This document shows positions 1 to 64,000 of a stretch of 64,000 bases of DNA, one piece after another (position 1 is the stretch's first letter; the number at the start of each line of letters is the position of its first letter). The notes beneath the pieces are model-generated. The model ran no database searches. It was given only the letters and a program-made list of their open reading frames with translations, and was not told where the DNA came from. The position numbers and the translations under genes were made by a program. Source of the stretch: a bacterium (GTDB lineage: Bacteria; Spirochaetota; Spirochaetia; Treponematales; UBA12059); contig DATKVB010000025.1 in assembly GCA_035530295.1 (NCBI GenBank), positions 114,552-178,551 on the forward strand. Reading direction: 5' to 3'.

Positions 1-601
1 TGAGCTGACGCACATGCTTGGTGTCAGCCGATCGTCCATACGCGAGGCGGTGCGCCTGCTGGAGGTTTCCGGACATGTGAAGGTTCATCAGGGCAAGGGC
101 ATATACATCGCCGACCCTGATCGCCCGGGACAAGGCGCGTTTACGCGATGGCTCAAGGAGAACGAGGCTTCGTTGGCCGAGGTCTTTGAGATGCGCATCA
201 TCATAGACTCGAAGGCCGCAGCGTATGCCGCGACCAAGGCCGACCAGGCTGACATCGACAAGCTTGAGGAAATATGCAATCGGTTCAAGGAACGCGCAGC
301 GGCCGAGAATCCCGCCGAGATGATAAAGCTCGATGAAGAATTCCACCTGCAGCTTGCGCGTTCCACCAAGAATCGCGCCCTGTACCTGATCATGAAGACG
401 ATGACCCAATCGCTTGATGAAGGCTGGGTTTCAAGCCTCAGCGTGCCGGGCCGCATCAAGAAGTCGGTACTGGAGCATTGTGCGATCCTTGACGCCATCA
501 AGCATCACGACGCCACCCTGGCCGAAGGCAAGATGGAAGCGCATCTGACCAATGCTCTCGCGGATATCAAGAAATCGATGAATACAACCGAGGGGGCATA
601 G
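1..601 (+). CDS. GntR/FadR-family transcriptional regulator (5' end outside window)
   Basis: wHTH signature LGVSRSSIREAVRLLE...G.G.Y followed by an FCD domain (DEEFH, EH.AILDAI); frame is open back to the window edge. Confidence 0.9.
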   Translation, partial: ELTHMLGVSRSSIREAVRLLEVSGHVKVHQGKGIYIADPDRPGQGAFTRWLKENEASLAEVFEMRIIIDSKAAAYAATKADQADIDKLEEICNRFKERAAAENPAEMIKLDEEFHLQLARSTKNRALYLIMKTMTQSLDEGWVSSLSVPGRIKKSVLEHCAILDAIKHHDATLAEGKMEAHLTNALADIKKSMNTTEGA

Positions 602-603
602 CG

Positions 604-1431
604 GTGAACAGGATAACGACACTGATCGAAAATTCTCCCGGAGAGCATCTGGCGCTCCGTTCCGAACATGGGCTCTCGTTCTGCATCGAGACCGGGCAGC
701 ACATGGTTCTCTTCGATACGGGTCAATCCGGAGCCTTCATGTCCAATGCCGCTCAGCTGAGAATCGATCTGGGCAAGCTTGAGTACGTAGTCCTGAGCCA
801 CGGCCATTATGACCATTCGGGCGGTCTGCGCTCATTGGTCGAGCTGACAGAAAAATTCGAGCTTGTGACGGGCCCAGGGTTCTTCAACGAGAAGTACGCG
901 GAGCGTAATGGATCATACGAATTCCTCGGGAACAACTTCGATCTGGACTTCATCAGGTCTTCGAGCCTCCGATACAGCCCCCTCTCAGACTCGATGCGCG
1001 AATTGGTGCCCGGCGTCTTTGTGCTTGGCGGCTTTCCGCGCATACACGCCAACGAGGTCATCAATACGCGATTCAAGCTGGCTACCGGCACCGGATTCGT
1101 GCCGGACAGGTTCGATGACGAAGTGATGGTCGTGGTAGATACACCCCGGGGGCTTGTCGCGATCCTCGGCTGTTCCCACCCAGGGATGAGAAACATGCTT
1201 GATTCGGTCCGGGAGCGGTTTGGCAAGCCAATCCGCGCGGTACTGGGTGGAACGCACCTTGTCGAGGCCTCGGGCGCCGGTCTGGATGCCTCGATACGGT
1301 ATTTGCAGGACAGTGGCATCGGTGCGATTGGCGTCTCGCATTGTACCGGACTGTCGGCCATGAAGATTCTTGGAGATTCGGAGCGGCGATATTTCCACAA
1401 CAGGACCGGCACCTCGCTGGCGCTGGATTGA
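604..1431 (+). CDS. MBL-fold metallo-hydrolase
   Basis: LFDTGQS, SHGHYDHSGGL (HxHxDH), GCSHPG, GGTHL and SHCTG motifs; GTG start. Confidence 0.85.
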   Translation: MNRITTLIENSPGEHLALRSEHGLSFCIETGQHMVLFDTGQSGAFMSNAAQLRIDLGKLEYVVLSHGHYDHSGGLRSLVELTEKFELVTGPGFFNEKYAERNGSYEFLGNNFDLDFIRSSSLRYSPLSDSMRELVPGVFVLGGFPRIHANEVINTRFKLATGTGFVPDRFDDEVMVVVDTPRGLVAILGCSHPGMRNMLDSVRERFGKPIRAVLGGTHLVEASGAGLDASIRYLQDSGIGAIGVSHCTGLSAMKILGDSERRYFHNRTGTSLALD

Positions 1432-1496
1432 TAGTAGCTGGTGCTTACAGCCTGCGCCTCTGAGCGCTGGCTTAGAACTTTGCCAAGGAGCGGATT

Positions 1497-2564
1497 ATGA
1501 AGAAGATCACGGTAGTAGCGATCCTCGCGATGGTTTCCATCGCAGTGGTGCTGTCCTCGTGCGGACCCGCGAAGCAAGCGGATGCCGCTGCGACAACCGC
1601 GGCGGTCGAGAAGATCGTCTGGAAGTCTTCTGGCCATGGACCGGCATCGGACCCATCCCAGATATACCATGACATGGTCTGCAAGGCTATAACCGAAGCC
1701 TCTGGCGGCCGCCTTGAGATCAAACCGTTCGTCGGTGGATCAATAGTGCCGGCGTACAAGGAAGTCGATGCCATCAATGATGGCGTCCTGCAGATGGCGT
1801 ATACCTGTCCGATGTACAACCTGGACAAGTGGCCAGCCGCTGGCCTCATCAGTTCAAGGCCAGGCGTTCTTCCCGGCGAAGCCCTTCGGTCATGGTTTGA
1901 TTTCGGCGGCGGCGCCGACCTCATGAACAAGATGATGGATGGCTACAACGTCATGACGTTCCCCGGCGCCCTTTCGCCGCTGCCGCAGGAAGTCTTCTTC
2001 CATTCCAAGGTGCAGCTCAGGACCATGGCTGACATCAAGGGACTCAAGGCCAGGTGCATGGGCGACGGTGGCGAAATTCTGAAGCGCCTTGGCGCGGCTA
2101 CGGTTATCATCCCCGGCGGAGAGGTCTACGAAGCCATGCAGCGCGGAACCATCGACGCGTTCGAGTATTCCACCCTGGCATCCGACTGGAATATGCACTT
2201 CAATGAAGTGGCCAAGTATGTATACATCTCCCCGTCGAGGGCTGCCGCCGACCCGCAGGTATTCTTCGTGAACAAGGATGCCTTCAACAAGCTTCCCGCC
2301 GATCTGCAGCAGATAGTCAAGAGCGTCATAGCCGACTACACCATGCAGCAGCACGAGTACCTCATATCCGAGTCGATCAAGGCGATGGAGAGCTTCAAGA
2401 AGGCTGGCAACCTGGTCGTTCAGGTTCCCAAGGCCATCGACGACGCGGTTACCGCAGAGGCGGACAAGTTCTACACCGAGAAGTCGGCCTCCGAGAAGCC
2501 GATATTCGCCGAGATATACAACTCCATGAAGGCATTCGGCGTAGCATACGATTCGATGAAATAG
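1497..2564 (+). CDS. dctP: TRAP transporter substrate-binding lipoprotein (DctP-like)
   Basis: Lipoprotein signal (VLSSC), ASGGRLEIK, GEVYEAMQRGTIDAFE; upstream of dctQ/dctM. Confidence 0.88.
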   Translation: MKKITVVAILAMVSIAVVLSSCGPAKQADAAATTAAVEKIVWKSSGHGPASDPSQIYHDMVCKAITEASGGRLEIKPFVGGSIVPAYKEVDAINDGVLQMAYTCPMYNLDKWPAAGLISSRPGVLPGEALRSWFDFGGGADLMNKMMDGYNVMTFPGALSPLPQEVFFHSKVQLRTMADIKGLKARCMGDGGEILKRLGAATVIIPGGEVYEAMQRGTIDAFEYSTLASDWNMHFNEVAKYVYISPSRAAADPQVFFVNKDAFNKLPADLQQIVKSVIADYTMQQHEYLISESIKAMESFKKAGNLVVQVPKAIDDAVTAEADKFYTEKSASEKPIFAEIYNSMKAFGVAYDSMK

Positions 2565-2592
2565 TCGAAGCCATAGAGCAGAGGAGCGGAGC

Positions 2593-3117
2593 ATGGCCAT
2601 CATTCGATGGATCTTGAAATTCATAGACTCGCTGAGCGAGGCCGCGGGATCGGTAGGCAAGTGGTTTGCCCTGGTTCTTGTGTTCGCCGGCACGTACGAG
2701 ACGATATCCAGGCATTTCTTCGGCTCGCCGACCATCTGGGCGTATGACACGCTCAGCATGGCTGGTGGCATCATCTATCTGCTGGGAGCATCGTTCGACT
2801 ACAAGCGGAGCGCGCACACCAGGGTTGACCTCATCTATTCATTGCTGCCGGCGCGGATCAAAGCGCTCATCGATGTGCTGATGTCGCTGTTGTTGTTCTT
2901 CCCATTGGTGACGGTCCTGCTCTGGTATTCCTTCACATGGACCGTCAAGGCATGGAGAATTCATGAGGTGATGTTTACGAGCTTCTGGTATCCGCCTGCC
3001 GGGCCATACCGGACCGTTTTCACCATTGGCTTGCTGCTCCTGTTGTTGCAGGGGCTGGCTCAGCTGGCGCGTGACATGCATATGCTGGTGAGAGGTACCC
3101 CAATTGATAAACCTTAG
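2593..3117 (+). CDS. dctQ: TRAP transporter small permease (DctQ)
   Basis: Four hydrophobic segments, PTIWAYD, HTRVDLIY. Confidence 0.88.
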   Translation: MAIIRWILKFIDSLSEAAGSVGKWFALVLVFAGTYETISRHFFGSPTIWAYDTLSMAGGIIYLLGASFDYKRSAHTRVDLIYSLLPARIKALIDVLMSLLLFFPLVTVLLWYSFTWTVKAWRIHEVMFTSFWYPPAGPYRTVFTIGLLLLLLQGLAQLARDMHMLVRGTPIDKP

Positions 3118-4450
3118 CCCCGAAGTAATAGCCATTGTCATGTTGGGTGGGGTATTCGTGCTGGTGCTGACCGGCTTTCCCATAGCGTTCGTAATAGGCA
3201 GCGTTGCCCTGCTCGTGGGTATTCTGGTCTTTGGGCCGACGACAACGTTCTCTATCCTGTTTGCGCGGTTTTACGACCTGTCGCTCAACTATCCGTACCT
3301 GGCAGTGCCGCTCTTCACGTTCATGGGCGTTATACTGCAACACTCGGGAATAACAAACGAGCTGTACGAGAGCCTGTACGATGCCCTGGGGCGCCTGCGT
3401 GGCGGTCTGGCCATAGTGACGATCGTCTTTGGCACCATCCTCGCGGCGTGCCTTGGCGTGATCGCGGCCTCGGTCACCATACTGACCCTGATGGCGCTCG
3501 GCCCGATGCTCAACCGCGGATATGACCGGGGCATCGCGTCCGGATCAATCGTGGCAGCGGGCACACTGGGAATACTGATCCCACCCAGCATCATGCTGAT
3601 TGTCTACGCCCCGCAGGCGGGATTGTCGATAGGCCAGATGTTCATGGGCGCGATAGGCCCGGGATTGCTGTTGTCGTTCCTGTACATCGTGTACGTGGCA
3701 ATACGATGCGGCATAAATCCCAAGCTTGGCCCGCCCATACCCAGGGATCAGATGACACCGTTTACACCGGCCAAGGTGTTGCGGTTGCTCAAGTCGATGC
3801 TGCCACCGGTGCTCCTGATCGCGGCTGTGCTCGGTACCATCTTCACTGGCATAGCGCCACCTACCGAAGCCGCTGCCGTAGGTTCCGCGGTGTCCATCCT
3901 GCTTGCGGTAGCATACAAGAAGTTCAGCTTCAAGATGCTGCTGACCGCCTCTATCGAAACACTGAAGGTGAGCGCCTTCGTGGTGATGATTGCCGCGATG
4001 TCATACGCGTTTGTAGGCATTTTCATGAATGCCGGCGCGGGCGATGTCGTGGCCGAGATGATACTGGCAGTTCCTGGAGGCAAATGGGCTTCATTCGCGG
4101 TTGTCATGCTGATTGTCTTCATTCTCGGCATGTTCATAGAGTGGATAGGCATCGTCTTCATCGTGGTGCCGATATTCTCCATCATCTTTGCCAAGCTTGG
4201 CTTTGATCCGCTGTGGGCCGGCATGATGGTCGTGGTCAATCTGCAGATGGCCTTCATGACGCCGCCTATGGCGATGTCCATTTTTGTACTCAAGGGTACG
4301 GCTCCAAAGGAGCTTAACCTGACCATGGGTGACATCATCAGAGGTGTGCTGCCGTTCGTGGGCATAGTCGGTGTCGTGCTGGTCATCATGGTGGTCTTTC
4401 CGCAAATCATCACCTGGCTGCCGGGCTTGATGTTCCACAGCGTTCGGTAG
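3104..4450 (+). CDS. dctM: TRAP transporter large permease (DctM)
   Basis: AVPLFTFMG, GTLGILIPPSIMLIVY, PTEAAAVG, FMTPP; TTG start overlapping dctQ. Confidence 0.92.
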   Translation: MINLSPEVIAIVMLGGVFVLVLTGFPIAFVIGSVALLVGILVFGPTTTFSILFARFYDLSLNYPYLAVPLFTFMGVILQHSGITNELYESLYDALGRLRGGLAIVTIVFGTILAACLGVIAASVTILTLMALGPMLNRGYDRGIASGSIVAAGTLGILIPPSIMLIVYAPQAGLSIGQMFMGAIGPGLLLSFLYIVYVAIRCGINPKLGPPIPRDQMTPFTPAKVLRLLKSMLPPVLLIAAVLGTIFTGIAPPTEAAAVGSAVSILLAVAYKKFSFKMLLTASIETLKVSAFVVMIAAMSYAFVGIFMNAGAGDVVAEMILAVPGGKWASFAVVMLIVFILGMFIEWIGIVFIVVPIFSIIFAKLGFDPLWAGMMVVVNLQMAFMTPPMAMSIFVLKGTAPKELNLTMGDIIRGVLPFVGIVGVVLVIMVVFPQIITWLPGLMFHSVR

Positions 4451-4566
4451 CTCGCCAGAGAAGTCCGCTGCGCGCTTGTTGCCACGATCAGGAGTCACGC
4501 AAGACACCTGATCGTGGCTTTTCTTGGTTGTAATGACTGCGGGCATTCGCTAGAATGACCAGTGCG

Positions 4567-5337
4567 ATGATACGCACGGCGCTTTCCTCGTCGGCCCTGA
4601 TCGGGGCAGGCATAGATCAGGTCCTCGAGACAGCCACTGCCGCCGGTGTGCATGGCGTGGAGTGGACCGCGGACGGTTTTCTGGAGCCCGGAGACATCGA
4701 CACCGCGGGCACCGCGATGATGGCCACGCTGCGCGCGGGGCTCAGCACCGTGTCATACGCAACGCTCTTCCGGGCCGGTCTGCACGGCAGGGCCGCCTTT
4801 GGCAAGGCTCTTGCGACGACCCGGGAGCTGAACGCGCCGGTGCTCAGGCTCTGGGCCGCGCCTCGTGGCTCCTCAATCGCCGCAGACAACGCAGCCTTCC
4901 TCGACGTGGCCAGGTCTCTGGGCGACGAGGCAGGACCTCTGGGCGTTACACTTTGCTTTGGCATCGAGCCCACCACGATACTCGATTCATGCAGGACAGC
5001 CGCGGCCCTCATGTCCACCATAGATCATCCATTCGTCAAACTGGCATGGGAACCTCCCGATGACGTTCCCTTCGACGATGTGATGGAGGCTTTCTCGTCA
5101 GCCTCGGGGCAGGTTGGCCTGTTTTCAATCAGGTCAGAGGTCGCCGGTCGCCCCAACGAGGACTGGCTCGAGTTTCTTGACTTGTTTGACGAGCAGGGCG
5201 GCAGTACCGACATGACGCGAAACATCGTGATACGTTCGATGGAGGCAGGCGACGCCGGACGTCTGGCCGCCTGCACCGCCTCGCTGAAGGGCTGGAGCAC
5301 ATTGCTGCGCCGGTATCACCGCAGACGCATCTATTAA
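4567..5337 (+). CDS. Sugar phosphate isomerase/epimerase-like TIM-barrel protein
   Basis: GVHGVEW, LNAPVLRLWA and IDHPFVKLAWEP resemble the AP-endonuclease-2/xylose-isomerase-like family; the track start at 4555 lies inside a -10 box, so ATG 4567 is preferred. Confidence 0.6.
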   Translation: MIRTALSSSALIGAGIDQVLETATAAGVHGVEWTADGFLEPGDIDTAGTAMMATLRAGLSTVSYATLFRAGLHGRAAFGKALATTRELNAPVLRLWAAPRGSSIAADNAAFLDVARSLGDEAGPLGVTLCFGIEPTTILDSCRTAAALMSTIDHPFVKLAWEPPDDVPFDDVMEAFSSASGQVGLFSIRSEVAGRPNEDWLEFLDLFDEQGGSTDMTRNIVIRSMEAGDAGRLAACTASLKGWSTLLRRYHRRRIY

Positions 5338-5407
5338 TCCACCGGCCACTCCGGCCGGCCACAGTGCCAACCACCTCCTGCTCCGTTGACGGACCGTCGC
5401 GTGGATG

Positions 5408-5439
5408 ATATGATACTGTATACAGATACAGTATCATAT
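5408..5439. promoter_or_regulatory. Perfect 14-bp inverted repeat, candidate operator upstream of argG
   Basis: ATATGATACTGTAT-ACAG-ATACAGTATCATAT, about 20 bp before the argG start. Confidence 0.6.
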
Positions 5440-5458
5440 GGCGACAAGGAGTCAAGTC

Positions 5459-6721
5459 ATGGCGACAAAAGTAGTTCTTGCCTATTCGGGCGGATTGGAC
5501 ACTTCGGTAATACTCAAGTGGTTGCTGAACAAGGGCTATGAGGTTATATGCTTCATGGCCAATGTCGGTCAGCAGGAGGACTTCGACAAGGCACGCGACA
5601 AGGCGATGATGCTTGGAGCCTCCAAGGTCTTCCTTGAGGATCTCCGTGAAGAATTCGTGACCGATTACATATTCCAGGCGCTCAAGGCCAACGCCCTGTA
5701 CGAGGGACGTTACCTGCTCGGCACGTCACTTGCACGCCCAGTCATAGCCAAGCACCAGGTGCGCATAGCCAATCAGGAAGGCGCCCAGTATGTAGCCCAT
5801 GGCGCTACCGGCAAGGGCAATGACCAGGTACGTTTCGAGCTGACCTATGCCGCACTGGGGCCGCAGCTGAAGATCATATCGCCATGGAAGGATCCGGAAT
5901 TCCTGGCCCAGTTCAAGGGCAGGACCGACATGCTCAAGTATGCCGAGGCACAGGGCATACCGGTATCGGCAACGGTCAAGAAACCATACAGCGAGGACGA
6001 GAACCTGATGCACATCAGCCACGAGGCCGGCATCCTCGAGGATCCAGCCCGCGCGGCGACGGAAGACATATACTCGCGGACCAATTCCCCGCGTATAGCC
6101 CCGGATGAAGAGACGCTCATAGACATCGAGTTCAAGGATGGCCTGCCGGTGTCGGTGTTCAACCGCTCCGATGGCAAGAAAGTCACCGGCAACCTGGCCA
6201 TGTTCCTGTATCTGAACGACCTGGGCCGCATCAACGGCATCGGCCGCATGGACATGGTGGAGAACCGCTTTGTTGGCATCAAGTCCCGCGGCATATACGA
6301 GAGCCCCGGAGCCACTATCCTGTGGGCCGCCCATCGCGACATCGAAGGCATCGCGATGGACAAGGAAGTGATGCACCTGAAGCTGATGCTTGAGCCAAAG
6401 TTCTCGGAGTACCTGTACAACGGGTTCTGGTTTGCCCCGGAGATGGATTTCCTGATGGCGGCTTTCAACCAGTCACAGGAGGCCATCGATGGCACCGTGA
6501 CGCTGTCCTTGTACAAGGGAAATGTGCTCGCCATAGCACGCTCGTCGCCGACATCGCTCTACAATCAGGAGCTGGGCAGCATGGACGTGGAAGGCGGCTT
6601 TGACCAGACCGATTCCAAGGGCTTCATCAGGCTGAATTCCATACGGCTCAAGGCCCACAACGTGATACTGGACAAGAAGCACATAGGGCTCTTCCATGTG
6701 ATCCAGCCCGAGGCTGACTAG
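5459..6721 (+). CDS. argG: Argininosuccinate synthase
   Basis: [59 protein letters not shown]. Confidence 0.97.
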
Positions 6722-6740
6722 CCGGAGGCTGTGAATCAGT

Positions 6741-6766
6741 GCGGCGGTTCCACGGAGCCGCCGCGC
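6741..6766. terminator. GC hairpin between convergent argG and the nitronate monooxygenase-like gene
   Basis: GCGGCGGTTCC...GGAGCCGCCGC stem, no U-tract. Confidence 0.4.
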
Positions 6767-6771
6767 CTCTA

Positions 6772-8214
6772 TCACTTCGCCCGCAGGAAGCTGAGTACGT
6801 CGGTAGCCGTATAGTCGGTGCCGAACCTCTGCAGTAGCTGGCGCAGCGAATCCAGGTGCTTGCCAACGGTGAGCAGCGGCTTCTCCATCCGGTTTCCCGC
6901 GTAGCTCATGCCCAGGCCGATGTTGGCCAGGAGAGCGTTGCACAGGCACCGCGCGTTGAGCGCCCTGGCTACAGCGCCACCCTTGGCCGCGAATACCGCC
7001 TCCGGCTCGGCCGGGCACCGATATCCTATGGCGCCGTCAGCTGCCTCGTACGGCTCGCGCAGTAGGCCCATGTTGCAGACTCGCCTGCGGGCCAGGAACT
7101 GCGTGATGTCCGAGAGCGTGTTCTGCAAGAGGCCAATTTTAAAGGGGTATCCTGTTGGTGATGCGTCAGGGTGCGTGAAGACGAGCGCTTTTCCCGCCTC
7201 GACCGCGTCAAGGAAGCGCTTCTTCAATTCCGGCACTATGCCGGATTCGCGGCAGAACGCGAACAGCGTACCCACCTGGATGCCCGCCGCGCCTTCTATC
7301 TTCGATGCCGGCAGCGAATCAGGCATGCTGTACGATCCGCCCAGCCAGAATGGTATGCCGAGCCCAACCATCTTCGCGTAGTCGACGCTGTCCTTGGGGC
7401 CGTATATCGGTTCTCCAGCGGCGTCGAGGGCAAGCACGCCTCGCGGTGGCGCGTTGTGGCCACCAGCCGTCTGGTTCTCCACCACGATGCCATCGACACG
7501 TCCCGAGGCCCTCGTGGCCATGGTCGCGGCCAGCACGTAGGAGGAGACAATGGCAAGGAAACGCGGCCGCTTCAGCGTCGCTGGTGGTGATGAAAGCACG
7601 GTGGCGGGATCGAAGCGCGCCACGAAGTGTTCGTCCTTTTGGGCGCCTTCCACATAGACGCGGATTTCACCGGGCTCGCCACGGGAATACCTGTCGAGCA
7701 GGCCGGGGATCTCTACAGGGATTCCTGCGCCCATCAGAACGTAATCAACGCCGGCCAGCATGGCTCCATAGATGGCCGCCGGATTGGGCAGCGATACTTT
7801 TTCAAGAAAATTGATGCCTACGACGCCATCGTGGCCCTCTTTGGCCAGGAATATCTCGACGAAGTTTGCCGCGACCGTCAGATCGTCGATAGACGACCCA
7901 GTGGTGGCATGCTGGTCTGACTCGCGGACTACCTCACGAAGCGGTATGCTCGAGAAATCATGCGTGTCCGCTGTGCCGACGGGATTGAACCATGCGGCGA
8001 GAACGCGGTCGGCGAGGCCGCTGTCGGGAAGGGCTGCAAGGCCCCTGCGCATGGCTCCACCCTGGTCACCCTGTTGCAGCCGCCTTGCGAACACGGTGTC
8101 GAGAGCTGTGCCGGATACGACGCCGAGCGCACCCTGCATGGAGACAGCACGCGCCAGTCGCCAATCAGAGACTCCTACGCCCATGCCGCCCTGTATTATG
8201 CTCGGGTATTCCAT
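6772..8214 (-). CDS. Nitronate monooxygenase / 2-nitropropane dioxygenase-like flavoprotein
   Basis: IIQGGMGVGVS, VLMGAGIP, AGGHNAPP, GIQVGTLF, C-terminal Cys motifs. Confidence 0.85.
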   Translation of the reverse strand: MEYPSIIQGGMGVGVSDWRLARAVSMQGALGVVSGTALDTVFARRLQQGDQGGAMRRGLAALPDSGLADRVLAAWFNPVGTADTHDFSSIPLREVVRESDQHATTGSSIDDLTVAANFVEIFLAKEGHDGVVGINFLEKVSLPNPAAIYGAMLAGVDYVLMGAGIPVEIPGLLDRYSRGEPGEIRVYVEGAQKDEHFVARFDPATVLSSPPATLKRPRFLAIVSSYVLAATMATRASGRVDGIVVENQTAGGHNAPPRGVLALDAAGEPIYGPKDSVDYAKMVGLGIPFWLGGSYSMPDSLPASKIEGAAGIQVGTLFAFCRESGIVPELKKRFLDAVEAGKALVFTHPDASPTGYPFKIGLLQNTLSDITQFLARRRVCNMGLLREPYEAADGAIGYRCPAEPEAVFAAKGGAVARALNARCLCNALLANIGLGMSYAGNRMEKPLLTVGKHLDSLRQLLQRFGTDYTATDVLSFLRAK

Positions 8215-8227
8215 GCAACTTCCTTGC

Positions 8228-8250
8228 TGACAATATACTGAATATTGTCA
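8228..8250. promoter_or_regulatory. Inverted repeat, candidate operator
   Basis: TGACAATAT-N5-ATATTGTCA immediately upstream of the nitronate monooxygenase-like gene. Confidence 0.55.
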
Positions 8251-8289
8251 AGCAATCATAGGGCAATGGACACCGAGCGTCAATGACGC

Positions 8290-9117
8290 CTACAGCCGCT
8301 TGGCTTCGTCCCAGTACGCGTCCATCATGGCAAGCTTGCCGTGCTCCATCGCCTCGCCTGCGGCGGCCATCCGTTTTTCAACGTGCCTGAAGCGTGCAGA
8401 GAATTTCTCCACGGCCCGGTGCATGGCTATGGCTGGGTCGACATGGTGCTTGCGCGCCACATTGACGACAGAGAAGAGCAGGTCACCGATTTCGTCCTCC
8501 AGCATGGCGCGCTCGGCGCTGTCGTCGCCGCCCGAGGCTGCCTTGGCTTCGATGGCCGCGCACGCCTCACGTGATTCGCGCAGCTCCTCCTCGAGCTTGT
8601 CCCAGGGACCAGTCTGATCTGGCCAGTCGAAGCCGACCTTGGCGGCGGCTTTCTGCAGCTTGTAGGCGCGCTCCAGCGGAGGAAATGCCTTGGAGACGGC
8701 ATCGAGTACAGAGTCCTTCTTGCGCCGGCCTTCGACGTGTTCCTTGATATCGTTCCATTGCTTGAGCACATCGTCGGAGCTGTTGGCCTTGGCATCGGCA
8801 AAGACATGGGGATGGCGGCGTATCAGCTTTTCGTTTGTCGATGTGATGGCATCCGCAGTCGTGAAGGCACCGGTTTCCTCGTATATGACGGCGAGCATCG
8901 CCGAGACCAGGAAGACGTCGCCTATCTCTTCCATGATGTGGGCGGGCTCGCCCTCGTTTATCGCCTCGACGCATTCATAGGCTTCCTCGATCAGGTTGCC
9001 ACGTACACTCGCGGGCGTCTGTTCCCTGTCCCAGGGGCAGCCCTCCGGAGCTCGCAGGCGGACAATGATGTCGTAGAGTTGCCCGAAGGCCTCGCGGGAA
9101 CGCTCTGTGTTGTTCAT
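8290..9117 (-). CDS. mazG: Nucleoside triphosphate pyrophosphohydrolase MazG
   Basis: LRAPEGCPWDREQT, EEAYE, EEIGD, KLIRRHPHVF, KAAAKVGFDW; tandem MazG domains. Confidence 0.95.
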   Translation of the reverse strand: MNNTERSREAFGQLYDIIVRLRAPEGCPWDREQTPASVRGNLIEEAYECVEAINEGEPAHIMEEIGDVFLVSAMLAVIYEETGAFTTADAITSTNEKLIRRHPHVFADAKANSSDDVLKQWNDIKEHVEGRRKKDSVLDAVSKAFPPLERAYKLQKAAAKVGFDWPDQTGPWDKLEEELRESREACAAIEAKAASGGDDSAERAMLEDEIGDLLFSVVNVARKHHVDPAIAMHRAVEKFSARFRHVEKRMAAAGEAMEHGKLAMMDAYWDEAKRL

Positions 9118-9387
9118 GACTGGCATTGTGCCGACGATGGAATCGTTGCGCAAGGTGCATTTGGGGCAGCTGGCAGCAGCAATGGAGTGCTGTTGCATAG
9201 ATGATGATTAGGCTTGGCGCAATAGTGCATAGACACCGCATAAAGTATGCATGATCGCCGCGTTTTGCCGATTGACAAGAACCTGGATATGCCGCATTGT
9301 GCGAACGTTTATTGACGATTGCAGCCGATGAAAGCCGCCGCGTCGAATGGCGGCATCATGGAATACGGAGGGGATAAGGTACAACAG

Positions 9388-10494
9388 GTGAAAGGGAGCG
9401 ACGTAGTCATCGAACATGTACGCAAGTCGTTTGGCGATTTCAAGGCGCTGGACGACGTGAGCGTATCGATCAAAAAGGGCGAATTTTTCTCGCTCTTGGG
9501 GCCATCAGGTTGCGGCAAGACCACCTTGCTGCGAATCATCGCGGGTTTTGAAAGCCCGGAAAGCGGTTCGGTACTGCTCGACGGCCTTGATGTACTGCCG
9601 CTGCCGCCCGACGGCCGCCATGTCAACACGGTCTTTCAGAACTATGCACTGTTCCCGCATCTATCGGTCTTCGAGAATGTGGCCTTTTCCATGCGTCTCA
9701 AGCGGGCGCCTGAATCCGCCATCAAGTCGCGGGTCGAGGAATACCTGCAACTCGTTGAACTGCAGGCCCATGCGAACAAGAAGCCTTCCCAGCTGTCAGG
9801 CGGGCAGAAACAGCGCGTGGCCATAGCCAGGGCGCTGATCAACGAGCCGTCGGTACTGCTCCTGGACGAGCCCCTCTCAGCTCTTGACGCAAAGCTGCGC
9901 CAGCACATGCTTATAGAGCTTGACGCCATCCACGACAAGATAGGCATCACCTTCATCTATGTTACGCACGACCAGCAGGAGGCGCTGTCGGTCTCGGACC
10001 GGATAGCCGTCATGAACCAGGGAGAGGTGCTGCAGATTGGCACACCGCAGGAGATTTACGAGGCTCCCGCCACCGATTTCGTCGCCAAGTTCATAGGCGA
10101 AACCAACCTCTACGAGGCCGACGTGCTGGCTGTTGCCGGCGAGATGGTCGATCTTCGGGTGGAAGGTCTTGGCACGATCAAGGTCACGGACATCGAGCCG
10201 CCGCCGGTTGGCTCCAGGGTCAGCTGGACCATCAGGCCGGAGAAGATACGTATTGGCTTCGACGAGCCCAGGTCGGCCCGCAACGGCATCAACGCGGCAC
10301 AGGGACTGGTCGATGAGCCCATCTATTCCGGCTTTCAGAGCAAGTTCTACGTCAAGACGCCGAGCGGCGCCGTGCTCAAGGTCATAAAGCAGCACGCCGA
10401 CTGGTCCGACGAGGGCCCGGAAATCGCCTGGAAGGATTCTGTCTGGCTGTCATTCAGTGCCGAGGACGCGTATATCGTCGAGGTGAAGCGATGA
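9388..10494 (+). CDS. potA: Spermidine/putrescine ABC transporter ATP-binding protein
   Basis: GPSGCGKTT, VNTVFQNYALFPHL, LSGGQKQR, LLLDEPLSALD, TOBE domain; exact start uncertain. Confidence 0.92.
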   Translation: MKGSDVVIEHVRKSFGDFKALDDVSVSIKKGEFFSLLGPSGCGKTTLLRIIAGFESPESGSVLLDGLDVLPLPPDGRHVNTVFQNYALFPHLSVFENVAFSMRLKRAPESAIKSRVEEYLQLVELQAHANKKPSQLSGGQKQRVAIARALINEPSVLLLDEPLSALDAKLRQHMLIELDAIHDKIGITFIYVTHDQQEALSVSDRIAVMNQGEVLQIGTPQEIYEAPATDFVAKFIGETNLYEADVLAVAGEMVDLRVEGLGTIKVTDIEPPPVGSRVSWTIRPEKIRIGFDEPRSARNGINAAQGLVDEPIYSGFQSKFYVKTPSGAVLKVIKQHADWSDEGPEIAWKDSVWLSFSAEDAYIVEVKR

Positions 10495-11381
10495 GACGCG
10501 GGCCCGGCCGCCTGTATGCGGCTCCCGCGCTCTTCTGGCTGTCGGTCTTCTTTCTGGCCCCGCTCGTGATCATCGTCGCATACAGCTTCATGACGCCGGG
10601 AAAGCGTGGCGGCATCGAGTGGAAGCCGACGCTGGACGCCTACCGGGCGATTGCCAACCCGACGTTCCTCAAGGTAACGCTGAGCACCATCGTGATGGCG
10701 ATAGGCTCCACCGCCATTACCCTGCTCATTGCCATCCCGTGCGGGTACTACATGGCCAGGAGCAAGCACCAGAACCTGCTCCTGATGCTGGTGATGATAC
10801 CGTTCTGGACCAATTTTCTGATACGCATCTACGCATGGATAGCCATACTCGGCAATGAGGGATTCCTGAACGACATACTGCTGGCCACCGGGCTGACCAC
10901 GGAGAGCATTCGCTTCCTGTACAACCGCGGGGCCGTGATGCTGGTGCTCGTATATACGTATCTGCCCTATGCGATACTGCCGTTGTATTCGACCATCGAC
11001 AAGTTCGACTTCGCGCTGCTCGAGGCGGCTCGCGATCTTGGCGCGACCAAGCTCAGCGCCATCAACCGTGTGCTTCTGCCAAACATAAAGGGCGGGATCC
11101 TCACGGCGTTCCTGTTCACCTTCATACCGATTTTCGGCGCCTATGCCGTGCCGCTGCTGGTGGGCGGAACCGAATCGTACATGCTTGGCAACCTGATTGC
11201 CGATGAGCTGACAAAGAGCCGCGACTGGCCCCTGGCCTCGGCGATATCGCTGGTGATTACGCTGGTCACGACTGTCGGCGTGCTGCTGCTGCTCAGGGCC
11301 AATGGGGCAGAGGTGCTCGGCGGTTCCGGCGGCGAAGAACGAGTCATACAGGAACCAGCACCTGTCGGAGGCACGCGATGA
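10491..11381 (+). CDS. potB: Spermidine/putrescine ABC transporter permease
   Basis: IPFWTNFLIRIYAW, YLPYAILPLY, LLEAARDLGA. Confidence 0.9.
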   Translation: MRRGPGRLYAAPALFWLSVFFLAPLVIIVAYSFMTPGKRGGIEWKPTLDAYRAIANPTFLKVTLSTIVMAIGSTAITLLIAIPCGYYMARSKHQNLLLMLVMIPFWTNFLIRIYAWIAILGNEGFLNDILLATGLTTESIRFLYNRGAVMLVLVYTYLPYAILPLYSTIDKFDFALLEAARDLGATKLSAINRVLLPNIKGGILTAFLFTFIPIFGAYAVPLLVGGTESYMLGNLIADELTKSRDWPLASAISLVITLVTTVGVLLLLRANGAEVLGGSGGEERVIQEPAPVGGTR

Positions 11382-12157
11382 AGAAGCGGGCATCCTTCTC
11401 CAAGAGCGTCTTCATTGCCACGATCACCTTCCTGAGCCTGCCTCTCCTCGTGCTGATCGTCTACTCGTTCAACGCCTCCAAGTCTGGCTCGTGGAGCGGA
11501 TTCTCGGTACGCTGGTACGTCAAGCTCTTCACCGACTCACCGCAACTCTGGCATGCCTTCTCCAACAGCGCCATCGTTGCCCTGTCATCGGCCCTCGTCG
11601 CGACAGTCATCGGCACGCTCGGAGCCGTGGCTGTCAACTGGTACAAGTTTCGCCTGCGCAGTTACCTGCGGACCATCACCTTCCTGCCGATGATCCTGCC
11701 GGAGATCATCATAGGCGTGTCGCTGCTGGTATTTTTCTCCGGCATCGGACTCAGGCTCAGCCTGTTTACGGTGTTCGTGGCGCATGTCTCCTTCAATCTG
11801 CCGTTCGTCTTCCTCTTGGTACTTGCCAGGCTGGAGGAGTTCGACTTCTCCATAATCGAGGCTGCTCGCGACCTCGGAGCCAGCGAGACGCAGACCCTGT
11901 TCAGGGTGATATTGCCCATATCGATGCCTGGCATTGTGTCCGGTTTCCTGACGGCGGTTACCCTGTCGCTGGAGGATTTCGTCATCACCTTCTTTGTAAC
12001 CGGTCCCGGCGCTACCACGCTGCCGCTGTACGTCTACTCGGCCATACGTTTCGGCGTATCGCCGGTGATCAATGCGCTGTCGGTGGTAATGATCGTGGGT
12101 ACGGTCGTGCTTACCTGGTCGACCAGGAATTTTCTCAAATACATCGCGGCCAAATAG
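11378..12157 (+). CDS. potC: Spermidine/putrescine ABC transporter permease
   Basis: YSFN, PEIIIGVSLL, EAARDLGA, SLEDFVITFF, TTLPLYVYS. Confidence 0.9.
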   Translation: MKKRASFSKSVFIATITFLSLPLLVLIVYSFNASKSGSWSGFSVRWYVKLFTDSPQLWHAFSNSAIVALSSALVATVIGTLGAVAVNWYKFRLRSYLRTITFLPMILPEIIIGVSLLVFFSGIGLRLSLFTVFVAHVSFNLPFVFLLVLARLEEFDFSIIEAARDLGASETQTLFRVILPISMPGIVSGFLTAVTLSLEDFVITFFVTGPGATTLPLYVYSAIRFGVSPVINALSVVMIVGTVVLTWSTRNFLKYIAAK

Positions 12158-12208
12158 GTCCGCATGGCACATGCCCCAGTCCGGGGCATGGACGGAAGGA
12201 GTACCAAC

Positions 12209-13240
12209 ATGAAGAGGCGAATTGCGCTTGCGGCCATGGCCGCCATCATCGCTATGGTTCTGGCATCATGCGGCGGGACCGCGCAGAAGCTGTACCTGTT
12301 CAACTGGATCTACTACATCCCCGATGATGTCATAACCGATTTTACAAAGGAAACAGGCATCGAGGTCGTCGTCGATTCGTATGCCTCGAACGAAGAAATG
12401 TACAACAAGATTGTCGCCGGTGGCTCTGGCTACGACCTCGTCGTGCCTTCAGGCGACTACGTCTCCATCATGGCGGCCGAGGGGCTGGTCGAACCGATAA
12501 ACAAGGCGAACCTCAAGAACTTCGGCAATATCGACCCTGCCGCGATAGCGCGCATAGGCTTCGACAAGGGCAACAAGTACAGCGTGCCATACATGATGGG
12601 CGCCGCCGGCGTTGCGGTGAACAAGACTAAGGTATCCGGCTACGAACACAGCTGGAATATCTTCGAGCGCACCGACCTCAAGGGCCGCATGACTATGCTT
12701 GATGACATGCGCGAAGTACTGGGCGCCGCGCTCAAGTACCTCGGTTACTCGGTCAATGATCCTGACCCGGCCCATCTCGAACAGGCCAGGCAGGTTGTCG
12801 AGCGCTGGAAGCCGAACCTTGTCAAGTTCGATGCCGAAGCCTTTGCGAAGAGCTTCGCCGCGGGCGAGTTCTGGGTTGTGCAGGGCTATGCCGAGAATGT
12901 GTTCCTGGAGTATCCGGAGGACAAGCGGGCCGACGTTGACTTCTTCTTTCCCAAAGAGGGCACGCCGATGTACATGGACAACTTCTGCATTCTCAAGGGC
13001 GCAAAGAACGTAGACGCGGCATACAAGTTCATAGACTACATATTGCGCCCGGATATAGCGGCGCGCATCGCGGATTACCTGATGATACCGTCGCCCAATG
13101 TGCCTGCCCGCGCGCTGATGAAGGTGAAGCCGAATTACCAGTTCGAGGATCTGGCCAACAGCGAGTTCAAGGAAGACCTGGGGCAGGAGACGCTGAAGCT
13201 GTACAACGATGTCTGGCGCCGTATACGGGTTGGCAACTAG
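12209..13240 (+). CDS. potD: Spermidine/putrescine-binding lipoprotein
   Basis: Lipobox LASC, LFNW..YIP, YASNEEMY, YDLVVPS, LDDMREV; AAGGAG RBS. Confidence 0.9.
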   Translation: MKRRIALAAMAAIIAMVLASCGGTAQKLYLFNWIYYIPDDVITDFTKETGIEVVVDSYASNEEMYNKIVAGGSGYDLVVPSGDYVSIMAAEGLVEPINKANLKNFGNIDPAAIARIGFDKGNKYSVPYMMGAAGVAVNKTKVSGYEHSWNIFERTDLKGRMTMLDDMREVLGAALKYLGYSVNDPDPAHLEQARQVVERWKPNLVKFDAEAFAKSFAAGEFWVVQGYAENVFLEYPEDKRADVDFFFPKEGTPMYMDNFCILKGAKNVDAAYKFIDYILRPDIAARIADYLMIPSPNVPARALMKVKPNYQFEDLANSEFKEDLGQETLKLYNDVWRRIRVGN

Positions 13241-13314
13241 CGATCAAGACTCCGAAATTCTGAACTGCGGGGGCCGCAAAGGCTCCCGTGGCGTGGCGAT
13301 CGATATCCTGTCTC

Positions 13315-13365
13315 TTCCGCTATTCCCTCTGGGTGTGTATACTGATATATCAGGTGGTATATCAC
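13315..13365 (+). promoter_or_regulatory. Candidate promoter with tandem 12-bp palindromic operators
   Basis: TTCCGC-N17-TATACT followed by CTGATATATCAG (13342-13353) and GTGGTATATCAC (13354-13365). Confidence 0.55.
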
Positions 13366-13600
13366 GGATATGGATCCTTGGATGCCACCGCCGCCGTCGG
13401 CGGACAGGTTCCTGGAGTTCCGATCCACCATCACCATGGACCGCGCAGCGTCCTGGAACCGCACATCTTTCTCAGCACCATACTTCGAGCTTCGTCGAGC
13501 CTACAGCGATGCGTCCATACACGGATCATCGCCATGGCACGGAGCCGAAGGGCCGCATTCGAAAGGATGCGACCTCCCGTCGTTTGGAAAGGAGTATGGC

Positions 13601-15241
13601 ATGTACGATTCTATGCTTTATGGTCAGGAGCCCATCCCGACCCTGCCGCTCAACGAGCCGGTCCGCTCGTTCGCGCCCGGCTCTGTGGAGCGCGCGGCGA
13701 TCGACGCCGAACTCAAGGCCATGGCCGCCACTCCCGTCGAGATTCCCGCCATCATCGGCGGCAAGGAAGTGCGCACAGGCAGGGTCAAGGAGATCCGCGC
13801 CCCGCATGACCGATCGCTGGTGCTTGGCCGCTACCACGAGGCTGGACGTGCGGAAGCACTCGCCGCGGCGGACGCCGCTGCCGAGGCCTACCGGATGTGG
13901 TCCCAGACGCCGTTCCAGGAGCGCGCCGCCGTATTCCGCAAGGCCGCGGATCTGATCACGGCTGGCTGGTGGAAGCGGCTCTCGGCCGCCACGATGCTCG
14001 GCCAGTCCAAGAACGTGTATCAGGCGGAGATAGATGCGGTGTGCGAGACAGCCGACTTCTACCGCATCAACCCGGCGCTCGCGGAGCGCCTGTATGCTGA
14101 GCAGCCACGGTCTGGTGGCGGCGAGCGCAACCTGGCGGACTACCGGCCGCTCGATGGCTTCGTGTACGCGGTGACGCCGTTCAACTTTACATCGATTGCC
14201 GCCAACCTTCCATCTGCGCCGGCGCTCATGGGCAACACGGTGGTCTGGAAACCCGCGTCGACATCCGTGCTATCGAACTGGTACCTCTACCAGCTGTACC
14301 GCGAGGCGGGCCTGCCCGATGGCGTCATAAACTTCATTCCCGGATCGGCCCGCGACATCAGCGCCGGCGTGCTGTCCCGCCCCGATTTTGCCGGGCTCCA
14401 CTTCACCGGTTCCACGCCGGTATTCAACAGTCTGTGGAAGGCGGTAGCGGAGAATCTCTCTACATATCGGGCGTACCCGCGACTGGTCGGCGAGACCGGC
14501 GGCAAGGACTTCATCCTGGTTCATCCCGACGCCGACATGGATGCCGTGGTGGCTGCGTGTGTGCGGAGCGCCTTCGAGTACCAGGGGCAGAAATGCTCGG
14601 CGGCGTCGCGGCTCTACGTGCCTGAGTCGTCGTCGCGGGCGTTGCTGGACAGGCTTGCCGCCGAGATATCGGGACTGCGGGTAGGGCAGCCGGCCGATCA
14701 CCGTAATTTCGTCAATGCTGTAATCGATGAGGCTGCCTTCGACACCATCGTCGGGTACATCGAGCGCGCCAGGGCCAACCCGGCCTGCCGCATCCTTGCC
14801 GGTGGCACCTACGACAAGTCTGAAGGCTTTTTCATCGCGCCGACACTCATTGTCAGCGACGATCCACGCTCGGAAAGCATGGTCCAGGAGATATTCGGGC
14901 CGGTGCTTACGGCATACGCCTACGATGATGGCGACATGGCCGCGGCGTACAGGCTTGTCGACTCTACATCACCGTATGCGCTGACCGGTGCCATATTCGC
15001 CACCGACCGTCACGCCATTGTCGAGGCGACGGATGCCCTGAGGCATGCGGCGGGCAACTTCTACATCAATGACAAGCCAACGGGAGCCGTGGTGGGCAGG
15101 CAGCCTTTCGGCGGAGCGCGCGGATCGGGTACCAATGACAAGGCCGGGTCATTCCTCAATCTTGTCCGCTGGACGAGCCCGCGGACCATAAAGGAGAACT
15201 TCGCGCCGCCGACCGACTGGCGCTACCCGTTCCTGGGCTGA
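13601..15241 (+). CDS. pruA: L-glutamate gamma-semialdehyde (P5C) dehydrogenase
   Basis: NEPVRSFAPGS, MLGQSKNVYQAEID, PFNFT, FTGST, GETGGK, FEYQGQKCSA, GNFYINDKPTG; AAGGAG RBS before ATG 13601. Confidence 0.95.
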   Translation: MYDSMLYGQEPIPTLPLNEPVRSFAPGSVERAAIDAELKAMAATPVEIPAIIGGKEVRTGRVKEIRAPHDRSLVLGRYHEAGRAEALAAADAAAEAYRMWSQTPFQERAAVFRKAADLITAGWWKRLSAATMLGQSKNVYQAEIDAVCETADFYRINPALAERLYAEQPRSGGGERNLADYRPLDGFVYAVTPFNFTSIAANLPSAPALMGNTVVWKPASTSVLSNWYLYQLYREAGLPDGVINFIPGSARDISAGVLSRPDFAGLHFTGSTPVFNSLWKAVAENLSTYRAYPRLVGETGGKDFILVHPDADMDAVVAACVRSAFEYQGQKCSAASRLYVPESSSRALLDRLAAEISGLRVGQPADHRNFVNAVIDEAAFDTIVGYIERARANPACRILAGGTYDKSEGFFIAPTLIVSDDPRSESMVQEIFGPVLTAYAYDDGDMAAAYRLVDSTSPYALTGAIFATDRHAIVEATDALRHAAGNFYINDKPTGAVVGRQPFGGARGSGTNDKAGSFLNLVRWTSPRTIKENFAPPTDWRYPFLG

Positions 15242-15302
15242 CGATGGCAGAAGCCGGGAATCGATACCCGGCCTATATCCAGAGTGGGGACCGCGGTGGT
15301 CC

Positions 15303-17144
15303 TCACTCGCCTTGCTTTAGAAGTTCGACCACGGCCTTGATGTCCTCGGCGCCTATGCCGATACCAATGCCGAGTGTCGCGGGCGTCGCGTCGAACCAGC
15401 CCAGAATCCCGACCAGGGCTCTGGCGTCGTAGGCCATGGGCGCGCTGTCAGCCGGTTTCAGGCGCATTATCAGCCTGTTCAGTGCCTTGGTCGAGACATA
15501 CCAGATGGCCTTCGTGTCTGCCGGGGCGCCTGCCCGCAGCGACATGAATGACTGATCCCGTTGCAGCGGCTTCTGCGCCGCACCGCGAGCCAGCAGCGGC
15601 CTGAGCTTTTCCGGCGCCCCAAGTCCGATATACGCCTTGTCATCGCGGTACACATAGACAGGCGCCACCAATCGTTCGAGCAGCGCCGCGTAGGGCGCGT
15701 CGCCAAAACGGTAGCGGTATAAGTCGAATGGCAGGCCGTCGAGCATGCCTATGGTGCGCTCTATGTCGAGGGAGAAGCCCGAAGCGGCAAGTACGCTGGC
15801 ATAAGCCGGATCCTTGACCACTGCCATCATGTTTGCCGATACGTCGCGGAATGCCTGCCTGTCCTTGAGCTCGACGGCTCCGGCCGCGTCGAGAGTCAAG
15901 CCTCGTGAGACGAGCGCCAGCGTCTCCTGTTCATCGATTGATGAACCCGATGTCAGCGTCCTGATCAGTTCATCCGATAATCCGACATCGACGGACGCGC
16001 CGCCGTTCATGCCCGCGGCCGCCGCATAGGCGCGCATCGATTCCAGCGATGTCTTGACCAGGTCCGACCCCGGCATGATCAGGCTGTACAGCGCCTCCAT
16101 GAACGGTGCGCTCCAGTCCTGCGGCGTTGACCATGCGAATGACATCAGGGCGTCGCTGTCACAGTACGACAGGTACGGCAGAGACCTGTCTCCTCTGGCA
16201 GCCTTCGCGGCCATCGTGGCGAGCGTACCGCCATCGGCCAGGCTGGCGCCGACTCTGAACCACGCACGGTCCTTCTGTACGGTCAGAGCCATGTCAATGC
16301 CGGTCAGTTCGGTGACAGCGGCCGCCATACCCTCGGCTATGGCGCTGGCTCCCAAGGTTCCGAGCGCTGCCGCGTCGTTCGTGGTCGAATCCTGGCTATC
16401 AGCCTCGGCGCTCATGTCGGGCTGGGTGTTGTCATTCGGATTGACTGTGTCGGGTTGATCGCCGGCATCGATATCCGGGCTGGTGGAAGTGCCGGACAGG
16501 ATATCCCGGAAACCAGGCACGCGATCAAGATACGCCGAACCGATGCGCGTATCCGCCCATGCGGCAATGCTATGCGCGGGGTAGGCGGACAGTATCGAAA
16601 GATCGATTGTCTCTGCGGCGCCGAATGTCGGAGCCCGCATGCCGCCAAAGCCCAGGGCCACATAGCCCTGGAATCCCGAGCCCACGGTTGCGTCGGAAAA
16701 GGTCCGCCGCGCCAGATTCATCAGAGCGTCGCCGACCCTGGTCTGTTCCGCAGCGGCAAGCGCAGGCTTTAGCGGCAGGAACACGAGAGTCTGGAATTTG
16801 TCACCATCTCCAGGGTAGATGGCCACAAGGAGGCGTCGCGTCAGGTCGATGCCGGCAGCGACAGTCGCACCATCATCGCCGGCGGAATCGTCCTGCAGGC
16901 CCTTGGATAGCGAATCCATTGCGGTGCCGAGCGAGTCAGCCTGCGACTCGAGGCCGGCATTGCGCAGGAATCCGGCAGCATTATCGATTAACACAGCGGG
17001 ATTGCCCACGGTGACGACCATAGCCGCGCCCTGAGGCACGGCGCCAAGGATGTCGAACGCGGACTGCGGTGACGCGCCTATAAGCAACGTCGAGGCGACG
17101 ATAGCGAACAGCGGCATGATATTATGTCTTCTGGCGGATGGCAT
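15303..17144 (-). CDS. Hypothetical exported protein
   Basis: Long ORF with AAGGAG RBS, N-terminal hydrophobic signal and acidic linker; last gene of the GNAT-ROK operon. Confidence 0.75.
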   Translation of the reverse strand: MPSARRHNIMPLFAIVASTLLIGASPQSAFDILGAVPQGAAMVVTVGNPAVLIDNAAGFLRNAGLESQADSLGTAMDSLSKGLQDDSAGDDGATVAAGIDLTRRLLVAIYPGDGDKFQTLVFLPLKPALAAAEQTRVGDALMNLARRTFSDATVGSGFQGYVALGFGGMRAPTFGAAETIDLSILSAYPAHSIAAWADTRIGSAYLDRVPGFRDILSGTSTSPDIDAGDQPDTVNPNDNTQPDMSAEADSQDSTTNDAAALGTLGASAIAEGMAAAVTELTGIDMALTVQKDRAWFRVGASLADGGTLATMAAKAARGDRSLPYLSYCDSDALMSFAWSTPQDWSAPFMEALYSLIMPGSDLVKTSLESMRAYAAAAGMNGGASVDVGLSDELIRTLTSGSSIDEQETLALVSRGLTLDAAGAVELKDRQAFRDVSANMMAVVKDPAYASVLAASGFSLDIERTIGMLDGLPFDLYRYRFGDAPYAALLERLVAPVYVYRDDKAYIGLGAPEKLRPLLARGAAQKPLQRDQSFMSLRAGAPADTKAIWYVSTKALNRLIMRLKPADSAPMAYDARALVGILGWFDATPATLGIGIGIGAEDIKAVVELLKQGE

Positions 17145-17174
17145 GGGAACTCCTTGCAAAATAGCTATGTGTTT

Positions 17175-18080
17175 TCAGCCGATCGCGAGAGCCGCGGCTC
17201 CGAGCAGTCCTGAATCTACGCCAAGTCCCGGCGGCACGATGAACGCGTCCATCGCGCCTGGTTCGTCCAGGCGCGGCGCGTAGCCTGCAAGGCGTGCCTT
17301 GAGGTGGGCGCGGACCAGCTCCACGAGGCCAGGCGCCGAGCCAAGGCCGCCGCCGAGCACGATGCGTTCCGTGGCCAGTACCAGCACCAGCGGCATGAAG
17401 CCCGAGGCCAGGTAACGGGCCTCCATATCCCAGGCGGGGTGCCCGGGGGGCAGGGTCTCCGCCGGCGTTCCCCAGCGGGCCGCTACGGCGGGCCCGGATG
17501 CCATGCCCTCCAGGCAGGCGCCATGGAAGGGGCAATGCCCCGCGTACTGGTCGCCGGATTCGCGCGGCACCGGCACATGGCCCGTCTCGGGATGGCTGGC
17601 GCCATGCAGCAAGGCGCCGTTGGATACCACGCCGCCGCCGATGCCCGTGCCCACCGTTACATAGACGTGGTCTGCAAGCCCGCGTGAGGCTCCCCATCGC
17701 CCCTCGGCCAGCGCCGCGGCGTTGACGTCGGTGTCCATGGCAATGGTCATGCCCAGCCTCTCACGCATCGCCCCCGCCAGGTCGAAACCGGACCAGCCCG
17801 GCTTGGGGGTCTTGCCTATGCGTCCCCAGTCAGCTGCGCCGAATCTGCCCGCAAGCGGCCCGAACGATGCTATGCCCATGCGCTGCATTGGTCCGAATGA
17901 TTCGAAGGCTGTGCGGAACCACGCGGCCGCCTCGTCGGCCGTTGCCGCTGGATCCCGTGTACTGATCCTGCCTCGAGCCAGAATTCTGGGAGTCTCGAGG
18001 GGACCGCCGCTTTCTATGATGCCCAGCACGAATTTTGTGCCGCCGGCTTCTATTGCCGCGACACGCGTGGTGTTCCTCAT
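17175..18080 (-). CDS. ROK-family kinase (fructokinase-like)
   Basis: IEAGGTKF, GIASFGP, TPKPGW, DTDVNAAALAE, VTVGTGIGGG, HPETGH, CPFHGACLEG. Confidence 0.9.
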   Translation of the reverse strand: MRNTTRVAAIEAGGTKFVLGIIESGGPLETPRILARGRISTRDPAATADEAAAWFRTAFESFGPMQRMGIASFGPLAGRFGAADWGRIGKTPKPGWSGFDLAGAMRERLGMTIAMDTDVNAAALAEGRWGASRGLADHVYVTVGTGIGGGVVSNGALLHGASHPETGHVPVPRESGDQYAGHCPFHGACLEGMASGPAVAARWGTPAETLPPGHPAWDMEARYLASGFMPLVLVLATERIVLGGGLGSAPGLVELVRAHLKARLAGYAPRLDEPGAMDAFIVPPGLGVDSGLLGAAALAIG

Positions 18081-18586
18081 TCCTCGCCCGGCTCCCGGGG
18101 GATGGCGAGGTTGTCCGAATCCCGCGGTTTGATGGACGAAACAGCCTTGACGTATATGTAGTAATCGTTGTCGCTGTCATAGAAGCCAGGAATGTGGCCT
18201 ATGGTCTGGAATCCAGAATTCTGGTAGAAGGATTCGCCAATCGCCTGTTCCTTGACCTTGGAGGTCTCCACCCTGATGACGGCGTATGTGTTTGTTTCCA
18301 ACAGCTTCTCTTCAAGCAATGCCATGAGCCGCGGCCCGACTGCGCCGCTACGGTAGTCCCTGCCTATGACAAACGTGTGAACGTCAAATGTGTAGTCGGT
18401 GTTGGGTGACCTGTAATAGAGGCAGAAACCGGCAAGAATGATGCCATCGCGCAGCTCGATCAGCTCGAACGGCTTGCCTGGACTCTCCTTCCAGGCGGCC
18501 AGGGTCTCTTTCAGTATATCGAGCTCGATATCCCGGTAGGCCCCGGTCTCAAGCGATAGCAACTCATATTCCCGAATATTGATCAT
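18077..18586 (-). CDS. GNAT-family N-acetyltransferase
   Basis: DYRSGAVG motif A, RVETS, FYQNSGFQTIGHIPGFY. Confidence 0.8.
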   Translation of the reverse strand: MINIREYELLSLETGAYRDIELDILKETLAAWKESPGKPFELIELRDGIILAGFCLYYRSPNTDYTFDVHTFVIGRDYRSGAVGPRLMALLEEKLLETNTYAVIRVETSKVKEQAIGESFYQNSGFQTIGHIPGFYDSDNDYYIYVKAVSSIKPRDSDNLAIPREPGEE

Positions 18587-18904
18587 TCCCGGTATTCCTC
18601 ATGCCCGCGTGGCTCTGGGCGTTTTTTGATGTATCGAATATTATCTCGATCGAGCGAATTGCAAAAGCTGACTTGCTTTTGAAAAGCGCCCGATACCATA
18701 GTATTTTAATCCATGGATCATCATTTGTACACGTCCGACAGAATTTTGCCTGTGTGCTGGCCGGAAATACCCAGGTGATGGTGCTTCATGTTCAATTTTT
18801 TTGCTGTTCAGGCCGAAATATAATAAGAACCAGACACGAATGGCAGCAAGAGGCGTTCGCTGGCGGTGGCGGAAGGCTTTCCCAGGCAAGGATGGATTAC
18901 AGTG

Positions 18905-20125
18905 ATGAACTATTCGATAAAGAATGCCGATATCGCGACCGGCGATGGCCTGCGCCGCAAAGGTTCAGTGTCGATCAATGAAAAACTACTCGCCTCGGCA
19001 CTGTCCAAGGGTCCATCGTTCGATCTCGCTGGCGCGTCCTTTGTCTACCCGGCCCTGATCAACATTCATGACCACTTCAGGGGCAACTATTTGCCGCGCG
19101 TCGGACCCAAGGACGACAAGTTCTACACCAACTGGGGGCCCTGGGACGCCGACCTCAAATCGTCCGCGGTCTATGAGGAACGAGCCAACATCAATGTCGA
19201 GCAGATGTACTTTCTGTCCGCCTACAAGAACCTGTTCTCCGGCGTGGCGACCGCCAATGACCACTTTCCACACGAGATAAACGGCGCGTACCTGCCCCGC
19301 CTGCCGATCCGCGTCATAGAGAACTACTGCCTTTCGCACGAGTGCTCTTCGTACGACCTCAACTGGGGCGACGGGATAGAGATAGAGCACGCGCGGGCCG
19401 TGGAGCGCGACTGGCCCTATATCACCCACCTCGAGGAAGGTTTCGATTTCGAGTCACAGGATGGCATCGGCATCCTTGAACAGTTGCAGTGTCTGGACGA
19501 CCATTGCGTGTTCATCCACTGCATCGGCTTCTCCGATGAGGACATAGCGAAGACCGCCAAGGTTGGAGCCTCGGTATCGTGGTGCCCGGCGTCCAACAAG
19601 CTGATGTTCAATGTTACCTGCAAGATAAGGAAGATGCTGCAGGCGGGCATCAACGTATCGATCGGCACCGACTCCACCGCGACGGGCTCAGTGAATCTGC
19701 TTGCCGAGATGCAGTACGCGCGCCTGGTCTATCAACAGATGTACGGTGAAGACCTGCCCGCAAAGTCGATATTCAACATGGTGACGGCGAATCCAGCAAA
19801 AGCATTCCGTATGGCCGACCGCATCGGCGCCCTTGAGCCTGGCATGAACGCGGATATCCTGGTGCTCAAGGCCAGGCACGATGACCCCTACGAGAACCTG
19901 GCATCAGCGACCATGCGTGACATCGAATTCCTGTCGGTGGACGGTATGCCGGTGCTGGCCGACCAGCGGTTTGGGGAGCTGATCCCCGATGACGGCACGT
20001 ATGAAGAGGTTACCGTCGATGGCAGGGCCATGCTTGCCAAGGGTACCCCGGCAAGCCTGTACCGGACGATCCGCCAGGAAGTTGGCTTCAAGAAGGTTCT
20101 GGACTATTTGCCTTTTGAAGTATGA
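18905..20125 (+). CDS. Amidohydrolase-family protein
   Basis: PALINIHDH, THLEEG, WCPASN, IGTDS, TANPAKAF, GALEPG..ADILV. Confidence 0.88.
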   Translation: MNYSIKNADIATGDGLRRKGSVSINEKLLASALSKGPSFDLAGASFVYPALINIHDHFRGNYLPRVGPKDDKFYTNWGPWDADLKSSAVYEERANINVEQMYFLSAYKNLFSGVATANDHFPHEINGAYLPRLPIRVIENYCLSHECSSYDLNWGDGIEIEHARAVERDWPYITHLEEGFDFESQDGIGILEQLQCLDDHCVFIHCIGFSDEDIAKTAKVGASVSWCPASNKLMFNVTCKIRKMLQAGINVSIGTDSTATGSVNLLAEMQYARLVYQQMYGEDLPAKSIFNMVTANPAKAFRMADRIGALEPGMNADILVLKARHDDPYENLASATMRDIEFLSVDGMPVLADQRFGELIPDDGTYEEVTVDGRAMLAKGTPASLYRTIRQEVGFKKVLDYLPFEV

Positions 20126-20258
20126 AGCCCCGCTTTGGCGACGCGATGTGGCTGAATACTGAATATCGGCATGGCAGTCAGGGAAGATATGTACTATAAT
20201 CACCAAATGGCTGATTGGTGCAGATCACAGCCTTAAATTCGGGAGCAATGAGGAAACG

Positions 20259-21326
20259 ATGCCCAAGGTAGGGACATACCACGCCAACTCGGTGATTTAC
20301 TTCCAGGGTGACCAGGGAGACAGGATCTTCGTACTCCAGCGTGGCAGAGTAAGCCTCAATTACAATGACATCGAGACAGGCAAGCTGATTCGCGAGATCA
20401 TCCAGACCGGCGAGTTTTTCGGCGTCAAGAGCGCTCTGGGCCGCTATCCGCGCGAGGAGAATGCCGTGGTGCTCGAGGATGCCAATGTGCTCGCGTTTAC
20501 GGTGCCCGAGTTCGAGGCGTTCTCGATGTCCAACACCAGGATCATCATCAAGATGCTCAAGGTGTTCTCCAATCAGCTCCGGCACATACACAAACAGGTC
20601 GAGAATCTCATGGAGAACCCCATGGCGGTCAACGCCGAGACGGGCCTCTTCAAGACCGGCGAATACTACCTCCGCAACAGAATGTATTCACAGGCGCGTT
20701 ACGTGCTGAGCCGCTATCTGACATACTATCCCGCGGGCAAGCTGGCTGAGCAGGCCGGGCGGTATCTGGAATCGGCCGAAGCGGCCCTGACCCGGTATGG
20801 CGACGGCAAGGGGCCCGCTCCTCTAGCCGGGGCCGCTCCTGTCGCAGGCGTCGCCTCGGCAGGAGTCGCGCCTTCAAGCCAGGCCGCCGATTCTTCCGCC
20901 CCCAAGTCCGTGGTGCGGCCAGCCGAAGGGGCCAGCCTCTCCGATACGGCCAAGGATTACTACAACGCCGTCAGCCTGTTTTCCCAGGAGAAATACCAGG
21001 ACGCCTTCAAGGAGCTCAAGCGCATCGCCGAGGACAGTGAAGACCGGGAGTATGTCGGCAAGGCCCAGTTTGATATGGGCCGGTGCCTGTTCGCGCTCGG
21101 ACAATGGGAACTAGCCATAAAGCACTTCACCGCCATCGTTCAGGGCGCGCCAAAGCATGCTGATATGTCTGACATCCTGTTCATCATGGGGCAGTCGTGG
21201 GAGAAGAAGGGCGACAAGGACAAGGCCAGGGCATTCTATTCCAAGGTGCTGTCAATGCCCGGTGACGACGACTCAAGCGCCCGCATCAAAGCCAAGAAGG
21301 CTCTCAGTGCCTTGGGAGGAGCCTGA
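20259..21326 (+). CDS. Cyclic-nucleotide-binding domain plus TPR protein
   Basis: N-terminal cNMP domain (IYFQGD, GEFFG..SAL..YPR), Ala/Pro linker, C-terminal TPR helices. Confidence 0.85.
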   Translation: MPKVGTYHANSVIYFQGDQGDRIFVLQRGRVSLNYNDIETGKLIREIIQTGEFFGVKSALGRYPREENAVVLEDANVLAFTVPEFEAFSMSNTRIIIKMLKVFSNQLRHIHKQVENLMENPMAVNAETGLFKTGEYYLRNRMYSQARYVLSRYLTYYPAGKLAEQAGRYLESAEAALTRYGDGKGPAPLAGAAPVAGVASAGVAPSSQAADSSAPKSVVRPAEGASLSDTAKDYYNAVSLFSQEKYQDAFKELKRIAEDSEDREYVGKAQFDMGRCLFALGQWELAIKHFTAIVQGAPKHADMSDILFIMGQSWEKKGDKDKARAFYSKVLSMPGDDDSSARIKAKKALSALGGA

Positions 21327-21328
21327 CC

Positions 21329-21973
21329 ATGGCGGACCTTGCCGGATTCAGCCGCTTTGCCCGAACCTACCAGGCCGGAGAGATCATATTCTCGGAATAT
21401 GAACCCGGAGACAGCTTCTATCTGATCCAGACGGGCAGGGTCAGAATCACCAAGATTGTCGGCGATATAGAGAAAAACATAGACATCCTGTCAGCGCCGG
21501 AGATATTCGGCGAGATGGCCATACTCGAGGGTGCTCCTCGATCGGCGACCGCGATAGCCGAAGAAACAGTCAAGGTGCTGGAGTTCAATCGCGCCAACTT
21601 CGAGATCCTGATGATGGGCAACCCCCAGATAGCGCTCCGGCTGCTCAAGGTCTTTACCAAGCGCATATATGACCAGAAACGCAGGTTCATGATCATGACC
21701 CTGGAGGATCCCCAGGCCAAGATAGCCGATGTATTCCTGATGCTCGACGAGACGCAGGGCTCGATAAACCAGGGCGAACCACTGGGTGACAAGCGCGAAT
21801 TCAAGGTAACCATCGATGATGTTGCGCACTGGGCAGGCATGAATCCCTCGGATACCCAGGCTATCCTGGGGCATTTCTCCAACCAGCGCCGGGTGGAAAT
21901 GTATGCGGACCGCATCGTTGTCAAGAACATCAACGACTTCATCCGCTTCGTCAACTCAAAACGGAAGAAGTAG
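21329..21973 (+). CDS. Crp/Fnr-family transcriptional regulator
   Basis: EIFGEMAILEGAPRSATAIA cNMP motif and C-terminal HTH-like region. Confidence 0.88.
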   Translation: MADLAGFSRFARTYQAGEIIFSEYEPGDSFYLIQTGRVRITKIVGDIEKNIDILSAPEIFGEMAILEGAPRSATAIAEETVKVLEFNRANFEILMMGNPQIALRLLKVFTKRIYDQKRRFMIMTLEDPQAKIADVFLMLDETQGSINQGEPLGDKREFKVTIDDVAHWAGMNPSDTQAILGHFSNQRRVEMYADRIVVKNINDFIRFVNSKRKK

Positions 21974-22025
21974 ACCCCGGCCCTTGCCCTGCCATCACCT
22001 TTTCAGGTATAGTCTCGCCCGAATC

Positions 22026-22098
22026 GCCGAGATAGCTCACTTGGCAGAGCGGCGCACTCGTAATGCGCAGGTACCGGGTTCGATTCCCGGTCTCGGCT
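22026..22098 (+). tRNA. tRNA-Thr(CGT)
   Basis: Acceptor stem GCCGAGA/TCTCGGC, anticodon arm GCGCA-CTCGTAA-TGCGC, T-arm GGTTCGATTCC; CCA not encoded; TTGCCC-N18-TATAGT promoter upstream. Confidence 0.95.
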
Positions 22099-22138
22099 AA
22101 AAAAGGCCGCACGCCCCTCGGGGCGCGCGGCCTTTTTT
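22099..22138. terminator. Bidirectional intrinsic terminator
   Basis: AAAAAAGGCCGCACGCCCC-TC-GGGGCGCGCGGCCTTTTTT. Confidence 0.8.
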
Positions 22139-22142
22139 AATA

Positions 22143-22283
22143 AGCCGAGACCGGGAATCGAACCGAGGAAGCGTCCCGAGCAGAGCGAAGGGCGCGGCGC
22201 AGGGACGCGCCGCGAGCGACCGAGGCGGCCTGAAGCGAAGTTGGCAGGAGCCAACGAGCGCAAGGCGATTCCCGGTCTCGGCT
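22143..22283. repeat. 141-bp element bounded by inverted and direct copies of the tRNA-Thr 3' end
   Basis: 22143-22164 is the reverse complement of tRNA 22077-22098; 22266-22283 repeats 22081-22098 and is followed by AAAAAGGCCG like the original. Confidence 0.85.
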
Positions 22284-22297
22284 AAAAAGGCCGGGCA

Positions 22298-22412
22298 TAG
22301 TTCATCGAAGCTTGCATCTCGGCATCTAAAGGCACTGGCCGTTGTATGGCTAGCCTTGGGCAACCGCTCCAGGAGGTGTCGAAAATTGAAAGATGCAGGC
22401 TTCGACGAACTA
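22298..22412. mobile_element. 115-bp MITE-like element, copy 1
   Basis: Terminal inverted repeats TAGTTCATCGAAGCTTGCATCT / AGATGCAGGCTTCGACGAACTA (2 mismatches in 22 bp); related ends at 63681-63795. Confidence 0.6.
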
Positions 22413-22477
22413 ACTTTCGATTATGGAAGTATTCGGGCTGATGCGATACATTGTACAAGGTGCATTGGAGTTTCTAT

Positions 22478-23915
22478 ATGAAGACAGCGAAGAAAGATGT
22501 CCACGGTTTGCTTAAGTCATTCTACACATTGCTCTTCATATCGCTCGGGGCGTCGGTGTTCCTGTCGTATTTCATATTCTTCATACCACTCAATGCCTCA
22601 TTCGTCAGGGAGCAGGAGAATTATTTCAGGAGCGAGGTCAGGATAAAGGCCAGCTCAGATGATCAAATGATCCTGGACCTGATCGCTGGGCAGCAGGACC
22701 GCAATCAAACAAAAGCTTGTGGACTACCATCGAGGCGCCGCGGATTTGAAGGAACTGAAGGACTTCACCGGGCCCAAATACGCTGATGGCGCTGCGGCAT
22801 TGCGTGGCCTGGTCGGGGCAAGCCGTTACGTGCCAGATGGAACCATGATAGCCTCGTGGGGAGACGGTTCGATCTACGCAAGGCACGCGCAGACCGTGGC
22901 AGGCTTCTATCTGGTCAAAGAGAACGACAAGCTGTTCGCCTTGGTTGTATCCCCCATACAGGAAGAAGGAACGTATGCAGGGTACGATGTGTGCATATTC
23001 GAAGCGAATGTGCTCGTAGAAAACAAATCCGAAATAGTCACAGCCTATACCATAGAGGATGCCGGGGCGATCGATGTCCACGGTGACAAACACGAGTACT
23101 CAATCCCCCTCTATCAGGGCAGACTCCTTTTGACCGCGACACCGGATGCAGGAATATTCAAGGATGCCACATTGCAGGCATTCTATTTCGTCAGCCTGTA
23201 CTCATGCGCGCTCTTCATTTTTATATCAATCTTCTCATATTTCACATTCTACCGGTTTGTAAAAAAGATAATCGATGACCACGTAACGCTGATCGCCAGG
23301 GCCGATGGCCTTCTGGCCGAAAAGGAACTCATACTCAAGGAAGTCCATCACCGAATAAAGAACAACATGAATACCATCAGCAGCCTCTTGTCGCTGCAAT
23401 CCGCCATGATAGCGGAGCCGGCGGCCATAAGCGCCCTGTCAGATGCCGGCAACAGGATCCGCAGCATGTCCCTCTTGTATGACAAGCTGTACCGCTCGGT
23501 TGATTACTCCGAGCTATCCGTCAAGGATTACCTGACAACCCTGGTTGATGAGGTTGTGGTCAATTTTCCCAATAGCCAGCATGTGAGGGTAGAGAAGCGC
23601 CTTGAAGACTTCATGCTCGATGCCAAACGTATGCAGCCGCTTGGCATCATCATAAACGAACTGATAACCAACGCCATGAAGTATGCGTTCAGGGGCAGAG
23701 AGCATGGGGTGCTCACCGTTTCAGCGGCGATGACCGGCGCCCTGATCCAGATATCCATCCAGGATGATGGCACTGGCATCCCCGATTCCATCACGCTTGA
23801 AGGACACGATGGCTTTGGCCTGCAGCTTGTCAACGCGCTGGCCCGGCAGCTGGATGGCACCATACGCATAGAACGGGACAACGGCACCAGGATAGTACTG
23901 GAATTCTCAAAGTAG
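22478..23915 (+). pseudogene. Frameshifted membrane sensor histidine kinase (HisKA_2-type)
   Basis: N-terminal TM ORF (22478-22786) overlaps an out-of-frame ORF carrying a second TM, EVHHRIKNN, NELITNAMKYAF, DDGTGIP and GFGL; frame change near 22690. Confidence 0.7.
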
Positions 23916-24287
23916 GTACGGACGTGGCCATCGCATCGTGTCAGCCTCGAACAGCTGTCGGAGGCAACGGACAACGCCGATGCCATCGGCCGCATGACCG
24001 TCTTTGCCCGCGCCTGCGCCTCTCTACGCAGACCCTCGGCTACTAACCGTAGAACCTGGCCATCCTCGTCCCCGGCTTTGGCCAACCTGGTCGGCGTATT
24101 TCAGTCGCAAACGCATCGCGGCAAGAGCCAGGGGGCGCTATGTTCTGTGGAGCGGCAGCCTGTGCCAGATGCGCCCCCTGCCGCGGGCTTCCGCTCCGCG
24201 GGTACGCGGCGCGGCGATCCCGCGGCTCCCCGAAACCCTGGTCATGTCCGCATTGCATTGGAAGCATGCCGGGTTTACTATCAAGCC

Positions 24288-24671
24288 ATGGACACCGCGT
24301 TTTCCGTAGACCCCCAGGACGCCCGCCGCTTCTTCGAGCGCAAGGCGCAAGCCCGGGCGGCCGCTCTCGACCAGCGCTTCGAGCGGGCCTGGGCAGAGGC
24401 GAACGGCATCATGGCGATGCTGCAGAGCGACTATGGCTACCTGCGCATCTGGCAGTGGGGCTCGCTGCTTGATCGTACCAGGTTTTCTGAAATTTCTGAT
24501 ATCGACATTGCCGTGGAAGGCGTCCCGGACACCGCGACGTTCTTCGAGCTCTACGGCAAGGCGATGGCGCTGACGACCCTGCCGCTTGATCTGGTCGAAC
24601 TGGAACGCATAGAACCAGTCCATGCAACTTCGATCCGCGAGCGTGGGAGGCTGGTATATGATGGAAGTTGA
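24288..24671 (+). CDS. Minimal nucleotidyltransferase (MNT) antitoxin
   Basis: WGSLL...SDIDIAVEG (GS-x10-DxD), LDLVEL, IRERG; overlaps the HEPN gene. Confidence 0.85.
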   Translation: MDTAFSVDPQDARRFFERKAQARAAALDQRFERAWAEANGIMAMLQSDYGYLRIWQWGSLLDRTRFSEISDIDIAVEGVPDTATFFELYGKAMALTTLPLDLVELERIEPVHATSIRERGRLVYDGS

Positions 24672-25137
24672 ACTGCTGTTGGCCGAGATTGCCAAGAATA
24701 TCGAAGTTGCGGATCGCATCCGTGACTTTATCGATGCCACCGAGCGCCACGACATAGCCATTCTGGGCAGGACGCCCGCGACGGCCCTCATGATGGCGTC
24801 CATGATCGAGAACTATTATACCTGCCTTGAGACCATGTTCCTGCGCGTTTCGCAGAACTTTGAGAACCATCTGGATGACAAGCGATGGCATCAGACCCTG
24901 CTCGATCGTATGACGCTCCAGGTACCCACGATCCGTGAACGGGTGCTCTCGGACCAGACGAGGAGCGATCTGGGCGAACTGCTCAAATTCAGGCATTTCA
25001 AACGGTATTACTTCGAGTTTGAATACGATTGGGACCGCATCGATTTCCTGCTCAAGAAGCTCAAGGATGTCCACCCGCACGTCAAAGAAGACATGCGGCA
25101 CTTCATGGACTTCCTGCGGGCAGCCGGGGAGAAATGA
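24658..25137 (+). CDS. HEPN-domain (HepT-like) toxin
   Basis: NYYTCLETMFLRV, WHQTLLDRM, ELLKFRHFKRYY; coupled to MNT. Confidence 0.8.
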   Translation: MMEVELLLAEIAKNIEVADRIRDFIDATERHDIAILGRTPATALMMASMIENYYTCLETMFLRVSQNFENHLDDKRWHQTLLDRMTLQVPTIRERVLSDQTRSDLGELLKFRHFKRYYFEFEYDWDRIDFLLKKLKDVHPHVKEDMRHFMDFLRAAGEK

Positions 25138-25230
25138 ATGGAAGTGGCACATTTGCTGGTCTTCTGCAGTGCTTGGTCGAATGCTCGGACACCGGCACCG
25201 CCGCTGGTGGATTGAGGCGGCCACCAGCAA

Positions 25231-25803
25231 TCAGTCTGATTTGCGGGCATGGTATGACACACTCCGTTCCGCTACAAAAAGCCCGGCATCAATGTTCATA
25301 CCGACTTCAGACATTGCCTGCCCATCCATGTCTGTTTTCTTGTTCATGGCCTTGCTGTCATAGAGTTCCAGAAATGGTTCGCCGCCTGCAATCCACTGAG
25401 TAAGCAATTCAATAATGGCAGGCCGTCTCTCCAGGAAGGTGGCGCTCCGGGTTACACATTCCCAGACGACACAGACGCGCCATCCAGCCGCGATCAAGGC
25501 GATGATATCCCTTGCGTCGCGTTCCCTGTTGTGTCCGATCTTGTTTGCCCAGAACTCGGCATTGCTGCCAGGCATCCTGAAGAAACGGCAGTCATGGCCG
25601 TGCCAGAAGCAGCCATGGACAAAGATGACCGCCCGGTACTTCGTCAACTTGATGTCGGGCTTGCCGGGCAGATCGCCGCAGTTCTTGCGATAGCGGAAAC
25701 CCGCAGAGAACAATGCGTTTCGGATCATCCTCTCGGGCTTGGTGTCTGTTCCGCGGATTCCCGCCATCATGCGGCTGCGCGTTGAACGGGAAACGGTATC
25801 CAT
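25231..25803 (-). CDS. vsr: Very short patch repair endonuclease
   Basis: RSRMMAGIRGTDTKPE, LPGKPDI, FVHGCFWHGH, GWRVCVVWEC. Confidence 0.95.
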   Translation of the reverse strand: MDTVSRSTRSRMMAGIRGTDTKPERMIRNALFSAGFRYRKNCGDLPGKPDIKLTKYRAVIFVHGCFWHGHDCRFFRMPGSNAEFWANKIGHNRERDARDIIALIAAGWRVCVVWECVTRSATFLERRPAIIELLTQWIAGGEPFLELYDSKAMNKKTDMDGQAMSEVGMNIDAGLFVAERSVSYHARKSD

Positions 25804-25831
25804 GGCCACGAGTATGGCTCATCAGCGACCG

Positions 25832-27058
25832 TTAGTCGATCATGATCAGCGGCTTGATGAAGCGCGCCACGGCGGCGAAGACAGGTACGGCGACCGAATT
25901 CCCGAACTGCTTGTATGCCCGGGTATCAGAAACTGGAATAATGAAACTATCAGGGAATCCCATGAGCCGTGCGCATTCGCGCGGCGTAAGCCTTCTTGGG
26001 TTCCGCCCCGCCTGCGCTATGAGAATTTCCGATCCATCCTTGTAGTATCGTGCGGAGAGGGTACGGGCAACCGAAGTCTCGGTGCAAAGACCATACCCAA
26101 AGCCATTGCCGAGCGAACGATGCTTGTCAGCATAGGATTGCAGGTATGCCCACAGCTTGTCGCTCAGGGTGTATTTGTCCTGAACCTTTCTCGTGCCGTG
26201 ATCGAAATAGCTGGACCCATCATGATCAAGAAAAGGCTCTGTGCCATCTGTCCTGTGAAGAATATCTCCAAGAACGGTCTTCTGCTTGTCTGGAAATGCG
26301 AACGAGTCCAGGTCGAACAGGACTGGCTCCCTGAAGCCGACGATAACGATTCGCTCTCTGTGTTGCGGCAGCCATTGCTGCGCATCCAGGATTCTGTATT
26401 GTACTGAATAGCCAAGGTCGTCCCTGAGTGTACTCAATATTACCTTGAACGTATTGCCGTGATCGTGAGAGTGGAGATTCTTCACGTTCTCCAGCAGAAA
26501 TGCCTTCGGTCTTTTCTCCGCGATGATGCGTGCGACATCAAAGAACAGCGTACCTTGCGTCTTGTCAGCAAATCCGTGCGCCCTTCCGAGGGAGTTCTTC
26601 TTGGAGACCCCAGCGATCGAAAAAGGCTGGCAAGGAAAGCCTGCGACCAGAACATCATGGTCAGGTATGGCATCGGCCGATATTTTCGTTATGTCTCCAT
26701 GAATGGGAGACTCATCGGGAAAATTGACGCCGTAGGTCTTCTGCGCATAATCATCCCACTCCGACGTGAAGACGCAGTGGCCTCCGACTGATTCGAAGGC
26801 AGTCCGCAGCCCTCCAATGCCGGCGAACAGATCTATGAAGGTAAAATCATGTCTTCCTTCGTTCTCGTGCTGTATGGCTTCCCTGATGATTGAGTGAAGA
26901 GCCTCTATGACATAGAACTTCGGTACGGTCTCCCCGTTGCGCCAGCGCCGCACCGTAGTGACATTCACGTGCAGTAATTTGGCTATATCGGACAAGGATT
27001 TGAATCGAAGTGCCTGTTCGAGGAGCGTATTGACGCTGGTGTCTTCTATATCTGCCAT
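25832..27058 (-). CDS. dcm: C5 DNA cytosine methyltransferase, Dcm/EcoRII-like, with N-terminal HTH
   Basis: IDLFAGIGG, GFPCQPFS, LENVKNL, PQHRER, LSARYYKDGSEILI, QFGNSV; N-terminal IAKLLHVNVTTVRRWRNG HTH. Confidence 0.93.
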   Translation of the reverse strand: MADIEDTSVNTLLEQALRFKSLSDIAKLLHVNVTTVRRWRNGETVPKFYVIEALHSIIREAIQHENEGRHDFTFIDLFAGIGGLRTAFESVGGHCVFTSEWDDYAQKTYGVNFPDESPIHGDITKISADAIPDHDVLVAGFPCQPFSIAGVSKKNSLGRAHGFADKTQGTLFFDVARIIAEKRPKAFLLENVKNLHSHDHGNTFKVILSTLRDDLGYSVQYRILDAQQWLPQHRERIVIVGFREPVLFDLDSFAFPDKQKTVLGDILHRTDGTEPFLDHDGSSYFDHGTRKVQDKYTLSDKLWAYLQSYADKHRSLGNGFGYGLCTETSVARTLSARYYKDGSEILIAQAGRNPRRLTPRECARLMGFPDSFIIPVSDTRAYKQFGNSVAVPVFAAVARFIKPLIMID

Positions 27059-27153
27059 ATTCACCACCTCGGGGAGAGATCCAGTACAGTATGCATTATT
27101 ATTTCCCCATAGGCAATACTGAATCGGTGCCAGTTTCTTTCCGATAATCGGGT

Positions 27154-28464
27154 ATGGCAATGACAGACTACAGAGAATTGGCCCGACACTTGAACTCGCT
27201 AGGGGTTACCCGCGCATACATGAAGGCGCTGAGCAACAATGACAATAGCAAGAATCAGATCTATTTGGGACCAAGTTTTGAGGCATTACAGCTGTTGCCC
27301 TTCGGCGAGATCCTTCAAGGAAGCGCCGGAGCCAATCCAAATCTAAAAGCATCCGTAAATTTCTTCTGGCTTTCCGAATCCGGTCGATTGGAAAGGGCCA
27401 TATATGCACAGCTCATCCTGTACCCGCAGTATCCGGAAGTCAGGCTTTCCGGCTTTTTGAAGGGCTGTGTTGCAGCACCTTCTGAATATTTGCGGCCCAT
27501 TGCAAGAGAGCAACGGACAGATAAGGACGGCAGATTTCTGATTCTCGGCGTAACCCCAGACGATCGCATCATCGGGTATCTGGCAGCACCGGGCAGGCAG
27601 GTCGCCAGGTCGATAGAAGCTGAATTTGAACAACTTTGCGGCAAGAAGCTATTCGTCGACTTCCCGCTTGGCAATCAGTCGGCTTTCTCAAGAAAGCTCA
27701 TGCTTATCGCGAAGCTCACGCAAATCGTCCATGCTGGCTGGCATCCATCTCAGAGACTCGACGCCGAAGGGCGTATGCTGAATTATGAAGCGCCGAACGC
27801 TGGAGGATACACTCTTGAATCATTATTTGGGATCATCCCGAACGGCATTTCAGAGCCCGATTACCTAGGATGGGAGCTCAAGGCCTTTGGGGGAAATCGC
27901 ATAACGCTAATGACTCCGGAACCAGACGCAGGATATTATGGAGAAAATGGCGCCGCAGCCTTTGTCCGGAAATATGGGCATGATGCGGGAAATGATACGA
28001 TATATTTTACTGGTATACACAGAGCGAATAGTCGAAATGATCTGACCGGGCTCACGCTCTCGACAATAGATTATGATGTAGTTCACGACAAGTTTACGGG
28101 CATCAATGGCGGATTGGCATTGTTCACCGATTCCGGAGAACCGGTGGCAATCTGGACTTTCAAACGACTCATCGCACACTGGGCAAGAAAACATGCATTG
28201 GCTGCATATGTAAAATACGAGAAGAGCGAAATCCAAAGCAGGCTGAATATTCGCTATCTCGCTCCAGCTCACTTGGGGGAAGGAACTGATTTTTCAAAAT
28301 TCATGGCTGCTTTCATTCAGGGAACGATCTACTATGATCCCGCACCAAAACTGTCCAAGGCAAGTACGCCGCATTCCCGCGTCAAGGCCCGCAGTCAATT
28401 CAGAATCAATAGCACGAGCCTCGGCGTTCTATATCACTCTTTCACAGACGAGCAGCTTCAATAG
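27154..28464 (+). CDS. MvaI/BcnI-family restriction endonuclease
   Basis: NDNSKNQIYLG, PEVRLSGFL, GYTLESLFGI.PN...PDYLGWELK, ITLMTPEP, RSQFR; divergent from the MTase; visibly AT-richer than flanks. Confidence 0.85.
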   Translation: MAMTDYRELARHLNSLGVTRAYMKALSNNDNSKNQIYLGPSFEALQLLPFGEILQGSAGANPNLKASVNFFWLSESGRLERAIYAQLILYPQYPEVRLSGFLKGCVAAPSEYLRPIAREQRTDKDGRFLILGVTPDDRIIGYLAAPGRQVARSIEAEFEQLCGKKLFVDFPLGNQSAFSRKLMLIAKLTQIVHAGWHPSQRLDAEGRMLNYEAPNAGGYTLESLFGIIPNGISEPDYLGWELKAFGGNRITLMTPEPDAGYYGENGAAAFVRKYGHDAGNDTIYFTGIHRANSRNDLTGLTLSTIDYDVVHDKFTGINGGLALFTDSGEPVAIWTFKRLIAHWARKHALAAYVKYEKSEIQSRLNIRYLAPAHLGEGTDFSKFMAAFIQGTIYYDPAPKLSKASTPHSRVKARSQFRINSTSLGVLYHSFTDEQLQ

Positions 28465-28525
28465 CGGAGGGCTCGAGTCGCCAGAACGCCATTATTGTCA
28501 CAGATTCTTGGATGGTATTAGATCG

Positions 28526-28918
28526 TCAGCCTGTCGATGATTCAGTCTTCCCTCTCCCACCAACCACCCGCCTGACGCCGCCGCGCGGATTGGGTACGTC
28601 GCCCGCGTACCGTGGAATGACATGCACGTGCAGGTGGAACACGGTCTGGCCGGCGGCCGCGCCGATGTTCATGCCGATGTTGTAGCCGTCTGGCGAGCGG
28701 GTCCTCTCGATGGCCTCCCTGGCGGCGTCGATAGCGGCCAGCAGCTCGGCCCGCTCCGCTGCCGTCGCGTCGAACCAGGATGGAACATGGCGCTTGGGTA
28801 TCAAAAGCGCGTGACCTGGCGATGCCGGGTGCGAGTCCCAGATGCCAAATACCAGGGTGCCATCGTAGAAGCGCTGTTCCTCTGGAATATGACAGAAGGG
28901 GCAGTTCGGTGTGCTCAT
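28526..28918 (-). CDS. HIT-family protein
   Basis: CPFC, PASPGHALLIPKRH, GYNIG.N.G..AGQTVFHLHVHVIPRY.GD..NPRGGVR. Confidence 0.9.
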   Translation of the reverse strand: MSTPNCPFCHIPEEQRFYDGTLVFGIWDSHPASPGHALLIPKRHVPSWFDATAAERAELLAAIDAAREAIERTRSPDGYNIGMNIGAAAGQTVFHLHVHVIPRYAGDVPNPRGGVRRVVGGRGKTESSTG

Positions 28919-29023
28919 GTCGTTCTCCCGGACCAGCGTACACCCGGCCTCGCTCCCCGTCCATGAATTCGGTGGCTTCATGGATCAGTCTTTATGCCTA
29001 TACGGGATGTTTCTGGTTCTAGC

Positions 29024-29203
29024 TCAGTCTGCCATGAGGCTCTTGAGTATCTTCCTGGCGAGTGGTTCTTTTATTTCCGTATGACGAGGAACGGCCTCTA
29101 TCACTCCGTTTTTTGGATTGATCCAGAGCGAATGCGAACTGCCTTCTCGTTTTAGATAGCAGCCGGCGAGTCTCAAGGCGCGTTCAAGATCTTTTCGCTT
29201 CAT
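29024..29203 (-). CDS. hicA: HicA-family toxin (59 aa, absent from the ORF track)
   Basis: Manual translation MKRKDLERALRLAGCYLKREGSSHSLWINPKNGVIEAVPRHTEIKEPLARKILKSLMAD; ATGA overlap with hicB. Confidence 0.88.
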   Translation of the reverse strand: MKRKDLERALRLAGCYLKREGSSHSLWINPKNGVIEAVPRHTEIKEPLARKILKSLMAD

Positions 29204-29421
29204 CCCACTGACACGGCTTCTTGAATGGCATCGGACGGCAAGCCTCGAAGAATATCCTCCCGGCGATCCTCAAGAATCAGTTCGATGGCTTGCCTTAGAT
29301 TGTCTTTGGCTTCTGCGATAGTGTCGCCCTGACCATTGGCTCCGGGTACTTCAATGCAGATTGCCCAGTATCCGCCTTCTGGGGCTGCTTCCATGATTGC
29401 GGTGAATTCAGCTTTCATCAT
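29200..29421 (-). CDS. hicB: Short HicB-family antitoxin
   Basis: EGGYWA...EVPGANGQGDTIAEAKDNLRQAIELIL; no C-terminal DNA-binding domain; GGAGG RBS. Confidence 0.88.
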   Translation of the reverse strand: MMKAEFTAIMEAAPEGGYWAICIEVPGANGQGDTIAEAKDNLRQAIELILEDRREDILRGLPSDAIQEAVSVG

Positions 29422-29532
29422 CAACCCTCCATGATCATCTAATGCAATAGTACCTAAATTCTGACTCTTCTGATAGTGGCTTCCCTGTGCCTGCCGGTCA
29501 TAGCGTGCATGCTGGCGTGCGACTATCTACAA

Positions 29533-29784
29533 GCGGGGGAACCACAGAATGACGCGGGGGAACCATAGAACGTCGCGAAGTAATCATGGAACGTCGCGGG
29601 GGAACCATAGAACGTCGCGAAGTAATCATGGAACGACACGGGGGAACCATAGAACGTCGCGAAGTAATCATGGAACGTCGCGGGGGAACCATAGAACGTC
29701 GCGAAGTAATCATGGAACGACACGGGGGAACCATAGAACGTCGCGGGGGAACCATAGAACGTCGCGAAGTAATCGTAGAATGAC
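29533..29784. repeat. Tandem array of 12 x 21-bp units of two alternating types
   Basis: A = GCGGGGGAACCATAGAACGTC, B = GCGAAGTAATCATGGAACGTC; order A,A,B,A,B,A,B,A,B,A,A,B with minor variants. Confidence 0.95.
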
Positions 29785-29812
29785 GAGAACCTATGAACAG
29801 GGTTGCGCACAC

Positions 29813-29850
29813 AAAAAAAACGAAGGTCGGGTTGTTGCCCGGCCTTCGTT
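29813..29850 (-). terminator. Intrinsic terminator on the minus strand
   Basis: Minus strand AACGAAGGCCGGG-CAACAA-CCCGACCTTCG followed by 8 T. Confidence 0.7.
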
Positions 29851-29878
29851 CGCTATAGAATGAGCGGCCCGATCGGAA

Positions 29879-29929
29879 TCATATCGACGGCCGCGAACCA
29901 TGGATCGGGGCACCGCGTTTGTGGCGCAT
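29879..29929 (-). CDS. Candidate 16-aa small ORF (MRHKRGAPIHGSRPSI)
   Basis: AGGAGG RBS 5 nt before ATG, TTGCGC-N17-TATCAT promoter at 29990-29962, terminator downstream. Confidence 0.3.
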   Translation of the reverse strand: MRHKRGAPIHGSRPSI

Positions 29930-30014
29930 ACATGCCTCCTTGATGGTACTCTGCAACCAGTATGATACGCCTGTCCGCTCGCGGGCGCAAGGGAAGAAAG
30001 AGGTACTGAGCTCG

Positions 30015-30770
30015 ATGTTTGATCTGATTGGCTCATTTTCCCTGGCGCAATGGCTTGTCTTCGCGGTCTCCGCTGTCCTGATCGGCCTGACCAAGGCCGG
30101 GCTGGATGGCGGAGCGCTGATCGCTGTCCCTCTCATGGCGGCGGCCTTCGGGGGGCGTTACTCGTCGGGCCTCCTCCTCGGTGTCCTGATGGCGGCCGAC
30201 CTGCCGGCGATCTGGAACTACCGGCACGACCCCAGTCTCCCCCACCTGCGCAGGACCCTGCCGTGGGCAGTCATTGGCATAGGCGCGGGCGCGGTGGTCG
30301 GGCGGCTGATCCCCGATACGGCTTTCAGGATTGTGATGGGCTCGATGATCATGGTCAGCGCCATCATCATGGGCTACCGGGAGATTACCGGCCAGCGCTC
30401 CATGATCAAAGCCGACTGGAGGGTCAGCGTTCCGCTCGGGATGCTCGCCGGTTTTGCAAGCATGGTGGGCAACGCCGCCGGATCGATCATGGGTCTGTTT
30501 CTGCTCTCCAGCGGGCTTGGCAAGGGCAACATCATCGGCACCTCGGTGTGGTTCTTCTTCCTCCTGAACCTGGTCAAGTTGCCGTTCCACCTGTTTCTGT
30601 GGCACACCGTCAGCCTGCCAACGCTCGGTGCCGACGTGCTGCTGGTCCCTTTGGCCATAGCGTCAACCTATCTCGGCATCAGGCTTGTGCGGCACATCCC
30701 CGAAAAGCCCTACCGCATATTCCTGGTCTGCGCCTCCGCGGCCGGCGGACTGTACCTGCTGCTTCGTTAA
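30015..30770 (+). CDS. Sulfite exporter TauE/SafE-family membrane protein
   Basis: IGLTKAGLDG, GMLAGFASMVGNAAG, FFLLNLVKLPF; multiple TM segments. Confidence 0.85.
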   Translation: MFDLIGSFSLAQWLVFAVSAVLIGLTKAGLDGGALIAVPLMAAAFGGRYSSGLLLGVLMAADLPAIWNYRHDPSLPHLRRTLPWAVIGIGAGAVVGRLIPDTAFRIVMGSMIMVSAIIMGYREITGQRSMIKADWRVSVPLGMLAGFASMVGNAAGSIMGLFLLSSGLGKGNIIGTSVWFFFLLNLVKLPFHLFLWHTVSLPTLGADVLLVPLAIASTYLGIRLVRHIPEKPYRIFLVCASAAGGLYLLLR

Positions 30771-30819
30771 GAGCCCGTCGGGCTTTGCCGGTTCTCCGCT
30801 CAGGATCTATACTCGTTCA

Positions 30820-31542
30820 ATGCGGTTGGGTCGGACTTCAAATGATGGCGAGTTCATACTCATGCTGGGCGATCGGGCCCATGTGGTTCGGTACTGGCAG
30901 GGTGGTACGCGGATAGGTGTTCAGGCGATCACGGGCGAACGGCAAGCCGCGGCGCAGGCATCGCGTTCAATCAGGGTCGATCCGCCAGCCGGAGCCACCC
31001 TCGTCGTCGACGCCAGGTTCTGGTCAGGACTGGCAGCGGATGATGCGCGCATCCTGTCTGGCCTCGCCGCGATGATAATCGCCGAATTGGCTGTCGCCGA
31101 GCCCGGCTCGGAGGCGCTGGCGGGCGCCTATGCTTTGGAGTTCGTAATCATCGCGGGGCGAATCGCGGCGCGCGGCGCTCGCTTTCTGGGAGCGTCGGGT
31201 CAGTGGGTCGAGCCCGATGGTGTCTGGTGTATCGATGACGCCATACGCTACATCGAACGCAACTATGCCGAGTCCTTTAGCCTGGACTGGTTTGTATCGC
31301 GCTGCGCCATCAACGTAACCGACTTCTCGAGGCGCTTCAAGGAGAAGGCAGGCTGTCCGCTCTTCGAGTTCATTAACCGCCAGCGTGTCGCGCGCGCCTG
31401 CGCCCTGCTTAAGTCCTCTGACCTGTCGATCATCGACATAGCGGAGGCGGTGGGCTACAACAATCTGTCTTTCTTCAACCGCTACTTCCTGCGCATCATG
31501 GGCCTTTCGCCCCGCGCGTACCGTACAGGTTCCGCAAAATAG
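30820..31542 (+). CDS. AraC-family transcriptional regulator
   Basis: C-terminal AIRYIERNY...FSRRFKE...IIDIAEAVGYNNLSFFNRYF..IMGLSPRAYR. Confidence 0.88.
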   Translation: MRLGRTSNDGEFILMLGDRAHVVRYWQGGTRIGVQAITGERQAAAQASRSIRVDPPAGATLVVDARFWSGLAADDARILSGLAAMIIAELAVAEPGSEALAGAYALEFVIIAGRIAARGARFLGASGQWVEPDGVWCIDDAIRYIERNYAESFSLDWFVSRCAINVTDFSRRFKEKAGCPLFEFINRQRVARACALLKSSDLSIIDIAEAVGYNNLSFFNRYFLRIMGLSPRAYRTGSAK

Positions 31543-31624
31543 TATCAGTGGCGGCCTCCACAAACTGAACATAGTGCAAGACCGCGCGCGAGAACCGTCC
31601 TATAGTCCAGGTATCAGGGAGGAC

Positions 31625-31903
31625 ATGATGGAAACCGATGATGGACCGGGTCAGGGTTGCGTGGCGATCGGCCAGTTGTCGCTTGAGGCCAACATCGTGG
31701 TTGCCGGCTCGAGCATGAGCGCCATGGATGTTGATCGAGCTCGAGGCGCCGGTCGCCTTGACATGGCCGTGCCGGCGGATCAGTCAGTCTACCTCGAGGT
31801 GGGTGGCGTCGTCGTGGCGGCGGGACTCCTCAGGAAGAAGCGCGGAAGCAGCGTGTTTGTGGTGACGCGGATGATGGCAGATGGCCAGGAGGTGCGGTTA
31901 TGA
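31625..31903 (+). CDS. Small protein, probable degenerate SPOA (FliM-C/FliN-like) domain
   Basis: LEANIVVAG...VYLEVGGVVVAAG.L.....VFVVTRM parallels the SPOA strand pattern; GGAGG RBS; ATGA overlap with fliN. Confidence 0.55.
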   Translation: MMETDDGPGQGCVAIGQLSLEANIVVAGSSMSAMDVDRARGAGRLDMAVPADQSVYLEVGGVVVAAGLLRKKRGSSVFVVTRMMADGQEVRL

Positions 31904-32145
31904 GGACAGGAACAATAGAGGATGCGATGGTGCGCATGCAGGTTGTACTGGGCGAGCGGAGCCTCTCGGTGCGCGACCTGTCGACAATAGCCAAGGGTTC
32001 GATCATCGAGCTCGAGTCCATAGCCGGCGAGCCGGTCGACCTGGTCGCCGCCGGAGAAGTCGTGGCCAGGGGAGAAGTGGTCATCATCGACGAGGCTTTT
32101 GGCATCCGGGTCACGGAGCTTGTCAGCCCGAGGAACGCGTCATGA
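31900..32145 (+). CDS. fliN: FliN-like flagellar switch protein (SPOA domain only)
   Basis: VVLGER.LSVRDL....GSIIELE..AGEPVDL...GEVVARGEVVIIDE.FGIRVTE. Confidence 0.88.
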   Translation: MRTGTIEDAMVRMQVVLGERSLSVRDLSTIAKGSIIELESIAGEPVDLVAAGEVVARGEVVIIDEAFGIRVTELVSPRNAS

Positions 32146-34031
32146 GCGCCGCCATCATCGACGACGCCATCAGCGACGCCAGCAGCGACGATGCCATCGT
32201 TCCGTTGCCCGCATCCATTCTGGGATCGAGGGATGGCAGGGTCGAAGGCAGGAGAATCAAGCGGTACGACTTCAGGCGGCCAGACAAGTTCTCAAGGGAA
32301 CAGCTGCGCACCATGCAGAACATCGCCGAGTCATTCTCCCGTCTTGCTTCCACGCGGCTGTCCGCGTCACTGCGCCTTCCATGCGATCTGTCGCTTGAGA
32401 CCGTTGACCAGCTTACCTACGACGAGTTCATGGCGCCGCTCGCATCGCCATGCGCCCTGGCTATCGCGACTATGGAACCGCTGCGGGGCCAGGTCGTCAT
32501 GCACCTTGACGCGGCGGCCAGCGACGCCATTCTGGAGCGGACCTTTGGCGCGATGCCGCTGCCGACGCCACCGGCGAATCCGCAGCCGCTGGCAATCGGC
32601 GGCCTTACCGACATCGAGGTGTCGCAGCTGGAGCGCGTCGTCACTTCGACTCTGGACGCGCTGGGAGCCGCATGGTCCTTCGTCGATGGTATCAAGCCCA
32701 GGCTCGAGCAGGTGGAGACCGAGGCGCGCTTCTGCCAGGTCGTGCCGCCGCGCGAGATGATAGTGCTGACATCATTCGTGCTGAGCGTTGGCTCGGTCAA
32801 AGGGAAGCTGGACATCGCCTATCCATTCCTGGTGCTGGAGCCGATCATCGGCATGCTGTCGGCCAGGTACTGGTTCGAAAAGCGCAACCCTGTGGAGTCA
32901 GGCCCCGGCGCCGTCACCGCGTGGCGCGCCCCGATGCCGGCCGAGCTGATGCTTGACGCTGGCGCATTGTCCATAGATGCGCTGCGTTCGCTCCGCAAGG
33001 GAGCCATCGTGCCGGTTCCCGACCTTGACAGAGGCCTTGGCTGGTTGCGGCTCGGTGGAGCCAGGGTAGCCGGGCTTGTGGATGTTCGCCGGGGCGATGT
33101 TCGCCGGGGCAGCGCCGCGGTAACCGCCGCCTTCGCTGACGCCGGTGCCGCCTCGAAGAGTGCCGTCGAGTCGAGGCAGGATCCCATGGCGCGCATGGCA
33201 GAAGAGGTGCGCGGCGGCATCACCGCTATCAATGCCAGCGTGTCGGCGGCGATGCAAACCATGGCCGCCCGCATCGACGAGCTCAAGGGTGGCCAGGAGG
33301 ATCTGTCCGACCGTATGCTCTTCGGGCAGTCAGACGCTTCGCTCGCCCGACCCGCGGCCAGGCCATTCGCCTCGCTCGCGGGTGCCCCGGCCGAGGCGCT
33401 GGCTCTGTTCCTCTCGGGTGAGCGCCCCCAGGTATGCGCCCTTATCCTGTGCCATGTCGATGATGGAATCGGGGCGCGGCTGCTGTCGCTTCTGCCCGAG
33501 GCCGTGCAGCCCGAGATAATGCGCCGTGTCGCGTCTATGAGCGGGGTGGCTCCAGACGTGCTGGCCGATGTGGAGCGGATACTGGACGTCAAGTTGTCTG
33601 CCATCGACAGGGCAGGCCCCGAAGCCGGAGGCATCGACAAGGCTGTCGGCATGCTGAACATGGTTCCACGCGAGGTGGAGAAGCGCGTCATAACGAGCCT
33701 GGACCGGACCGATCCGGAAATGGCCGAGTCTATCAAGCGCAGCATGTTTGTATTCGAGGACATCGTGCTCCTCGACGACGAATCGATACGCGCCGTATTC
33801 GAAGCGGCCGACGAGCGCGACATCATACTCGCTATGAAGCCGGTGGCCGAGGAGTTGCGCGAGCGCCTCTTTGGCCGATTTCCCGAAGACCGTCGTGAAC
33901 GCCTCCGGGCTGAATTCGCGAAGCTGGGTCGTATGCGGCTGGCCGAGTGCGACGCGGCGGGGTTCCGCATTGTCGAGGAGATACGGCGGCTGGAACAGGA
34001 AGGCCGCATCGTCATCATGCGGGATCGTTGA
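32142..34031 (+). CDS. FliM-FliG fusion protein (FliM middle plus degenerate SPOA, linker, FliG middle and C-terminal domains)
   Basis: FliM motifs YDFRRPDKFSREQLR, VDQLTYDEF, LTDIE, QVVPP.E, YPFLVLEPI; FliG motifs PF..L, ERPQ..ALIL, GG, MFVFEDI, IRRLEQEG.I in one uninterrupted 629-codon frame. Confidence 0.85.
   Translation: MSAAIIDDAISDASSDDAIVPLPASILGSRDGRVEGRRIKRYDFRRPDKFSREQLRTMQNIAESFSRLASTRLSASLRLPCDLSLETVDQLTYDEFMAPLASPCALAIATMEPLRGQVVMHLDAAASDAILERTFGAMPLPTPPANPQPLAIGGLTDIEVSQLERVVTSTLDALGAAWSFVDGIKPRLEQVETEARFCQVVPPREMIVLTSFVLSVGSVKGKLDIAYPFLVLEPIIGMLSARYWFEKRNPVESGPGAVTAWRAPMPAELMLDAGALSIDALRSLRKGAIVPVPDLDRGLGWLRLGGARVAGLVDVRRGDVRRGSAAVTAAFADAGAASKSAVESRQDPMARMAEEVRGGITAINASVSAAMQTMAARIDELKGGQEDLSDRMLFGQSDASLARPAARPFASLAGAPAEALALFLSGERPQVCALILCHVDDGIGARLLSLLPEAVQPEIMRRVASMSGVAPDVLADVERILDVKLSAIDRAGPEAGGIDKAVGMLNMVPREVEKRVITSLDRTDPEMAESIKRSMFVFEDIVLLDDESIRAVFEAADERDIILAMKPVAEELRERLFGRFPEDRRERLRAEFAKLGRMRLAECDAAGFRIVEEIRRLEQEGRIVIMRDR
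33081..33110 (+). repeat. In-frame 15-bp tandem duplication (DVRRG x2)
   Basis: GATGTTCGCCGGGGC repeated twice inside the fusion gene. Confidence 0.9.
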
Positions 34032-35340
34032 GGTTTGACTCCAGGCAGACATGCAGGCCGGCCTTGACCAGCCGTCTAAAGAACAGGCGCTCCACGTCGT
34101 TCCTGTCGCACAGGCTTCCAAAGCTTATGGACAGGACATCGCCGTGGCTTGTCATCGAAGCGGATGTCTTGATGGTGGGCGCGCAGTTCACCAGGATGTC
34201 CAGCCACTTTACCCTGGACGCGATCGGCTCGGGCAGATTCGCCTTGCCCATGTTGGACAGCACGCCGCTGAACAGCCTGTCGCCATAGATCTGCGACAGT
34301 GCGCGCATCAGCATGTTCTTGAGGGGAAGCGGCAACATGCGCACGAGGATGCTGCGCGACGCTTCCACATTACGCGTGATGATGCGCGTCAGCTCGCCCT
34401 TGTGCATGCCCAGCACCATCTGGCTGTGCACCGACTTGAGAATCTCATCGAAACTGTAATGCGCAAGCCTCGTGTCAAGCTGTGGCGTCAGGAAGAGGCT
34501 GAAATTGCGCATCGTCACCGATGGAAACACGAGGCGCATGTTGGCGGGGATTTCCAGCTTGATTGGCAGGCGCCTGAACCGGCTTGTGCCTGTAGATTCG
34601 GCTTCCTGGATATCCTGCAAGACAGCCAGGTACTGGGCGGCCATGTACTCGGTCAGGGTCGCGGCGTGACTCTTCGCCACCGCCAGGGCGGCCCGTGCCG
34701 ACAACCTGCCGGTCGTGATGCGCAGCTGGCCCAGCGGCAGTATCGCACCGGGTATGTGCCAGGCTGGCTTCTCCATCGGCGGGGCGGGCATGCCAGGGAC
34801 GCTATAGCGGGCGAATGAGTCTTCCCATTCTCCTGGTTCCGGGCTGCCCAGGGGGTCAAGGACTCCGTCTCCGTACTGAACATCGAGTCCGGACAGCCTG
34901 AAATATTCGCCCAGCAGGGTCTTGAGGAGTATCATGCCTCCGGTACCATCGGTGATGATGTGGCTTATCTCCAGGGCAATCCTGTCACGGTATACCCTGA
35001 CGCGATACAGGTGGGCGCCGGGGATGCCGGCCTCGGGCAGCTGCATGGGGTATTTTGAATCGGAGATGGGGGCCAGCGGTTCGCGGTTGCGCTCGAAGTA
35101 GTACCAGAACATTCCCCGGCGCATCTCGACATGGTAGTAGGGCAGGCGGCGGCTTATGGCCCGTATGGCCGTGGCCAGCATGTCGACATCCACCGGCCTG
35201 TCCAGTACAACCTGCAGCCTGAAGAAGGCCGTTGTCCTGGCGTTCATGTTGGCCGGATATATGACGGCCGCATGGTCAAGTGAAAACCATGGCGGCATGC
35301 GCGGCTGTTTTCGTCCCGTATCCATCGTCGATTCCGGCAT
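34015..35340 (-). CDS. CoA-dependent acyltransferase (alcohol acetyltransferase/condensation-like)
   Basis: HxxxDG motif SHIITDGTG, WFSLDHAA..YP, PANMR..FPS.TMRNF, LSNMG. Confidence 0.75.
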   Translation of the reverse strand: MPESTMDTGRKQPRMPPWFSLDHAAVIYPANMNARTTAFFRLQVVLDRPVDVDMLATAIRAISRRLPYYHVEMRRGMFWYYFERNREPLAPISDSKYPMQLPEAGIPGAHLYRVRVYRDRIALEISHIITDGTGGMILLKTLLGEYFRLSGLDVQYGDGVLDPLGSPEPGEWEDSFARYSVPGMPAPPMEKPAWHIPGAILPLGQLRITTGRLSARAALAVAKSHAATLTEYMAAQYLAVLQDIQEAESTGTSRFRRLPIKLEIPANMRLVFPSVTMRNFSLFLTPQLDTRLAHYSFDEILKSVHSQMVLGMHKGELTRIITRNVEASRSILVRMLPLPLKNMLMRALSQIYGDRLFSGVLSNMGKANLPEPIASRVKWLDILVNCAPTIKTSASMTSHGDVLSISFGSLCDRNDVERLFFRRLVKAGLHVCLESNLNDPA

Positions 35341-35349
35341 GCCCGTGCC

Positions 35350-36771
35350 CTATTTCTTCCGTGTCTTCTTTGCCAGGGTCTCGTCGAATACGACAACCGT
35401 TCCGGCCATGTTTATGACATCGCCCGACTCGAGGCGCTTTCGCGTCACCTCATGGTTGTTTACGGTAACCGGCGTGTCCGAGACCACCGTGTATATGTTC
35501 TTGGCCTCGTCGAACAGGATGGTCGCGTGTGACGCCTTGAGCGATGGATTGCCGGCTATGCTGATGTCGGCATCGGGAGCCGCTCCTATGACGGTCTGGG
35601 CGCCGGCGAGTTCAAAGAATCGTGTCGACGCGGGGCCGCCGCCGGGGCCGAAGAGGAGGCGCACGCCGGCACGGTCGGTCTCGCGCTCAAGCTTGAACAG
35701 CACGAGCGCCAGCCATGCCAGCGCCGCTATGCCTACGAACGCCAGGTACCAGACCGGCGGCCTTTGCGCGCTCTGTCCGAGCACGGTGCCGGTAAAGTAG
35801 TAGCGTGTCGCGGAAAGCTTGCGCCCGTCGGTGGTGCCGGTGGCCACGCGGACCCAGCGCTTCTCGCCGCGGGCCATGCCCGCGCGGTAGTCAACCGATA
35901 TTTCGGCAAGTACGTCCTGCCGTATCGTCTGATACACGTCTGCCAGCTCGTCGCCATCCTTCGCGTCAAAGGCGCGGCCGCCGGATTCACGGGCTATGTT
36001 CGCTATCTGCGGGTCGCGCTGTGAACCGAACCTCACGGCGTACACGGTGATGCCATCGCGTATTGCCTGGTCGATGACGCCCGCCGGGGTCGCGGTCGCG
36101 GTGCCCGATTCTGGATTGGGCTTGCCGGTATTCAGAGCGTACGGGTAGTTCTCGCCATCGGACAGGACAATCAGCACGCGCCGTCCAGACTCGGCCGCGA
36201 AGTCGCCAAGGCTGCGGCCAATGGACAGGTATAGCTCGGTAAAGGCGTCAGCCGGGGCTGGACGGCTTATCTCCTCCAGACTGCGCGCGGCATCGGCGCT
36301 CTGGCCACCCGGCGCGACCGCGCTCCAGAACCTGGTATTGAACACCGCAAGGCCAACGCGGTCCTTCGGCGATAACGCGCCCAGGAACGAGCGCGCGGCG
36401 ACCTTGGCGCGTTCAATGCGCATGTCGGCCGCGACGGTGGTTTCCTTGCCGTCCATGTCTGTCCACATGCTGCCGGAGTTGTCCAGCAACAGGAAGAACG
36501 ATATGCCGGCGTCAGCGTTTGGTTGAAGCGATACGTTTGTCACGGGCCGCGGCTGCCAGTCCTTGGCGTCGGCCGATTCCCAGACCTCGAACAGAGGTGG
36601 CTGTGTTCCGGGCGTTGTACCGAGTATTGGTGCCGAGACGTACAGCCTGGTTGTCTGGAGGCCCAGGAGCTTCTCGGTGCCTATCTGCGTTATGGACATG
36701 CCCTGGGCTCCGGCCACAGCGGCGGCGGCGCACAGCAGACCGATTGCCAGCGCGTATTTGAGACTCTTCAT
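35350..36771 (-). CDS. Membrane protein with extracytoplasmic vWA domain and cytoplasmic FHA-like domain
   Basis: Signal peptide, MIDAS LLDNSGSM...LSDGEN, one TM (VWYLAFVGIAALAWLALVLF), C-terminal FHA fold (TVIG, DISI, HA, L.SGDVI). Confidence 0.85.
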   Translation of the reverse strand: MKSLKYALAIGLLCAAAAVAGAQGMSITQIGTEKLLGLQTTRLYVSAPILGTTPGTQPPLFEVWESADAKDWQPRPVTNVSLQPNADAGISFFLLLDNSGSMWTDMDGKETTVAADMRIERAKVAARSFLGALSPKDRVGLAVFNTRFWSAVAPGGQSADAARSLEEISRPAPADAFTELYLSIGRSLGDFAAESGRRVLIVLSDGENYPYALNTGKPNPESGTATATPAGVIDQAIRDGITVYAVRFGSQRDPQIANIARESGGRAFDAKDGDELADVYQTIRQDVLAEISVDYRAGMARGEKRWVRVATGTTDGRKLSATRYYFTGTVLGQSAQRPPVWYLAFVGIAALAWLALVLFKLERETDRAGVRLLFGPGGGPASTRFFELAGAQTVIGAAPDADISIAGNPSLKASHATILFDEAKNIYTVVSDTPVTVNNHEVTRKRLESGDVINMAGTVVVFDETLAKKTRKK

Positions 36772-36797
36772 GGCGATGCTCCTGTTCTCGGGGCGGA

Positions 36798-37691
36798 TCA
36801 TCCGAAGTACCCGTATATGAATTTGGCCTTGCCTACGGCCACCACATCCTCGGGCTTGAGCGAACGACCGGCCGGCGGTTCGTCGTTGACCAGGAGACGT
36901 GCCCCGGCCTTCTCCTGCTGGAGTAGCACCTTGCCCTTGGCGAGGTGGACCGTGGCGTGCAGTGGTTCGACATCGGGATAGCCCTTGAGGACGATGTCGC
37001 AATCAGGCGCCGCGCCTATCTTCATGGTGCGGCTCAGTATGCTGTATTCCTTGCCCTTGAGCGGGCCGTTGAGGAGCATCAAGGCGCCCGACGAGAATTG
37101 GTTCTCGAACACCGACCAGAAGATGCTCAGCGACAGGCCAAAAAGTGCAAGCCCCGCGAGCAGGGACAGCGGTTCGTCGGGAAAGAAGAACGAGAGGCCG
37201 GCAAGCGCGCTTCCGCCGGCCAGCCCGCCCAGCACTCCGCCCGCGAGTCCTACGAGGATCTTGCGTGTCGAACGCGCGCGGAGCCCCTCGGTCAGGGCCA
37301 GGAATATGCCGACTATCGTCCACGCGACGCCGCTGGCCACGGCAAGGCCCACGCCATTGCGCGCGCTCGCGGTGCGCCACAGTGACGAGCCCGCGGCGAA
37401 GAGGAACACCTGGCCGGCCATCACGCCCAGCGCTCCGGCAATCGAGCCGAAGACGGCCCCGAAGAGCAGCCCCTTGAAGGCCTTTGACCTCGACGATACG
37501 ACGACGCCCTCGAAGGAGCCGAACAGCGCTCCGAAGACCAGCCCCAGGAGCACACCCTGGGCCAGGGAGAACAGGAGATAGCTCGGGAACTCCTGCTGGT
37601 AAAACTGCAGGGCAAGAAGGAGCGGCCAGAGCGCCAAGGCTCCCAGTAGGCCGAAAACGGCCAGAAAAATGCGTTTCAGCATAAGCGACAT
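36798..37691 (-). CDS. Polytopic Gly-rich membrane protein with C-terminal FHA-like domain
   Basis: About six TM segments, then L.LLNGPLKGKEY.I....KIG...CDIVL...HA...L..EDVV.VGK. Confidence 0.8.
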   Translation of the reverse strand: MSLMLKRIFLAVFGLLGALALWPLLLALQFYQQEFPSYLLFSLAQGVLLGLVFGALFGSFEGVVVSSRSKAFKGLLFGAVFGSIAGALGVMAGQVFLFAAGSSLWRTASARNGVGLAVASGVAWTIVGIFLALTEGLRARSTRKILVGLAGGVLGGLAGGSALAGLSFFFPDEPLSLLAGLALFGLSLSIFWSVFENQFSSGALMLLNGPLKGKEYSILSRTMKIGAAPDCDIVLKGYPDVEPLHATVHLAKGKVLLQQEKAGARLLVNDEPPAGRSLKPEDVVAVGKAKFIYGYFG

Positions 37692-37703
37692 CGATGTCTC
37701 CTT

Positions 37704-39308
37704 TTACTTTTGTCCACCCAGGGGTGGGAGCAGGGCCGACAGTATGAGCCTGTCATGGTCAGCGGCTATCTTGAGCGAGAATACCTGCGGCTCGTATCCG
37801 TCTGACTCGACGCGGAACTGGCGTACGGCGCCCGTCGTCAGCCAGCCCTCGGGAAGTTCCTCAGGCGGCACCCAGGAACCATTGGCCATGACCATCAGCC
37901 TGGCCGGAATATCCAGGCCATCGACCGAGTCACGCGCCGTCGCCGTCACCGACAGCGGACGCTTTCCTTCCTCCTCGGTGCGCATATGCAGGTCCATTCC
38001 CTCTGTGCCTCCTGGCGCGGAGAATGGCATGACCCTGAAGCATTCCCAGCGCACCGTGCCGCCGACTATAAGCTTGAGCCGGTACGCTCCAGGAGCCAGG
38101 AACAGTCGCCCTGACTCCAGAGAATAGTACGGGTCAGAATCGGCTGTTGGCATGAACGCCAGCGTCAGAGGCGACAGGCTGGATTCGGGCATGTCCTTGC
38201 CATCATCGATGAACAGCCTGGCCCGGACGAACAGCTCCTCGGCGCGCTTGTCGGACTTGGGCACACGCACGGTCAGGCGCAGCTGGCCATACGAGTCGGG
38301 CATCGCCCAGCGGTAGACGTACCCCGCGTGCCAGGCATACCAGCCGCCGGCCGACATGGCGCCAAGGATGATCAACAAGAGCGGCAGCACCGAACGCTTG
38401 CGCCGTGCCTTTGGATAGCGAGGCTCATCGACAATGGACCCGTGCATAAGCCCGACCAGGGCGTTGACTATGGGTTCGGATCTGTAGCGCCGCAGGTATC
38501 TCTCTATGACCAGAACCAGCTTGTCCATGCTCTGAAAGCGTCTGGCAGGATCGGGCTGCATCAGCTTGCGGATTAGTCTGTCCACAAAGGGATGCACGCG
38601 GCCATTGATCCTGCCAGCACGCCGATACCGGCCCTTGCGTATCATCACGAGGGTCTCGGCCGAGAAGTTTCCGGGATACGGTTTCTTGCCCGTTACCATC
38701 TCGTAGAGCATGACGCCAACAGAATAGATGTCGGCCCGCTTGTCGACATTCTTTGAGTTCTCTATCTGTTCAGGCGGCATGTAGCATGGGGTTCCAAGCG
38801 TCATGCCTTCCTTGGTCAGGCCAGCGTCGTTGTCATCCTCGGAGGCCGCGATGCCGAAGTCGGCCAGTTTTATATCGCCCTTCCTGGATATGAGAATGTT
38901 GCCCGGCTTCACGTCCCGATGTATGACGCCCATGGAGTGGGCATAGGCAAGCGCCTTGCAGACCTGCAGCACGATGAAGAGCGAGAGTTCGCTCGACAGC
39001 GATCGCTGCTTCTTTATCAGCTGGTCAAGAGACGTGCCATCGACATACTCAAGCACCATGTAATTGGAATTGCCTTCCTTGAAGTGATCGAACACCTGCA
39101 CGATGTTGTCGTGCTTGAAGTCCATCAGTATGCGGGCTTCTCGCTTGAAGCGTTCCGCGATTGATGAGCTGCCCCGCATGGTCAATTTCTTGAGCACCAC
39201 GTAGCGCTTGAGCGTCGGGTGCACGGCCTTGAGCACCGCGCCCATGCCTCCGCGCGCGACCAGTGACTCGATCCTGTATTTTCCTATGTACTCGGGCAGC
39301 TCGGCCAT
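37704..39308 (-). CDS. Hanks-type Ser/Thr protein kinase with TM and extracytoplasmic C-terminus
   Basis: RGGMGAV, VVLK, RFKREA, HRDVKPGN, DFGIA, GTPCYMPPEQ, DIYSVG; TM at about residues 310-330. Confidence 0.95.
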   Translation of the reverse strand: MAELPEYIGKYRIESLVARGGMGAVLKAVHPTLKRYVVLKKLTMRGSSSIAERFKREARILMDFKHDNIVQVFDHFKEGNSNYMVLEYVDGTSLDQLIKKQRSLSSELSLFIVLQVCKALAYAHSMGVIHRDVKPGNILISRKGDIKLADFGIAASEDDNDAGLTKEGMTLGTPCYMPPEQIENSKNVDKRADIYSVGVMLYEMVTGKKPYPGNFSAETLVMIRKGRYRRAGRINGRVHPFVDRLIRKLMQPDPARRFQSMDKLVLVIERYLRRYRSEPIVNALVGLMHGSIVDEPRYPKARRKRSVLPLLLIILGAMSAGGWYAWHAGYVYRWAMPDSYGQLRLTVRVPKSDKRAEELFVRARLFIDDGKDMPESSLSPLTLAFMPTADSDPYYSLESGRLFLAPGAYRLKLIVGGTVRWECFRVMPFSAPGGTEGMDLHMRTEEEGKRPLSVTATARDSVDGLDIPARLMVMANGSWVPPEELPEGWLTTGAVRQFRVESDGYEPQVFSLKIAADHDRLILSALLPPLGGQK

Positions 39309-39324
39309 GTTCTTCTCCTGGGTA

Positions 39325-40338
39325 TCAGCCGCCGGTCAGCCGGCAGCTGATATCGCGTATTTCTCCGATATCGAGCGATGGTTCAACGTCGCGGTCAGGC
39401 ATTACCCAGGCTACGACATACTTTCTGGGATTGTGTATCTGCAAGTGGCTGCCGTCAGATCGCTCCCGGTACAGGGTAGGGATGACGCGGTGCCCGGTAA
39501 AGAAGCGCGGTCTGGCGACAGTGGGCAGGAAGCGCGCGAGCAGGCTGGTCACCGATCCTGGCTCGGCGGCATCGTTGTCCGTCCATGTGAGGCCTGCCAC
39601 CACCTCGGGCAGGCTTCGCGCGTCTACTATCTCGGACTCCGTATAGGGCCGTTCCGGTTCGGCATGGGACGCCAGGAATCGGCCACCTATGGCGAACAGG
39701 GGCAGGGCGCGCTCGAAGGCGGCGTAGCGGTTCAGGAAATCGTCGCCATAGAATTGCCTGAGCCAGGTCAGGACCATGTCGCCTTCCAGCACGAACTTGC
39801 GGAACGGGTGGTTGCCGTTGCCCTCCTCGTTGAGGACGTTTTCGTGGTTGCCCTTGAGGAAATGGAAGTGCCTCGGAAACGATATCTTGGCCAACATCAC
39901 CATCTCCATCAGGGCCATGCTCTCGGCCATCTCCTGGTCCATGGCGGCATGGTGCCGGTAGCCATCCAGGTACTCTTCGAATGCCGCTTTCCATCGGTCC
40001 AGTGCGCGTGCCTCCGCGTGAAAGCCGTCGCCCAGGCACAGAAGCTGCAACTGGCCGGCCGCCAGTGCGTCGCGCACCGTGCCGCCGCCGGGCAGGGGGC
40101 TCTCCATCAGGCTCAGGAAGAAGCCGGTACGGGCATGCAGGTCGGGCACGATGATTGTCGGCAGGGCCGGGTTGAGCCTGAGCAGTCCGCCGGGCAGGCC
40201 CCGCGAATCGGCAGGGCGAATGTCAGGCGGTTCTCCCATCAAGACGGCGGTGGCCGCGTCCGCCAGGGCCGCGTAACCCGCCGCGGGCGGCGGATCCGGC
40301 CTCATGAACGCCGTTACCATCGGGTTGCGCGGTTTCAT
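39325..40338 (-). CDS. Calcineurin-like metallophosphoesterase
   Basis: PDLHAR, LGDGFH, KGNHEN, SHAEP, TGH. Confidence 0.85.
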   Translation of the reverse strand: MKPRNPMVTAFMRPDPPPAAGYAALADAATAVLMGEPPDIRPADSRGLPGGLLRLNPALPTIIVPDLHARTGFFLSLMESPLPGGGTVRDALAAGQLQLLCLGDGFHAEARALDRWKAAFEEYLDGYRHHAAMDQEMAESMALMEMVMLAKISFPRHFHFLKGNHENVLNEEGNGNHPFRKFVLEGDMVLTWLRQFYGDDFLNRYAAFERALPLFAIGGRFLASHAEPERPYTESEIVDARSLPEVVAGLTWTDNDAAEPGSVTSLLARFLPTVARPRFFTGHRVIPTLYRERSDGSHLQIHNPRKYVVAWVMPDRDVEPSLDIGEIRDISCRLTGG

Positions 40339-40372
40339 GCCTCGTTCCGTCCTTGTACGCCCTGACTCTCTG

Positions 40373-40897
40373 CTAGCCTATGACCGTCTTGTTCACGGTG
40401 GCAAAGTCCTCGGCCAGGTCCTGGCTCACCTGGGTAAGCATCGCTTCCTCGGCCTCGGGCTCGAGCGCCTCGCTGGCTATGGCTATCTTGTATACCGGCG
40501 AGCTCGTCTTGATCGGCCCCCGCAGGAATTGCACCGGCTCGTCCACCTCGAGATCGGCCGACAACTCCGAAGCCTCATCGGTCGCGGCGGGCGGCACATC
40601 GGCCCTCAGCCCAATCGAAGTGTACTCGCAACGGCGGTTCCCGTCCACGAGTGGACCGATGTTGATGATCGACCCCGACCACGTCAGGACCAGCGCCCCA
40701 CGCGGCTCGGCTCTGCCATAGAAGGCCATGTCGAGCAGTTTGTTGTCTGCCAACGTCTTCTCGAAGATAGTCTCCTTGTCCTTCCACGCCACCGCCAGTT
40801 GTTCGTGACTCTCGTCGGTCTGGGGAAGTCCAGAGGTCTTGGCTATCTGCTTCAGATGCTGCTGAATCTCGGGACTCAGTGAATTGAATGTGTCCAT
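40373..40897 (-). CDS. Hypothetical protein, stand-alone copy of the domain shared with 41018-41914
   Basis: AGGAGG RBS; LTWSGSIINIGP, EYTSIGLRADVP, KTSSPVYKIA. Confidence 0.8.
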   Translation of the reverse strand: MDTFNSLSPEIQQHLKQIAKTSGLPQTDESHEQLAVAWKDKETIFEKTLADNKLLDMAFYGRAEPRGALVLTWSGSIINIGPLVDGNRRCEYTSIGLRADVPPAATDEASELSADLEVDEPVQFLRGPIKTSSPVYKIAIASEALEPEAEEAMLTQVSQDLAEDFATVNKTVIG

Positions 40898-41017
40898 GAT
40901 TCCTCCTGTCTGATACAATGTACTACAATAATCGAATTATCAATGGAAAAATACGGAAAAAAACTAAATAATAGCCAATAATCGACAAGAATCGGATATA
41001 CTGTAGTTGGAGGAACC

Positions 41018-41914
41018 ATGAAGAAGAGCGCGTATGATGAATTACCCGATCTGATACGGTCGCAGCTCGATGGCATGCTGGTCGATGCGGGCAAGGCAGG
41101 AGACGCAGAGGCGCGTGATCGCCTGGCCGTGTTGTGGGCCGAAAAGTTCAGGCTCTTCACCGGCCAGACGGCCGCGCTCGACATGGTGTCGGTCGGCGAA
41201 CTCGCCGTCGATGATGACCGCGCCGCCATATTCCTGACATATTCTGGCTCTCTGATAAGCCTGGGGCCGCGGCGCGGCAAGGATCGCTGGCTCGAGTACG
41301 CCTCGATCAAGCTGCGGACCGACGTGCCAGAGCTTGTCCGGGGCGACAAGGCCAACCTCTCGGGCCCGGCTGTGCTCGACAATCCGGCGACATTCGATGG
41401 TACGAGCCTTAAACGCTCCTCGGCCCTGTACCGCATCGCCGTCTGCCCGGCCGGCATCAGCCCCGATGAACAGGAACGCCGCGTGCGCGAGGCGACGGTC
41501 TACCTGACCAACGGTTTCATCAAATTGAACCGGACCCTGTCACTCCACGGCGCGGACGAGGTGGATCAGTTCACGGCCAAGGCCATCATCAATTACGTGG
41601 CCAGAAAGAACGGCGTCACCCAGAGCACAGCCCGCGGCATCATCGATGATTTCCTGTCCATGATAGAGACTGGCATGCTGCTCGGCGAGCGGGTGTCGGT
41701 GGGCAAGCTCGGCAGCGCCAGCCTCCGGCATCAGGCCGCCCGCAAGGCACGTGTCGTGCGCAACCTGAAGACCGGTGAGGATCTTCTGGTCCCGGCCAAG
41801 CCCGCGTCCATGGCCCCAAAGTTCAACTTTTCCCAGTCCGTCAAGGAGAAGGCCTCGAACGTAGACCCGACCTTCGTGGGTACCGAGGACGACGAAGGCT
41901 ACGATGATGAATGA
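41018..41914 (+). CDS. Unknown N-terminal domain fused to an HU/IHF-like DNA-binding domain
   Basis: N-term LTYSGSLISLGP, EYASIKLRTDVP; C-term TAKAIINYVARKNGVTQ...GERVSVGKLG...AR..RNLKTGE...VPAK....PKF; acidic tail. Confidence 0.8.
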   Translation: MKKSAYDELPDLIRSQLDGMLVDAGKAGDAEARDRLAVLWAEKFRLFTGQTAALDMVSVGELAVDDDRAAIFLTYSGSLISLGPRRGKDRWLEYASIKLRTDVPELVRGDKANLSGPAVLDNPATFDGTSLKRSSALYRIAVCPAGISPDEQERRVREATVYLTNGFIKLNRTLSLHGADEVDQFTAKAIINYVARKNGVTQSTARGIIDDFLSMIETGMLLGERVSVGKLGSASLRHQAARKARVVRNLKTGEDLLVPAKPASMAPKFNFSQSVKEKASNVDPTFVGTEDDEGYDDE

Positions 41915-43142
41915 CGCGGCAAAGCCTTCGGTGAGCCAGGGTACCGAGTCTCTGTCGTTCCGCCGCCTGATAGGCACAAGCATCGCGGCCAAGTTAGCCG
42001 TCGACATCGGTTCACAGATATTCAACCCGTTCCTGCCGCTTATAGCTTCCGGTCTGGGCCTTGGCGTGGTGCAGCTGGGACGGTTGGTAGGGCTGCGCAG
42101 CGCCATGGGCGTCTTCGCTCCTGTGAGTGGAGCCCTGTCGGACCGGTTCGGCTATCGTCTGGTTATACGCGTGACGCTGCTGATCACGGCCGCCGGGTGC
42201 CTTGGGCTGGCTGCCAGCCATGCGCTCTGGATGGTCGTGGCCTCGATCATGCTGATAGGCCTGGGCGGCAGCTCGTTCGTGCCCAATCTGCAGGCCTATG
42301 TCAGCACGCACCTGCCATACGCGAAGCGTGCAAGAGGGCTGGGCATGATAGAATATTCATGGGCACTGACCGGCATTGTCGGTCTGTCCCTGATCGGGCT
42401 TCTGATAGCCGCCACCGGATGGCGCACCCCGTTCTACCTGCTGGCTCTGGCGCTGGTCGCGATGAGCGTTGTCTTTGGCGCCATGCCCGGCAGGGCTCGC
42501 CAAAATGCTGGCATGAATGCCGATGGGATTGCCACCGCGCAGGGCAAACCTGGGTTGTGGCGCAGGTTCCTGTCGATATTCGTGGTCAATACCAATAGAA
42601 GGTCGACATACGCGACGATCGTCGCCGCTACGCTGAGCTATTTCGCGGCGATGCAGGTGATGCTGATGCATGGAGCCTGGCTGGCGGGACGCTATGGCCT
42701 GGACGCCGCTCAGCTTGGCCTCGTGGCGCTGGTGCTCGGCTGTTTTGACCTGACGGCCAGTGTCACGGTCAGCCTGGTCACCGATCGCATCGGCAAGCGC
42801 CGCAGCGTGATGATAGGCATATTCGGATCGCTGGTGGCATACGTGGCCATGCCCTTTCTGGACACCGGCGTCATCCAGGCCATCATCATCATCGCGCTGG
42901 CCCGCATGTGTTTCGAGTTCAACATCGTGTCGCACTTTCCGCTGCTCAGCGAACAGGCGCCAGCGCAGCGCGGGCAGGTGATGACGCTCAGCGCCGCGAT
43001 GACGATGCTGGGAGGCACGCTGGCTGGATTCACCGGGCCGTGGCTCTACGTCAATCTGGGCGTGGGCGCGATGGCGTGGACGTCCGCTGGTGCTGTCGCC
43101 GTAGCCTTGGCCATAGTCTTTGCGCTTGTCAGGGATGCCTGA
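41907..43142 (+). CDS. MFS transporter
   Basis: GALSDRFGYR and VTDRIGKRR loop motifs, about 12 TM segments. Confidence 0.88.
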   Translation: MNDAAKPSVSQGTESLSFRRLIGTSIAAKLAVDIGSQIFNPFLPLIASGLGLGVVQLGRLVGLRSAMGVFAPVSGALSDRFGYRLVIRVTLLITAAGCLGLAASHALWMVVASIMLIGLGGSSFVPNLQAYVSTHLPYAKRARGLGMIEYSWALTGIVGLSLIGLLIAATGWRTPFYLLALALVAMSVVFGAMPGRARQNAGMNADGIATAQGKPGLWRRFLSIFVVNTNRRSTYATIVAATLSYFAAMQVMLMHGAWLAGRYGLDAAQLGLVALVLGCFDLTASVTVSLVTDRIGKRRSVMIGIFGSLVAYVAMPFLDTGVIQAIIIIALARMCFEFNIVSHFPLLSEQAPAQRGQVMTLSAAMTMLGGTLAGFTGPWLYVNLGVGAMAWTSAGAVAVALAIVFALVRDA

Positions 43143-43153
43143 GCCCGCGGCGG

Positions 43154-43720
43154 CTATCGCGACAGCAACGCCAGATTTGCCTCCAGAGCCGCGCCGCCCA
43201 TCAGGTCGGCCAGCGCCGATTCCACGTGGGCTCGCTCGAGTCCAGGAATAAGGCCTTGCCGCAGGATCTCCGCCACGATGGCGACGTTCTGCATGCGTGA
43301 ATCGGGCAGATCATCCCTGTATACGCGCCATGCCGCCGCGCCTTTCGCGCTGGCCGCGGCGCGGACGTCGTCCTCGATGATGGCCCGATGTCTACCCAGC
43401 CTGACATCCAGAGCCTGCCAGGCCGCGTCGTACCAGACCAGCGTGCCGGAGTGACGCAGCATGTCGTGTGCCGCGCGCAGGGCTTCGGTGCGTTCAAGCG
43501 CAACGACCAGATCGGCCTGGCCGTCCGGCACCAGAGGCGACCGGGCCGGGCCCAGGCGCAGGTGGCTTGTTACCATGCCGCCCCGCTGGGCCAGGCCGTG
43601 TGTGTCGCAACCGTGCACAGCCAGGCCAGCATGGTCGGCTGCCCTCGAGAGCAGCTCAGAAAGCAGGCCTATGCCCTGGCCGCCCACGCCGCACAGGTAG
43701 ATGTTGAATGGTCTGCTCAT
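43154..43720 (-). CDS. iorB: Indolepyruvate ferredoxin oxidoreductase beta subunit
   Basis: GVGGQGI, THGLAQRGGMVTSHLR, SPLV..GQADL..ALE..EALR. Confidence 0.88.
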   Translation of the reverse strand: MSRPFNIYLCGVGGQGIGLLSELLSRAADHAGLAVHGCDTHGLAQRGGMVTSHLRLGPARSPLVPDGQADLVVALERTEALRAAHDMLRHSGTLVWYDAAWQALDVRLGRHRAIIEDDVRAAASAKGAAAWRVYRDDLPDSRMQNVAIVAEILRQGLIPGLERAHVESALADLMGGAALEANLALLSR

Positions 43721-45633
43721 GGTGCGCTCCTTGCGGCCTTGGCGTCGGCACCCTGGGCGCCCTCTGGCACAATCGCGCCAACGGGACAGGTCTGTCGGCA
43801 CGAGCCATCGCCTATGCATAGATCCGGGTGCGTCGTGACCGTTCCGTCGTCGGCCCGCTGGAATGTCGGGCAGGCGAAGCGCTCAACGCATTCATGGATG
43901 CGTTCGCAGCCGTTCTGGCGTATCTCGACCATGCGGGCGGCCCAGCCCGGTTTTCGCCTCGCCTCGCGGGTGAACTTGAGCATGCACGGGTGCGACGCGA
44001 TTATCACCTTGAAGCCGGGCTCGTCCAGGGCGGCCTTGGTCATCGCGGTCAGCGTTGCCTGCTGGTACGCGTCGACTTCCCTGATATTGGACACGCCGAG
44101 GCCCTCGAGGGCGGCCCGTATCGATATCTTCTCCGTTTCGGCGCTGAAGTTCCTGCCCGAGCCTGGGTGGTCCTGGTGGCCGGTCATCGCGGTGGTGCCG
44201 TTCTGCATGATCACAAGCAGGACACGGTGGCCGTTGTACACCGCGTTGATGATGCCGGGCAGCCCCGCGTGAAAGAACGTCGAGTCGCCCAGAAAGCAGA
44301 CGACGCGGCGGCTGTCGTTGTACAGCGACAGACCCGATGCCGTCGATGTCGAGTGACCCATCGACAGCAGCACGCGGCCCATCAGGTATGGCTCAAGCGA
44401 TCCGAGGGTGTGGCAGCCGATGTCGGCCACCGTTATGTCGGTAGGCGCCAGCGCCTTCTTGATCGCGTAGAACGCGGAGCGGTGACCGCAGCCCGGGCAC
44501 ATCTGCGGCGGCCGCGAAGGAAGGGCCGGGGCCGGTGGCGCGGTATCGGCCGGCGGAAAGAGGTCCGGCCAGGTAGCACAGAGTATGGCGCGCGCCTTGC
44601 CAGGCGTATACTCGCCCATCGCCTCATCGACGTTCTGCTTGCCGATGATGTGGCAGCGCAGGCCCGAGTCGTACGCGAGCGCCTTGACGTCCGCCTCGAT
44701 GATAGGATCGAGCTCCTCGATGATCTTCACTTCTGCATGGGATTCCAGGAAGGCACGCACGGCGGCTCCGTCCAACGGGTAGACCGAGCCCAGCTTGAGC
44801 ACATCGGGGCTGTGGCTGCCGGGCACTCGTTCGTCCAGGACATCCATCACCGATGCAAACGGTAATCCCGCTACGATGATGCCACGATCGGGGTTGCCAT
44901 GGTCGATCAGGGTATCCAGACCCAATGCAGGAAGCCGGGCCTCTATTGTGGCCAGCCGCTCCAGAGCCCGCCGCTTCATGGGGAACACGGTGGCGGCCAG
45001 CGGTATGTAGTTTGTGCTGTCGGGGTCAAAGCGCGGGCCCGCGTCGCCCGGAGCTGGAACCCAGGAGTCGAAGCTCACCTTCTCCTTGGCGTGGCACACA
45101 TGGGTTGTCAGCCTGACCATGACGACTGTCCGCAGTTCCTGAGCCAGCGCCGCCGCCTTCTTGAACATATGGTAGGCCTCGGATGCGCCGGCTGGCTCGA
45201 AGAGGGGGCAATAGGACATGCGGGCATAGTGGCGGTTGTCCTGTTCGTTCTGGCTTGAATTGGCGCCAGGGTCGTCACCGAGTATCACCACCATGCCGCC
45301 GGGAATGTCATGGAGCGGCAGCTGGACAAAGCTGTCGGCCGCGACATTGAGGCCGACGCTCTTGAAGAATACGACCGAAAGCCTGCCGTTCAACGCGGCG
45401 CCGAAGGCCACCTCGGTAGCCACCTTCTCGTTAGTCGAGAATTCGAAGTACATCGGCCGCTCGGCCGCCGGCATGGACCTGATCGCCTCGGCTATCTCCG
45501 GCGTCGGCGATCCGGGGTACGAGGTAACGACCCTGACGCCGCTCTCCACCATGCCTCGCGCGATGGCGGTGTTGCCGATGACCAGCTCCTCGAACGGGTC
45601 GCGACCAAGTAGCATTCTTCCCATATCCTTCAT
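43717..45633 (-). CDS. iorA: Indolepyruvate ferredoxin oxidoreductase alpha subunit
   Basis: GNTAIARG, YPGSP, NEKVA, K.VGLNVAAD, DDP..NSSQNEQD, RPPQMCPGCGHR, DIGC, GDSTFFHAG, C-terminal ferredoxin Cys. Confidence 0.92.
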   Translation of the reverse strand: MKDMGRMLLGRDPFEELVIGNTAIARGMVESGVRVVTSYPGSPTPEIAEAIRSMPAAERPMYFEFSTNEKVATEVAFGAALNGRLSVVFFKSVGLNVAADSFVQLPLHDIPGGMVVILGDDPGANSSQNEQDNRHYARMSYCPLFEPAGASEAYHMFKKAAALAQELRTVVMVRLTTHVCHAKEKVSFDSWVPAPGDAGPRFDPDSTNYIPLAATVFPMKRRALERLATIEARLPALGLDTLIDHGNPDRGIIVAGLPFASVMDVLDERVPGSHSPDVLKLGSVYPLDGAAVRAFLESHAEVKIIEELDPIIEADVKALAYDSGLRCHIIGKQNVDEAMGEYTPGKARAILCATWPDLFPPADTAPPAPALPSRPPQMCPGCGHRSAFYAIKKALAPTDITVADIGCHTLGSLEPYLMGRVLLSMGHSTSTASGLSLYNDSRRVVCFLGDSTFFHAGLPGIINAVYNGHRVLLVIMQNGTTAMTGHQDHPGSGRNFSAETEKISIRAALEGLGVSNIREVDAYQQATLTAMTKAALDEPGFKVIIASHPCMLKFTREARRKPGWAARMVEIRQNGCERIHECVERFACPTFQRADDGTVTTHPDLCIGDGSCRQTCPVGAIVPEGAQGADAKAARSAP

Positions 45634-45713
45634 GCGCGTGCTCCTTGCCCGTATGGCAGGATTATCGTAATGCCGTAAGGAGCAACGCGCAACCGGGATT
45701 TTTGCTCGATCTT

Positions 45714-47108
45714 CTATACGACTGGCGTCAGTTCTACCGTAAAATGGCGCATGATCGGGGCCTCACGGACGATACGGTAGCCGTGCCGGATCTTCGGGGC
45801 GCGGTCCTTGACGTTGGCCATCGCGGCCGCGATGTAGTCCATGTGGGCATTGGTATAGGTCCGGCGCGGAATTGCCAGCCGCAGCAACTCGAGGGCGGGA
45901 TAGCGTTCCTTGCCGGTATCCGGGTCACGGTCGGCCAGGAGGGTGCCAATCTCGACACTCCGTATGCCGGCCTCGCGGTACAACTCGATACCAAGGGTCT
46001 GGGCTATGAATTCTTCCTTGGGCACACCGGGCAGCACCCGCTTGGCATCGATGAATATTGCATGGCCACCGTAGGGCCGCTGGACCGCGATGCCATGGCC
46101 TGTCAGAAGCTTCCCGAGGTAGGCTACCTGTCCGACACGCGACTCCAGGTAATCAAGTTCACAAGCCTCGCGGAGTCCAACAGACAGTGCGCCCATGTCG
46201 CGCCCTGCCATGCCGCCGTAGGTATTGAAACCCTCGAACATGATGTTGAAGGTGCTGGCGGCCCGCCAGAGCTGCTCGTCGCGGAACGCCACGAACCCGC
46301 CAATGTTGACTATGCCGTCCTTCTTGCTGGACATGGTCATGCCGTCGGCGTAGCTGAACATCTCCTTGACTATGGCTGGTATTGTCGACTGGGCGAATTC
46401 CGCTTCGCGCGTCTTGATGAAGTACGCGTTCTCGGCGAATCGGGCGGAGTCGAAGAACAGCGGAATCCCGTAGCGCTTGCATAGCGCCGACACACCCCGG
46501 ATGTTGTCCATGCTGACTGGTTGTCCGCCTGAGCTGTTGCAGGTGATGGTCAGCATGCAGACGGGTATATCCTGCCGCGGATGTGCCTTGAAGACGGCCT
46601 CGAGCTTGTCCAGGTTCACGTTGCCCTTGAACGGGTGCTCTATCTCCGTATTGAAGGCCTCGTCGATGGTGCAATCGATGGCGTGGGCCTTGCGGAACTC
46701 GATGTGGCCCTTGGTCGTGTCAAAGTGGCTGTTGCCAGGTACGACCTTGCCTGCCCCGGCATCGCCGACGCCGATGATCGTCGTGAACAGCACGTTCTCC
46801 GCGGCCCGGCCCTGGTGGCATGGCAGGAAGAACGGAAATCCCAGCAGCTCTTCTATGACTGTTTTGAGCTTGTAGTAGGAGCTGGCGCCCGCGTAGCTCT
46901 CGTCGCCCAGCATGATCTCCGCCCACTGCGCGCTTGACATGGCGCCGGTTCCCGAATCGGTCAGAAGGTCTATGTACACCTGCTCGCTCCGCAGATTGAA
47001 CATGTTGTACGTGGCCTGGCGGATCCAGTCGTCGCGCTCCGCAGGTGTCGATCGGTGTATCTGTTCTATAGTCTTGATGCGGTAAGGTTCCGCCCACGGT
47101 AGATTCAT
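45714..47108 (-). CDS. tnaA: Tryptophanase (PLP beta-eliminating lyase)
   Basis: IDLLTDSGT, GDESYAG, HQGR, MSSKKD; HFDTT and RHFT favour tryptophanase over tyrosine phenol-lyase (FTTT, RFFT). Confidence 0.85.
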   Translation of the reverse strand: MNLPWAEPYRIKTIEQIHRSTPAERDDWIRQATYNMFNLRSEQVYIDLLTDSGTGAMSSAQWAEIMLGDESYAGASSYYKLKTVIEELLGFPFFLPCHQGRAAENVLFTTIIGVGDAGAGKVVPGNSHFDTTKGHIEFRKAHAIDCTIDEAFNTEIEHPFKGNVNLDKLEAVFKAHPRQDIPVCMLTITCNSSGGQPVSMDNIRGVSALCKRYGIPLFFDSARFAENAYFIKTREAEFAQSTIPAIVKEMFSYADGMTMSSKKDGIVNIGGFVAFRDEQLWRAASTFNIMFEGFNTYGGMAGRDMGALSVGLREACELDYLESRVGQVAYLGKLLTGHGIAVQRPYGGHAIFIDAKRVLPGVPKEEFIAQTLGIELYREAGIRSVEIGTLLADRDPDTGKERYPALELLRLAIPRRTYTNAHMDYIAAAMANVKDRAPKIRHGYRIVREAPIMRHFTVELTPVV

Positions 47109-47314
47109 GGCTGCTCCTTGCCGTAGCGTCCGGCTACGACCGCCGCATTCTAACGCCATTGTCATGGCCGAGTCAAAGGAATTCTTGGATAATTCCATAC
47201 CATGTAATTACTTATAGAAACACTGGCCTGATTGAGCTATGCTTGGGCCGGTGCGCTATACTCTGCAGTATCGATATGGAGGTGCGCCTCCATAACATGT
47301 ATGGAGGTGATCAC

Positions 47315-49375
47315 ATGCGCATGGAACGGCGTCTAGTTGCTATGACGATGGTGTTATGTCTGGCCGCGCTTGCCGCCGACCGGGCCGAGGCACAGCCGAC
47401 CCAGGATCTGCCAGTGGCCAGGGTGGCGCTCTTTTCATCTGGTGTCGGGTATTTCGAACACCGCGGCACCATCAGTGGAGACGCGACACTGGCGCTGCCA
47501 TTCAGGACGGCCGAGGTCGACGACGCGCTGAAGTCCCTGGTCATCTACGACCTGGGTGGGGGCAAGCCAGGCTCGCCATCGGTCAGCTACCCGTCGCTGG
47601 AGACGCTCGATCGATCGCTGCAGAGTTTTAAAGTCGATATTTCAGGATTCCCCGGGGTCGCCGAGCTGCTGACGCGGTTGCGCGGTGCCGAGCTGGCCAT
47701 CGACACGCCGGAGCGGATTACCGGCCGCATCGTGACCGTGGAGCAACGGCCGACCGGCCAAAACGGCGTCCAGAGGCCATGGCTGGTGCTCGCGACGCCG
47801 CAGGGTATCAAGGCCGTGCCTGTCGATGGCATCACGGCCTTTACCTTCGCCGACCGCGCGCTTGCCGACGATTTCGACAAGGCGCTCTCAATGGTGCTGG
47901 GGGCGCGCGACGCCGACCGCCGTACGCTTTCGGTGCATTTGCCAGGCACCGGTGCCAGACAGACAGCCGTCGGGTACGTCATCGCGACGCCGGTCTGGAA
48001 GGTCTCCTACCGGCTCGATCTGCGCGGCGACAAGCCATGGCTGCAAGGCTGGGCAATCGTCGACAATCCGAGCGACCAGGACTGGAACGATGTGAGCCTT
48101 TCACTGGTCAGCGGCAGGCCAGTGTCATTCATCCAGAACCTGTACGCGCCGTTGTGGTTGTCCAGGCCGGTCATGCCGCTGTCGATAGCGGGAACCGCCG
48201 TGGCCAGGACCTTCGACTCAGGCTTCGACGCCGAGGCGGATGTCTATGCCGAGGCCGCCGCTCCGTCGATGGAGCGCGCTATGGCCTCGCCGGCGCCGAT
48301 GGCCAGAAAGATGGCGGAATCCGCCTATGGCGCGTCCGCTCCGTCTCTGAGTCAGTCAAGTGTGGAGACGGCGGCTGCGCGACCGGCCGGCGACCAGTTC
48401 GAGTTCACGGTGCAGAAGCCGGTGACCCTGCCGCGTCGACAGAGCGCTATGATACCGCTTGTGGCAGGCGCGCTTGCCGCCGAAAAGGTATCGATCTTTA
48501 CGCCCGGCCCTGGCAGCACGCCCAGCTCGGGCGGAGCGCCCAGCTCGGGCGGAGCGCATCCGATGCTCGGAGCCCGCATCACGAACTCCACCGGCATGAA
48601 GCTGCCTGCAGGGCCCATCACAGTCTTCGATGGCGGCACCTACGCAGGAGACGCGCTGCTCGAGTTCCTGCCGGAGCTTGACAAGCGCCTTGTGGTGTAT
48701 GGCGAGGATCTGTCGGTAACCGGCGATATCGCCGCGACCAGCTCGACCGAGGCCGTTGGCGTCCAGATAGTCAAAGGTGTGATGACGGTCTCGCGCCGGG
48801 TTACCTACAGCAGGACCTACGCGTTCAGGAACGCCTCAGCCACGGGCAGGAAGCTGATTGTGGAGCATCCAGTGACGTCCGGCGCCGATCTGGTCGCCCC
48901 TGCCAAGCCGGAAGAGCAGACGGCGTCCGTGTACCGCTTCTCTCTGTCTGTGCCCGCGGGAGGGCAGGCAAAGCTCGAGGTCAAGGAGCGGTCTCCGAGC
49001 CAGGAGCGTGTTGTGCTGTCGTCGCTGTCCAGTGACTCGTTCCTGTACTGGTCGTCCTCTTCCGAGATACCGGCGGCGGCCCGCGAGGCGCTACGGAAGG
49101 CAATAGACCTCAAGAAGAAGATGGAAGACGCCAAGCGGCTTTTGTCAGACCTGCAGAGCCGCAAGACCGAGCTTGGCAGCGATCAATCCAGGATACGCCA
49201 GAACCTTGACGCCGTTGGTCGCGATTCCACGCAGGGCCAGCAATACCTCAAGCGGCTGATGGACGCGGAGACGGAGCTGGACAGGCTGGCGAACAGGATC
49301 GATGACGCGAAGAAGGGATTGCAGGATGCCCAATCGACGTACGAGACGTATCTGGGCAATCTGAGCCTCCAGTAG
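47315..49375 (+). CDS. DUF4139-domain exported protein
   Basis: Signal peptide, VALFSSGVGYF, DDALKSL, WKVSYRL, LQGWAIVDN...DW..V.LSLVSGRP, C-terminal coiled coil; 18-bp duplication at 48521-48556 (PSSGGA x2). Confidence 0.8.
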   Translation: MRMERRLVAMTMVLCLAALAADRAEAQPTQDLPVARVALFSSGVGYFEHRGTISGDATLALPFRTAEVDDALKSLVIYDLGGGKPGSPSVSYPSLETLDRSLQSFKVDISGFPGVAELLTRLRGAELAIDTPERITGRIVTVEQRPTGQNGVQRPWLVLATPQGIKAVPVDGITAFTFADRALADDFDKALSMVLGARDADRRTLSVHLPGTGARQTAVGYVIATPVWKVSYRLDLRGDKPWLQGWAIVDNPSDQDWNDVSLSLVSGRPVSFIQNLYAPLWLSRPVMPLSIAGTAVARTFDSGFDAEADVYAEAAAPSMERAMASPAPMARKMAESAYGASAPSLSQSSVETAAARPAGDQFEFTVQKPVTLPRRQSAMIPLVAGALAAEKVSIFTPGPGSTPSSGGAPSSGGAHPMLGARITNSTGMKLPAGPITVFDGGTYAGDALLEFLPELDKRLVVYGEDLSVTGDIAATSSTEAVGVQIVKGVMTVSRRVTYSRTYAFRNASATGRKLIVEHPVTSGADLVAPAKPEEQTASVYRFSLSVPAGGQAKLEVKERSPSQERVVLSSLSSDSFLYWSSSSEIPAAAREALRKAIDLKKKMEDAKRLLSDLQSRKTELGSDQSRIRQNLDAVGRDSTQGQQYLKRLMDAETELDRLANRIDDAKKGLQDAQSTYETYLGNLSLQ

Positions 49376-49434
49376 AATGACCGGGCTGCGGGTGGAACCT
49401 GGCCGCGCTGACCATTCCACCCGGCACCAGCCCC

Positions 49435-49463
49435 TTGATTCAGACAGGTTGTATCACTATACT
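49435..49463 (+). promoter_or_regulatory. Sigma70-type promoter for fusA
   Basis: TTGATT-N17-TATACT about 200 nt upstream of the ATG. Confidence 0.55.
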
Positions 49464-49670
49464 GCAACGCGAGTACGTTTTTTTCAATCAACCGCGCTTT
49501 CCGCGCAAAACCGATGCTGAAGCGAACCGGCCGCGAAAAACGCGGAGTTCAAAGTGGCTTCGGGCCTGCGGAAGTGGGCATACGATCCAACTTACAGAAC
49601 GACGTAACTCGAGGACGGCGCGTTTGAAGCGCCCGGACCATACCCTGTAGCAAAAGGTAGAGGCAAGAGC

Positions 49671-51761
49671 ATGGCTTTCGACATCACGACGATGCGCAAC
49701 ATTGGTATCAGCGCCCACATCGACTCGGGCAAGACAACATTGTCCGAGCGTATCCTGTTCTATTGCAACAAGATCCACGCGATCCACGAGGTCCGCGGCA
49801 AGGATGGTGTCGGTGCGACGATGGACTCAATGGATCTGGAGCGCGAACGCGGCATCACAATCCAGTCCGCGGCGACAAACGTCCAGTGGAAAGACACCAC
49901 TATCAACCTGATCGACACACCCGGTCACGTGGACTTCACCATAGAGGTGGAGCGATCGTTGCGCGTGCTCGACGGTGCCGTGCTCGTGCTTTGCTCTGTC
50001 GCCGGCGTGCAGTCACAGACCCTGACGGTGGATCGCCAGCTCAAGCGCTACCATGTGCCCCGCCTGGCCTTTGTCAACAAGGCCGACCGCACCGGAGCCA
50101 ATCCATTCCGCGTCAAGAACCAGATTGTCGAAAAACTCGGTCTCAATGCCGCGTTCATAACCATGCCGATTGGCTTGGAGGACAAGCTTGAGGGTCTCAT
50201 CGATCTCGTCCTGATGAAGGCCGTCTACTTCGATGGTGACGGCGGCATCGATATCCGTTACGCCGAAATTCCGGCCCACCTCCAGGAGGACGCCGCCAAA
50301 TATCGCGAGGAGCTGCTGGATAGCGCGTCGATGTTCTCCGATGAACTTGCGGAAGCCTATCTCGAGGGCCGCGAGACGCCGGAAATGATAAAGGCCGCCA
50401 TCCGTGCGGGCACGATCGCTCAGCAATTCGTGCCGGTCTTTGTTGGATCGGCATACAAGAACAAGGGCGTGCAGCTGCTGCTCGATGGCGTTGTCGACTA
50501 TCTGCCCGATCCGACCGAGGTCAAGAACATCGCTCTTGATCTTGACGAGAACGAAAAGGAAGTCGTCGTCGTCGTACAGGAGAACCTGCCGACCGTGGCG
50601 CTCGCGTTCAAGCTCGAGGATGGCCAGTACGGTCAGCTTACCTATGTCCGCCTGTACCAGGGTTCGATCAAAAAGGGTGATGAGCTCTTCAATACGCGTT
50701 CCCGCAGGAAGTTCAAGGTCGGACGACTCGTGCGCATGCACGCGGCATCGATGGAAGACATCAACGAAGGCGTTCCCGGTGACATCGTGGCGCTTTTCGG
50801 CATCGATTGTGCCTCGGGCGATACCTTCTGTTCTCCCTCGATCAATTACGCGATGACGTCGATGTTCGTGCCCGATCCGGTCATTTCGCTCGCCATCACG
50901 CCGGCGGACAAGAAGAGCGCCGACCAGATGTCCAAGGCGCTGAACCGTTTTACCAAGGAAGACCCGACGTTCCAGACCTTTGTCGATCCGGAAAGCCAGG
51001 AAACCATAATAAAGGGCATGGGTGAGTTGCACCTTGACGTGTACATCGAGCGCATGCGCCGCGAGTACAAGTGCGAAGTGACAACGGGCATGCCGCAGGT
51101 CGCGTACCGCGAGGCGATCAGCCAGCGGGCCGAGTTCAATTATACCCACAAGAAGCAGACCGGTGGTTCCGGACAGTACGGCCGCATCGGTGGATACATC
51201 GAGCCGATCGATGGCGCCATTTACGAATTCGTTGACAGCGTCAAGGGCGGCGCGGTGCCCAACGAGTACATCCCGTCATGCGACAAGGGGTTCAAGGAAG
51301 CCGCCAAGAAGGGTTCGCTCATCGGGTTCCCCGTCGTCAACATTCGCTGCGTCATCAATGATGGTGCCAGCCACCCGGTCGACTCGTCGGATATAGCGTT
51401 CCAGCTGGCGGCGATAGGCGCCTTCCGCGAAGCCTATGAAAAGGCCAGGCCGGTGATTCTGGAGCCTATCATGAAGGTTTCGGCCGAGGGCCCATCGGAA
51501 TTTCTGGGCAACATATTCGCCTCTATCAACCAGAGGCGCGGCCTGATCACCGCGAGCACCGAGGAAGCATCGTTCTGCCGGGTCGAGGCCGAGGTGCCGC
51601 TCTCCGAAATGTTCGGATACTCCACCGACCTCAGGTCGATGACCCAGGGCAAGGCCGAGTTCTCCATGGAATTCCTCAAGTATGGCAAGGTGCCGACAAA
51701 CGTTTCCGAGAAACTGCGCAAGGATTATGAAGAGATGCGCAGGAAGGAACAGGGTCGATAG
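49671..51761 (+). CDS. fusA: Elongation factor G
   Basis: [60 protein letters not shown]. Confidence 0.97.
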
Positions 51762-51772
51762 ACCCTTGCGCA

Positions 51773-51813
51773 GCAAACGGGCTCTGGATGGTATTCCAGC
51801 CCGTTTGCGTTTT
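51773..51813 (+). terminator. Probable intrinsic terminator after fusA
   Basis: GCAAACGGGCT...AGCCCGTTTGC followed by GTTTT. Confidence 0.55.
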
Positions 51814-51927
51814 ACGCGGAACGGCCGTATACTGATGATCGTGATACCGTTGGTGCGGTCCACCGCGGCCGCGATCGTCAATAGTCGTTTTTTAAACTCA
51901 AATCAACCCATACCGTAAGGAGTTCCC

Positions 51928-52632
51928 ATGCTTAAAGAGGAGCTGATCAAGAAGAGCCCCGTTCGCGTCCTCGAACGAGGCATCGAGGGCGGACTCAAGG
52001 CTGGCAACATAGGCGTCATAGCGAGCCGCAAGGGCATCGGCAAGACGAGTGTGCTCGTTCAGCTGGCCCTGGACAAGCTGATGCAAGGCAAGAAAGTCAT
52101 CCATGTGTCTTTTACGACCCACACCAGTTATGTCATTTCCTGGTACGAGAACATTTTCTCCGAAGTAGCCAAACGCAAGAATCTTGACGACTACTCATCG
52201 ATTCATGACGACCTGATGAAGAATCGCGTCATCATGAACTTCAACCAGGAAGGCGTCAGCACCGATCAGATTCTCAAGTCCTTGCGCGCCATGATAAACG
52301 ACGGCGATTTCCATGCCGACGCCATCATAGCCGATGGTTTTGATTTTGCCCGCGCGGAGCCCGAACACTTCAAGAAAGTGCGCGCCTTTGCGGCGGAGAT
52401 GAAACTGGAGATATGGTATTCGTGCACGATGGCCGGCGAGGAGCCCTTGCTTGACAAGCGCAACGTGCCCGTCATTCTGCGCAACTTCCTCGATGACATT
52501 TCGGTACTGATCGTGCTCGAACCCAAGGCTGAATATATACACTTTGTGGTGGTCAAGGATCATGCGCGCATGAATCCCGAGGATCTGAGCATAAAACTCG
52601 ATGCCAAGACCCTGTTGATAGCCGAGGCGTAA
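51928..52632 (+). CDS. Hypothetical protein with RecA/KaiC-like P-loop fold
   Basis: GGLKAGNIGVIASRKGIGKT Walker A, KVIHVSF, AIIADG Walker-B-like. Confidence 0.7.
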   Translation: MLKEELIKKSPVRVLERGIEGGLKAGNIGVIASRKGIGKTSVLVQLALDKLMQGKKVIHVSFTTHTSYVISWYENIFSEVAKRKNLDDYSSIHDDLMKNRVIMNFNQEGVSTDQILKSLRAMINDGDFHADAIIADGFDFARAEPEHFKKVRAFAAEMKLEIWYSCTMAGEEPLLDKRNVPVILRNFLDDISVLIVLEPKAEYIHFVVVKDHARMNPEDLSIKLDAKTLLIAEA

Positions 52633-52783
52633 CCGGGCTGCCCGGCTGCGTTCCGGACCAGTCTTCATGGAGGCATGCGGGCCTGGACAGTATCCTTGCC
52701 TGTGTGCCTTTGTTGTTTATGGCTCACGTGGCTGGAGTGCAGAAGCCAGAAGAAAGCTTCTAGTAAGCGACTAAGGATGGACG

Positions 52784-54088
52784 ATGCGAATCGACGATTG
52801 CATACTGGCTCGCGGTTCCGCCGCTGAATCAATAAGCGACGATGAACTTGCAAGAGCCTTCACGACCGCGTTGCAGGCTCTAGGGCCGCGTCGTCGCGTG
52901 CTCGCGCTGCCGCCCGATGGCACCCGAAGCCACGCGCGCGCAGGAGTCCTGCTGCGCGCGGCATACGAATACTATGGAGATGCCCTGGCCGCCGTGATGC
53001 CCGCGCTTGGAACGCACCGGCCTATGGGCGAGGCCGCCGTTGCCTCGATGTTCCCTGGCGTGCCCTTCAGCCTGTTCAGGCCGCACGACTGGCGCCACGA
53101 TGTCGTGGAACTTGGGCGGGTGCCCGAGCATTTTGTCCGCGAGGTATCCGGGGGGCTGTGTTCGTTTGACTGGCCGGCCCAGATCAACAGGCTGGTCGTG
53201 CAGGGCGGATTTGATCTTGTGCTCTCCATTGGCCAGGTTGTACCGCATGAAGTCGTCGGCATGGCCAACTACTCCAAGAACCTGTTTGTCGGTGTTGGCG
53301 GCAAGGATGGAATCGATAGATCCCACTGGATCGGCGCCGCCTATGGCATCGAGCGGACACTTGGACGAGTCGACACACCCGTGCGCGCGGTACTCGACTA
53401 TGCCCAGGAACACTTCGCCTCGTCCATACCGGTCGTCTACGCGCTTACCGTCGTCGGGCCGAAGGACGCGGCCTCGGCAAACGGCCAGAACGCCGCGGAC
53501 GATGTCGCGAGGGGGCTCTTCGTCGGCGCCGGCCGCGAAGCCTTCGAGAAGGCGGCGGCTTTGTCCGCCCAGGTCAATATCAACTACCTGGACAAGCCCG
53601 CCGGCAAGGTTGTCGTCTATCTGGATCCGGACGACTTCAAGTCGACCTGGCTCGGCAACAAGGCGATATACAGAACCCGGCTGGCCATGGCCGACGGCGG
53701 CTCGCTGATCGTCCTTGCTCCTGGCGTGGACAGCTTCGGTGAAGACAAGGCCATAGACGAGACCATCAGGGATTATGGCTATTGCGGAGCGGCCCGCGCG
53801 AGGGAGCTTGTTGAATCGGGTGAGCTGGCCGGTGATCTGGCCGGAGCCGCCCATCTGGCCCACGGCTCAACAGAGGGTCGATTCTCCGTGACCTATGCCG
53901 CGGGCGGCCTTTCCAGGGCCGAGGTCGAAGGCGTTGGCTACCGCTGGGACGATTGCGCGGCACTGACCCGGCGATACGATCCGGAACGGCTCGCTGATGG
54001 ATGGAACCACATCGATGGCGAGGACCTGTTTTTCATACGAAACCCCGCGCTTGGACTCTGGGCAACCAGGGAGCGCTTTGGTTCATAG
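52784..54088 (+). CDS. LarA (lactate racemase)-domain protein
   Basis: LPPDGTR, ALGTHRPM, HDW, IGQVVPHEVVGMANYSK, WLGNKAIYRTR. Confidence 0.8.
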   Translation: MRIDDCILARGSAAESISDDELARAFTTALQALGPRRRVLALPPDGTRSHARAGVLLRAAYEYYGDALAAVMPALGTHRPMGEAAVASMFPGVPFSLFRPHDWRHDVVELGRVPEHFVREVSGGLCSFDWPAQINRLVVQGGFDLVLSIGQVVPHEVVGMANYSKNLFVGVGGKDGIDRSHWIGAAYGIERTLGRVDTPVRAVLDYAQEHFASSIPVVYALTVVGPKDAASANGQNAADDVARGLFVGAGREAFEKAAALSAQVNINYLDKPAGKVVVYLDPDDFKSTWLGNKAIYRTRLAMADGGSLIVLAPGVDSFGEDKAIDETIRDYGYCGAARARELVESGELAGDLAGAAHLAHGSTEGRFSVTYAAGGLSRAEVEGVGYRWDDCAALTRRYDPERLADGWNHIDGEDLFFIRNPALGLWATRERFGS

Positions 54089-54130
54089 CCGTCCGGTCGA
54101 CGCGCCGATCGGGTAATCCGGAGGAACTGC

Positions 54131-55144
54131 ATGGAAGATGGCCAGGTTTCCATTCTGTGCCAACAGGCATCGGAGATTGTATCCAGGACGAGGTCGGCGA
54201 TGGCCAGACGCCTGATAGGCAAATCAGACATGGTCGATGCCATCCTGACGGCGGTGATGTCCGATGGCCATCTGCTGCTCGAAGGCGTGCCTGGCCTGGC
54301 CAAGACCTTGGCCGTCAGGGCCTTCGCGTCGGCGGCTGGACTCACATACAAGCGCATCCAGTTTACCCCTGATCTGCTGCCTGGAGACATTACCGGCACG
54401 CTGTTCTACGATGCCTCGACCGGGCGATTTGTGCCCAGGGAAGGCCCCATCTTTGCCAATATAGTGCTGGCTGACGAGATAAATCGCGCACCAGCAAAAG
54501 TGCAGTCGGCCCTGCTCGAGGCGATGGAAGAGCGACAGGTGACGATGGGCGACAGAAGCCTGCCGCTGCCTTCGCCATTCTTCGTGCTGGCCACCCAGAA
54601 CCCGATAGAGCACGAGGGTACTTTCAGGCTGCCGGAAGCCCAGCTTGACCGGTTCATGCTCAAGGTGATAGTCGGGTATCCCGATGCCGCGGAAGAGCTC
54701 GATGTGACGCTCCGCTACGCCGATCCAGCAGCGGGCCGCCCCGCCAGTATACCGGAGGCTCCCGCGATGTCTGCCGGCGACCTCGCGGTGCTGAGGTCGG
54801 CCGTTGCCTCTGTCCGTTTCGAGCGCGACGCCGCGGCCTACGCGGTAGCCATAGTCAGGGCGACCAGAGCCGTCGGTGATTCCCGCGATCTGCCACAGGC
54901 ATTGCGCGAGTTGGCCCGCTATATAGAGTTTGGCGCGAGCCCGCGCGGCTCCATAGCCCTGTATCGGGCTTCCCGCGCCGCGGCTCTGCTGGCTGGACGC
55001 GACTATGTGCTGCCCGACGATGTGAAGCGCTCGGCTCCGGCCGTCCTTCGTCACCGCATCATCCCGTCGTATGAGGCTGATGCAGATCGCGTTACATCCG
55101 ATGCCATAGTCAAGGGCATTCTCTCGGCTGTTCCGGTGCCATGA
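54131..55144 (+). CDS. moxR: MoxR-family AAA+ ATPase
   Basis: HLLLEGVPGLAKT, RIQFTPDLLP, LADEINRAPAKVQSALLEAM, ATQNPIE, LPEAQLDRF. Confidence 0.95.
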   Translation: MEDGQVSILCQQASEIVSRTRSAMARRLIGKSDMVDAILTAVMSDGHLLLEGVPGLAKTLAVRAFASAAGLTYKRIQFTPDLLPGDITGTLFYDASTGRFVPREGPIFANIVLADEINRAPAKVQSALLEAMEERQVTMGDRSLPLPSPFFVLATQNPIEHEGTFRLPEAQLDRFMLKVIVGYPDAAEELDVTLRYADPAAGRPASIPEAPAMSAGDLAVLRSAVASVRFERDAAAYAVAIVRATRAVGDSRDLPQALRELARYIEFGASPRGSIALYRASRAAALLAGRDYVLPDDVKRSAPAVLRHRIIPSYEADADRVTSDAIVKGILSAVPVP

Positions 55145-56028
55145 TGGACGACGCGTCGCAGAGGGAGCGGATCAGCAGGCTCGTGTTTGCGGCGCCCGCC
55201 CTGTCCGAGGCCCTGATGTCAGGCAACTTCCGGTCCGCCTTCAAGGGCCGTGGCATGGATTTCGATTCCATACGTGAGTACGAAGTCACCGATGACGCAC
55301 TCAGGATAGACTGGAATGCGACAGCCCGGTTCGGCAGGCCATTCGTAAAGACATACATGGATGACAGGGACCTGTCGCTGTACCTGATAGTCGACGAATC
55401 GGCATCGATGAATTGTGGAACAGGCAGGACCAAGCACGAGACGGCCTCGCTGGCTGCATCGCTGCTCGCGTATGCGTGCTCGCTGAACGGTGTGCGCGTC
55501 GGCGCCTGTTTCTTCGGTGGAACGGTTGAGCTGGATTCCAGAGCCCCGCAGGGCGGACAGCGTGCGGCGCTCGCGCTGATGGAGCGCTGCGCGTCCGGCC
55601 CGGGCGCGGACGGCCGCCATGCCGGTTCTGATCTGGCCGGCGCCCTTGCCGCGGCCGCTTCTGTCCTCAAGCGCCGCAGCCTGGTGCTGGTCATCGGGGA
55701 CTTTCTGACAACAGGATATGCTTTGCCTCTCGCGCTCCTGGCGCGCAGGAACGATGTCATAGCCATCCGCGTGCATGACCCGATCGACGCGGCCCCGCCC
55801 GAAACCACGCTGTCCATACGGGCCGGGGATTCTGAAAGCGGTGTGCCCCGTCTCGTGGTGCCACGTTCAAGGGCCTATCGGGATGAACGATCGCGCTTCG
55901 CCAAGGCGGCCAGGCTGGAATGGCTTGTCGCGCTTTCTGCCTCGCGTGTACCATACCTCGAGATGGATGCGTCGACCGATCCTGTCGATGCGCTGGTCAC
56001 ATTCTTTGGCCGTCGGAGAAGTGCATGA
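55141..56028 (+). CDS. DUF58-domain protein
   Basis: GRGMDFDSIREY...DD..RIDWNATAR, VDESASM; follows moxR. Confidence 0.9.
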   Translation: MMDDASQRERISRLVFAAPALSEALMSGNFRSAFKGRGMDFDSIREYEVTDDALRIDWNATARFGRPFVKTYMDDRDLSLYLIVDESASMNCGTGRTKHETASLAASLLAYACSLNGVRVGACFFGGTVELDSRAPQGGQRAALALMERCASGPGADGRHAGSDLAGALAAAASVLKRRSLVLVIGDFLTTGYALPLALLARRNDVIAIRVHDPIDAAPPETTLSIRAGDSESGVPRLVVPRSRAYRDERSRFAKAARLEWLVALSASRVPYLEMDASTDPVDALVTFFGRRRSA

Positions 56029-56990
56029 AGAATGGGCGCCCCGGATGGCTTTTCGTCGCGCTGCTCGTTGTTGCGCTGCTTGCCGGCGTGCAGTTGGCCA
56101 TGGCGCAGGGCGGGGCGACGGGACACGCTTCTCCGGTTGTCATCGACACGATACGCTTCGATCCTCCGACCTTCGCTCCAGGCGTTCCGGTAACGGTTCA
56201 GCTATCGGTGAAACCGCTTGCGGCGACGTGGACCGAGGCAACCCTGTCATCGGGGTTCGCCGACCCGGGTCGGTTCGGACCGCAGATACTGTCGGCTACG
56301 GCGACCAGGCGTGGCGGCATTGGACGCGATGCCGCTAGCCCCCTCATCTCCGTGCGCTTTGTCGCGTGGAAACCTGGCCCTGGCGCCTTGCCGGCACTGA
56401 CGCTTGGCGGGCTCCTCGTTCCATCGGTGCGTTTTGAATGCCAGTCATCGCTGGTGGCCACAGACAGACGCACGCCTGAACCATTGCCGCAGCTGGACCC
56501 TCCAGGGTTGCACACACAGCTGTATATGCTTGGTGGTGCGGTGATCCTGGTAGCACTGGGAGTGATCCTGTTCGCGACGCGGCTGGTTCCCTGGCTGCGC
56601 GCGCTCGCTGACCGCTGGGCTTACGCGCAGGCTCGCAGGGAGTTCGACACGATGCTCGAACGCCTTGAGCATGAGACCGGAAGCGCCGAAAACTGGGCCG
56701 TGTTCTGTGCGGGACTCAGGCGCTTTGCCGGAAGCCGCGCACGTCTTGACCTAAGCGCTCTTACCGCGTCTGAACTGGCCGCCCTGGGTCCTGACGCCAT
56801 TCCGGGTGGTGTCGGGGCGGAGGCATCCGCGCTCGTCTCCATTGGGGACGAAGTCAGATTTGCCGGCCGCTCCGGCCCACGCCTCGCCTCCGCAACGGCG
56901 CGAGCCCGCTCCCTGGCCGACGCGCTCGACCAGGCTACCGATCCGCGGCGCCAGAATATTCAACCGAACGAACATGGCGGCGCAGCATGA
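56025..56990 (+). CDS. Bat-operon hypothetical membrane protein
   Basis: Signal peptide, PG.GALPAL, TM segment, ALTASEL, DEVRFAG; translationally coupled in the operon. Confidence 0.65.
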   Translation: MKNGRPGWLFVALLVVALLAGVQLAMAQGGATGHASPVVIDTIRFDPPTFAPGVPVTVQLSVKPLAATWTEATLSSGFADPGRFGPQILSATATRRGGIGRDAASPLISVRFVAWKPGPGALPALTLGGLLVPSVRFECQSSLVATDRRTPEPLPQLDPPGLHTQLYMLGGAVILVALGVILFATRLVPWLRALADRWAYAQARREFDTMLERLEHETGSAENWAVFCAGLRRFAGSRARLDLSALTASELAALGPDAIPGGVGAEASALVSIGDEVRFAGRSGPRLASATARARSLADALDQATDPRRQNIQPNEHGGAA

Positions 56991-58003
56991 TATCGTTCGA
57001 GCATCCGGCCGCCCTTGCGCTCTGCCTGGTGCCGCCCGCCGTGGCCTTGCTCGCCTATGTGAGCCGCCACGCGTCACGCAGGCGCATCATGGTGCCGCTC
57101 GATATATGGGGCGGGCCCACATCGATCGATGCGCCCGGACCGTGGCGGACTGCCCTGTCACTTTCAACCTTGCTCTTTGGCCTGGCGTGGATGGCGCTCT
57201 CGGTGGCGGCCGCGGGCCCGGCCCAGGAGGAGCGTCCATCGATGGTGACCAAATCGGGGCTCGATGTGGTGTTCATTCTAGATACATCGCCGAGCATGGC
57301 CGCGATGGATCTTGAACCCACCAGGCTCGATGCGGCGAAGGCACTGGTCAAGGCCTTTGTTGATAATCCGGAAGGCGCCGCTGGAGCCGCCGTTGGGATC
57401 GTGGCGTTTGGTGCCGAGGCTGCTCTAGTCTGTCCCCCGACGACCGACTACGCGACCGTTTCTCAGAGGCTGGAAGCTGTCAAACCAGGCGTACTGGGCG
57501 ATGGCACCGCCATCGGTCAGGGCTTGACCAGCGCATTGCGGCAGATCATCGCCTCTGGCTCGAAGAGAGCCGCCGCGGTACTGCTCAGCGACGGCGAGGA
57601 CAATGTCGGGCTCATCCATCCCAACGACGCGGCTGCCGCGTTCGCTCGGCTCGGAGCCACACTTATCGTGGTCGGCCTTGGCACCAAGGGCGATGTACCG
57701 ATCGATTATGTGGATCCGGCCACCGGCCAGCGCATGAGCGGCGAATATCGGTCGGGGTTCAGCGAGGAGGCGCTGTCGTCGCTGGCCAGGCTTGGCGGCG
57801 GCGAGTATCGATCCGCTGTAGACTCCAAAACACTGGGCGCGCTCCTGTCCGAACTGGTCAAGCTGGACACTCAATCCGATCGATCAAGACTTGTGAGGAA
57901 TCCAGTACGACGCCCGCTTGGACGCCCACTGATTGTGGCGGCGATGATGCTGGTGGCGCTCGCGTGGTCGCTCCGGCGTCTGGTGCTGGGAGGGCTGGCA
58001 TGA
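56987..58003 (+). CDS. BatA-like vWA membrane protein
   Basis: MISFEHP N-terminus, LDTSPSM.A.D..PTRLDAAK, CPPTTDY, DGTAIGQGL, LLSDGEDN. Confidence 0.85.
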   Translation: MISFEHPAALALCLVPPAVALLAYVSRHASRRRIMVPLDIWGGPTSIDAPGPWRTALSLSTLLFGLAWMALSVAAAGPAQEERPSMVTKSGLDVVFILDTSPSMAAMDLEPTRLDAAKALVKAFVDNPEGAAGAAVGIVAFGAEAALVCPPTTDYATVSQRLEAVKPGVLGDGTAIGQGLTSALRQIIASGSKRAAAVLLSDGEDNVGLIHPNDAAAAFARLGATLIVVGLGTKGDVPIDYVDPATGQRMSGEYRSGFSEEALSSLARLGGGEYRSAVDSKTLGALLSELVKLDTQSDRSRLVRNPVRRPLGRPLIVAAMMLVALAWSLRRLVLGGLA

Positions 58004-59022
58004 CCCTGGACAGCCTGCGAGCCTTCTGGCCGCTCGCGCTTCTCGTACCATACGCGCTGTTGCAGGCTCGATTCCTGGGCGCGTTGCGATCACTGCCCGC
58101 GGCGTTGGGATCCCCGCATGATTCGGCACAGGCCTGGCGCCGGTATGTGGCAAGGCGCCGCCTGTCCGCGTGGTGCGGTGCCTTCTTCTGGGTGGCCTGT
58201 GTGCTGGCCTTGTCCGGAGCCATCAGGATTCCACGGTATGTGTCGGAACGGGTCGACGGCGCGGAACTCGCCCTTGTGATCGATGCTTCCAACTCCATGT
58301 TGACCCCCGAAGGGACGGGCCGGCGCCTCGACGACGCCATAGCCTTCGCATCGAGATTGGCCTCGTCGGTCGATGGAGTCAGCCTTTCGCTCGTAGCCTT
58401 CCGTGGTGGAGCGGTGACGCTGTGCCCTTCCACGCGTGACCGCTACGCCTTCAATGATGCCCTTCGCTATGTCGGTCCCGCCGTTACGACAGCCTCAGGA
58501 TCGGATGTCGGCGCGGCTCTCGATGAGGCTCTCCGTCCGCTCACCGATAGTGGCTCTGTTCGCCTGATTATGCTGCTGAGCGATGGCAACGATACCGGTG
58601 GATCGGCGCGGGAGGCGAGCGCACGGGTCGCCGCGGCAGGTGCCAGACTCGTGTTGATAGGCTTTGGAGACGATAGAATGCGGCCCGTTGTCGATGCCGC
58701 TGGCGCGCGCGTGCTTGATCAAGCCGGTTCCTCCGTCTCGACGCAGCTGGCCGAGAATTCCATGGCGGAATGGGCGGCGGCCGGCAAGGGACTGTTCGTG
58801 CGGGCTGACGAACCTGGCGCCTACTCCCGGGTGGCGCAACTGTGCGTCGGCGCGGCGGGATCCATTGGCCGGCGCCATGATGTGCGCGTCGATGCTGAAG
58901 CATCCTCAGCGCTTGCGCTGGCCGCCCTCGTGATGCTGGGCATGGCCTTGGCCCTCGCGCTATCGCCAGAGTGGCCGCGTCAGACCAAGCACGATATCGG
59001 CAGGAGTCGCAGGGATGCGTAG
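58000..59022 (+). CDS. BatB-like vWA membrane protein
   Basis: IDASNSML, LVAFRG, LCP.T.D, GSDVGAAL, LLSDGND. Confidence 0.8.
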   Translation: MTLDSLRAFWPLALLVPYALLQARFLGALRSLPAALGSPHDSAQAWRRYVARRRLSAWCGAFFWVACVLALSGAIRIPRYVSERVDGAELALVIDASNSMLTPEGTGRRLDDAIAFASRLASSVDGVSLSLVAFRGGAVTLCPSTRDRYAFNDALRYVGPAVTTASGSDVGAALDEALRPLTDSGSVRLIMLLSDGNDTGGSAREASARVAAAGARLVLIGFGDDRMRPVVDAAGARVLDQAGSSVSTQLAENSMAEWAAAGKGLFVRADEPGAYSRVAQLCVGAAGSIGRRHDVRVDAEASSALALAALVMLGMALALALSPEWPRQTKHDIGRSRRDA

Positions 59023-59626
59023 CCGAACCTTGCTTGTGCGCGTACTCGCATTGGCGACCGTTGCGGCTGGCTTGATGGTCATGCTCGGCTCATGCGGCTC
59101 CGTACGCGGTTTCATGGTTGCTAAAGCCAACAGGCTCTATCGCGACGGGTATGACCACGATGCCGCGGCACTGTACTTGAGAGCTGGCGCCGGACACGAT
59201 CCGGTTGCGTCGTACAACCTGGCCAACGTCTTTGTCACGCTTGGAGAGTCAGAGTCTGCCCGCGTGCTCTTCGATACCGCCATATCGAGCGGAGATAGCG
59301 GCGTCGCAGCGAGGTCGTGGTACAATATCGGCGTCAACGCGTTTCTGGGCGCCAGGTTCGCAGAGGCTACCGACGCCTTCAGGAAGGCGCTCGAAGCCTA
59401 TGCCGGCGGCAAGTCCGAGCCGGCACTGGGACATGAGCTGTCCAGGGCATACGAATTGGCTCTGGCTGCCGAATCGGACAAACCAGACGCCGGAACGGTT
59501 GAACGTGATCGGTTTGGTGTGGGCGGCGCGTCGGGAGACATCGAGTCGCTCACCCTGTCCACCATGAACGAGCGGACACTCTTCGCTCCGGGCCATCCGG
59601 AAACCGGATCCATGGTGGATCAATGA
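59015..59626 (+). CDS. BatC-like TPR protein
   Basis: ASYNLANV, SWYNIGV, EA..AFRKAL, YELAL. Confidence 0.75.
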   Translation: MRSRTLLVRVLALATVAAGLMVMLGSCGSVRGFMVAKANRLYRDGYDHDAAALYLRAGAGHDPVASYNLANVFVTLGESESARVLFDTAISSGDSGVAARSWYNIGVNAFLGARFAEATDAFRKALEAYAGGKSEPALGHELSRAYELALAAESDKPDAGTVERDRFGVGGASGDIESLTLSTMNERTLFAPGHPETGSMVDQ

Positions 59627-61398
59627 TGGTGCGGCCATCCACGCGGCCATGGTCCTTGGCCCTTGTCACCATCGTCTCGGTGATGGCTGTTGCCGCCCAG
59701 CAAGGGCGCGTTGTTCGCATAGAACCAGAGAATCCCGCTCCTGGCGCCGTATTCATCGTTACCGTAGAACTCACCGATGTCCAGGCCGGCCGCGTCGTTG
59801 CCGTCGAGCCGGTCGTGGTTGGCTCGGCGCTGTATACCGGATCGGACATCAAGCCAGGGCCGGTGAGCGGCGGCCAGCCTACGACCATGGTCGCCTATCG
59901 ATTCGTGGCCGGAGCTCCCGGACGGATTGAGATCAGGAACCTGGCGGTGACCGTTGGGACCCGCGCCATAAAGCTTGGCACCTGGTCGGTGGACATCGTC
60001 GGAGCGACACAGGCGCCGGTCATACGGCATGGCACCTGGCGGCTTCCAGACTCTGTCTGGAACAGAGAGGCGTTTGTCGCGACCGCGATGGGACCGGATG
60101 GCAATCCTGTCATCTGCCCGACCTTCGCGGTACCAGGAGCCGTTGTTCAGCCGGTCGATGGCCGACCAGGCAGCTTCATGGTTGTTTCAATGGATTCTGG
60201 AACAATCAGCCTGCCCGCGATGACTCTGCACGACGGGCGCGGCGATTTTGAACTGGACGCCAGGCACGTCCGTATCAGGGCCTTGCCTGCGGGGGCCAGT
60301 GCCGCCGCGGCGGTCGGCGGTTCATGGCGCCTGGAACTGATGGCGCCGCGCCCGGATTCCATTGCCGCCCCGGGAACCGTGATGTCCTGGGAACTCAGGG
60401 CGTACGGCACAGGACTTTTCGGTTTTGCCAATAGCCCACGGATTTCGGTCGCGGGCCCTGGCGAGGTCAGGGTCGATGTCAGCGGCGGCCCGATGTTCAC
60501 CGGGACACGCGGGAATGAGCGCTACATCGGAGCCCGCGGCAGCCTGAGCCTGGGTTCTGTCGGCGTCTATACGATCGAGCCGCAGCCTTACCCATGGTTC
60601 GACACGCTGACGGCAACAATCCGCTACGCCAGGGCTCCCTCCGTGAAGATCAGGGTCGTCGCCGAGTCCAGCCCGGCATGGACCCCCACCGTGGAAGACA
60701 GACAGCTGGCAAGAAAGGCGGTTGCTCATGCGCGCGGCACCACATGGGACGCGGTAGTCCTTGCGGCCGCGAAGGACGCATGGCCAGCCGCACATGACGC
60801 GGCCTCTGTGGCGGCGGGAGTCGGGAGGGCGCGCGGAGCCCTTGCGGCCGCGCGGCTGCAACCAGGCGAGTCACTGGCTGCCGCGGCGACCAGCCTGATG
60901 GCCGGTGACCGGGCCGAGGCGTATGGCATGCTGCTCAGGCTACAGAAGTCAGCATTCCCGCCACCGGAGGCATCGGCTCTTGTTTCCATTGCTGCCGCAT
61001 CTTTTGGTAACCTTCCGCCACCTCCGTATGTTTTACCGCCGTTGGGTTTGCCGCTGGCTCTTGGGATTGTCAGCATGGCGCTCGCTGCCGCTTGGTATGG
61101 TATCCGGGTGGCACTGGTGCGTTCATGGAACATACCTCGTGCGCCAATGGCGGCCCTTGTCCTCGGCGTAGTGCTGTTGGCGCTCGCGGGGGCATCGGCC
61201 CTGGAACGACGGGGGCAACGCATCGTGGCACTCGGCGGCGTGGGCAGGTCCGTGCCATCAGAGACATCCGCCGGCGGATTTCCACTCAAGCCTGGAAAGA
61301 CTGGCCGCGTGCTGCAATCAGCCGATGTCTGGCTTTTGGTTGAACTCGATGGTGGCGGCCTGGCATGGATAACCCGTGGCGACGCGGTCGTATATTGA
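59623..61398 (+). CDS. BatD/BatE-like exported membrane protein
   Basis: Signal peptide, beta-rich repeats, PWFD, C-terminal TMs and SH3-like WLLVEL.GG..AWI; last bat-operon position. Confidence 0.55.
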   Translation: MMVRPSTRPWSLALVTIVSVMAVAAQQGRVVRIEPENPAPGAVFIVTVELTDVQAGRVVAVEPVVVGSALYTGSDIKPGPVSGGQPTTMVAYRFVAGAPGRIEIRNLAVTVGTRAIKLGTWSVDIVGATQAPVIRHGTWRLPDSVWNREAFVATAMGPDGNPVICPTFAVPGAVVQPVDGRPGSFMVVSMDSGTISLPAMTLHDGRGDFELDARHVRIRALPAGASAAAAVGGSWRLELMAPRPDSIAAPGTVMSWELRAYGTGLFGFANSPRISVAGPGEVRVDVSGGPMFTGTRGNERYIGARGSLSLGSVGVYTIEPQPYPWFDTLTATIRYARAPSVKIRVVAESSPAWTPTVEDRQLARKAVAHARGTTWDAVVLAAAKDAWPAAHDAASVAAGVGRARGALAAARLQPGESLAAAATSLMAGDRAEAYGMLLRLQKSAFPPPEASALVSIAAASFGNLPPPPYVLPPLGLPLALGIVSMALAAAWYGIRVALVRSWNIPRAPMAALVLGVVLLALAGASALERRGQRIVALGGVGRSVPSETSAGGFPLKPGKTGRVLQSADVWLLVELDGGGLAWITRGDAVVY

Positions 61399-61408
61399 GG
61401 AGTCGCTG

Positions 61409-61906
61409 GTGGATTTTGGCGATATTCTAAAGCAATGGGATACGATGGCCCGCGTGCCCCCGGCATCAAAACGCCTCGAACAGCAGGATGTTCGTTCCAC
61501 CAAGGAGTCCGCGAAGGCCCAGACGGCATGGATCGATGCGTACGGAGTGCCCGATCCCGCGGAGCGTGATCCCGCGCCGACTGACCCGGTTCATCCAACC
61601 AGGAAGGATATCGAGTGCATGCCTATAGATGCCGTACTCGATCTGCATGGCATGACGACAGCGGAGGCAGAGCTGGCCCTGGAATCGTTCTTTGCGACGG
61701 CGGAACGATCAGGGTGCGGAAAAATCCTGATAGTGCATGGGAAGGGATTGCATTCGGAGTCCGAACCGGTACTAGCGGCATTCGTCACAAGATGGCTCAG
61801 CAGGCGTGCCTCCGCCGGACGTTCAGGGTATGCCACACGGGACAAAGGCGGCAGAGGCGCTACATGGGTACTGATGAAGGATGGCAGGAATCAGCGTTCG
61901 CGGTAG
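61409..61906 (+). CDS. Smr/MutS2-domain protein
   Basis: [26 protein letters not shown] start after GAGGAG. Confidence 0.9.
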
Positions 61907-62112
61907 ATGATGCGTCCTCGCGAAAGGTCATACGGAGACAGGGCCACACGGACCGTATCGCCTGGAACGATTCTGATATAATGCTTTCGCATCTTGCCCG
62001 ATAGATGAGCCAGAATGAGATGTCCGCCGTTCTTGAGCTCTACTCTGAACATGGTGTTTGGTAGGGCTTCGCGAACGATACCCTCTACCTCTATGGCTTC
62101 TTCCTTGGCCAC
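61891..62112 (-). CDS. infA: Translation initiation factor IF-1
   Basis: [45 protein letters not shown]. Confidence 0.97.
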
Positions 62113-62183
62113 GATGCCTCCTAAAAAGAATTACGACGTCTCCATTGCACGGAGCGTCCTTGGTAGTATACTTGAGCCCTATA

Positions 62184-62258
62184 ATAGTACGGACCGTGAG
62201 CGGACGTGTCAACACGGGGTGCGGACCGGTTGACACATGACCGCGATCCATGAATAGT
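62184..62258. promoter_or_regulatory. Back-to-back divergent promoters of infA and dksA
   Basis: Minus strand TTGACA-N17-TACTAT (62212-62184); plus strand TTGACA-N17-AATAGT (62230-62258). Confidence 0.55.
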
Positions 62259-62347
62259 AACTCGCTCGTCCGAATGGACAGAGCGTCGTCCGCACATGGG
62301 AGCGGGCATTCTGACGAAGTGGATACGAGATCAGCGAGGAGGGTCCA

Positions 62348-62704
62348 ATGGACAAGGAATTCACCGAGAAGATGCGGGAATCGCTTACATCGATGAAGCA
62401 GGAGATCCTCGACAAACTGGTAGCCACGAATGCGGATTTCCGTGCCATCGTCGAAGAGATGGATCCTAAGGATTTCGCCGATGTGGCATCGGATGATGTC
62501 GACCGGAAGATGATAGAGGCTCTTGGTTCTCAGGATCTCAAGCGTCTCAGATCAATAGAAGCGGCTCTTGTCCGCATACAGCAGGGCCGCTATGGCCTCT
62601 GCATGAAGTGCTCTAAAAAAATACCGCAGGAACGGCTCGAGGCCTTGCCGTACGCGGTGCTGTGCATCGATTGCCAGAAGAGCGAAGAGCGCCGCAACAG
62701 ATAG
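62348..62704 (+). CDS. dksA: DksA/TraR C4-type zinc finger protein
   Basis: DFADVA coiled-coil tip, IEAAL.RI..G.YGLC..C...I..ERLEALPYA.LCIDC. Confidence 0.9.
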   Translation: MDKEFTEKMRESLTSMKQEILDKLVATNADFRAIVEEMDPKDFADVASDDVDRKMIEALGSQDLKRLRSIEAALVRIQQGRYGLCMKCSKKIPQERLEALPYAVLCIDCQKSEERRNR

Positions 62705-62716
62705 GATCCTTGGGAA

Positions 62717-63622
62717 TCATCGGTCCAGCGGCATAGTGAATCTGCCGTTTGGGCCGATTGCGGTCAGCCTATCATAGCCAGCCTTCGCGGCGATGCTGAG
62801 TCCGGCATCACGATGAGCCATCAAGTGCTCGGGAGCATGGGCGTCCGCGTTGACACATATCGCTATGGAATGCGCCCGCAGTTCCTTGAGCACCCAGAGT
62901 GACGGGTATGGCGAGTCAGTCTTGCCGCGCGCCATACCGCCGGTATTGATCTCGACTATGATATCGGTACCGGCAAGGGCGTCGACGACCATCATAGCGG
63001 CAGCGCGGTAGCGCTCCGAACGTTCACTGAAGCGCGACTCACCCCGGTTGTTCTTGCGTATCAGGTCCATGTGCCCGAGGATGTCGAAACCACCGGCCCT
63101 GACGCTTGCCGCGACCGCGGCAAAGTAGTCGTCAACCAATCTGTATATGTTATCATCATAGAAATGCGCCAAGTCTCTCGAGAAACGAGCCTCGGATTCA
63201 TCGACGGTAAAACCGAAAGCCGGATTGCCTGTAGGTCCTGGTTCGAGAGATGCCGGACCGCTTATTTCACCCGGTGTCACGTAGTGTGTAGAGCCTATCG
63301 TGTAGTCCAGTCCGGCATCGGCAAACCTCCCGTCTGATGGGCCGCAGAGGCCATCAATATAATCGATCTCAAGGCCAACCAACACTTGCATGGCTGGCGC
63401 ATGTTCTCCCATCAGAGAATGCTCGCGCCCAAGCGCGCGGATGGCATCGACATATTCCGGCAATCTGGCCAATCGCAGGTTCCATTTGGTGTCGAACGGC
63501 AATGGCGCGTGTGAAGAAAAGCCAAGTATGGAGAATCCCTGGTCTCTGGCTGTCTGGGCCATGACGGCGGCCGTAGCCTTGCCGTCGCAGAACTCGCAGT
63601 GGGTATGGTAATTAGTCAGCAT
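62717..63622 (-). CDS. PHP-family histidinol-phosphatase (HisJ-like)
   Basis: NYHTHCEFCDG, GFSSHAP, GLEIDY, IGSTH, GHMDL, EINTGG, YPS, NADAH. Confidence 0.85.
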   Translation of the reverse strand: MLTNYHTHCEFCDGKATAAVMAQTARDQGFSILGFSSHAPLPFDTKWNLRLARLPEYVDAIRALGREHSLMGEHAPAMQVLVGLEIDYIDGLCGPSDGRFADAGLDYTIGSTHYVTPGEISGPASLEPGPTGNPAFGFTVDESEARFSRDLAHFYDDNIYRLVDDYFAAVAASVRAGGFDILGHMDLIRKNNRGESRFSERSERYRAAAMMVVDALAGTDIIVEINTGGMARGKTDSPYPSLWVLKELRAHSIAICVNADAHAPEHLMAHRDAGLSIAAKAGYDRLTAIGPNGRFTMPLDR

Positions 63623-63680
63623 GAGGCCAGTATAGTCTGCCGCCGGACACATGCTCAACGCGTCCGCGCATTCTGTTCGT

Positions 63681-63795
63681 TAGTTCGTCGAACCTTGGTG
63701 CTGACTGGAAGACGATACCATGGGTGGTGGCATCGCATCGTGGGAGGCCGATGATATTGTAGCTCATGAAGCCCGCTGCAAGCTTCGATGAACCA
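63681..63795. mobile_element. 115-bp MITE-like element, copy 2 (inverted relative to copy 1)
   Basis: GTTAGTTCGTCGAA (63679-63692) and TGCAAGCTTCGATGAAC (63777-63793) are exact reverse complements of the ends of 22298-22412; same total length. Confidence 0.6.
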
Positions 63796-63839
63796 GGATC
63801 CTGTTTCTGCAATGCGCCTCTGTGGTGTAGAATCGGCGT

Positions 63840-64000
63840 ATGTCATACCGAACCGGATTCTTCTTGAATCGCGCCATCGATGGCGCCTTTGAACAATGGG
63901 ATCGCGAACGCGACGGTCTGTTTGAGGAACTGACAAGCCCCGAGGTGTCGACGACGTTTGCTTTCTCTCGATGTGTGCCCTCCTGGAATGCGTCGTTGCC
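63840..64000 (+). CDS. Possible 5' end of a gene running off the window
   Basis: TAGAAT-N6-ATG, then an open frame MSYRTGFFLNRAIDGAFEQWDRERDGLFEEL... to the edge; no recognisable motif. Confidence 0.3.
   Translation, partial: MSYRTGFFLNRAIDGAFEQWDRERDGLFEELTSPEVSTTFAFSRCVPSWNASL

Follow-up and report, generated by a model that had tools for sequence, protein, structure and literature searches.

The protomer of the flagellar C-ring, FliG:FliM:FliN3, is described by structures of the Salmonella ring (8umd and 8wiw), of Thermotoga FliM–FliG (4fhr) and of the Borrelia ring in situ. In the accessible part of the Salmonella report (10.1101/2024.04.30.591856), FliG, FliM and FliN stand at 1:1:3, FliM residues 34–45 strap onto the preceding FliN dimer, FliG-N and FliF-C form a separate inner ring, and the torque helix is capped by R281, D288 and D289. 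In a further report, available in part (PMC4030992), the pair of R281 and MotA E98 serves torque, and that of D289 and MotA R90 serves placement of the stator. Spirochaetes also possess FliG1, an extra FliG paralogue encoded outside the operon, which the available portion of the Borrelia literature describes as non-essential and polar. Divergent SPOA heterodimers also occur in injectisomes, as SctQ/SctQ-C (SpaO, Spa33, YscQ and HrcQ), in which SctQ has neither FliM-middle nor FliG domains. EpsE, MotI and YcgR/FlgZ, which are active only under certain conditions, act through FliG, FliM or MotA to slow or disengage the motor; they have unrelated folds (glycosyltransferase, PilZ), are controlled by operon induction or c-di-GMP, and none of them is, to our knowledge, a C-ring paralogue. 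All motor brakes and clutches that we know of are foreign proteins binding the rotor or the stator.

Here we analyse a window of 64,000 nucleotides, the whole stretch under study (C25:114552-178551), from a genome of the Spirochaetota lineage UBA12059 (G000). Positions 30820..34031 of the window hold a four-gene cassette that shares with the C-ring protomer the middle and SPOA domains of FliM, the middle and C-terminal domains of FliG, FliN, the strap, the Gly-Gly hinge and the MFxF motif. However, its FliM and FliG are joined in one chain through a predicted coiled coil; FliG-N, the CheY-P peptide and Arg281 are absent; and the genes, which include two different short SPOA genes and a dedicated araC, lie outside the flagellar operon. 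No natural FliM–FliG fusion or such cassette is described in the literature searched (subscription papers and supplements lay outside the search). The fusion resembles FliG1 in being an extra FliG copy outside the operon and in having no Arg at position 281 (0/4 FliG1-type rows), whereas FliG1 forms a separate clade, stands alone, has its N-terminal region and, in the genomic locus inspected (L003), has no SPOA partner or AraC beside it. Campylobacter and Helicobacter, with both FliY and FliN in the C-ring, likewise show SPOA duplication with division of labour, but there, in the accessible part of the report (PMC6946799), the paralogues are the core of the sole C-ring, whereas the cassette adds a second, accessory set, in which FliG is fused and torque-less.

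Organization and distribution of the cassette

A preliminary description of this DNA had read an AraC, an SPOA-like protein, FliN and a FliM–FliG fusion in this order on the + strand, and all four open reading frames are present as described:

30820..31542, + strand: araC, AraC-family regulator, 240 aa; Pfam HTH_18/HTH_AraC
31625/31628..31903, + strand: SPOA-like gene, divergent SPOA-fold protein, 91–92 aa
31900..32145, + strand: fliN, minimal FliN, 81 aa, SPOA domain only; FliMN_C E 1e-19
32142..34031, + strand: fusion gene, FliM–FliG(M,C), 629 aa, single open frame

The araC gene (HTH_18, E 3e-20) lies directly upstream of three structural genes that are, as had been noted, translationally coupled through ATGA overlaps at 31900 and 32142. 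A synteny survey revealed that the four-gene set and its coupling are conserved (the SPOA-to-FliN overlap is seen in 25/25 loci), and that AraC adjoins the cassette, upstream or downstream, in all loci that extend far enough to reveal it. The flanks are not conserved: outside the four genes, no neighbouring gene is common to more than 6 of 29 clustered regions, so the upstream TauE gene and the convergent 441-aa gene downstream were rejected as members, and no partner gene was found to travel with the cassette in these regions.

The window was also said to hold no fliF, motAB, export or che genes. Indeed, FliF, MotA, MotB, FlhA, FliI and FliH gave no tblastn match inside it, and no CheW domain, MCP or receiver domain mapped into it; this absence covers the genes and domains named. 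These are not the only switch genes of the genome: a complete canonical flagellar operon lies elsewhere, with fliG, fliM and fliY at C3:254-266 kb, and FliG1 is on C13. By tblastn (E 1e-4), G000 has one fliF, motA, flhA and fliI each, so that the genes for a further basal body, stator or export gate are missing, as is a second FlhA/SctV, FliI/SctN or FliF/SctJ of an injectisome, and exactly one fliF was found in 9/9 other carriers tested. The cassette is therefore an extra set.

The fusion occurs in 30/61 relatives, including 25/37 within the family, and is patchy across the phylum, with 0/50 sampled genomes in family f3 and no occurrence found in many flagellated spirochaetes. Its co-occurrence with flagella has little power, because FliM/FliG matches are found in 393/401 sampled phylum genomes. 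Clustering at 50% identity gives 87 full-length fusion clusters, and the Atlas cluster, the sole hint at taxa for these representatives, has 130 members, with Spirochaetota the commonest phylum among the 47 whose phylum is known. Compared with canonical copies, FliG1 (SH-aLRT 100) and the fusion (94) form separate clades in a quick tree with only four FliG1 rows; both trees that we built are quick trees with long branches. The fusion is an old spirochaete paralogue, and its branch lengths in these trees indicate far faster evolution than in canonical FliM and FliG. It evolves under purifying selection (dN/dS 0.205-0.30 in 7/7 pairs), and the cassette is neither unique to this genome nor decaying. 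Neither of the two outcomes that would have refuted the preliminary description, a genome without other switch genes or a unique and decaying cassette, was therefore observed.

The fusion protein and its small SPOA partners

Profile matches, alignments and an AlphaFold2 (AF2) model divide the fusion into the following segments, although their arrangement is not fixed by the model, because its pTM is only 0.53:

32256..32297, + strand: FliM strap, residues 39–52, YDFRRPDKFS
32265..32858, + strand: FliM middle domain (Pfam match, alignments, fold search)
32919..33134, + strand: divergent FliM C-terminal SPOA domain, about residues 260–331 (AF2 strands and helix)
33183..33338, + strand: linker helix, 52 residues, AF2 H348-399, in the place of FliG-N
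33393..34016, + strand: FliG middle and C-terminal domains (Pfam, alignments)

In the FliM half, residues 42–239 match Pfam FliM (PF02154, E 1.5e-42), the middle, CheC-like domain superposes on 4fq0, 4gc8 and 4fhr with rmsd values of 1.8–2.8, and 308 columns of the fusion align with full-length Salmonella FliM in Foldseek. Its kinship to CheC, CheX and FliY is by fold only, and no conserved Asn of the kind found in the catalytic ExxN motif is present among the fusion positions at 85% identity. The C-terminal SPOA region has no Pfam match; the SPOA-like profile matches this region in the fusion of one genome (G024, E 3.8e-4). Among 87 family representatives, the strap is the most conserved segment of the fusion (mean identity 0.77). 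By contrast, the CheY-P-binding peptide, which we take to be LSQxEIDxLL, a motif also read in this genome's own FliM, is found upstream of the strap in 0/33 fusions versus 29/29 canonical FliM proteins; a relaxed form occurs in 4/87 representatives. In the cassette's lineage, FGA plus an insertion replaces FGGxG in the FliG-binding loop of the FliM middle domain.

FliG-N (PF14842) has no match in the fusion at E 0.1, the TIGR00207 match spans profile positions 112–330 only, and the model has one long helix where FliG-N would be. This helix carries an unbroken 3-4/3-4-4 hydrophobic stripe and is predicted to form a coiled coil; its positions 360, 363, 367, 371, 374, 378, 381, 388 and 392 are hydrophobic in 81–100% of the 87 representatives. 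FliG_M (E 4e-22, residues 418–489) and FliG_C (E 2.6e-27, residues 519–625) follow, with the Gly-Gly hinge and MFVF motif retained. The FliM-binding EHPQ motif reads ERPQ here, with R in 28/31 cassette fusions (ERxQ) and H kept in 41/87 wider representatives. The torque helix is among the least conserved segments (mean identity 0.29) and is recharged, with Asp583, Ala590 and E591 at the sites of Arg281, Asp288 and residue 289. Arg occupies the 281 site in 0/31 cassette fusions versus 51/51 canonical FliG proteins (among the 87 representatives, Arg in 3 and an acidic residue in 35), and acidic residues occur at the 288 and 289 sites in 5/31 and 9/31 fusions, compared with 51/51 canonical FliG proteins each. 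Basic residues at the K264 and R297 equivalents are kept in 81/87 and 79/87, respectively, and in 7/87 the 281 site is still basic while the 289 site is acidic.

The 91/92-aa protein has no Pfam or NCBIfam match, but has an SPOA fold and is homologous to FliN: HHalign against the cassette FliN alignment gives 94% (E 9e-8), its AF2 model (pLDDT 80) retrieves only SPOA chains among the Foldseek matches listed to rank 34 (best E 1.8e-3), and this model aligns with FliN 8umd_D (VIA Z 7.4, rmsd 3.0 over 78 residues). The fold matches injectisome SPOA proteins as well as FliN. Where FliN has its GEVVVI strand, this protein has basic residues in the alignment. The cassette FliN is 49% identical to the C terminus of the genome's FliY, retains its GEVVxIDE.FGxR strand and has a dN/dS of 0.02–0.21, the lowest or near-lowest in most pairs; the low ratio and the kept strand are as expected if this FliN meets conserved flagellar partners.

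The AraC regulator and its candidate site

The double-HTH domain of AraC is conserved and dimerization-type helices are retained in the alignment, whereas the N-terminal domain is highly variable, with the cupin eroded in the cassette's lineage and without a Pfam match in the window's protein. A distant orthologue (L158) has weak ExsA_N (E 8e-5) and AraC_binding matches below the cut-off, and Atlas features of 0.87–0.90 to cupin/AraC_binding clusters are a lead only; the Atlas structure rows pointed to no effector, all having TM <0.5. The upstream DNA contains the following elements:

30785..30813, + strand: candidate sigma-70 araC promoter predicted from sequence, TTGCCG, 17 bp, TATACT
31535..31546, + strand: upstream half-site CAAAATAGTATC, overlapping the araC stop codon
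31567..31582, + strand: downstream half-site (site 2) GAACATAGTGCAAGAC, overlying the -35 position; predicted AraC site
31601..31606, + strand: -10 hexamer TATAGT, TA and final T conserved, at a fixed distance from site 2

Only 6 nt separate the candidate araC promoter from the ATG, which would allow a leaderless transcript; conservation of such a promoter is not supported, as none stands at that position in 18/18 relatives checked.

The TATAGT at 31601 had been reported to lack a good -35, and both observations stand; in addition, a conserved 16-bp element, repeated 32 bp upstream, covers the -35 position. Site 2 keeps at least 14/16 core matches in 20/26 regions, and the best upstream copy lies exactly 32 bp before it in 18/26, with a good match at 33–34 bp in three more. 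AraC/XylS activators bind tandem sites overlapping the -35 and activate from there, and a direct repeat overlying this position, as in an AraC-activated promoter, would account for the missing -35. We infer from these sequences that AraC probably binds the direct repeat and activates the operon. With a matrix trained without the window, the window's site scores 55.8 bits and the next site in the genome 17.5, and the scan of G000 gave no other site of comparable score that would indicate a wider regulon. The motif is established within the order only, and the fixed-spacing matrix did not score above background on distant loci. By eye, one or both half-sites stand upstream of the SPOA-like gene in L159, L161 and L164, and are not clear in L157, L158, L160 and L162.

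Possible roles

We propose, with a probability of about 0.45, that the cassette encodes an inducible dummy rotor protomer that is blind to the stator and would damp or uncouple the motor from within the C-ring, a mode of action like that of EpsE, MotI and YcgR/FlgZ. Bound at the direct repeat, AraC would activate the operon; the fusion SPOA domain would pair with FliN, and FliN with the SPOA-like protein, to assemble the protomer; the linker coiled coil would clamp neighbouring fusion copies; and the retained ring-building surfaces would let the products into the only type of C-ring that the cell has, creating stator-blind, signal-deaf patches that lower torque and switching, as a clutch or damper. 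The cassette supplies exactly the parts of the Salmonella protomer minus FliG-N, the contrast between the strap equivalent and the torque helix in conservation points the same way, and the Arg281 lost in the fusions is the residue that pairs with MotA E98. With one fliF and one motA, there is no second motor type in G000, and the dedicated regulator with a single target promoter would suit a conditional modifier. Thus the preliminary description's 'accessory' and 'AraC-controlled' gained sequence support from the patchy distribution, the adjacent AraC and the unique direct-repeat promoter, and its 'brake or remodel' is compatible with a fusion that has lost the torque charges, the CheY peptide and the anchor to FliF. 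If the proposal is true, the motor is controlled by changing the composition of its ring, unlike known brakes. A further version, plausible but short of an even chance, is that in free-living spirochaetes the switched single-chain protomer builds a second rotor ring or sector, nucleated by the coiled coil and not by FliF and blind to stator and CheY. If this second-ring or clutch reading is true, no earlier case would be known of a motor controlled by swapping paralogous rotor subunits, with a clutch that is encoded in genes and built from parts of the rotor itself. The cassette would also be a natural experiment on the need of FliG-N/FliF for ring formation, on protomer exchange and on the number of torque-competent FliG subunits per motor, and the covalent 1:1 joining of FliM to FliG, together with a pair of small SPOA proteins, makes its three structural genes a compact reagent for reconstitution and cryo-EM.

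Several features speak against a dummy subunit in the motor: a chain without FliG-N would have no FliF tether, a ring with a fixed number of FliF copies may not accept extra subunits, the fusion has diverged fast, the changes of both FliM loop and EHPQ in this lineage would weaken mixing with canonical subunits, and the remaining K264/R297-type basic residues, with the seven basic-281/acidic-289 representatives, may leave some stator contact. These proteins could instead assemble into a ring or oligomer of their own that always stays apart from the motor, in which the coiled coil takes over nucleation from the FliF/FliG-N template, the fusion's FliG middle domain caps its own FliM loop, and the particle serves as a sink or platform for FliH–FliI, FliY and FliM, tuning flagellar assembly or number. 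FliN binds FliH through its GEVVV strand. We regard such a free ring as the main rival, unlikely yet worth weighing: a coiled-coil-type helix stands exactly at the former place of FliG-N, the kit has its own coupled SPOA partners and has diverged rapidly from canonical subunits, and loop and EHPQ mostly changed together in the derived lineage (non-G with R 11, non-G with H 5, G with H 36, G with R 9; n = 87, phylogenetically confounded). Conversely, a FliH sink would not need the selected, full FliG C-terminal domain (mean identity 0.60 over residues 596–627), and no partner gene accompanies the cassette.

Less probable still is a direction or gear determinant, in which the protomer, once part of the ring, would lock the ring's conformation, giving a CheY-independent CW/CCW bias or pole asymmetry with little loss of torque. 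The CheY-P peptide is gone but the switch hinge is kept, the PEV motif is degenerate, and such a role has been proposed for an extra C-ring density in Borrelia, where, in the accessible part of that report (10.1101/2020.05.18.101634), motors at one pole bear an unknown density on FliM for which FliG1 is only a candidate. However, FliG1 is already in this genome, the cassette was not found in the sampled genomes of family f3 or in many other flagellated spirochaetes, whereas polar asymmetry is general, and the loss of Arg281 suggests lost torque and not bias alone. A non-flagellar signalling scaffold seems remote: C-ring parts would act as a sensor feeding back on AraC by ExsA/ExsD-type partner switching, with the fusion or SPOA protein as its ligand. 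The variable AraC N-terminal domain with its eroded cupin, the sub-threshold ExsA_N match and the single genomic target of the motif would suit it, but a regulator targeting only its own inhibitor has no output, and the motif scan of G000 found no further regulon member.

A decaying duplicate or assembly chimera is largely refuted. Presence is patchy and single frameshifts occur in 2/10 phylum-level carriers (G332 and G380), which split at different places and are read as decay or assembly errors, a programmed frameshift being rejected; yet the window has one open frame, full-length clusters are numerous, selection is purifying in every pair, and promoter and gene coupling are conserved. Among the database proteins, P0022 has the look of a chimera with canonical FliM.

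Switch-complex genes outside the flagellar operon

The cassette at 30820..34031 (+) comprises the four reading frames of the preliminary description at the positions claimed there, and its two ATGA overlaps and TATAGT hexamer can likewise be read in the sequence. Pfam names an AraC HTH in the first gene, FliMN_C in FliN and, within a single frame of 629 aa, FliM (42-239), FliG_M (418-489) and FliG_C (519-625), whereas no FliG_N domain was found in this fusion. The 91-aa product of the second gene matches no Pfam or NCBIfam family. It is a SPOA domain: it aligns with the cassette FliN (HHalign probability 94%, E 9e-8), its AF2 model (pLDDT 80) retrieved exclusively SPOA chains among the Foldseek matches listed to rank 34 (best E 1.8e-3), and the model compares with Salmonella FliN at Z 7.4 over 78 residues, the first unrelated row being at Z 2.8.

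The cassette had been described as an orphan C-ring module, and the window is indeed free of FliF, MotA/B, FlhA, FliI, FliH, CheW, MCP and receiver matches. The canonical switch genes lie elsewhere in the genome (99% complete, 3.4 Mb), where translations of contig C3 revealed a full flagellar operon with fliF, fliG, fliH, fliI, motAB, fliL, fliM, fliY, flhA and fliA; contig C13 carries a gene of the FliG1 type, an extra FliG paralogue of spirochaetes. The cassette is thus extra to the canonical flagellar set. FliF, MotA, FlhA, FliI and FliH are each single-copy, and there is therefore no second basal body or injectisome. Outside the main operon we also observed a second FliL-like gene (C18:16515-16796) and FlgE-like matches (C7:6425-8074).

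Distribution, synteny and age

Related loci in named records belong to spirochaete assemblies, with locus L004 at 61% over the whole fusion. A fused match occurred in 30 of 61 genomes searched (25/37 in the family, including the window's own, and 5/24 in other families of the order), several seen only as contig-end pieces. Of 30 loci examined, 27, drawn from 25 genomes, have FliN directly preceding the fusion; two of the others are truncated by contig ends and one is a canonical fliM. The SPOA-like gene is present at all 27 FliN-fusion loci and AraC at 25, the other two stopping at a contig edge, and the reading frames overlap between the SPOA-like gene and FliN (25/25 loci) and between FliN and the fusion (20/21); the flanking genes differ between loci.

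Among 401 genomes sampled evenly across the phylum there were seven full-length fusions, two frameshifted fusions and one case of the small genes at a contig edge. AraC lies upstream at some of these loci and directly downstream at four (L158, L159, L160, L162), and is therefore linked to the cassette through rearrangement. The two broken genes (L158:3872-7239 in G332 and L164:4034-6099 in G380) each carry a single frameshift, at different sites. At L158 the cassette is immediately preceded by an additional fliM. Other surplus fliM/fliN-like genes, which do not belong to the cassette type, occur at L163 (G171), L165 (G423) and L186/L187 (G052), and G052 has two canonical-looking fliM. Nine other carriers tested have one fliF each, which shows little because 393 of the 401 sampled genomes have FliM/FliG matches anyway. 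Genome G033 holds three divergent whole-cassette copies (L123, L124, L125), which match the query at 45, 38 and 38% and each of which has a separate AraC and promoter repeat; a binning error is possible (assembly 88% complete, 4% contamination).

In a profile search covering 1.84 billion 50%-identity representatives, the 150 top-ranked rows included 87 full-length fusions matched in a single stretch and 540-680 aa long; some of the weakest of these may be independent fusions. In database protein P0022, the first 40 residues are a canonical FliM N-terminus, and the join falls at the YDFRRPDKFS stretch common to both; the protein is probably an assembly chimera, the alternative being a gene conversion that restored the CheY peptide. 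Ten proteins (P0097, P0133, P0140, P0160, P0091, P0149, P0122, P0138, P0147, P0152) combine switch domains in one chain in other ways: FliM carrying two SPOA domains plus FliG, with or without FliG-N; FliM-DUF4116 repeats-FliG; FliM plus a complete FliG; and FliG-M before FliM-SPOA.

In pairwise comparisons, which are not independent of one another, the fusion had a dN/dS of 0.205-0.30 (7 pairs), FliN of 0.02-0.21 (11 pairs), the SPOA-like gene of 0.11-0.44 (8 pairs) and the DNA-binding part of AraC of 0.10-0.33 (9 pairs); with its wide occurrence, the fusion is not the decaying duplicate, unique to one genome, that the preliminary description had considered. Both halves of the fusion were placed in quick trees. 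In the FliG-M/C tree (86 rows, most Treponema and Bacillota rows left out for size), a branch with SH-aLRT 94 separates the 31 fusion halves from FliG2, the canonical FliG, and from FliG1. In the FliM-middle tree (59 rows, leaving out 10/33 fusions and 7/29 canonical rows), the FliM halves of the fusions join spirochaete FliM to the exclusion of five outgroups from other bacteria (98), but not the canonical FliM of the class to which the window belongs (97). These trees suggest that an ancient duplication in spirochaetes was followed by rapid evolution, the finer detail being limited by long branches. The fusion belongs with none of canonical FliM, canonical FliG and FliG1; it is assembled from their domains. 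The literature searched, outside which lie most subscription papers and supplements, held no description of a naturally occurring FliM-FliG fusion or of such a cassette; we also drew on the accessible parts of PMC7225975 and PMC6946799.

Architecture and proposed role of the fusion

In the AF2 model of the fusion (mean pLDDT 78.5, pTM 0.53), the FliM middle domain is followed by a small beta/alpha domain (~260-331), a single helix (348-399), FliG-M and FliG-C. Foldseek aligned the model with the full-length FliM of Salmonella C-ring structures over 308 columns, which shows that a SPOA domain is present. The most conserved segment of the family (39-52; 0.77) aligns with the Salmonella FliM strap stretch, residues 34-45 of which strap onto the previous protomer's FliN dimer, as described in the accessible part of 10.1101/2024.04.30.591856. 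An unbroken hydrophobic stripe runs along the linker helix, with nine positions hydrophobic in 81-100% of 87 sequences, a putative coiled-coil signature; Gln occupies position 385 in 64/87. At 1.5 A per residue the helix measures ~78 A, roughly half the ring height of 160 A (same source, accessible part), and would be long enough to reach FliG-M again from the SPOA ring at the bottom.

The CheY-P peptide is present in 29/29 canonical FliM and 0/33 fusions, a relaxed motif persisting in 4/87 wider representatives. Also lost is FliG-N, which binds the MS ring (PMC4030992, accessible part). In the torque-helix region, Arg at the 281 site occurs in 51/51 canonical FliG and 0/31 fusions (Asp583 in the window), and an acidic residue is found at 288 in 5/31 and at 289 in 9/31 fusions; judged by these residues, the torque-helix dipole is lost. 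Gly-Gly, MFVF and the K264- and R297-equivalent residues are retained, in a numbering whose spacing was verified on Thermotoga FliG and which agrees with Borrelia K275/R292/E299/D300. The FliM loop/EHPQ interface is altered in the window's lineage (FGA plus an insertion; ERPQ), but it is probably still a FliM-FliG contact, because a large part of the wider family has the canonical form (H of EHPQ in 41 and loop Gly-Gly in 65 of 87).

The cassette provides the parts of one C-ring protomer, with ring-building features retained and the outside connections (membrane anchor, chemotaxis input and stator contact) removed. As the cell has one motor type, the simplest use would be that of a dummy subunit, deployed conditionally to reduce torque and switching, a reading we hold tentatively, at a probability of about 0.45. 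Its strongest rival, though itself unlikely, is a free ring or sink, for which the linker helix would supply the nucleating coiled coil. A direction lock, resembling the role proposed for FliG1 in the accessible part of 10.1101/2020.05.18.101634, seems less plausible again, and a sensor loop acting on AraC is a distant prospect. Decay is highly improbable, the dN/dS of the fusion arguing against it; the cassette is a real, conserved, uncharacterised accessory module.

Promoter and surroundings

In the interval from the araC stop to the SPOA-like gene, 20/26 regions match a 16-bp core at 14 or more positions. The core is repeated upstream, at a distance of exactly 32 bp in 18 regions and of 33-34 bp in three more, and a TA-x-x-x-T hexamer follows the core at a fixed distance; at more distant loci the motif is recognisable only in part. 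In the window, the -35 position that belongs to TATAGT at 31601 is covered by the downstream copy (31567-31582). AraC-family activation usually involves tandem sites on one helix face, the proximal one over the -35. A promoter matrix trained without the window and scanned over the 3.4-Mb genome scored the window site at 55.8 bits, the next best being 17.5. In alignments, the DNA-binding domain of AraC is strongly conserved, whereas its effector domain is not.

The cassette is surrounded by the following features:

within 23994-29424: nucleotidyltransferase and HEPN-like pair, Vsr-like endonuclease, cytosine methyltransferase (by eye)
within 23994-29424: restriction-endonuclease-like gene, HIT protein, HicB-like ORF (by eye)
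about 29520-29810: tandem array, period ~21 bases, repeated peptides in three frames
34015-35340, (-): convergent gene, 441 aa, overlapping the fusion 3' end by 17 bp
35350-40338, (-): vWA-FHA protein, membrane FHA protein, Ser/Thr kinase and phosphoesterase-like gene in a single run (by eye)

The 17-bp overlap leaves no room for a terminator; the 441-aa protein has no Pfam or NCBIfam matches. To judge from these by-eye gene labels, 23994-29424 looks like a small defence island. At 30785-30820, TTGCCG-17-TATACT ends 6 nt before the araC ATG, which suggests a leaderless araC transcript; the element is not conserved at the same position in 18 relatives. At L120:4822-5487 (G008), an unrelated ORF sits between the direct-repeat promoter and the SPOA-like gene.

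Follow-up and report, generated by a model that had tools for sequence, protein, structure and literature searches.

The window, a stretch of 64,000 nucleotides from a spirochaete genome, contains a gene in which parts of the flagellar C-ring proteins FliM and FliG are joined in one reading frame. This gene closes a cassette of four, the others being an AraC regulator, a divergent SPOA gene (called X here) and fliN. An earlier note on this DNA had treated the fusion alone, and in this respect its reading has to be widened, as the gene is the final member of the cassette, which is regulated and has an operator of its own. The features are as follows, in window coordinates.

30808..30813, + strand: predicted -10 box (TAnnnT) of a near-leaderless araC transcript
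30820..31542, + strand: AraC/XylS-family regulator, 240 aa (HTH_18, E 3.8e-20)
31532..31549, + strand: half-site 1 of the direct-repeat operator, overlapping the araC stop codon; predicted AraC site
31564..31583, + strand: operator half-site 2, at the -35 position; predicted AraC site
31601..31606, + strand: predicted -10 box of the sigma70 type, its distance from half-site 2 being fixed
31625..31903, + strand: gene X, divergent SPOA (FliN-like) protein of 92 aa without the FliN hydrophobic-patch motif
31900..32145, + strand: minimal FliN, 81 aa (FliMN_C, E 1.3e-19), with ATGA overlaps on both sides
32142..34031, + strand: FliM-FliG(M+C) fusion, single stop-free frame of 629 aa
32259..32294, + strand: FliM N-proximal strap, aa 40-51, the segment with the highest retention (0.92); role mapped by homology
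32295..32879, + strand: FliM middle domain, aa 52-246, with a lengthened and altered GGxG loop (aa 135-154)
32916..33134, + strand: probable degenerate SPOA domain, aa 259-331 (hhalign 81 % to FliN, 92 % to X)
33183..33344, + strand: heptad linker helix (aa 348-401), predicted to form a parallel homo-oligomeric coiled coil that has Gln385 in its core
33360..33608, + strand: FliG middle domain, aa 407-489, with ERPQ at 33420-33431
33627..34022, + strand: GG hinge and FliG C domain, with MFVF at 33744-33755 and a torque helix without dipole at 33882-33926

The regulator combines a degenerate cupin-like sensor domain with a conserved double HTH, and 28 columns are invariant among 16 orthologues. 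The sensor domain gave an AraC_binding match in 1 of 13 orthologues and Atlas leads (0.86-0.91) to cupin/AraC_binding clusters. A TAnnnT box, recognized by eye, lies 6-11 nt before the araC ATG here and in 6/13 related loci. At all 32 AraC-orthologue loci having downstream DNA, X, fliN and the fusion follow in this order (among the 34 loci found through the regulator, L183 stops at a contig edge and L194 is unrelated), and RTGA stop-start overlaps occur at 30/32 and 29/32 of the cassette junctions. Two distant lineages have araC on the downstream side.

Half-site 1 is conserved in the cassette promoters, 31-33 bp before half-site 2, and the T, A and T of the -10 box were present in 24, 22 and 22 of 25 distinct promoters, respectively. 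In a leave-one-out scoring of these promoters, with the window's own site excluded from the matrix, the operator reached 45.1 compared to 18.8 for the next best site in the 3.37-Mb genome. Matches to the exact operator pattern came from 8 of 41 genomes, all of them lying just ahead of the cassette, along with one control match. Based on this co-occurrence and position, we infer that the repeat is bound by AraC, which then activates a single coupled transcript. A wider AraC regulon was rejected, as there was no second operator in this genome, and a search for a riboswitch or other RNA gave one tRNA only in 14 loci. Injectisome AraC activators use partner switching, and the module could in the same way report motor assembly or load to AraC while rotation is unchanged. 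The degenerate sensor domain, for which Atlas gave weak leads (0.86) to ExsA_N clusters, would suit such a sensor loop, but the operator occurs once per genome and before the cassette only, leaving the loop with no output beyond itself, and we consider it very improbable.

Gene X had no match in Pfam or NCBIfam. It was related to FliN by hhalign (96 %, E 5e-9), and its model (pLDDT 80) gave the SPOA domains of Spa33, SpaO, YscQ and FliN as best Foldseek matches. The cassette FliN keeps the hydrophobic-patch motif and scores slightly below the TIGR02480 cut-off (79.1 compared to 84.05). A phmmer search of the genome gave no other stand-alone FliN, FliY being the only further match. The flanking genes vary across 21 regions and include no flagellar genes; beyond the four cassette genes no conserved neighbour, and no membrane or export partner, was found in these regions.

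The fusion runs from a FliM middle domain through a probable degenerate SPOA domain and a coiled coil to the FliG middle and C domains, the order that the earlier note had read from the single frame and with which Pfam, hhalign and AlphaFold agree. Pfam placed FliM at aa 42-239 (E 1.5e-42), FliG_M at 418-489 and FliG_C at 519-625. The proposed loss of the FliG N-domain was likewise borne out, since Pfam found no FliG_N and the TIGR00207 match begins at model position 112. FliM and FliG were the only Pfam families matched, with no glycosyltransferase or PilZ domain. The FliM middle domain is 44 % identical to the FliM of the same genome, and the model of the fusion superimposes on FliM middle-domain crystal structures with target TM values of 0.90-0.94. 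Residues 259-313 match the profile of the cassette FliN (hhalign probability 81 %, E 1.2e-5) without a Pfam SPOA match, and the AlphaFold model of the fusion (pTM 0.55) shows SPOA-like strands and one helix at 348-401. The FliG domains carry the EHPQ-type motif, in this copy with R for H, the GG hinge and MFxF. The scores are below the curated cut-offs for FliG (TIGR00207, 185.9 vs 226.7 bits) and FliM (TIGR01397, 160.2 vs 219.6 bits). Judged from its sequence, the fusion is built from known C-ring parts and fails both FliG and FliM membership on defining features.

The gene is evidently not an artefact. The same three Pfam domains were shared by 29 near-full-length homologues among 31 protein-search matches, and full-length matches were also present in other genomes. 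At the linker-FliG junction, where the earlier note had asked about misassembly, two overlapping contigs of a second study (X5) span 33107-34100 in frame; contig X1 spans the whole stretch without difference, but may itself be the source of this DNA. Of 495 pairs, the 14 closest, which include two duplicates, had dN/dS values of 0.16-0.33, indicating that the fusion is under purifying selection. Misassembly or a pseudogene was ruled out by the homologues, the matches in other genomes, the in-frame contigs and dN/dS. A profile search gave 150 clusters at 50 % identity, from which 84 single-stretch near-full-length relatives were kept; the other 66 were left out, being multi-stretch or partial. 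Among the kept rows, P0176 later proved to group separately. The sequence P0022 has a canonical FliM N-terminus and lies on a 2-kb contig, and could reflect conversion or a chimera. The fusion family is conserved and uncharacterised.

The linker is a 54-residue helix in the AlphaFold model, with hydrophobic residues at 356, 360, 363, 367, 371, 374, 378, 381, 388 and 392 in 65-100 % of the 84 relatives and Q385 in 65/84. A three-copy model of residues 343-402 scored 0.71 compared to 0.01 for the best control, a score that generic likeness to solved coiled coils may raise. In the calibration, made on two copies only, 20/30 solved pairs and 1/23 single chains reached the score mark. The runs agreed in at least 92 % of contacts, with pLDDT of at least 80, and the chains paired in register and in parallel. 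The linker is therefore predicted to self-associate as a parallel coiled coil, with a chain number that the score does not fix.

The genome, which is 99 % complete, also encodes canonical FliM, FliG1, FliG2 and FliY, FliY in the motor operon. With these genes intact, replacement of the motor's own fliM or fliG by the fusion was ruled out. A second flagellar system or a cognate stator was also rejected, as a single FliF, FlhA and FliH and one close MotA/MotB were found. The near-complete carriers that were checked have canonical FliM and FliG2 as well. The cassette was found in 0/8 genomes of genus g23, of which two members tested had no FliM/FliG and MotA matches.

The distribution is patchy. 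When three candidates were scored in each genome, the fusion had matches in 32 of the order's 401 genomes, and by family the counts were 22/34 (f1), 0/222 (f3), 6/54 (f4), 2/88 (f5) and 1/2 (f6). Gene X matched 33/401, split in nearly the same way, and the cassette was not found in 3/12 genomes of the same genus. In a sample of the phylum the fusion matched 6/401 genomes and gene X 13/401, nine of the latter at E <1e-14; of the new X matches two show the fusion, one sits at the edge of its contig, and the four weak matches were left out of the count. Among the loci found through the regulator, 33/34 are recorded as metagenome-assembled genomes and 32 as spirochaetes, many being the same contigs as in the genome sample and thus not independent of it.

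This distribution bears on the relevance to the asymmetric rotation of the two polar motors that the earlier note had suggested. A pole-specific rotor subunit could set opposite rotation at the two cell ends, and in Borrelia FliG1 is asymmetrically localised and asymmetry is independent of chemotaxis, according to PMC7225975. The cassette was however not found in any of 222 f3 genomes or in 3 of 12 congeners, it has a dedicated regulator, and its FliG half derives from the FliG2 and not the FliG1 side. The patchy distribution and the dedicated regulator mean that the cassette cannot be a general spirochaete asymmetry mechanism. The suggested relevance is not upheld, and a pole-specific role is the least probable of the functions considered here.

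Sequence motifs were compared with 42 FliG2 and 44 FliM sequences. The CheY-P-binding decapeptide LSQxEIDALL at the N-terminus, found in 42/44 canonical FliMs, is absent from the fusion (3/8 fixed letters), as had been proposed, and at least 5/8 letters were present in 3/84 relatives. The FliG-binding loop reads FGAMP in the fusion and FGGAG in the FliM of the same genome, and ERPQ stands for EHPQ. These two changes, described correctly for this copy, do not define the family, since GGxG is kept in 47/84 relatives and the H of EHPQ in 40/84, and they are traits of a subclade. H-to-R accompanies the loss of GGxG in 19/20 R-type members, which form one clade and are not independent; the linked changes may reflect a private interface in this subclade.

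The predicted torque helix is more widely altered. The torque segment is gap-free in formal alignments to the FliG2 of the same genome and to T. maritima FliG (1lkv), and the alignments agree with the substitutions read earlier by eye: R281 is D583 and D288 is A590, with R297 (R599), MFxF and the GG hinge kept. D289 is E591, acidic here, and K264 is kept as K566. The E. coli numbering is from PMC6079164 and was mapped by spacing onto five FliG2 columns that are charged in 42/42 sequences. Among the 84 relatives, the charge class is retained in 78 for K264 and 77 for R297, compared to 12 for R281, 20 for D288 and 18 for D289, and R281 is the second lowest retained of 142 FliG2-conserved positions. 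The helix dipole of +2/-2 in FliG2 (42 sequences) and FliG1 (21) is -0.9/-0.5 in the family (84) and -1/+1 in this copy. All three main charge classes are retained in 6/84 relatives, which, like the largely kept CheY peptide in 3/84, counts against a CheY-blind, torque-dead subunit. The charged motif of the host MotA is unchanged in 17 aligned MotA sequences.

Retention was scored against residues conserved in the 42 FliG2 and 44 FliM sequences and mapped by segment, not by measured contacts, and on this scale the torque helix is the lowest of 15 FliG segments (0.13). High values were obtained for GG (0.89), MFxFED (0.89), GGxG (0.78) and EHPQ (0.76) in the 84 relatives and for FliM helix 1 (0.71) and the post-middle helix (0.72), and the hydrophobic cores of the family are kept (0.88-0.96). 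Low values were found for the 550-557 helix (0.26), the first FliG_M helix (0.25), Helix MC (0.31) and the loop equivalent to PAA (0.38), and intermediate ones (0.41-0.42) for the FliM strands that by homology face CheY. The roles of these elements were taken from 10.1101/2024.04.30.591856, PMC11302681 and PMC11087270; according to the first, the strap would by homology bind the neighbouring FliN dimer. The pattern indicates a loss that is selective at the stator contacts, with ring-contact motifs retained. Several lateral or switching elements are nevertheless poorly retained, which counts against insertion into the native ring.

Experimental data on these charges exist for Vibrio. In PMC6079164, K284 and R317, the counterparts of K264 and R297, affected CCW rotation alone, and a role in stabilising the conformation was ascribed to them, while single R301A, D308A and D309A changes left the CCW-CW speed relation unaffected. 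On this evidence, the loss of charge need not abolish torque.

The two halves of the fusion appear to have different histories. In FastTree phylogenies the FliG halves lie on the side of FliG2 and not of FliG1, 46/51 in one group and 5/51 outside. With IQ-TREE they form one side against canonical FliG2 (17 vs 17 sequences, support 98/96; 11 vs 12, 93/87), although long branches can falsely join them. The FliM halves of the same rows do not form one clade (AU p 1.1e-4; 3e-7 with a mixture model), and joining the FliG half of locus L056 to its own FliG2 was rejected (p 0.011); these p values are generous, as the rows were picked after the first tree had been seen and long branches are in play. 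The FliM half of L056 groups with the FliM of its own genome (100/99), and shares private residues with it (68 % compared to a median of 56 %), and that of L057 groups with its own and a related FliM (99/98). The FliM half of this window's copy shows no sign of host tracking (own FliM at rank 10/44, 44 % vs a median of 43 %), and the cassette fliN gave no clear signal of host tracking. It is thus likely that in some lineages the FliM half has repeatedly been replaced by host fliM. A FliM half that tracks the host while the FliG half stays separate suggests that the protein must stay compatible with the host ring.

These trees also bear on the possibility that the fusion, FliN and X assemble on their own into a free-standing ring or spiral that serves a task outside the flagellum, such as a polar landmark, a sorting platform or a signalling hub. 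Every domain for lateral contacts sits in one cassette, the FliM-FliG interface is changed on both sides in this subclade, the flanking genes are variable and none is flagellar, and the best folds for X are injectisome SPOA domains, with FliN following by a very small margin. Repeated replacement by host fliM would however be unexpected for such an orthogonal structure, the cassette is seen only with a canonical motor, and no membrane or export partner is conserved beside it in the 21 regions. An independent scaffold seems unlikely to us.

Our preferred reading, which we hold with even confidence, is that the cassette provides an inducible protomer, blind to CheY and torque-dead, which assembles into the native C-ring along with the normal subunits and acts as a clutch or CCW-biasing insert. 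The cassette would be a stripped C-ring module, consisting of the FliM-FliG fusion, FliN and the divergent SPOA protein, likely switched on by its own AraC regulator. The SPOA domain of the fusion would pair with X and FliN in the manner of FliM-C:FliN3. Links to native FliM/FliY neighbours would be made by the strap, helix 1 and the post-middle helix, and the link to FliG2 by FliG_M-FliG_C stacking. The kept lateral contacts and a host-compatible FliM half would in this manner allow the fusion to join the ring, and the coiled coil may gather a few protomers into a rigid patch.

Without a FliF anchor, entry would be via the exchangeable pool of 'extra FliM' or during motor assembly. In E. coli the number of FliG is set by FliF and FliG does not exchange, whereas FliM and FliN exchange and outnumber FliG (PMC10128058). 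Once a motor is complete, its FliG tier would thus be hard to enter, while the exchange and excess of FliM and FliN offer a possible route into the ring. A stator that reaches the patch would face a helix lacking the +/- dipole, with the CCW-stabilising K264 and R297 still in place. As both the dipole and the CheY tether are missing, the protomer could act as a dummy tooth, which would cut stator grip or torque and bias the motor to counter-clockwise or stalled. A literature search for dominance data in mixed rings gave no paper.

In a more specific form, which we put forward tentatively and would not expect to hold in full, a signal-induced patch of rotor subunits, already joined and stapled by the coiled coil, would be built into the C-ring and amount to missing teeth that free the stators and lock the motor in CCW, the FliM half being refreshed from the host and the FliG half torque-dead. 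The chemotaxis-blind, stator-poor, co-assembling subunit of the earlier note can be kept as a conditional reading, favoured by the conservation of the family and the host-tracking FliM halves, and separated from its polar part.

The absence of a FliF anchor is also in line with a soluble decoy, in which a module clustered by its coiled coil soaks up free FliM, FliY, FliG2 or FliH and blocks or limits the assembly of new motors while remaining outside the rotating ring. Multivalency through the linker is predicted from the model, the cassette FliN keeps its hydrophobic-patch motif, host-tracking FliM halves suit any binding to host parts, and overexpression of the FliN binder FtgA blocks flagellation, as described in PMC11522434. 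A sink has on the other hand no obvious need for a FliG_C in which K264/R297, MFxF and the terminal helix are kept, and we regard a decoy as rather unlikely compared with the torque-dead insert.

One of the closest known systems is the canonical C-ring protomer FliG:FliM:FliN3 (Salmonella 8umd/8wiw; T. maritima FliM-FliG 4fhr/3soh, FliG 1lkv), which has the same FliM middle, FliG_M and FliG_C folds and probably shares the SPOA fold. Like this protomer, the cassette keeps the strap, MFxF, the GG hinge, K264 and R297, and it probably supplies three SPOA domains. It differs in that the fusion is one chain with a coiled-coil linker, has neither FliG_N nor the CheY peptide and has its dipole erased, and in that the cassette lies outside flagellar operons, has its own regulator and is supernumerary to an intact motor. 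FliG1 of Borrelia is likewise a second divergent FliG beside FliG2 (10.1101/2020.05.18.101634 and PMC7225975), but FliG1 keeps the +2/-2 dipole and is unfused, while the FliG half of the fusion is on the FliG2 side and the genome has FliG1 as well.

Injectisomes are under AraC-family control, a likeness to the cassette, and their SctQ proteins (Spa33, SpaO, YscQ) share the SPOA fold with X. No injectisome genes are however present in the cassette, and the FliM and FliG domains are clearly flagellar. The C-ring genes of Campylobacter jejuni are also duplicated and specialised, but according to PMC6946799 these duplicates are unfused core motor parts, whereas the cassette is patchy and separately regulated. 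The task proposed for the cassette, conditional inhibition of the assembled motor, is that of EpsE, YcgR/FlgZ and FtgA; these are, according to PMC13432727 and PMC11522434, unrelated proteins, which attach to the rotor or stator as external factors, whereas an inhibitor from the cassette would itself belong to the rotor, as an altered subunit.

Should the module enter the ring, it would represent motility control made from the rotor itself, and a natural reagent for the number of torque-competent FliG teeth that a stator needs, for the effect of CheY-blind subunits on switch cooperativity and for the addition of unanchored protomers to the C-ring. Even otherwise, selection in the family separates ring-building surfaces from those facing the stator and CheY, K264/R297 being kept and R281/D289 lost, in accordance with the Vibrio mutant data of PMC6079164. 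Structural studies could moreover use the fusion as a single-chain FliM-FliG protomer. In the literature searched, which did not extend to subscription papers or supplements, we found no natural FliM-FliG fusion described. Other FliM-FliG architectures exist as well, and are scattered across the trees.

FliM and FliG have also been joined in other ways. Thirteen proteins (P0089, P0097, P0119, P0132, P0135, P0136, P0148, P0150, P0152, P0156, P0160, P0174 and P0180) include FliM fused to full FliG, fusions with two SPOA domains or with DUF4116 repeats, and a reversed order in which FliG_M is placed ahead of FliM. Because these architectures are scattered on the trees, the sequences suggest that the FliM-FliG fusion arose repeatedly and independently. 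The fusions P0022 and P0057 possess a canonical-type FliM N-terminus, which could result from a recent conversion or, for P0022, alternatively from a chimeric contig.

Genome G033 has the complete cassette at three loci (L013, L045 and L046); these copies are divergent, each with its own AraC and its own operator variant. Ten FliM/FliG-like matches, several of them divergent, were found in the single genome G510 (L115, L122 and L127-L131). In two genomes (G043 and G039; loci L073 and L074, respectively) the main flagellar cluster lacks motAB, and a divergent MotA (33-34% identity) is encoded away from it.

Two in-frame duplications were located within the window's fusion gene, both of which are strain-level:

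32141-32198: 27 nt, fusion N-terminus; not present in sequencing runs X4 and X5
33081-33110: 15 nt, SPOA region

Other features of the window were:

23994-25137: nucleotidyltransferase and HepT-like gene pair
25832-28464: region of lower GC with genes for a divergent C5 cytosine methylase and an endonuclease of the MvaI/BcnI family
29533-29766: array, upstream of a tauE-like gene, in which 21-bp units alternate in tandem (5.1 copies of a 42-bp period)
34015-39308 (-): genes of the Ser/Thr kinase, FHA and vWA-FHA types, followed by an ORF of 441 aa

The 441-aa ORF is convergent with the fusion gene and had no match in Pfam or NCBIfam. The tandem array reads as a 104-aa heptapeptide-repeat ORF, for which a Pfam search gave no match. 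The nucleotidyltransferase/HepT-like pair is likely a toxin-antitoxin module.
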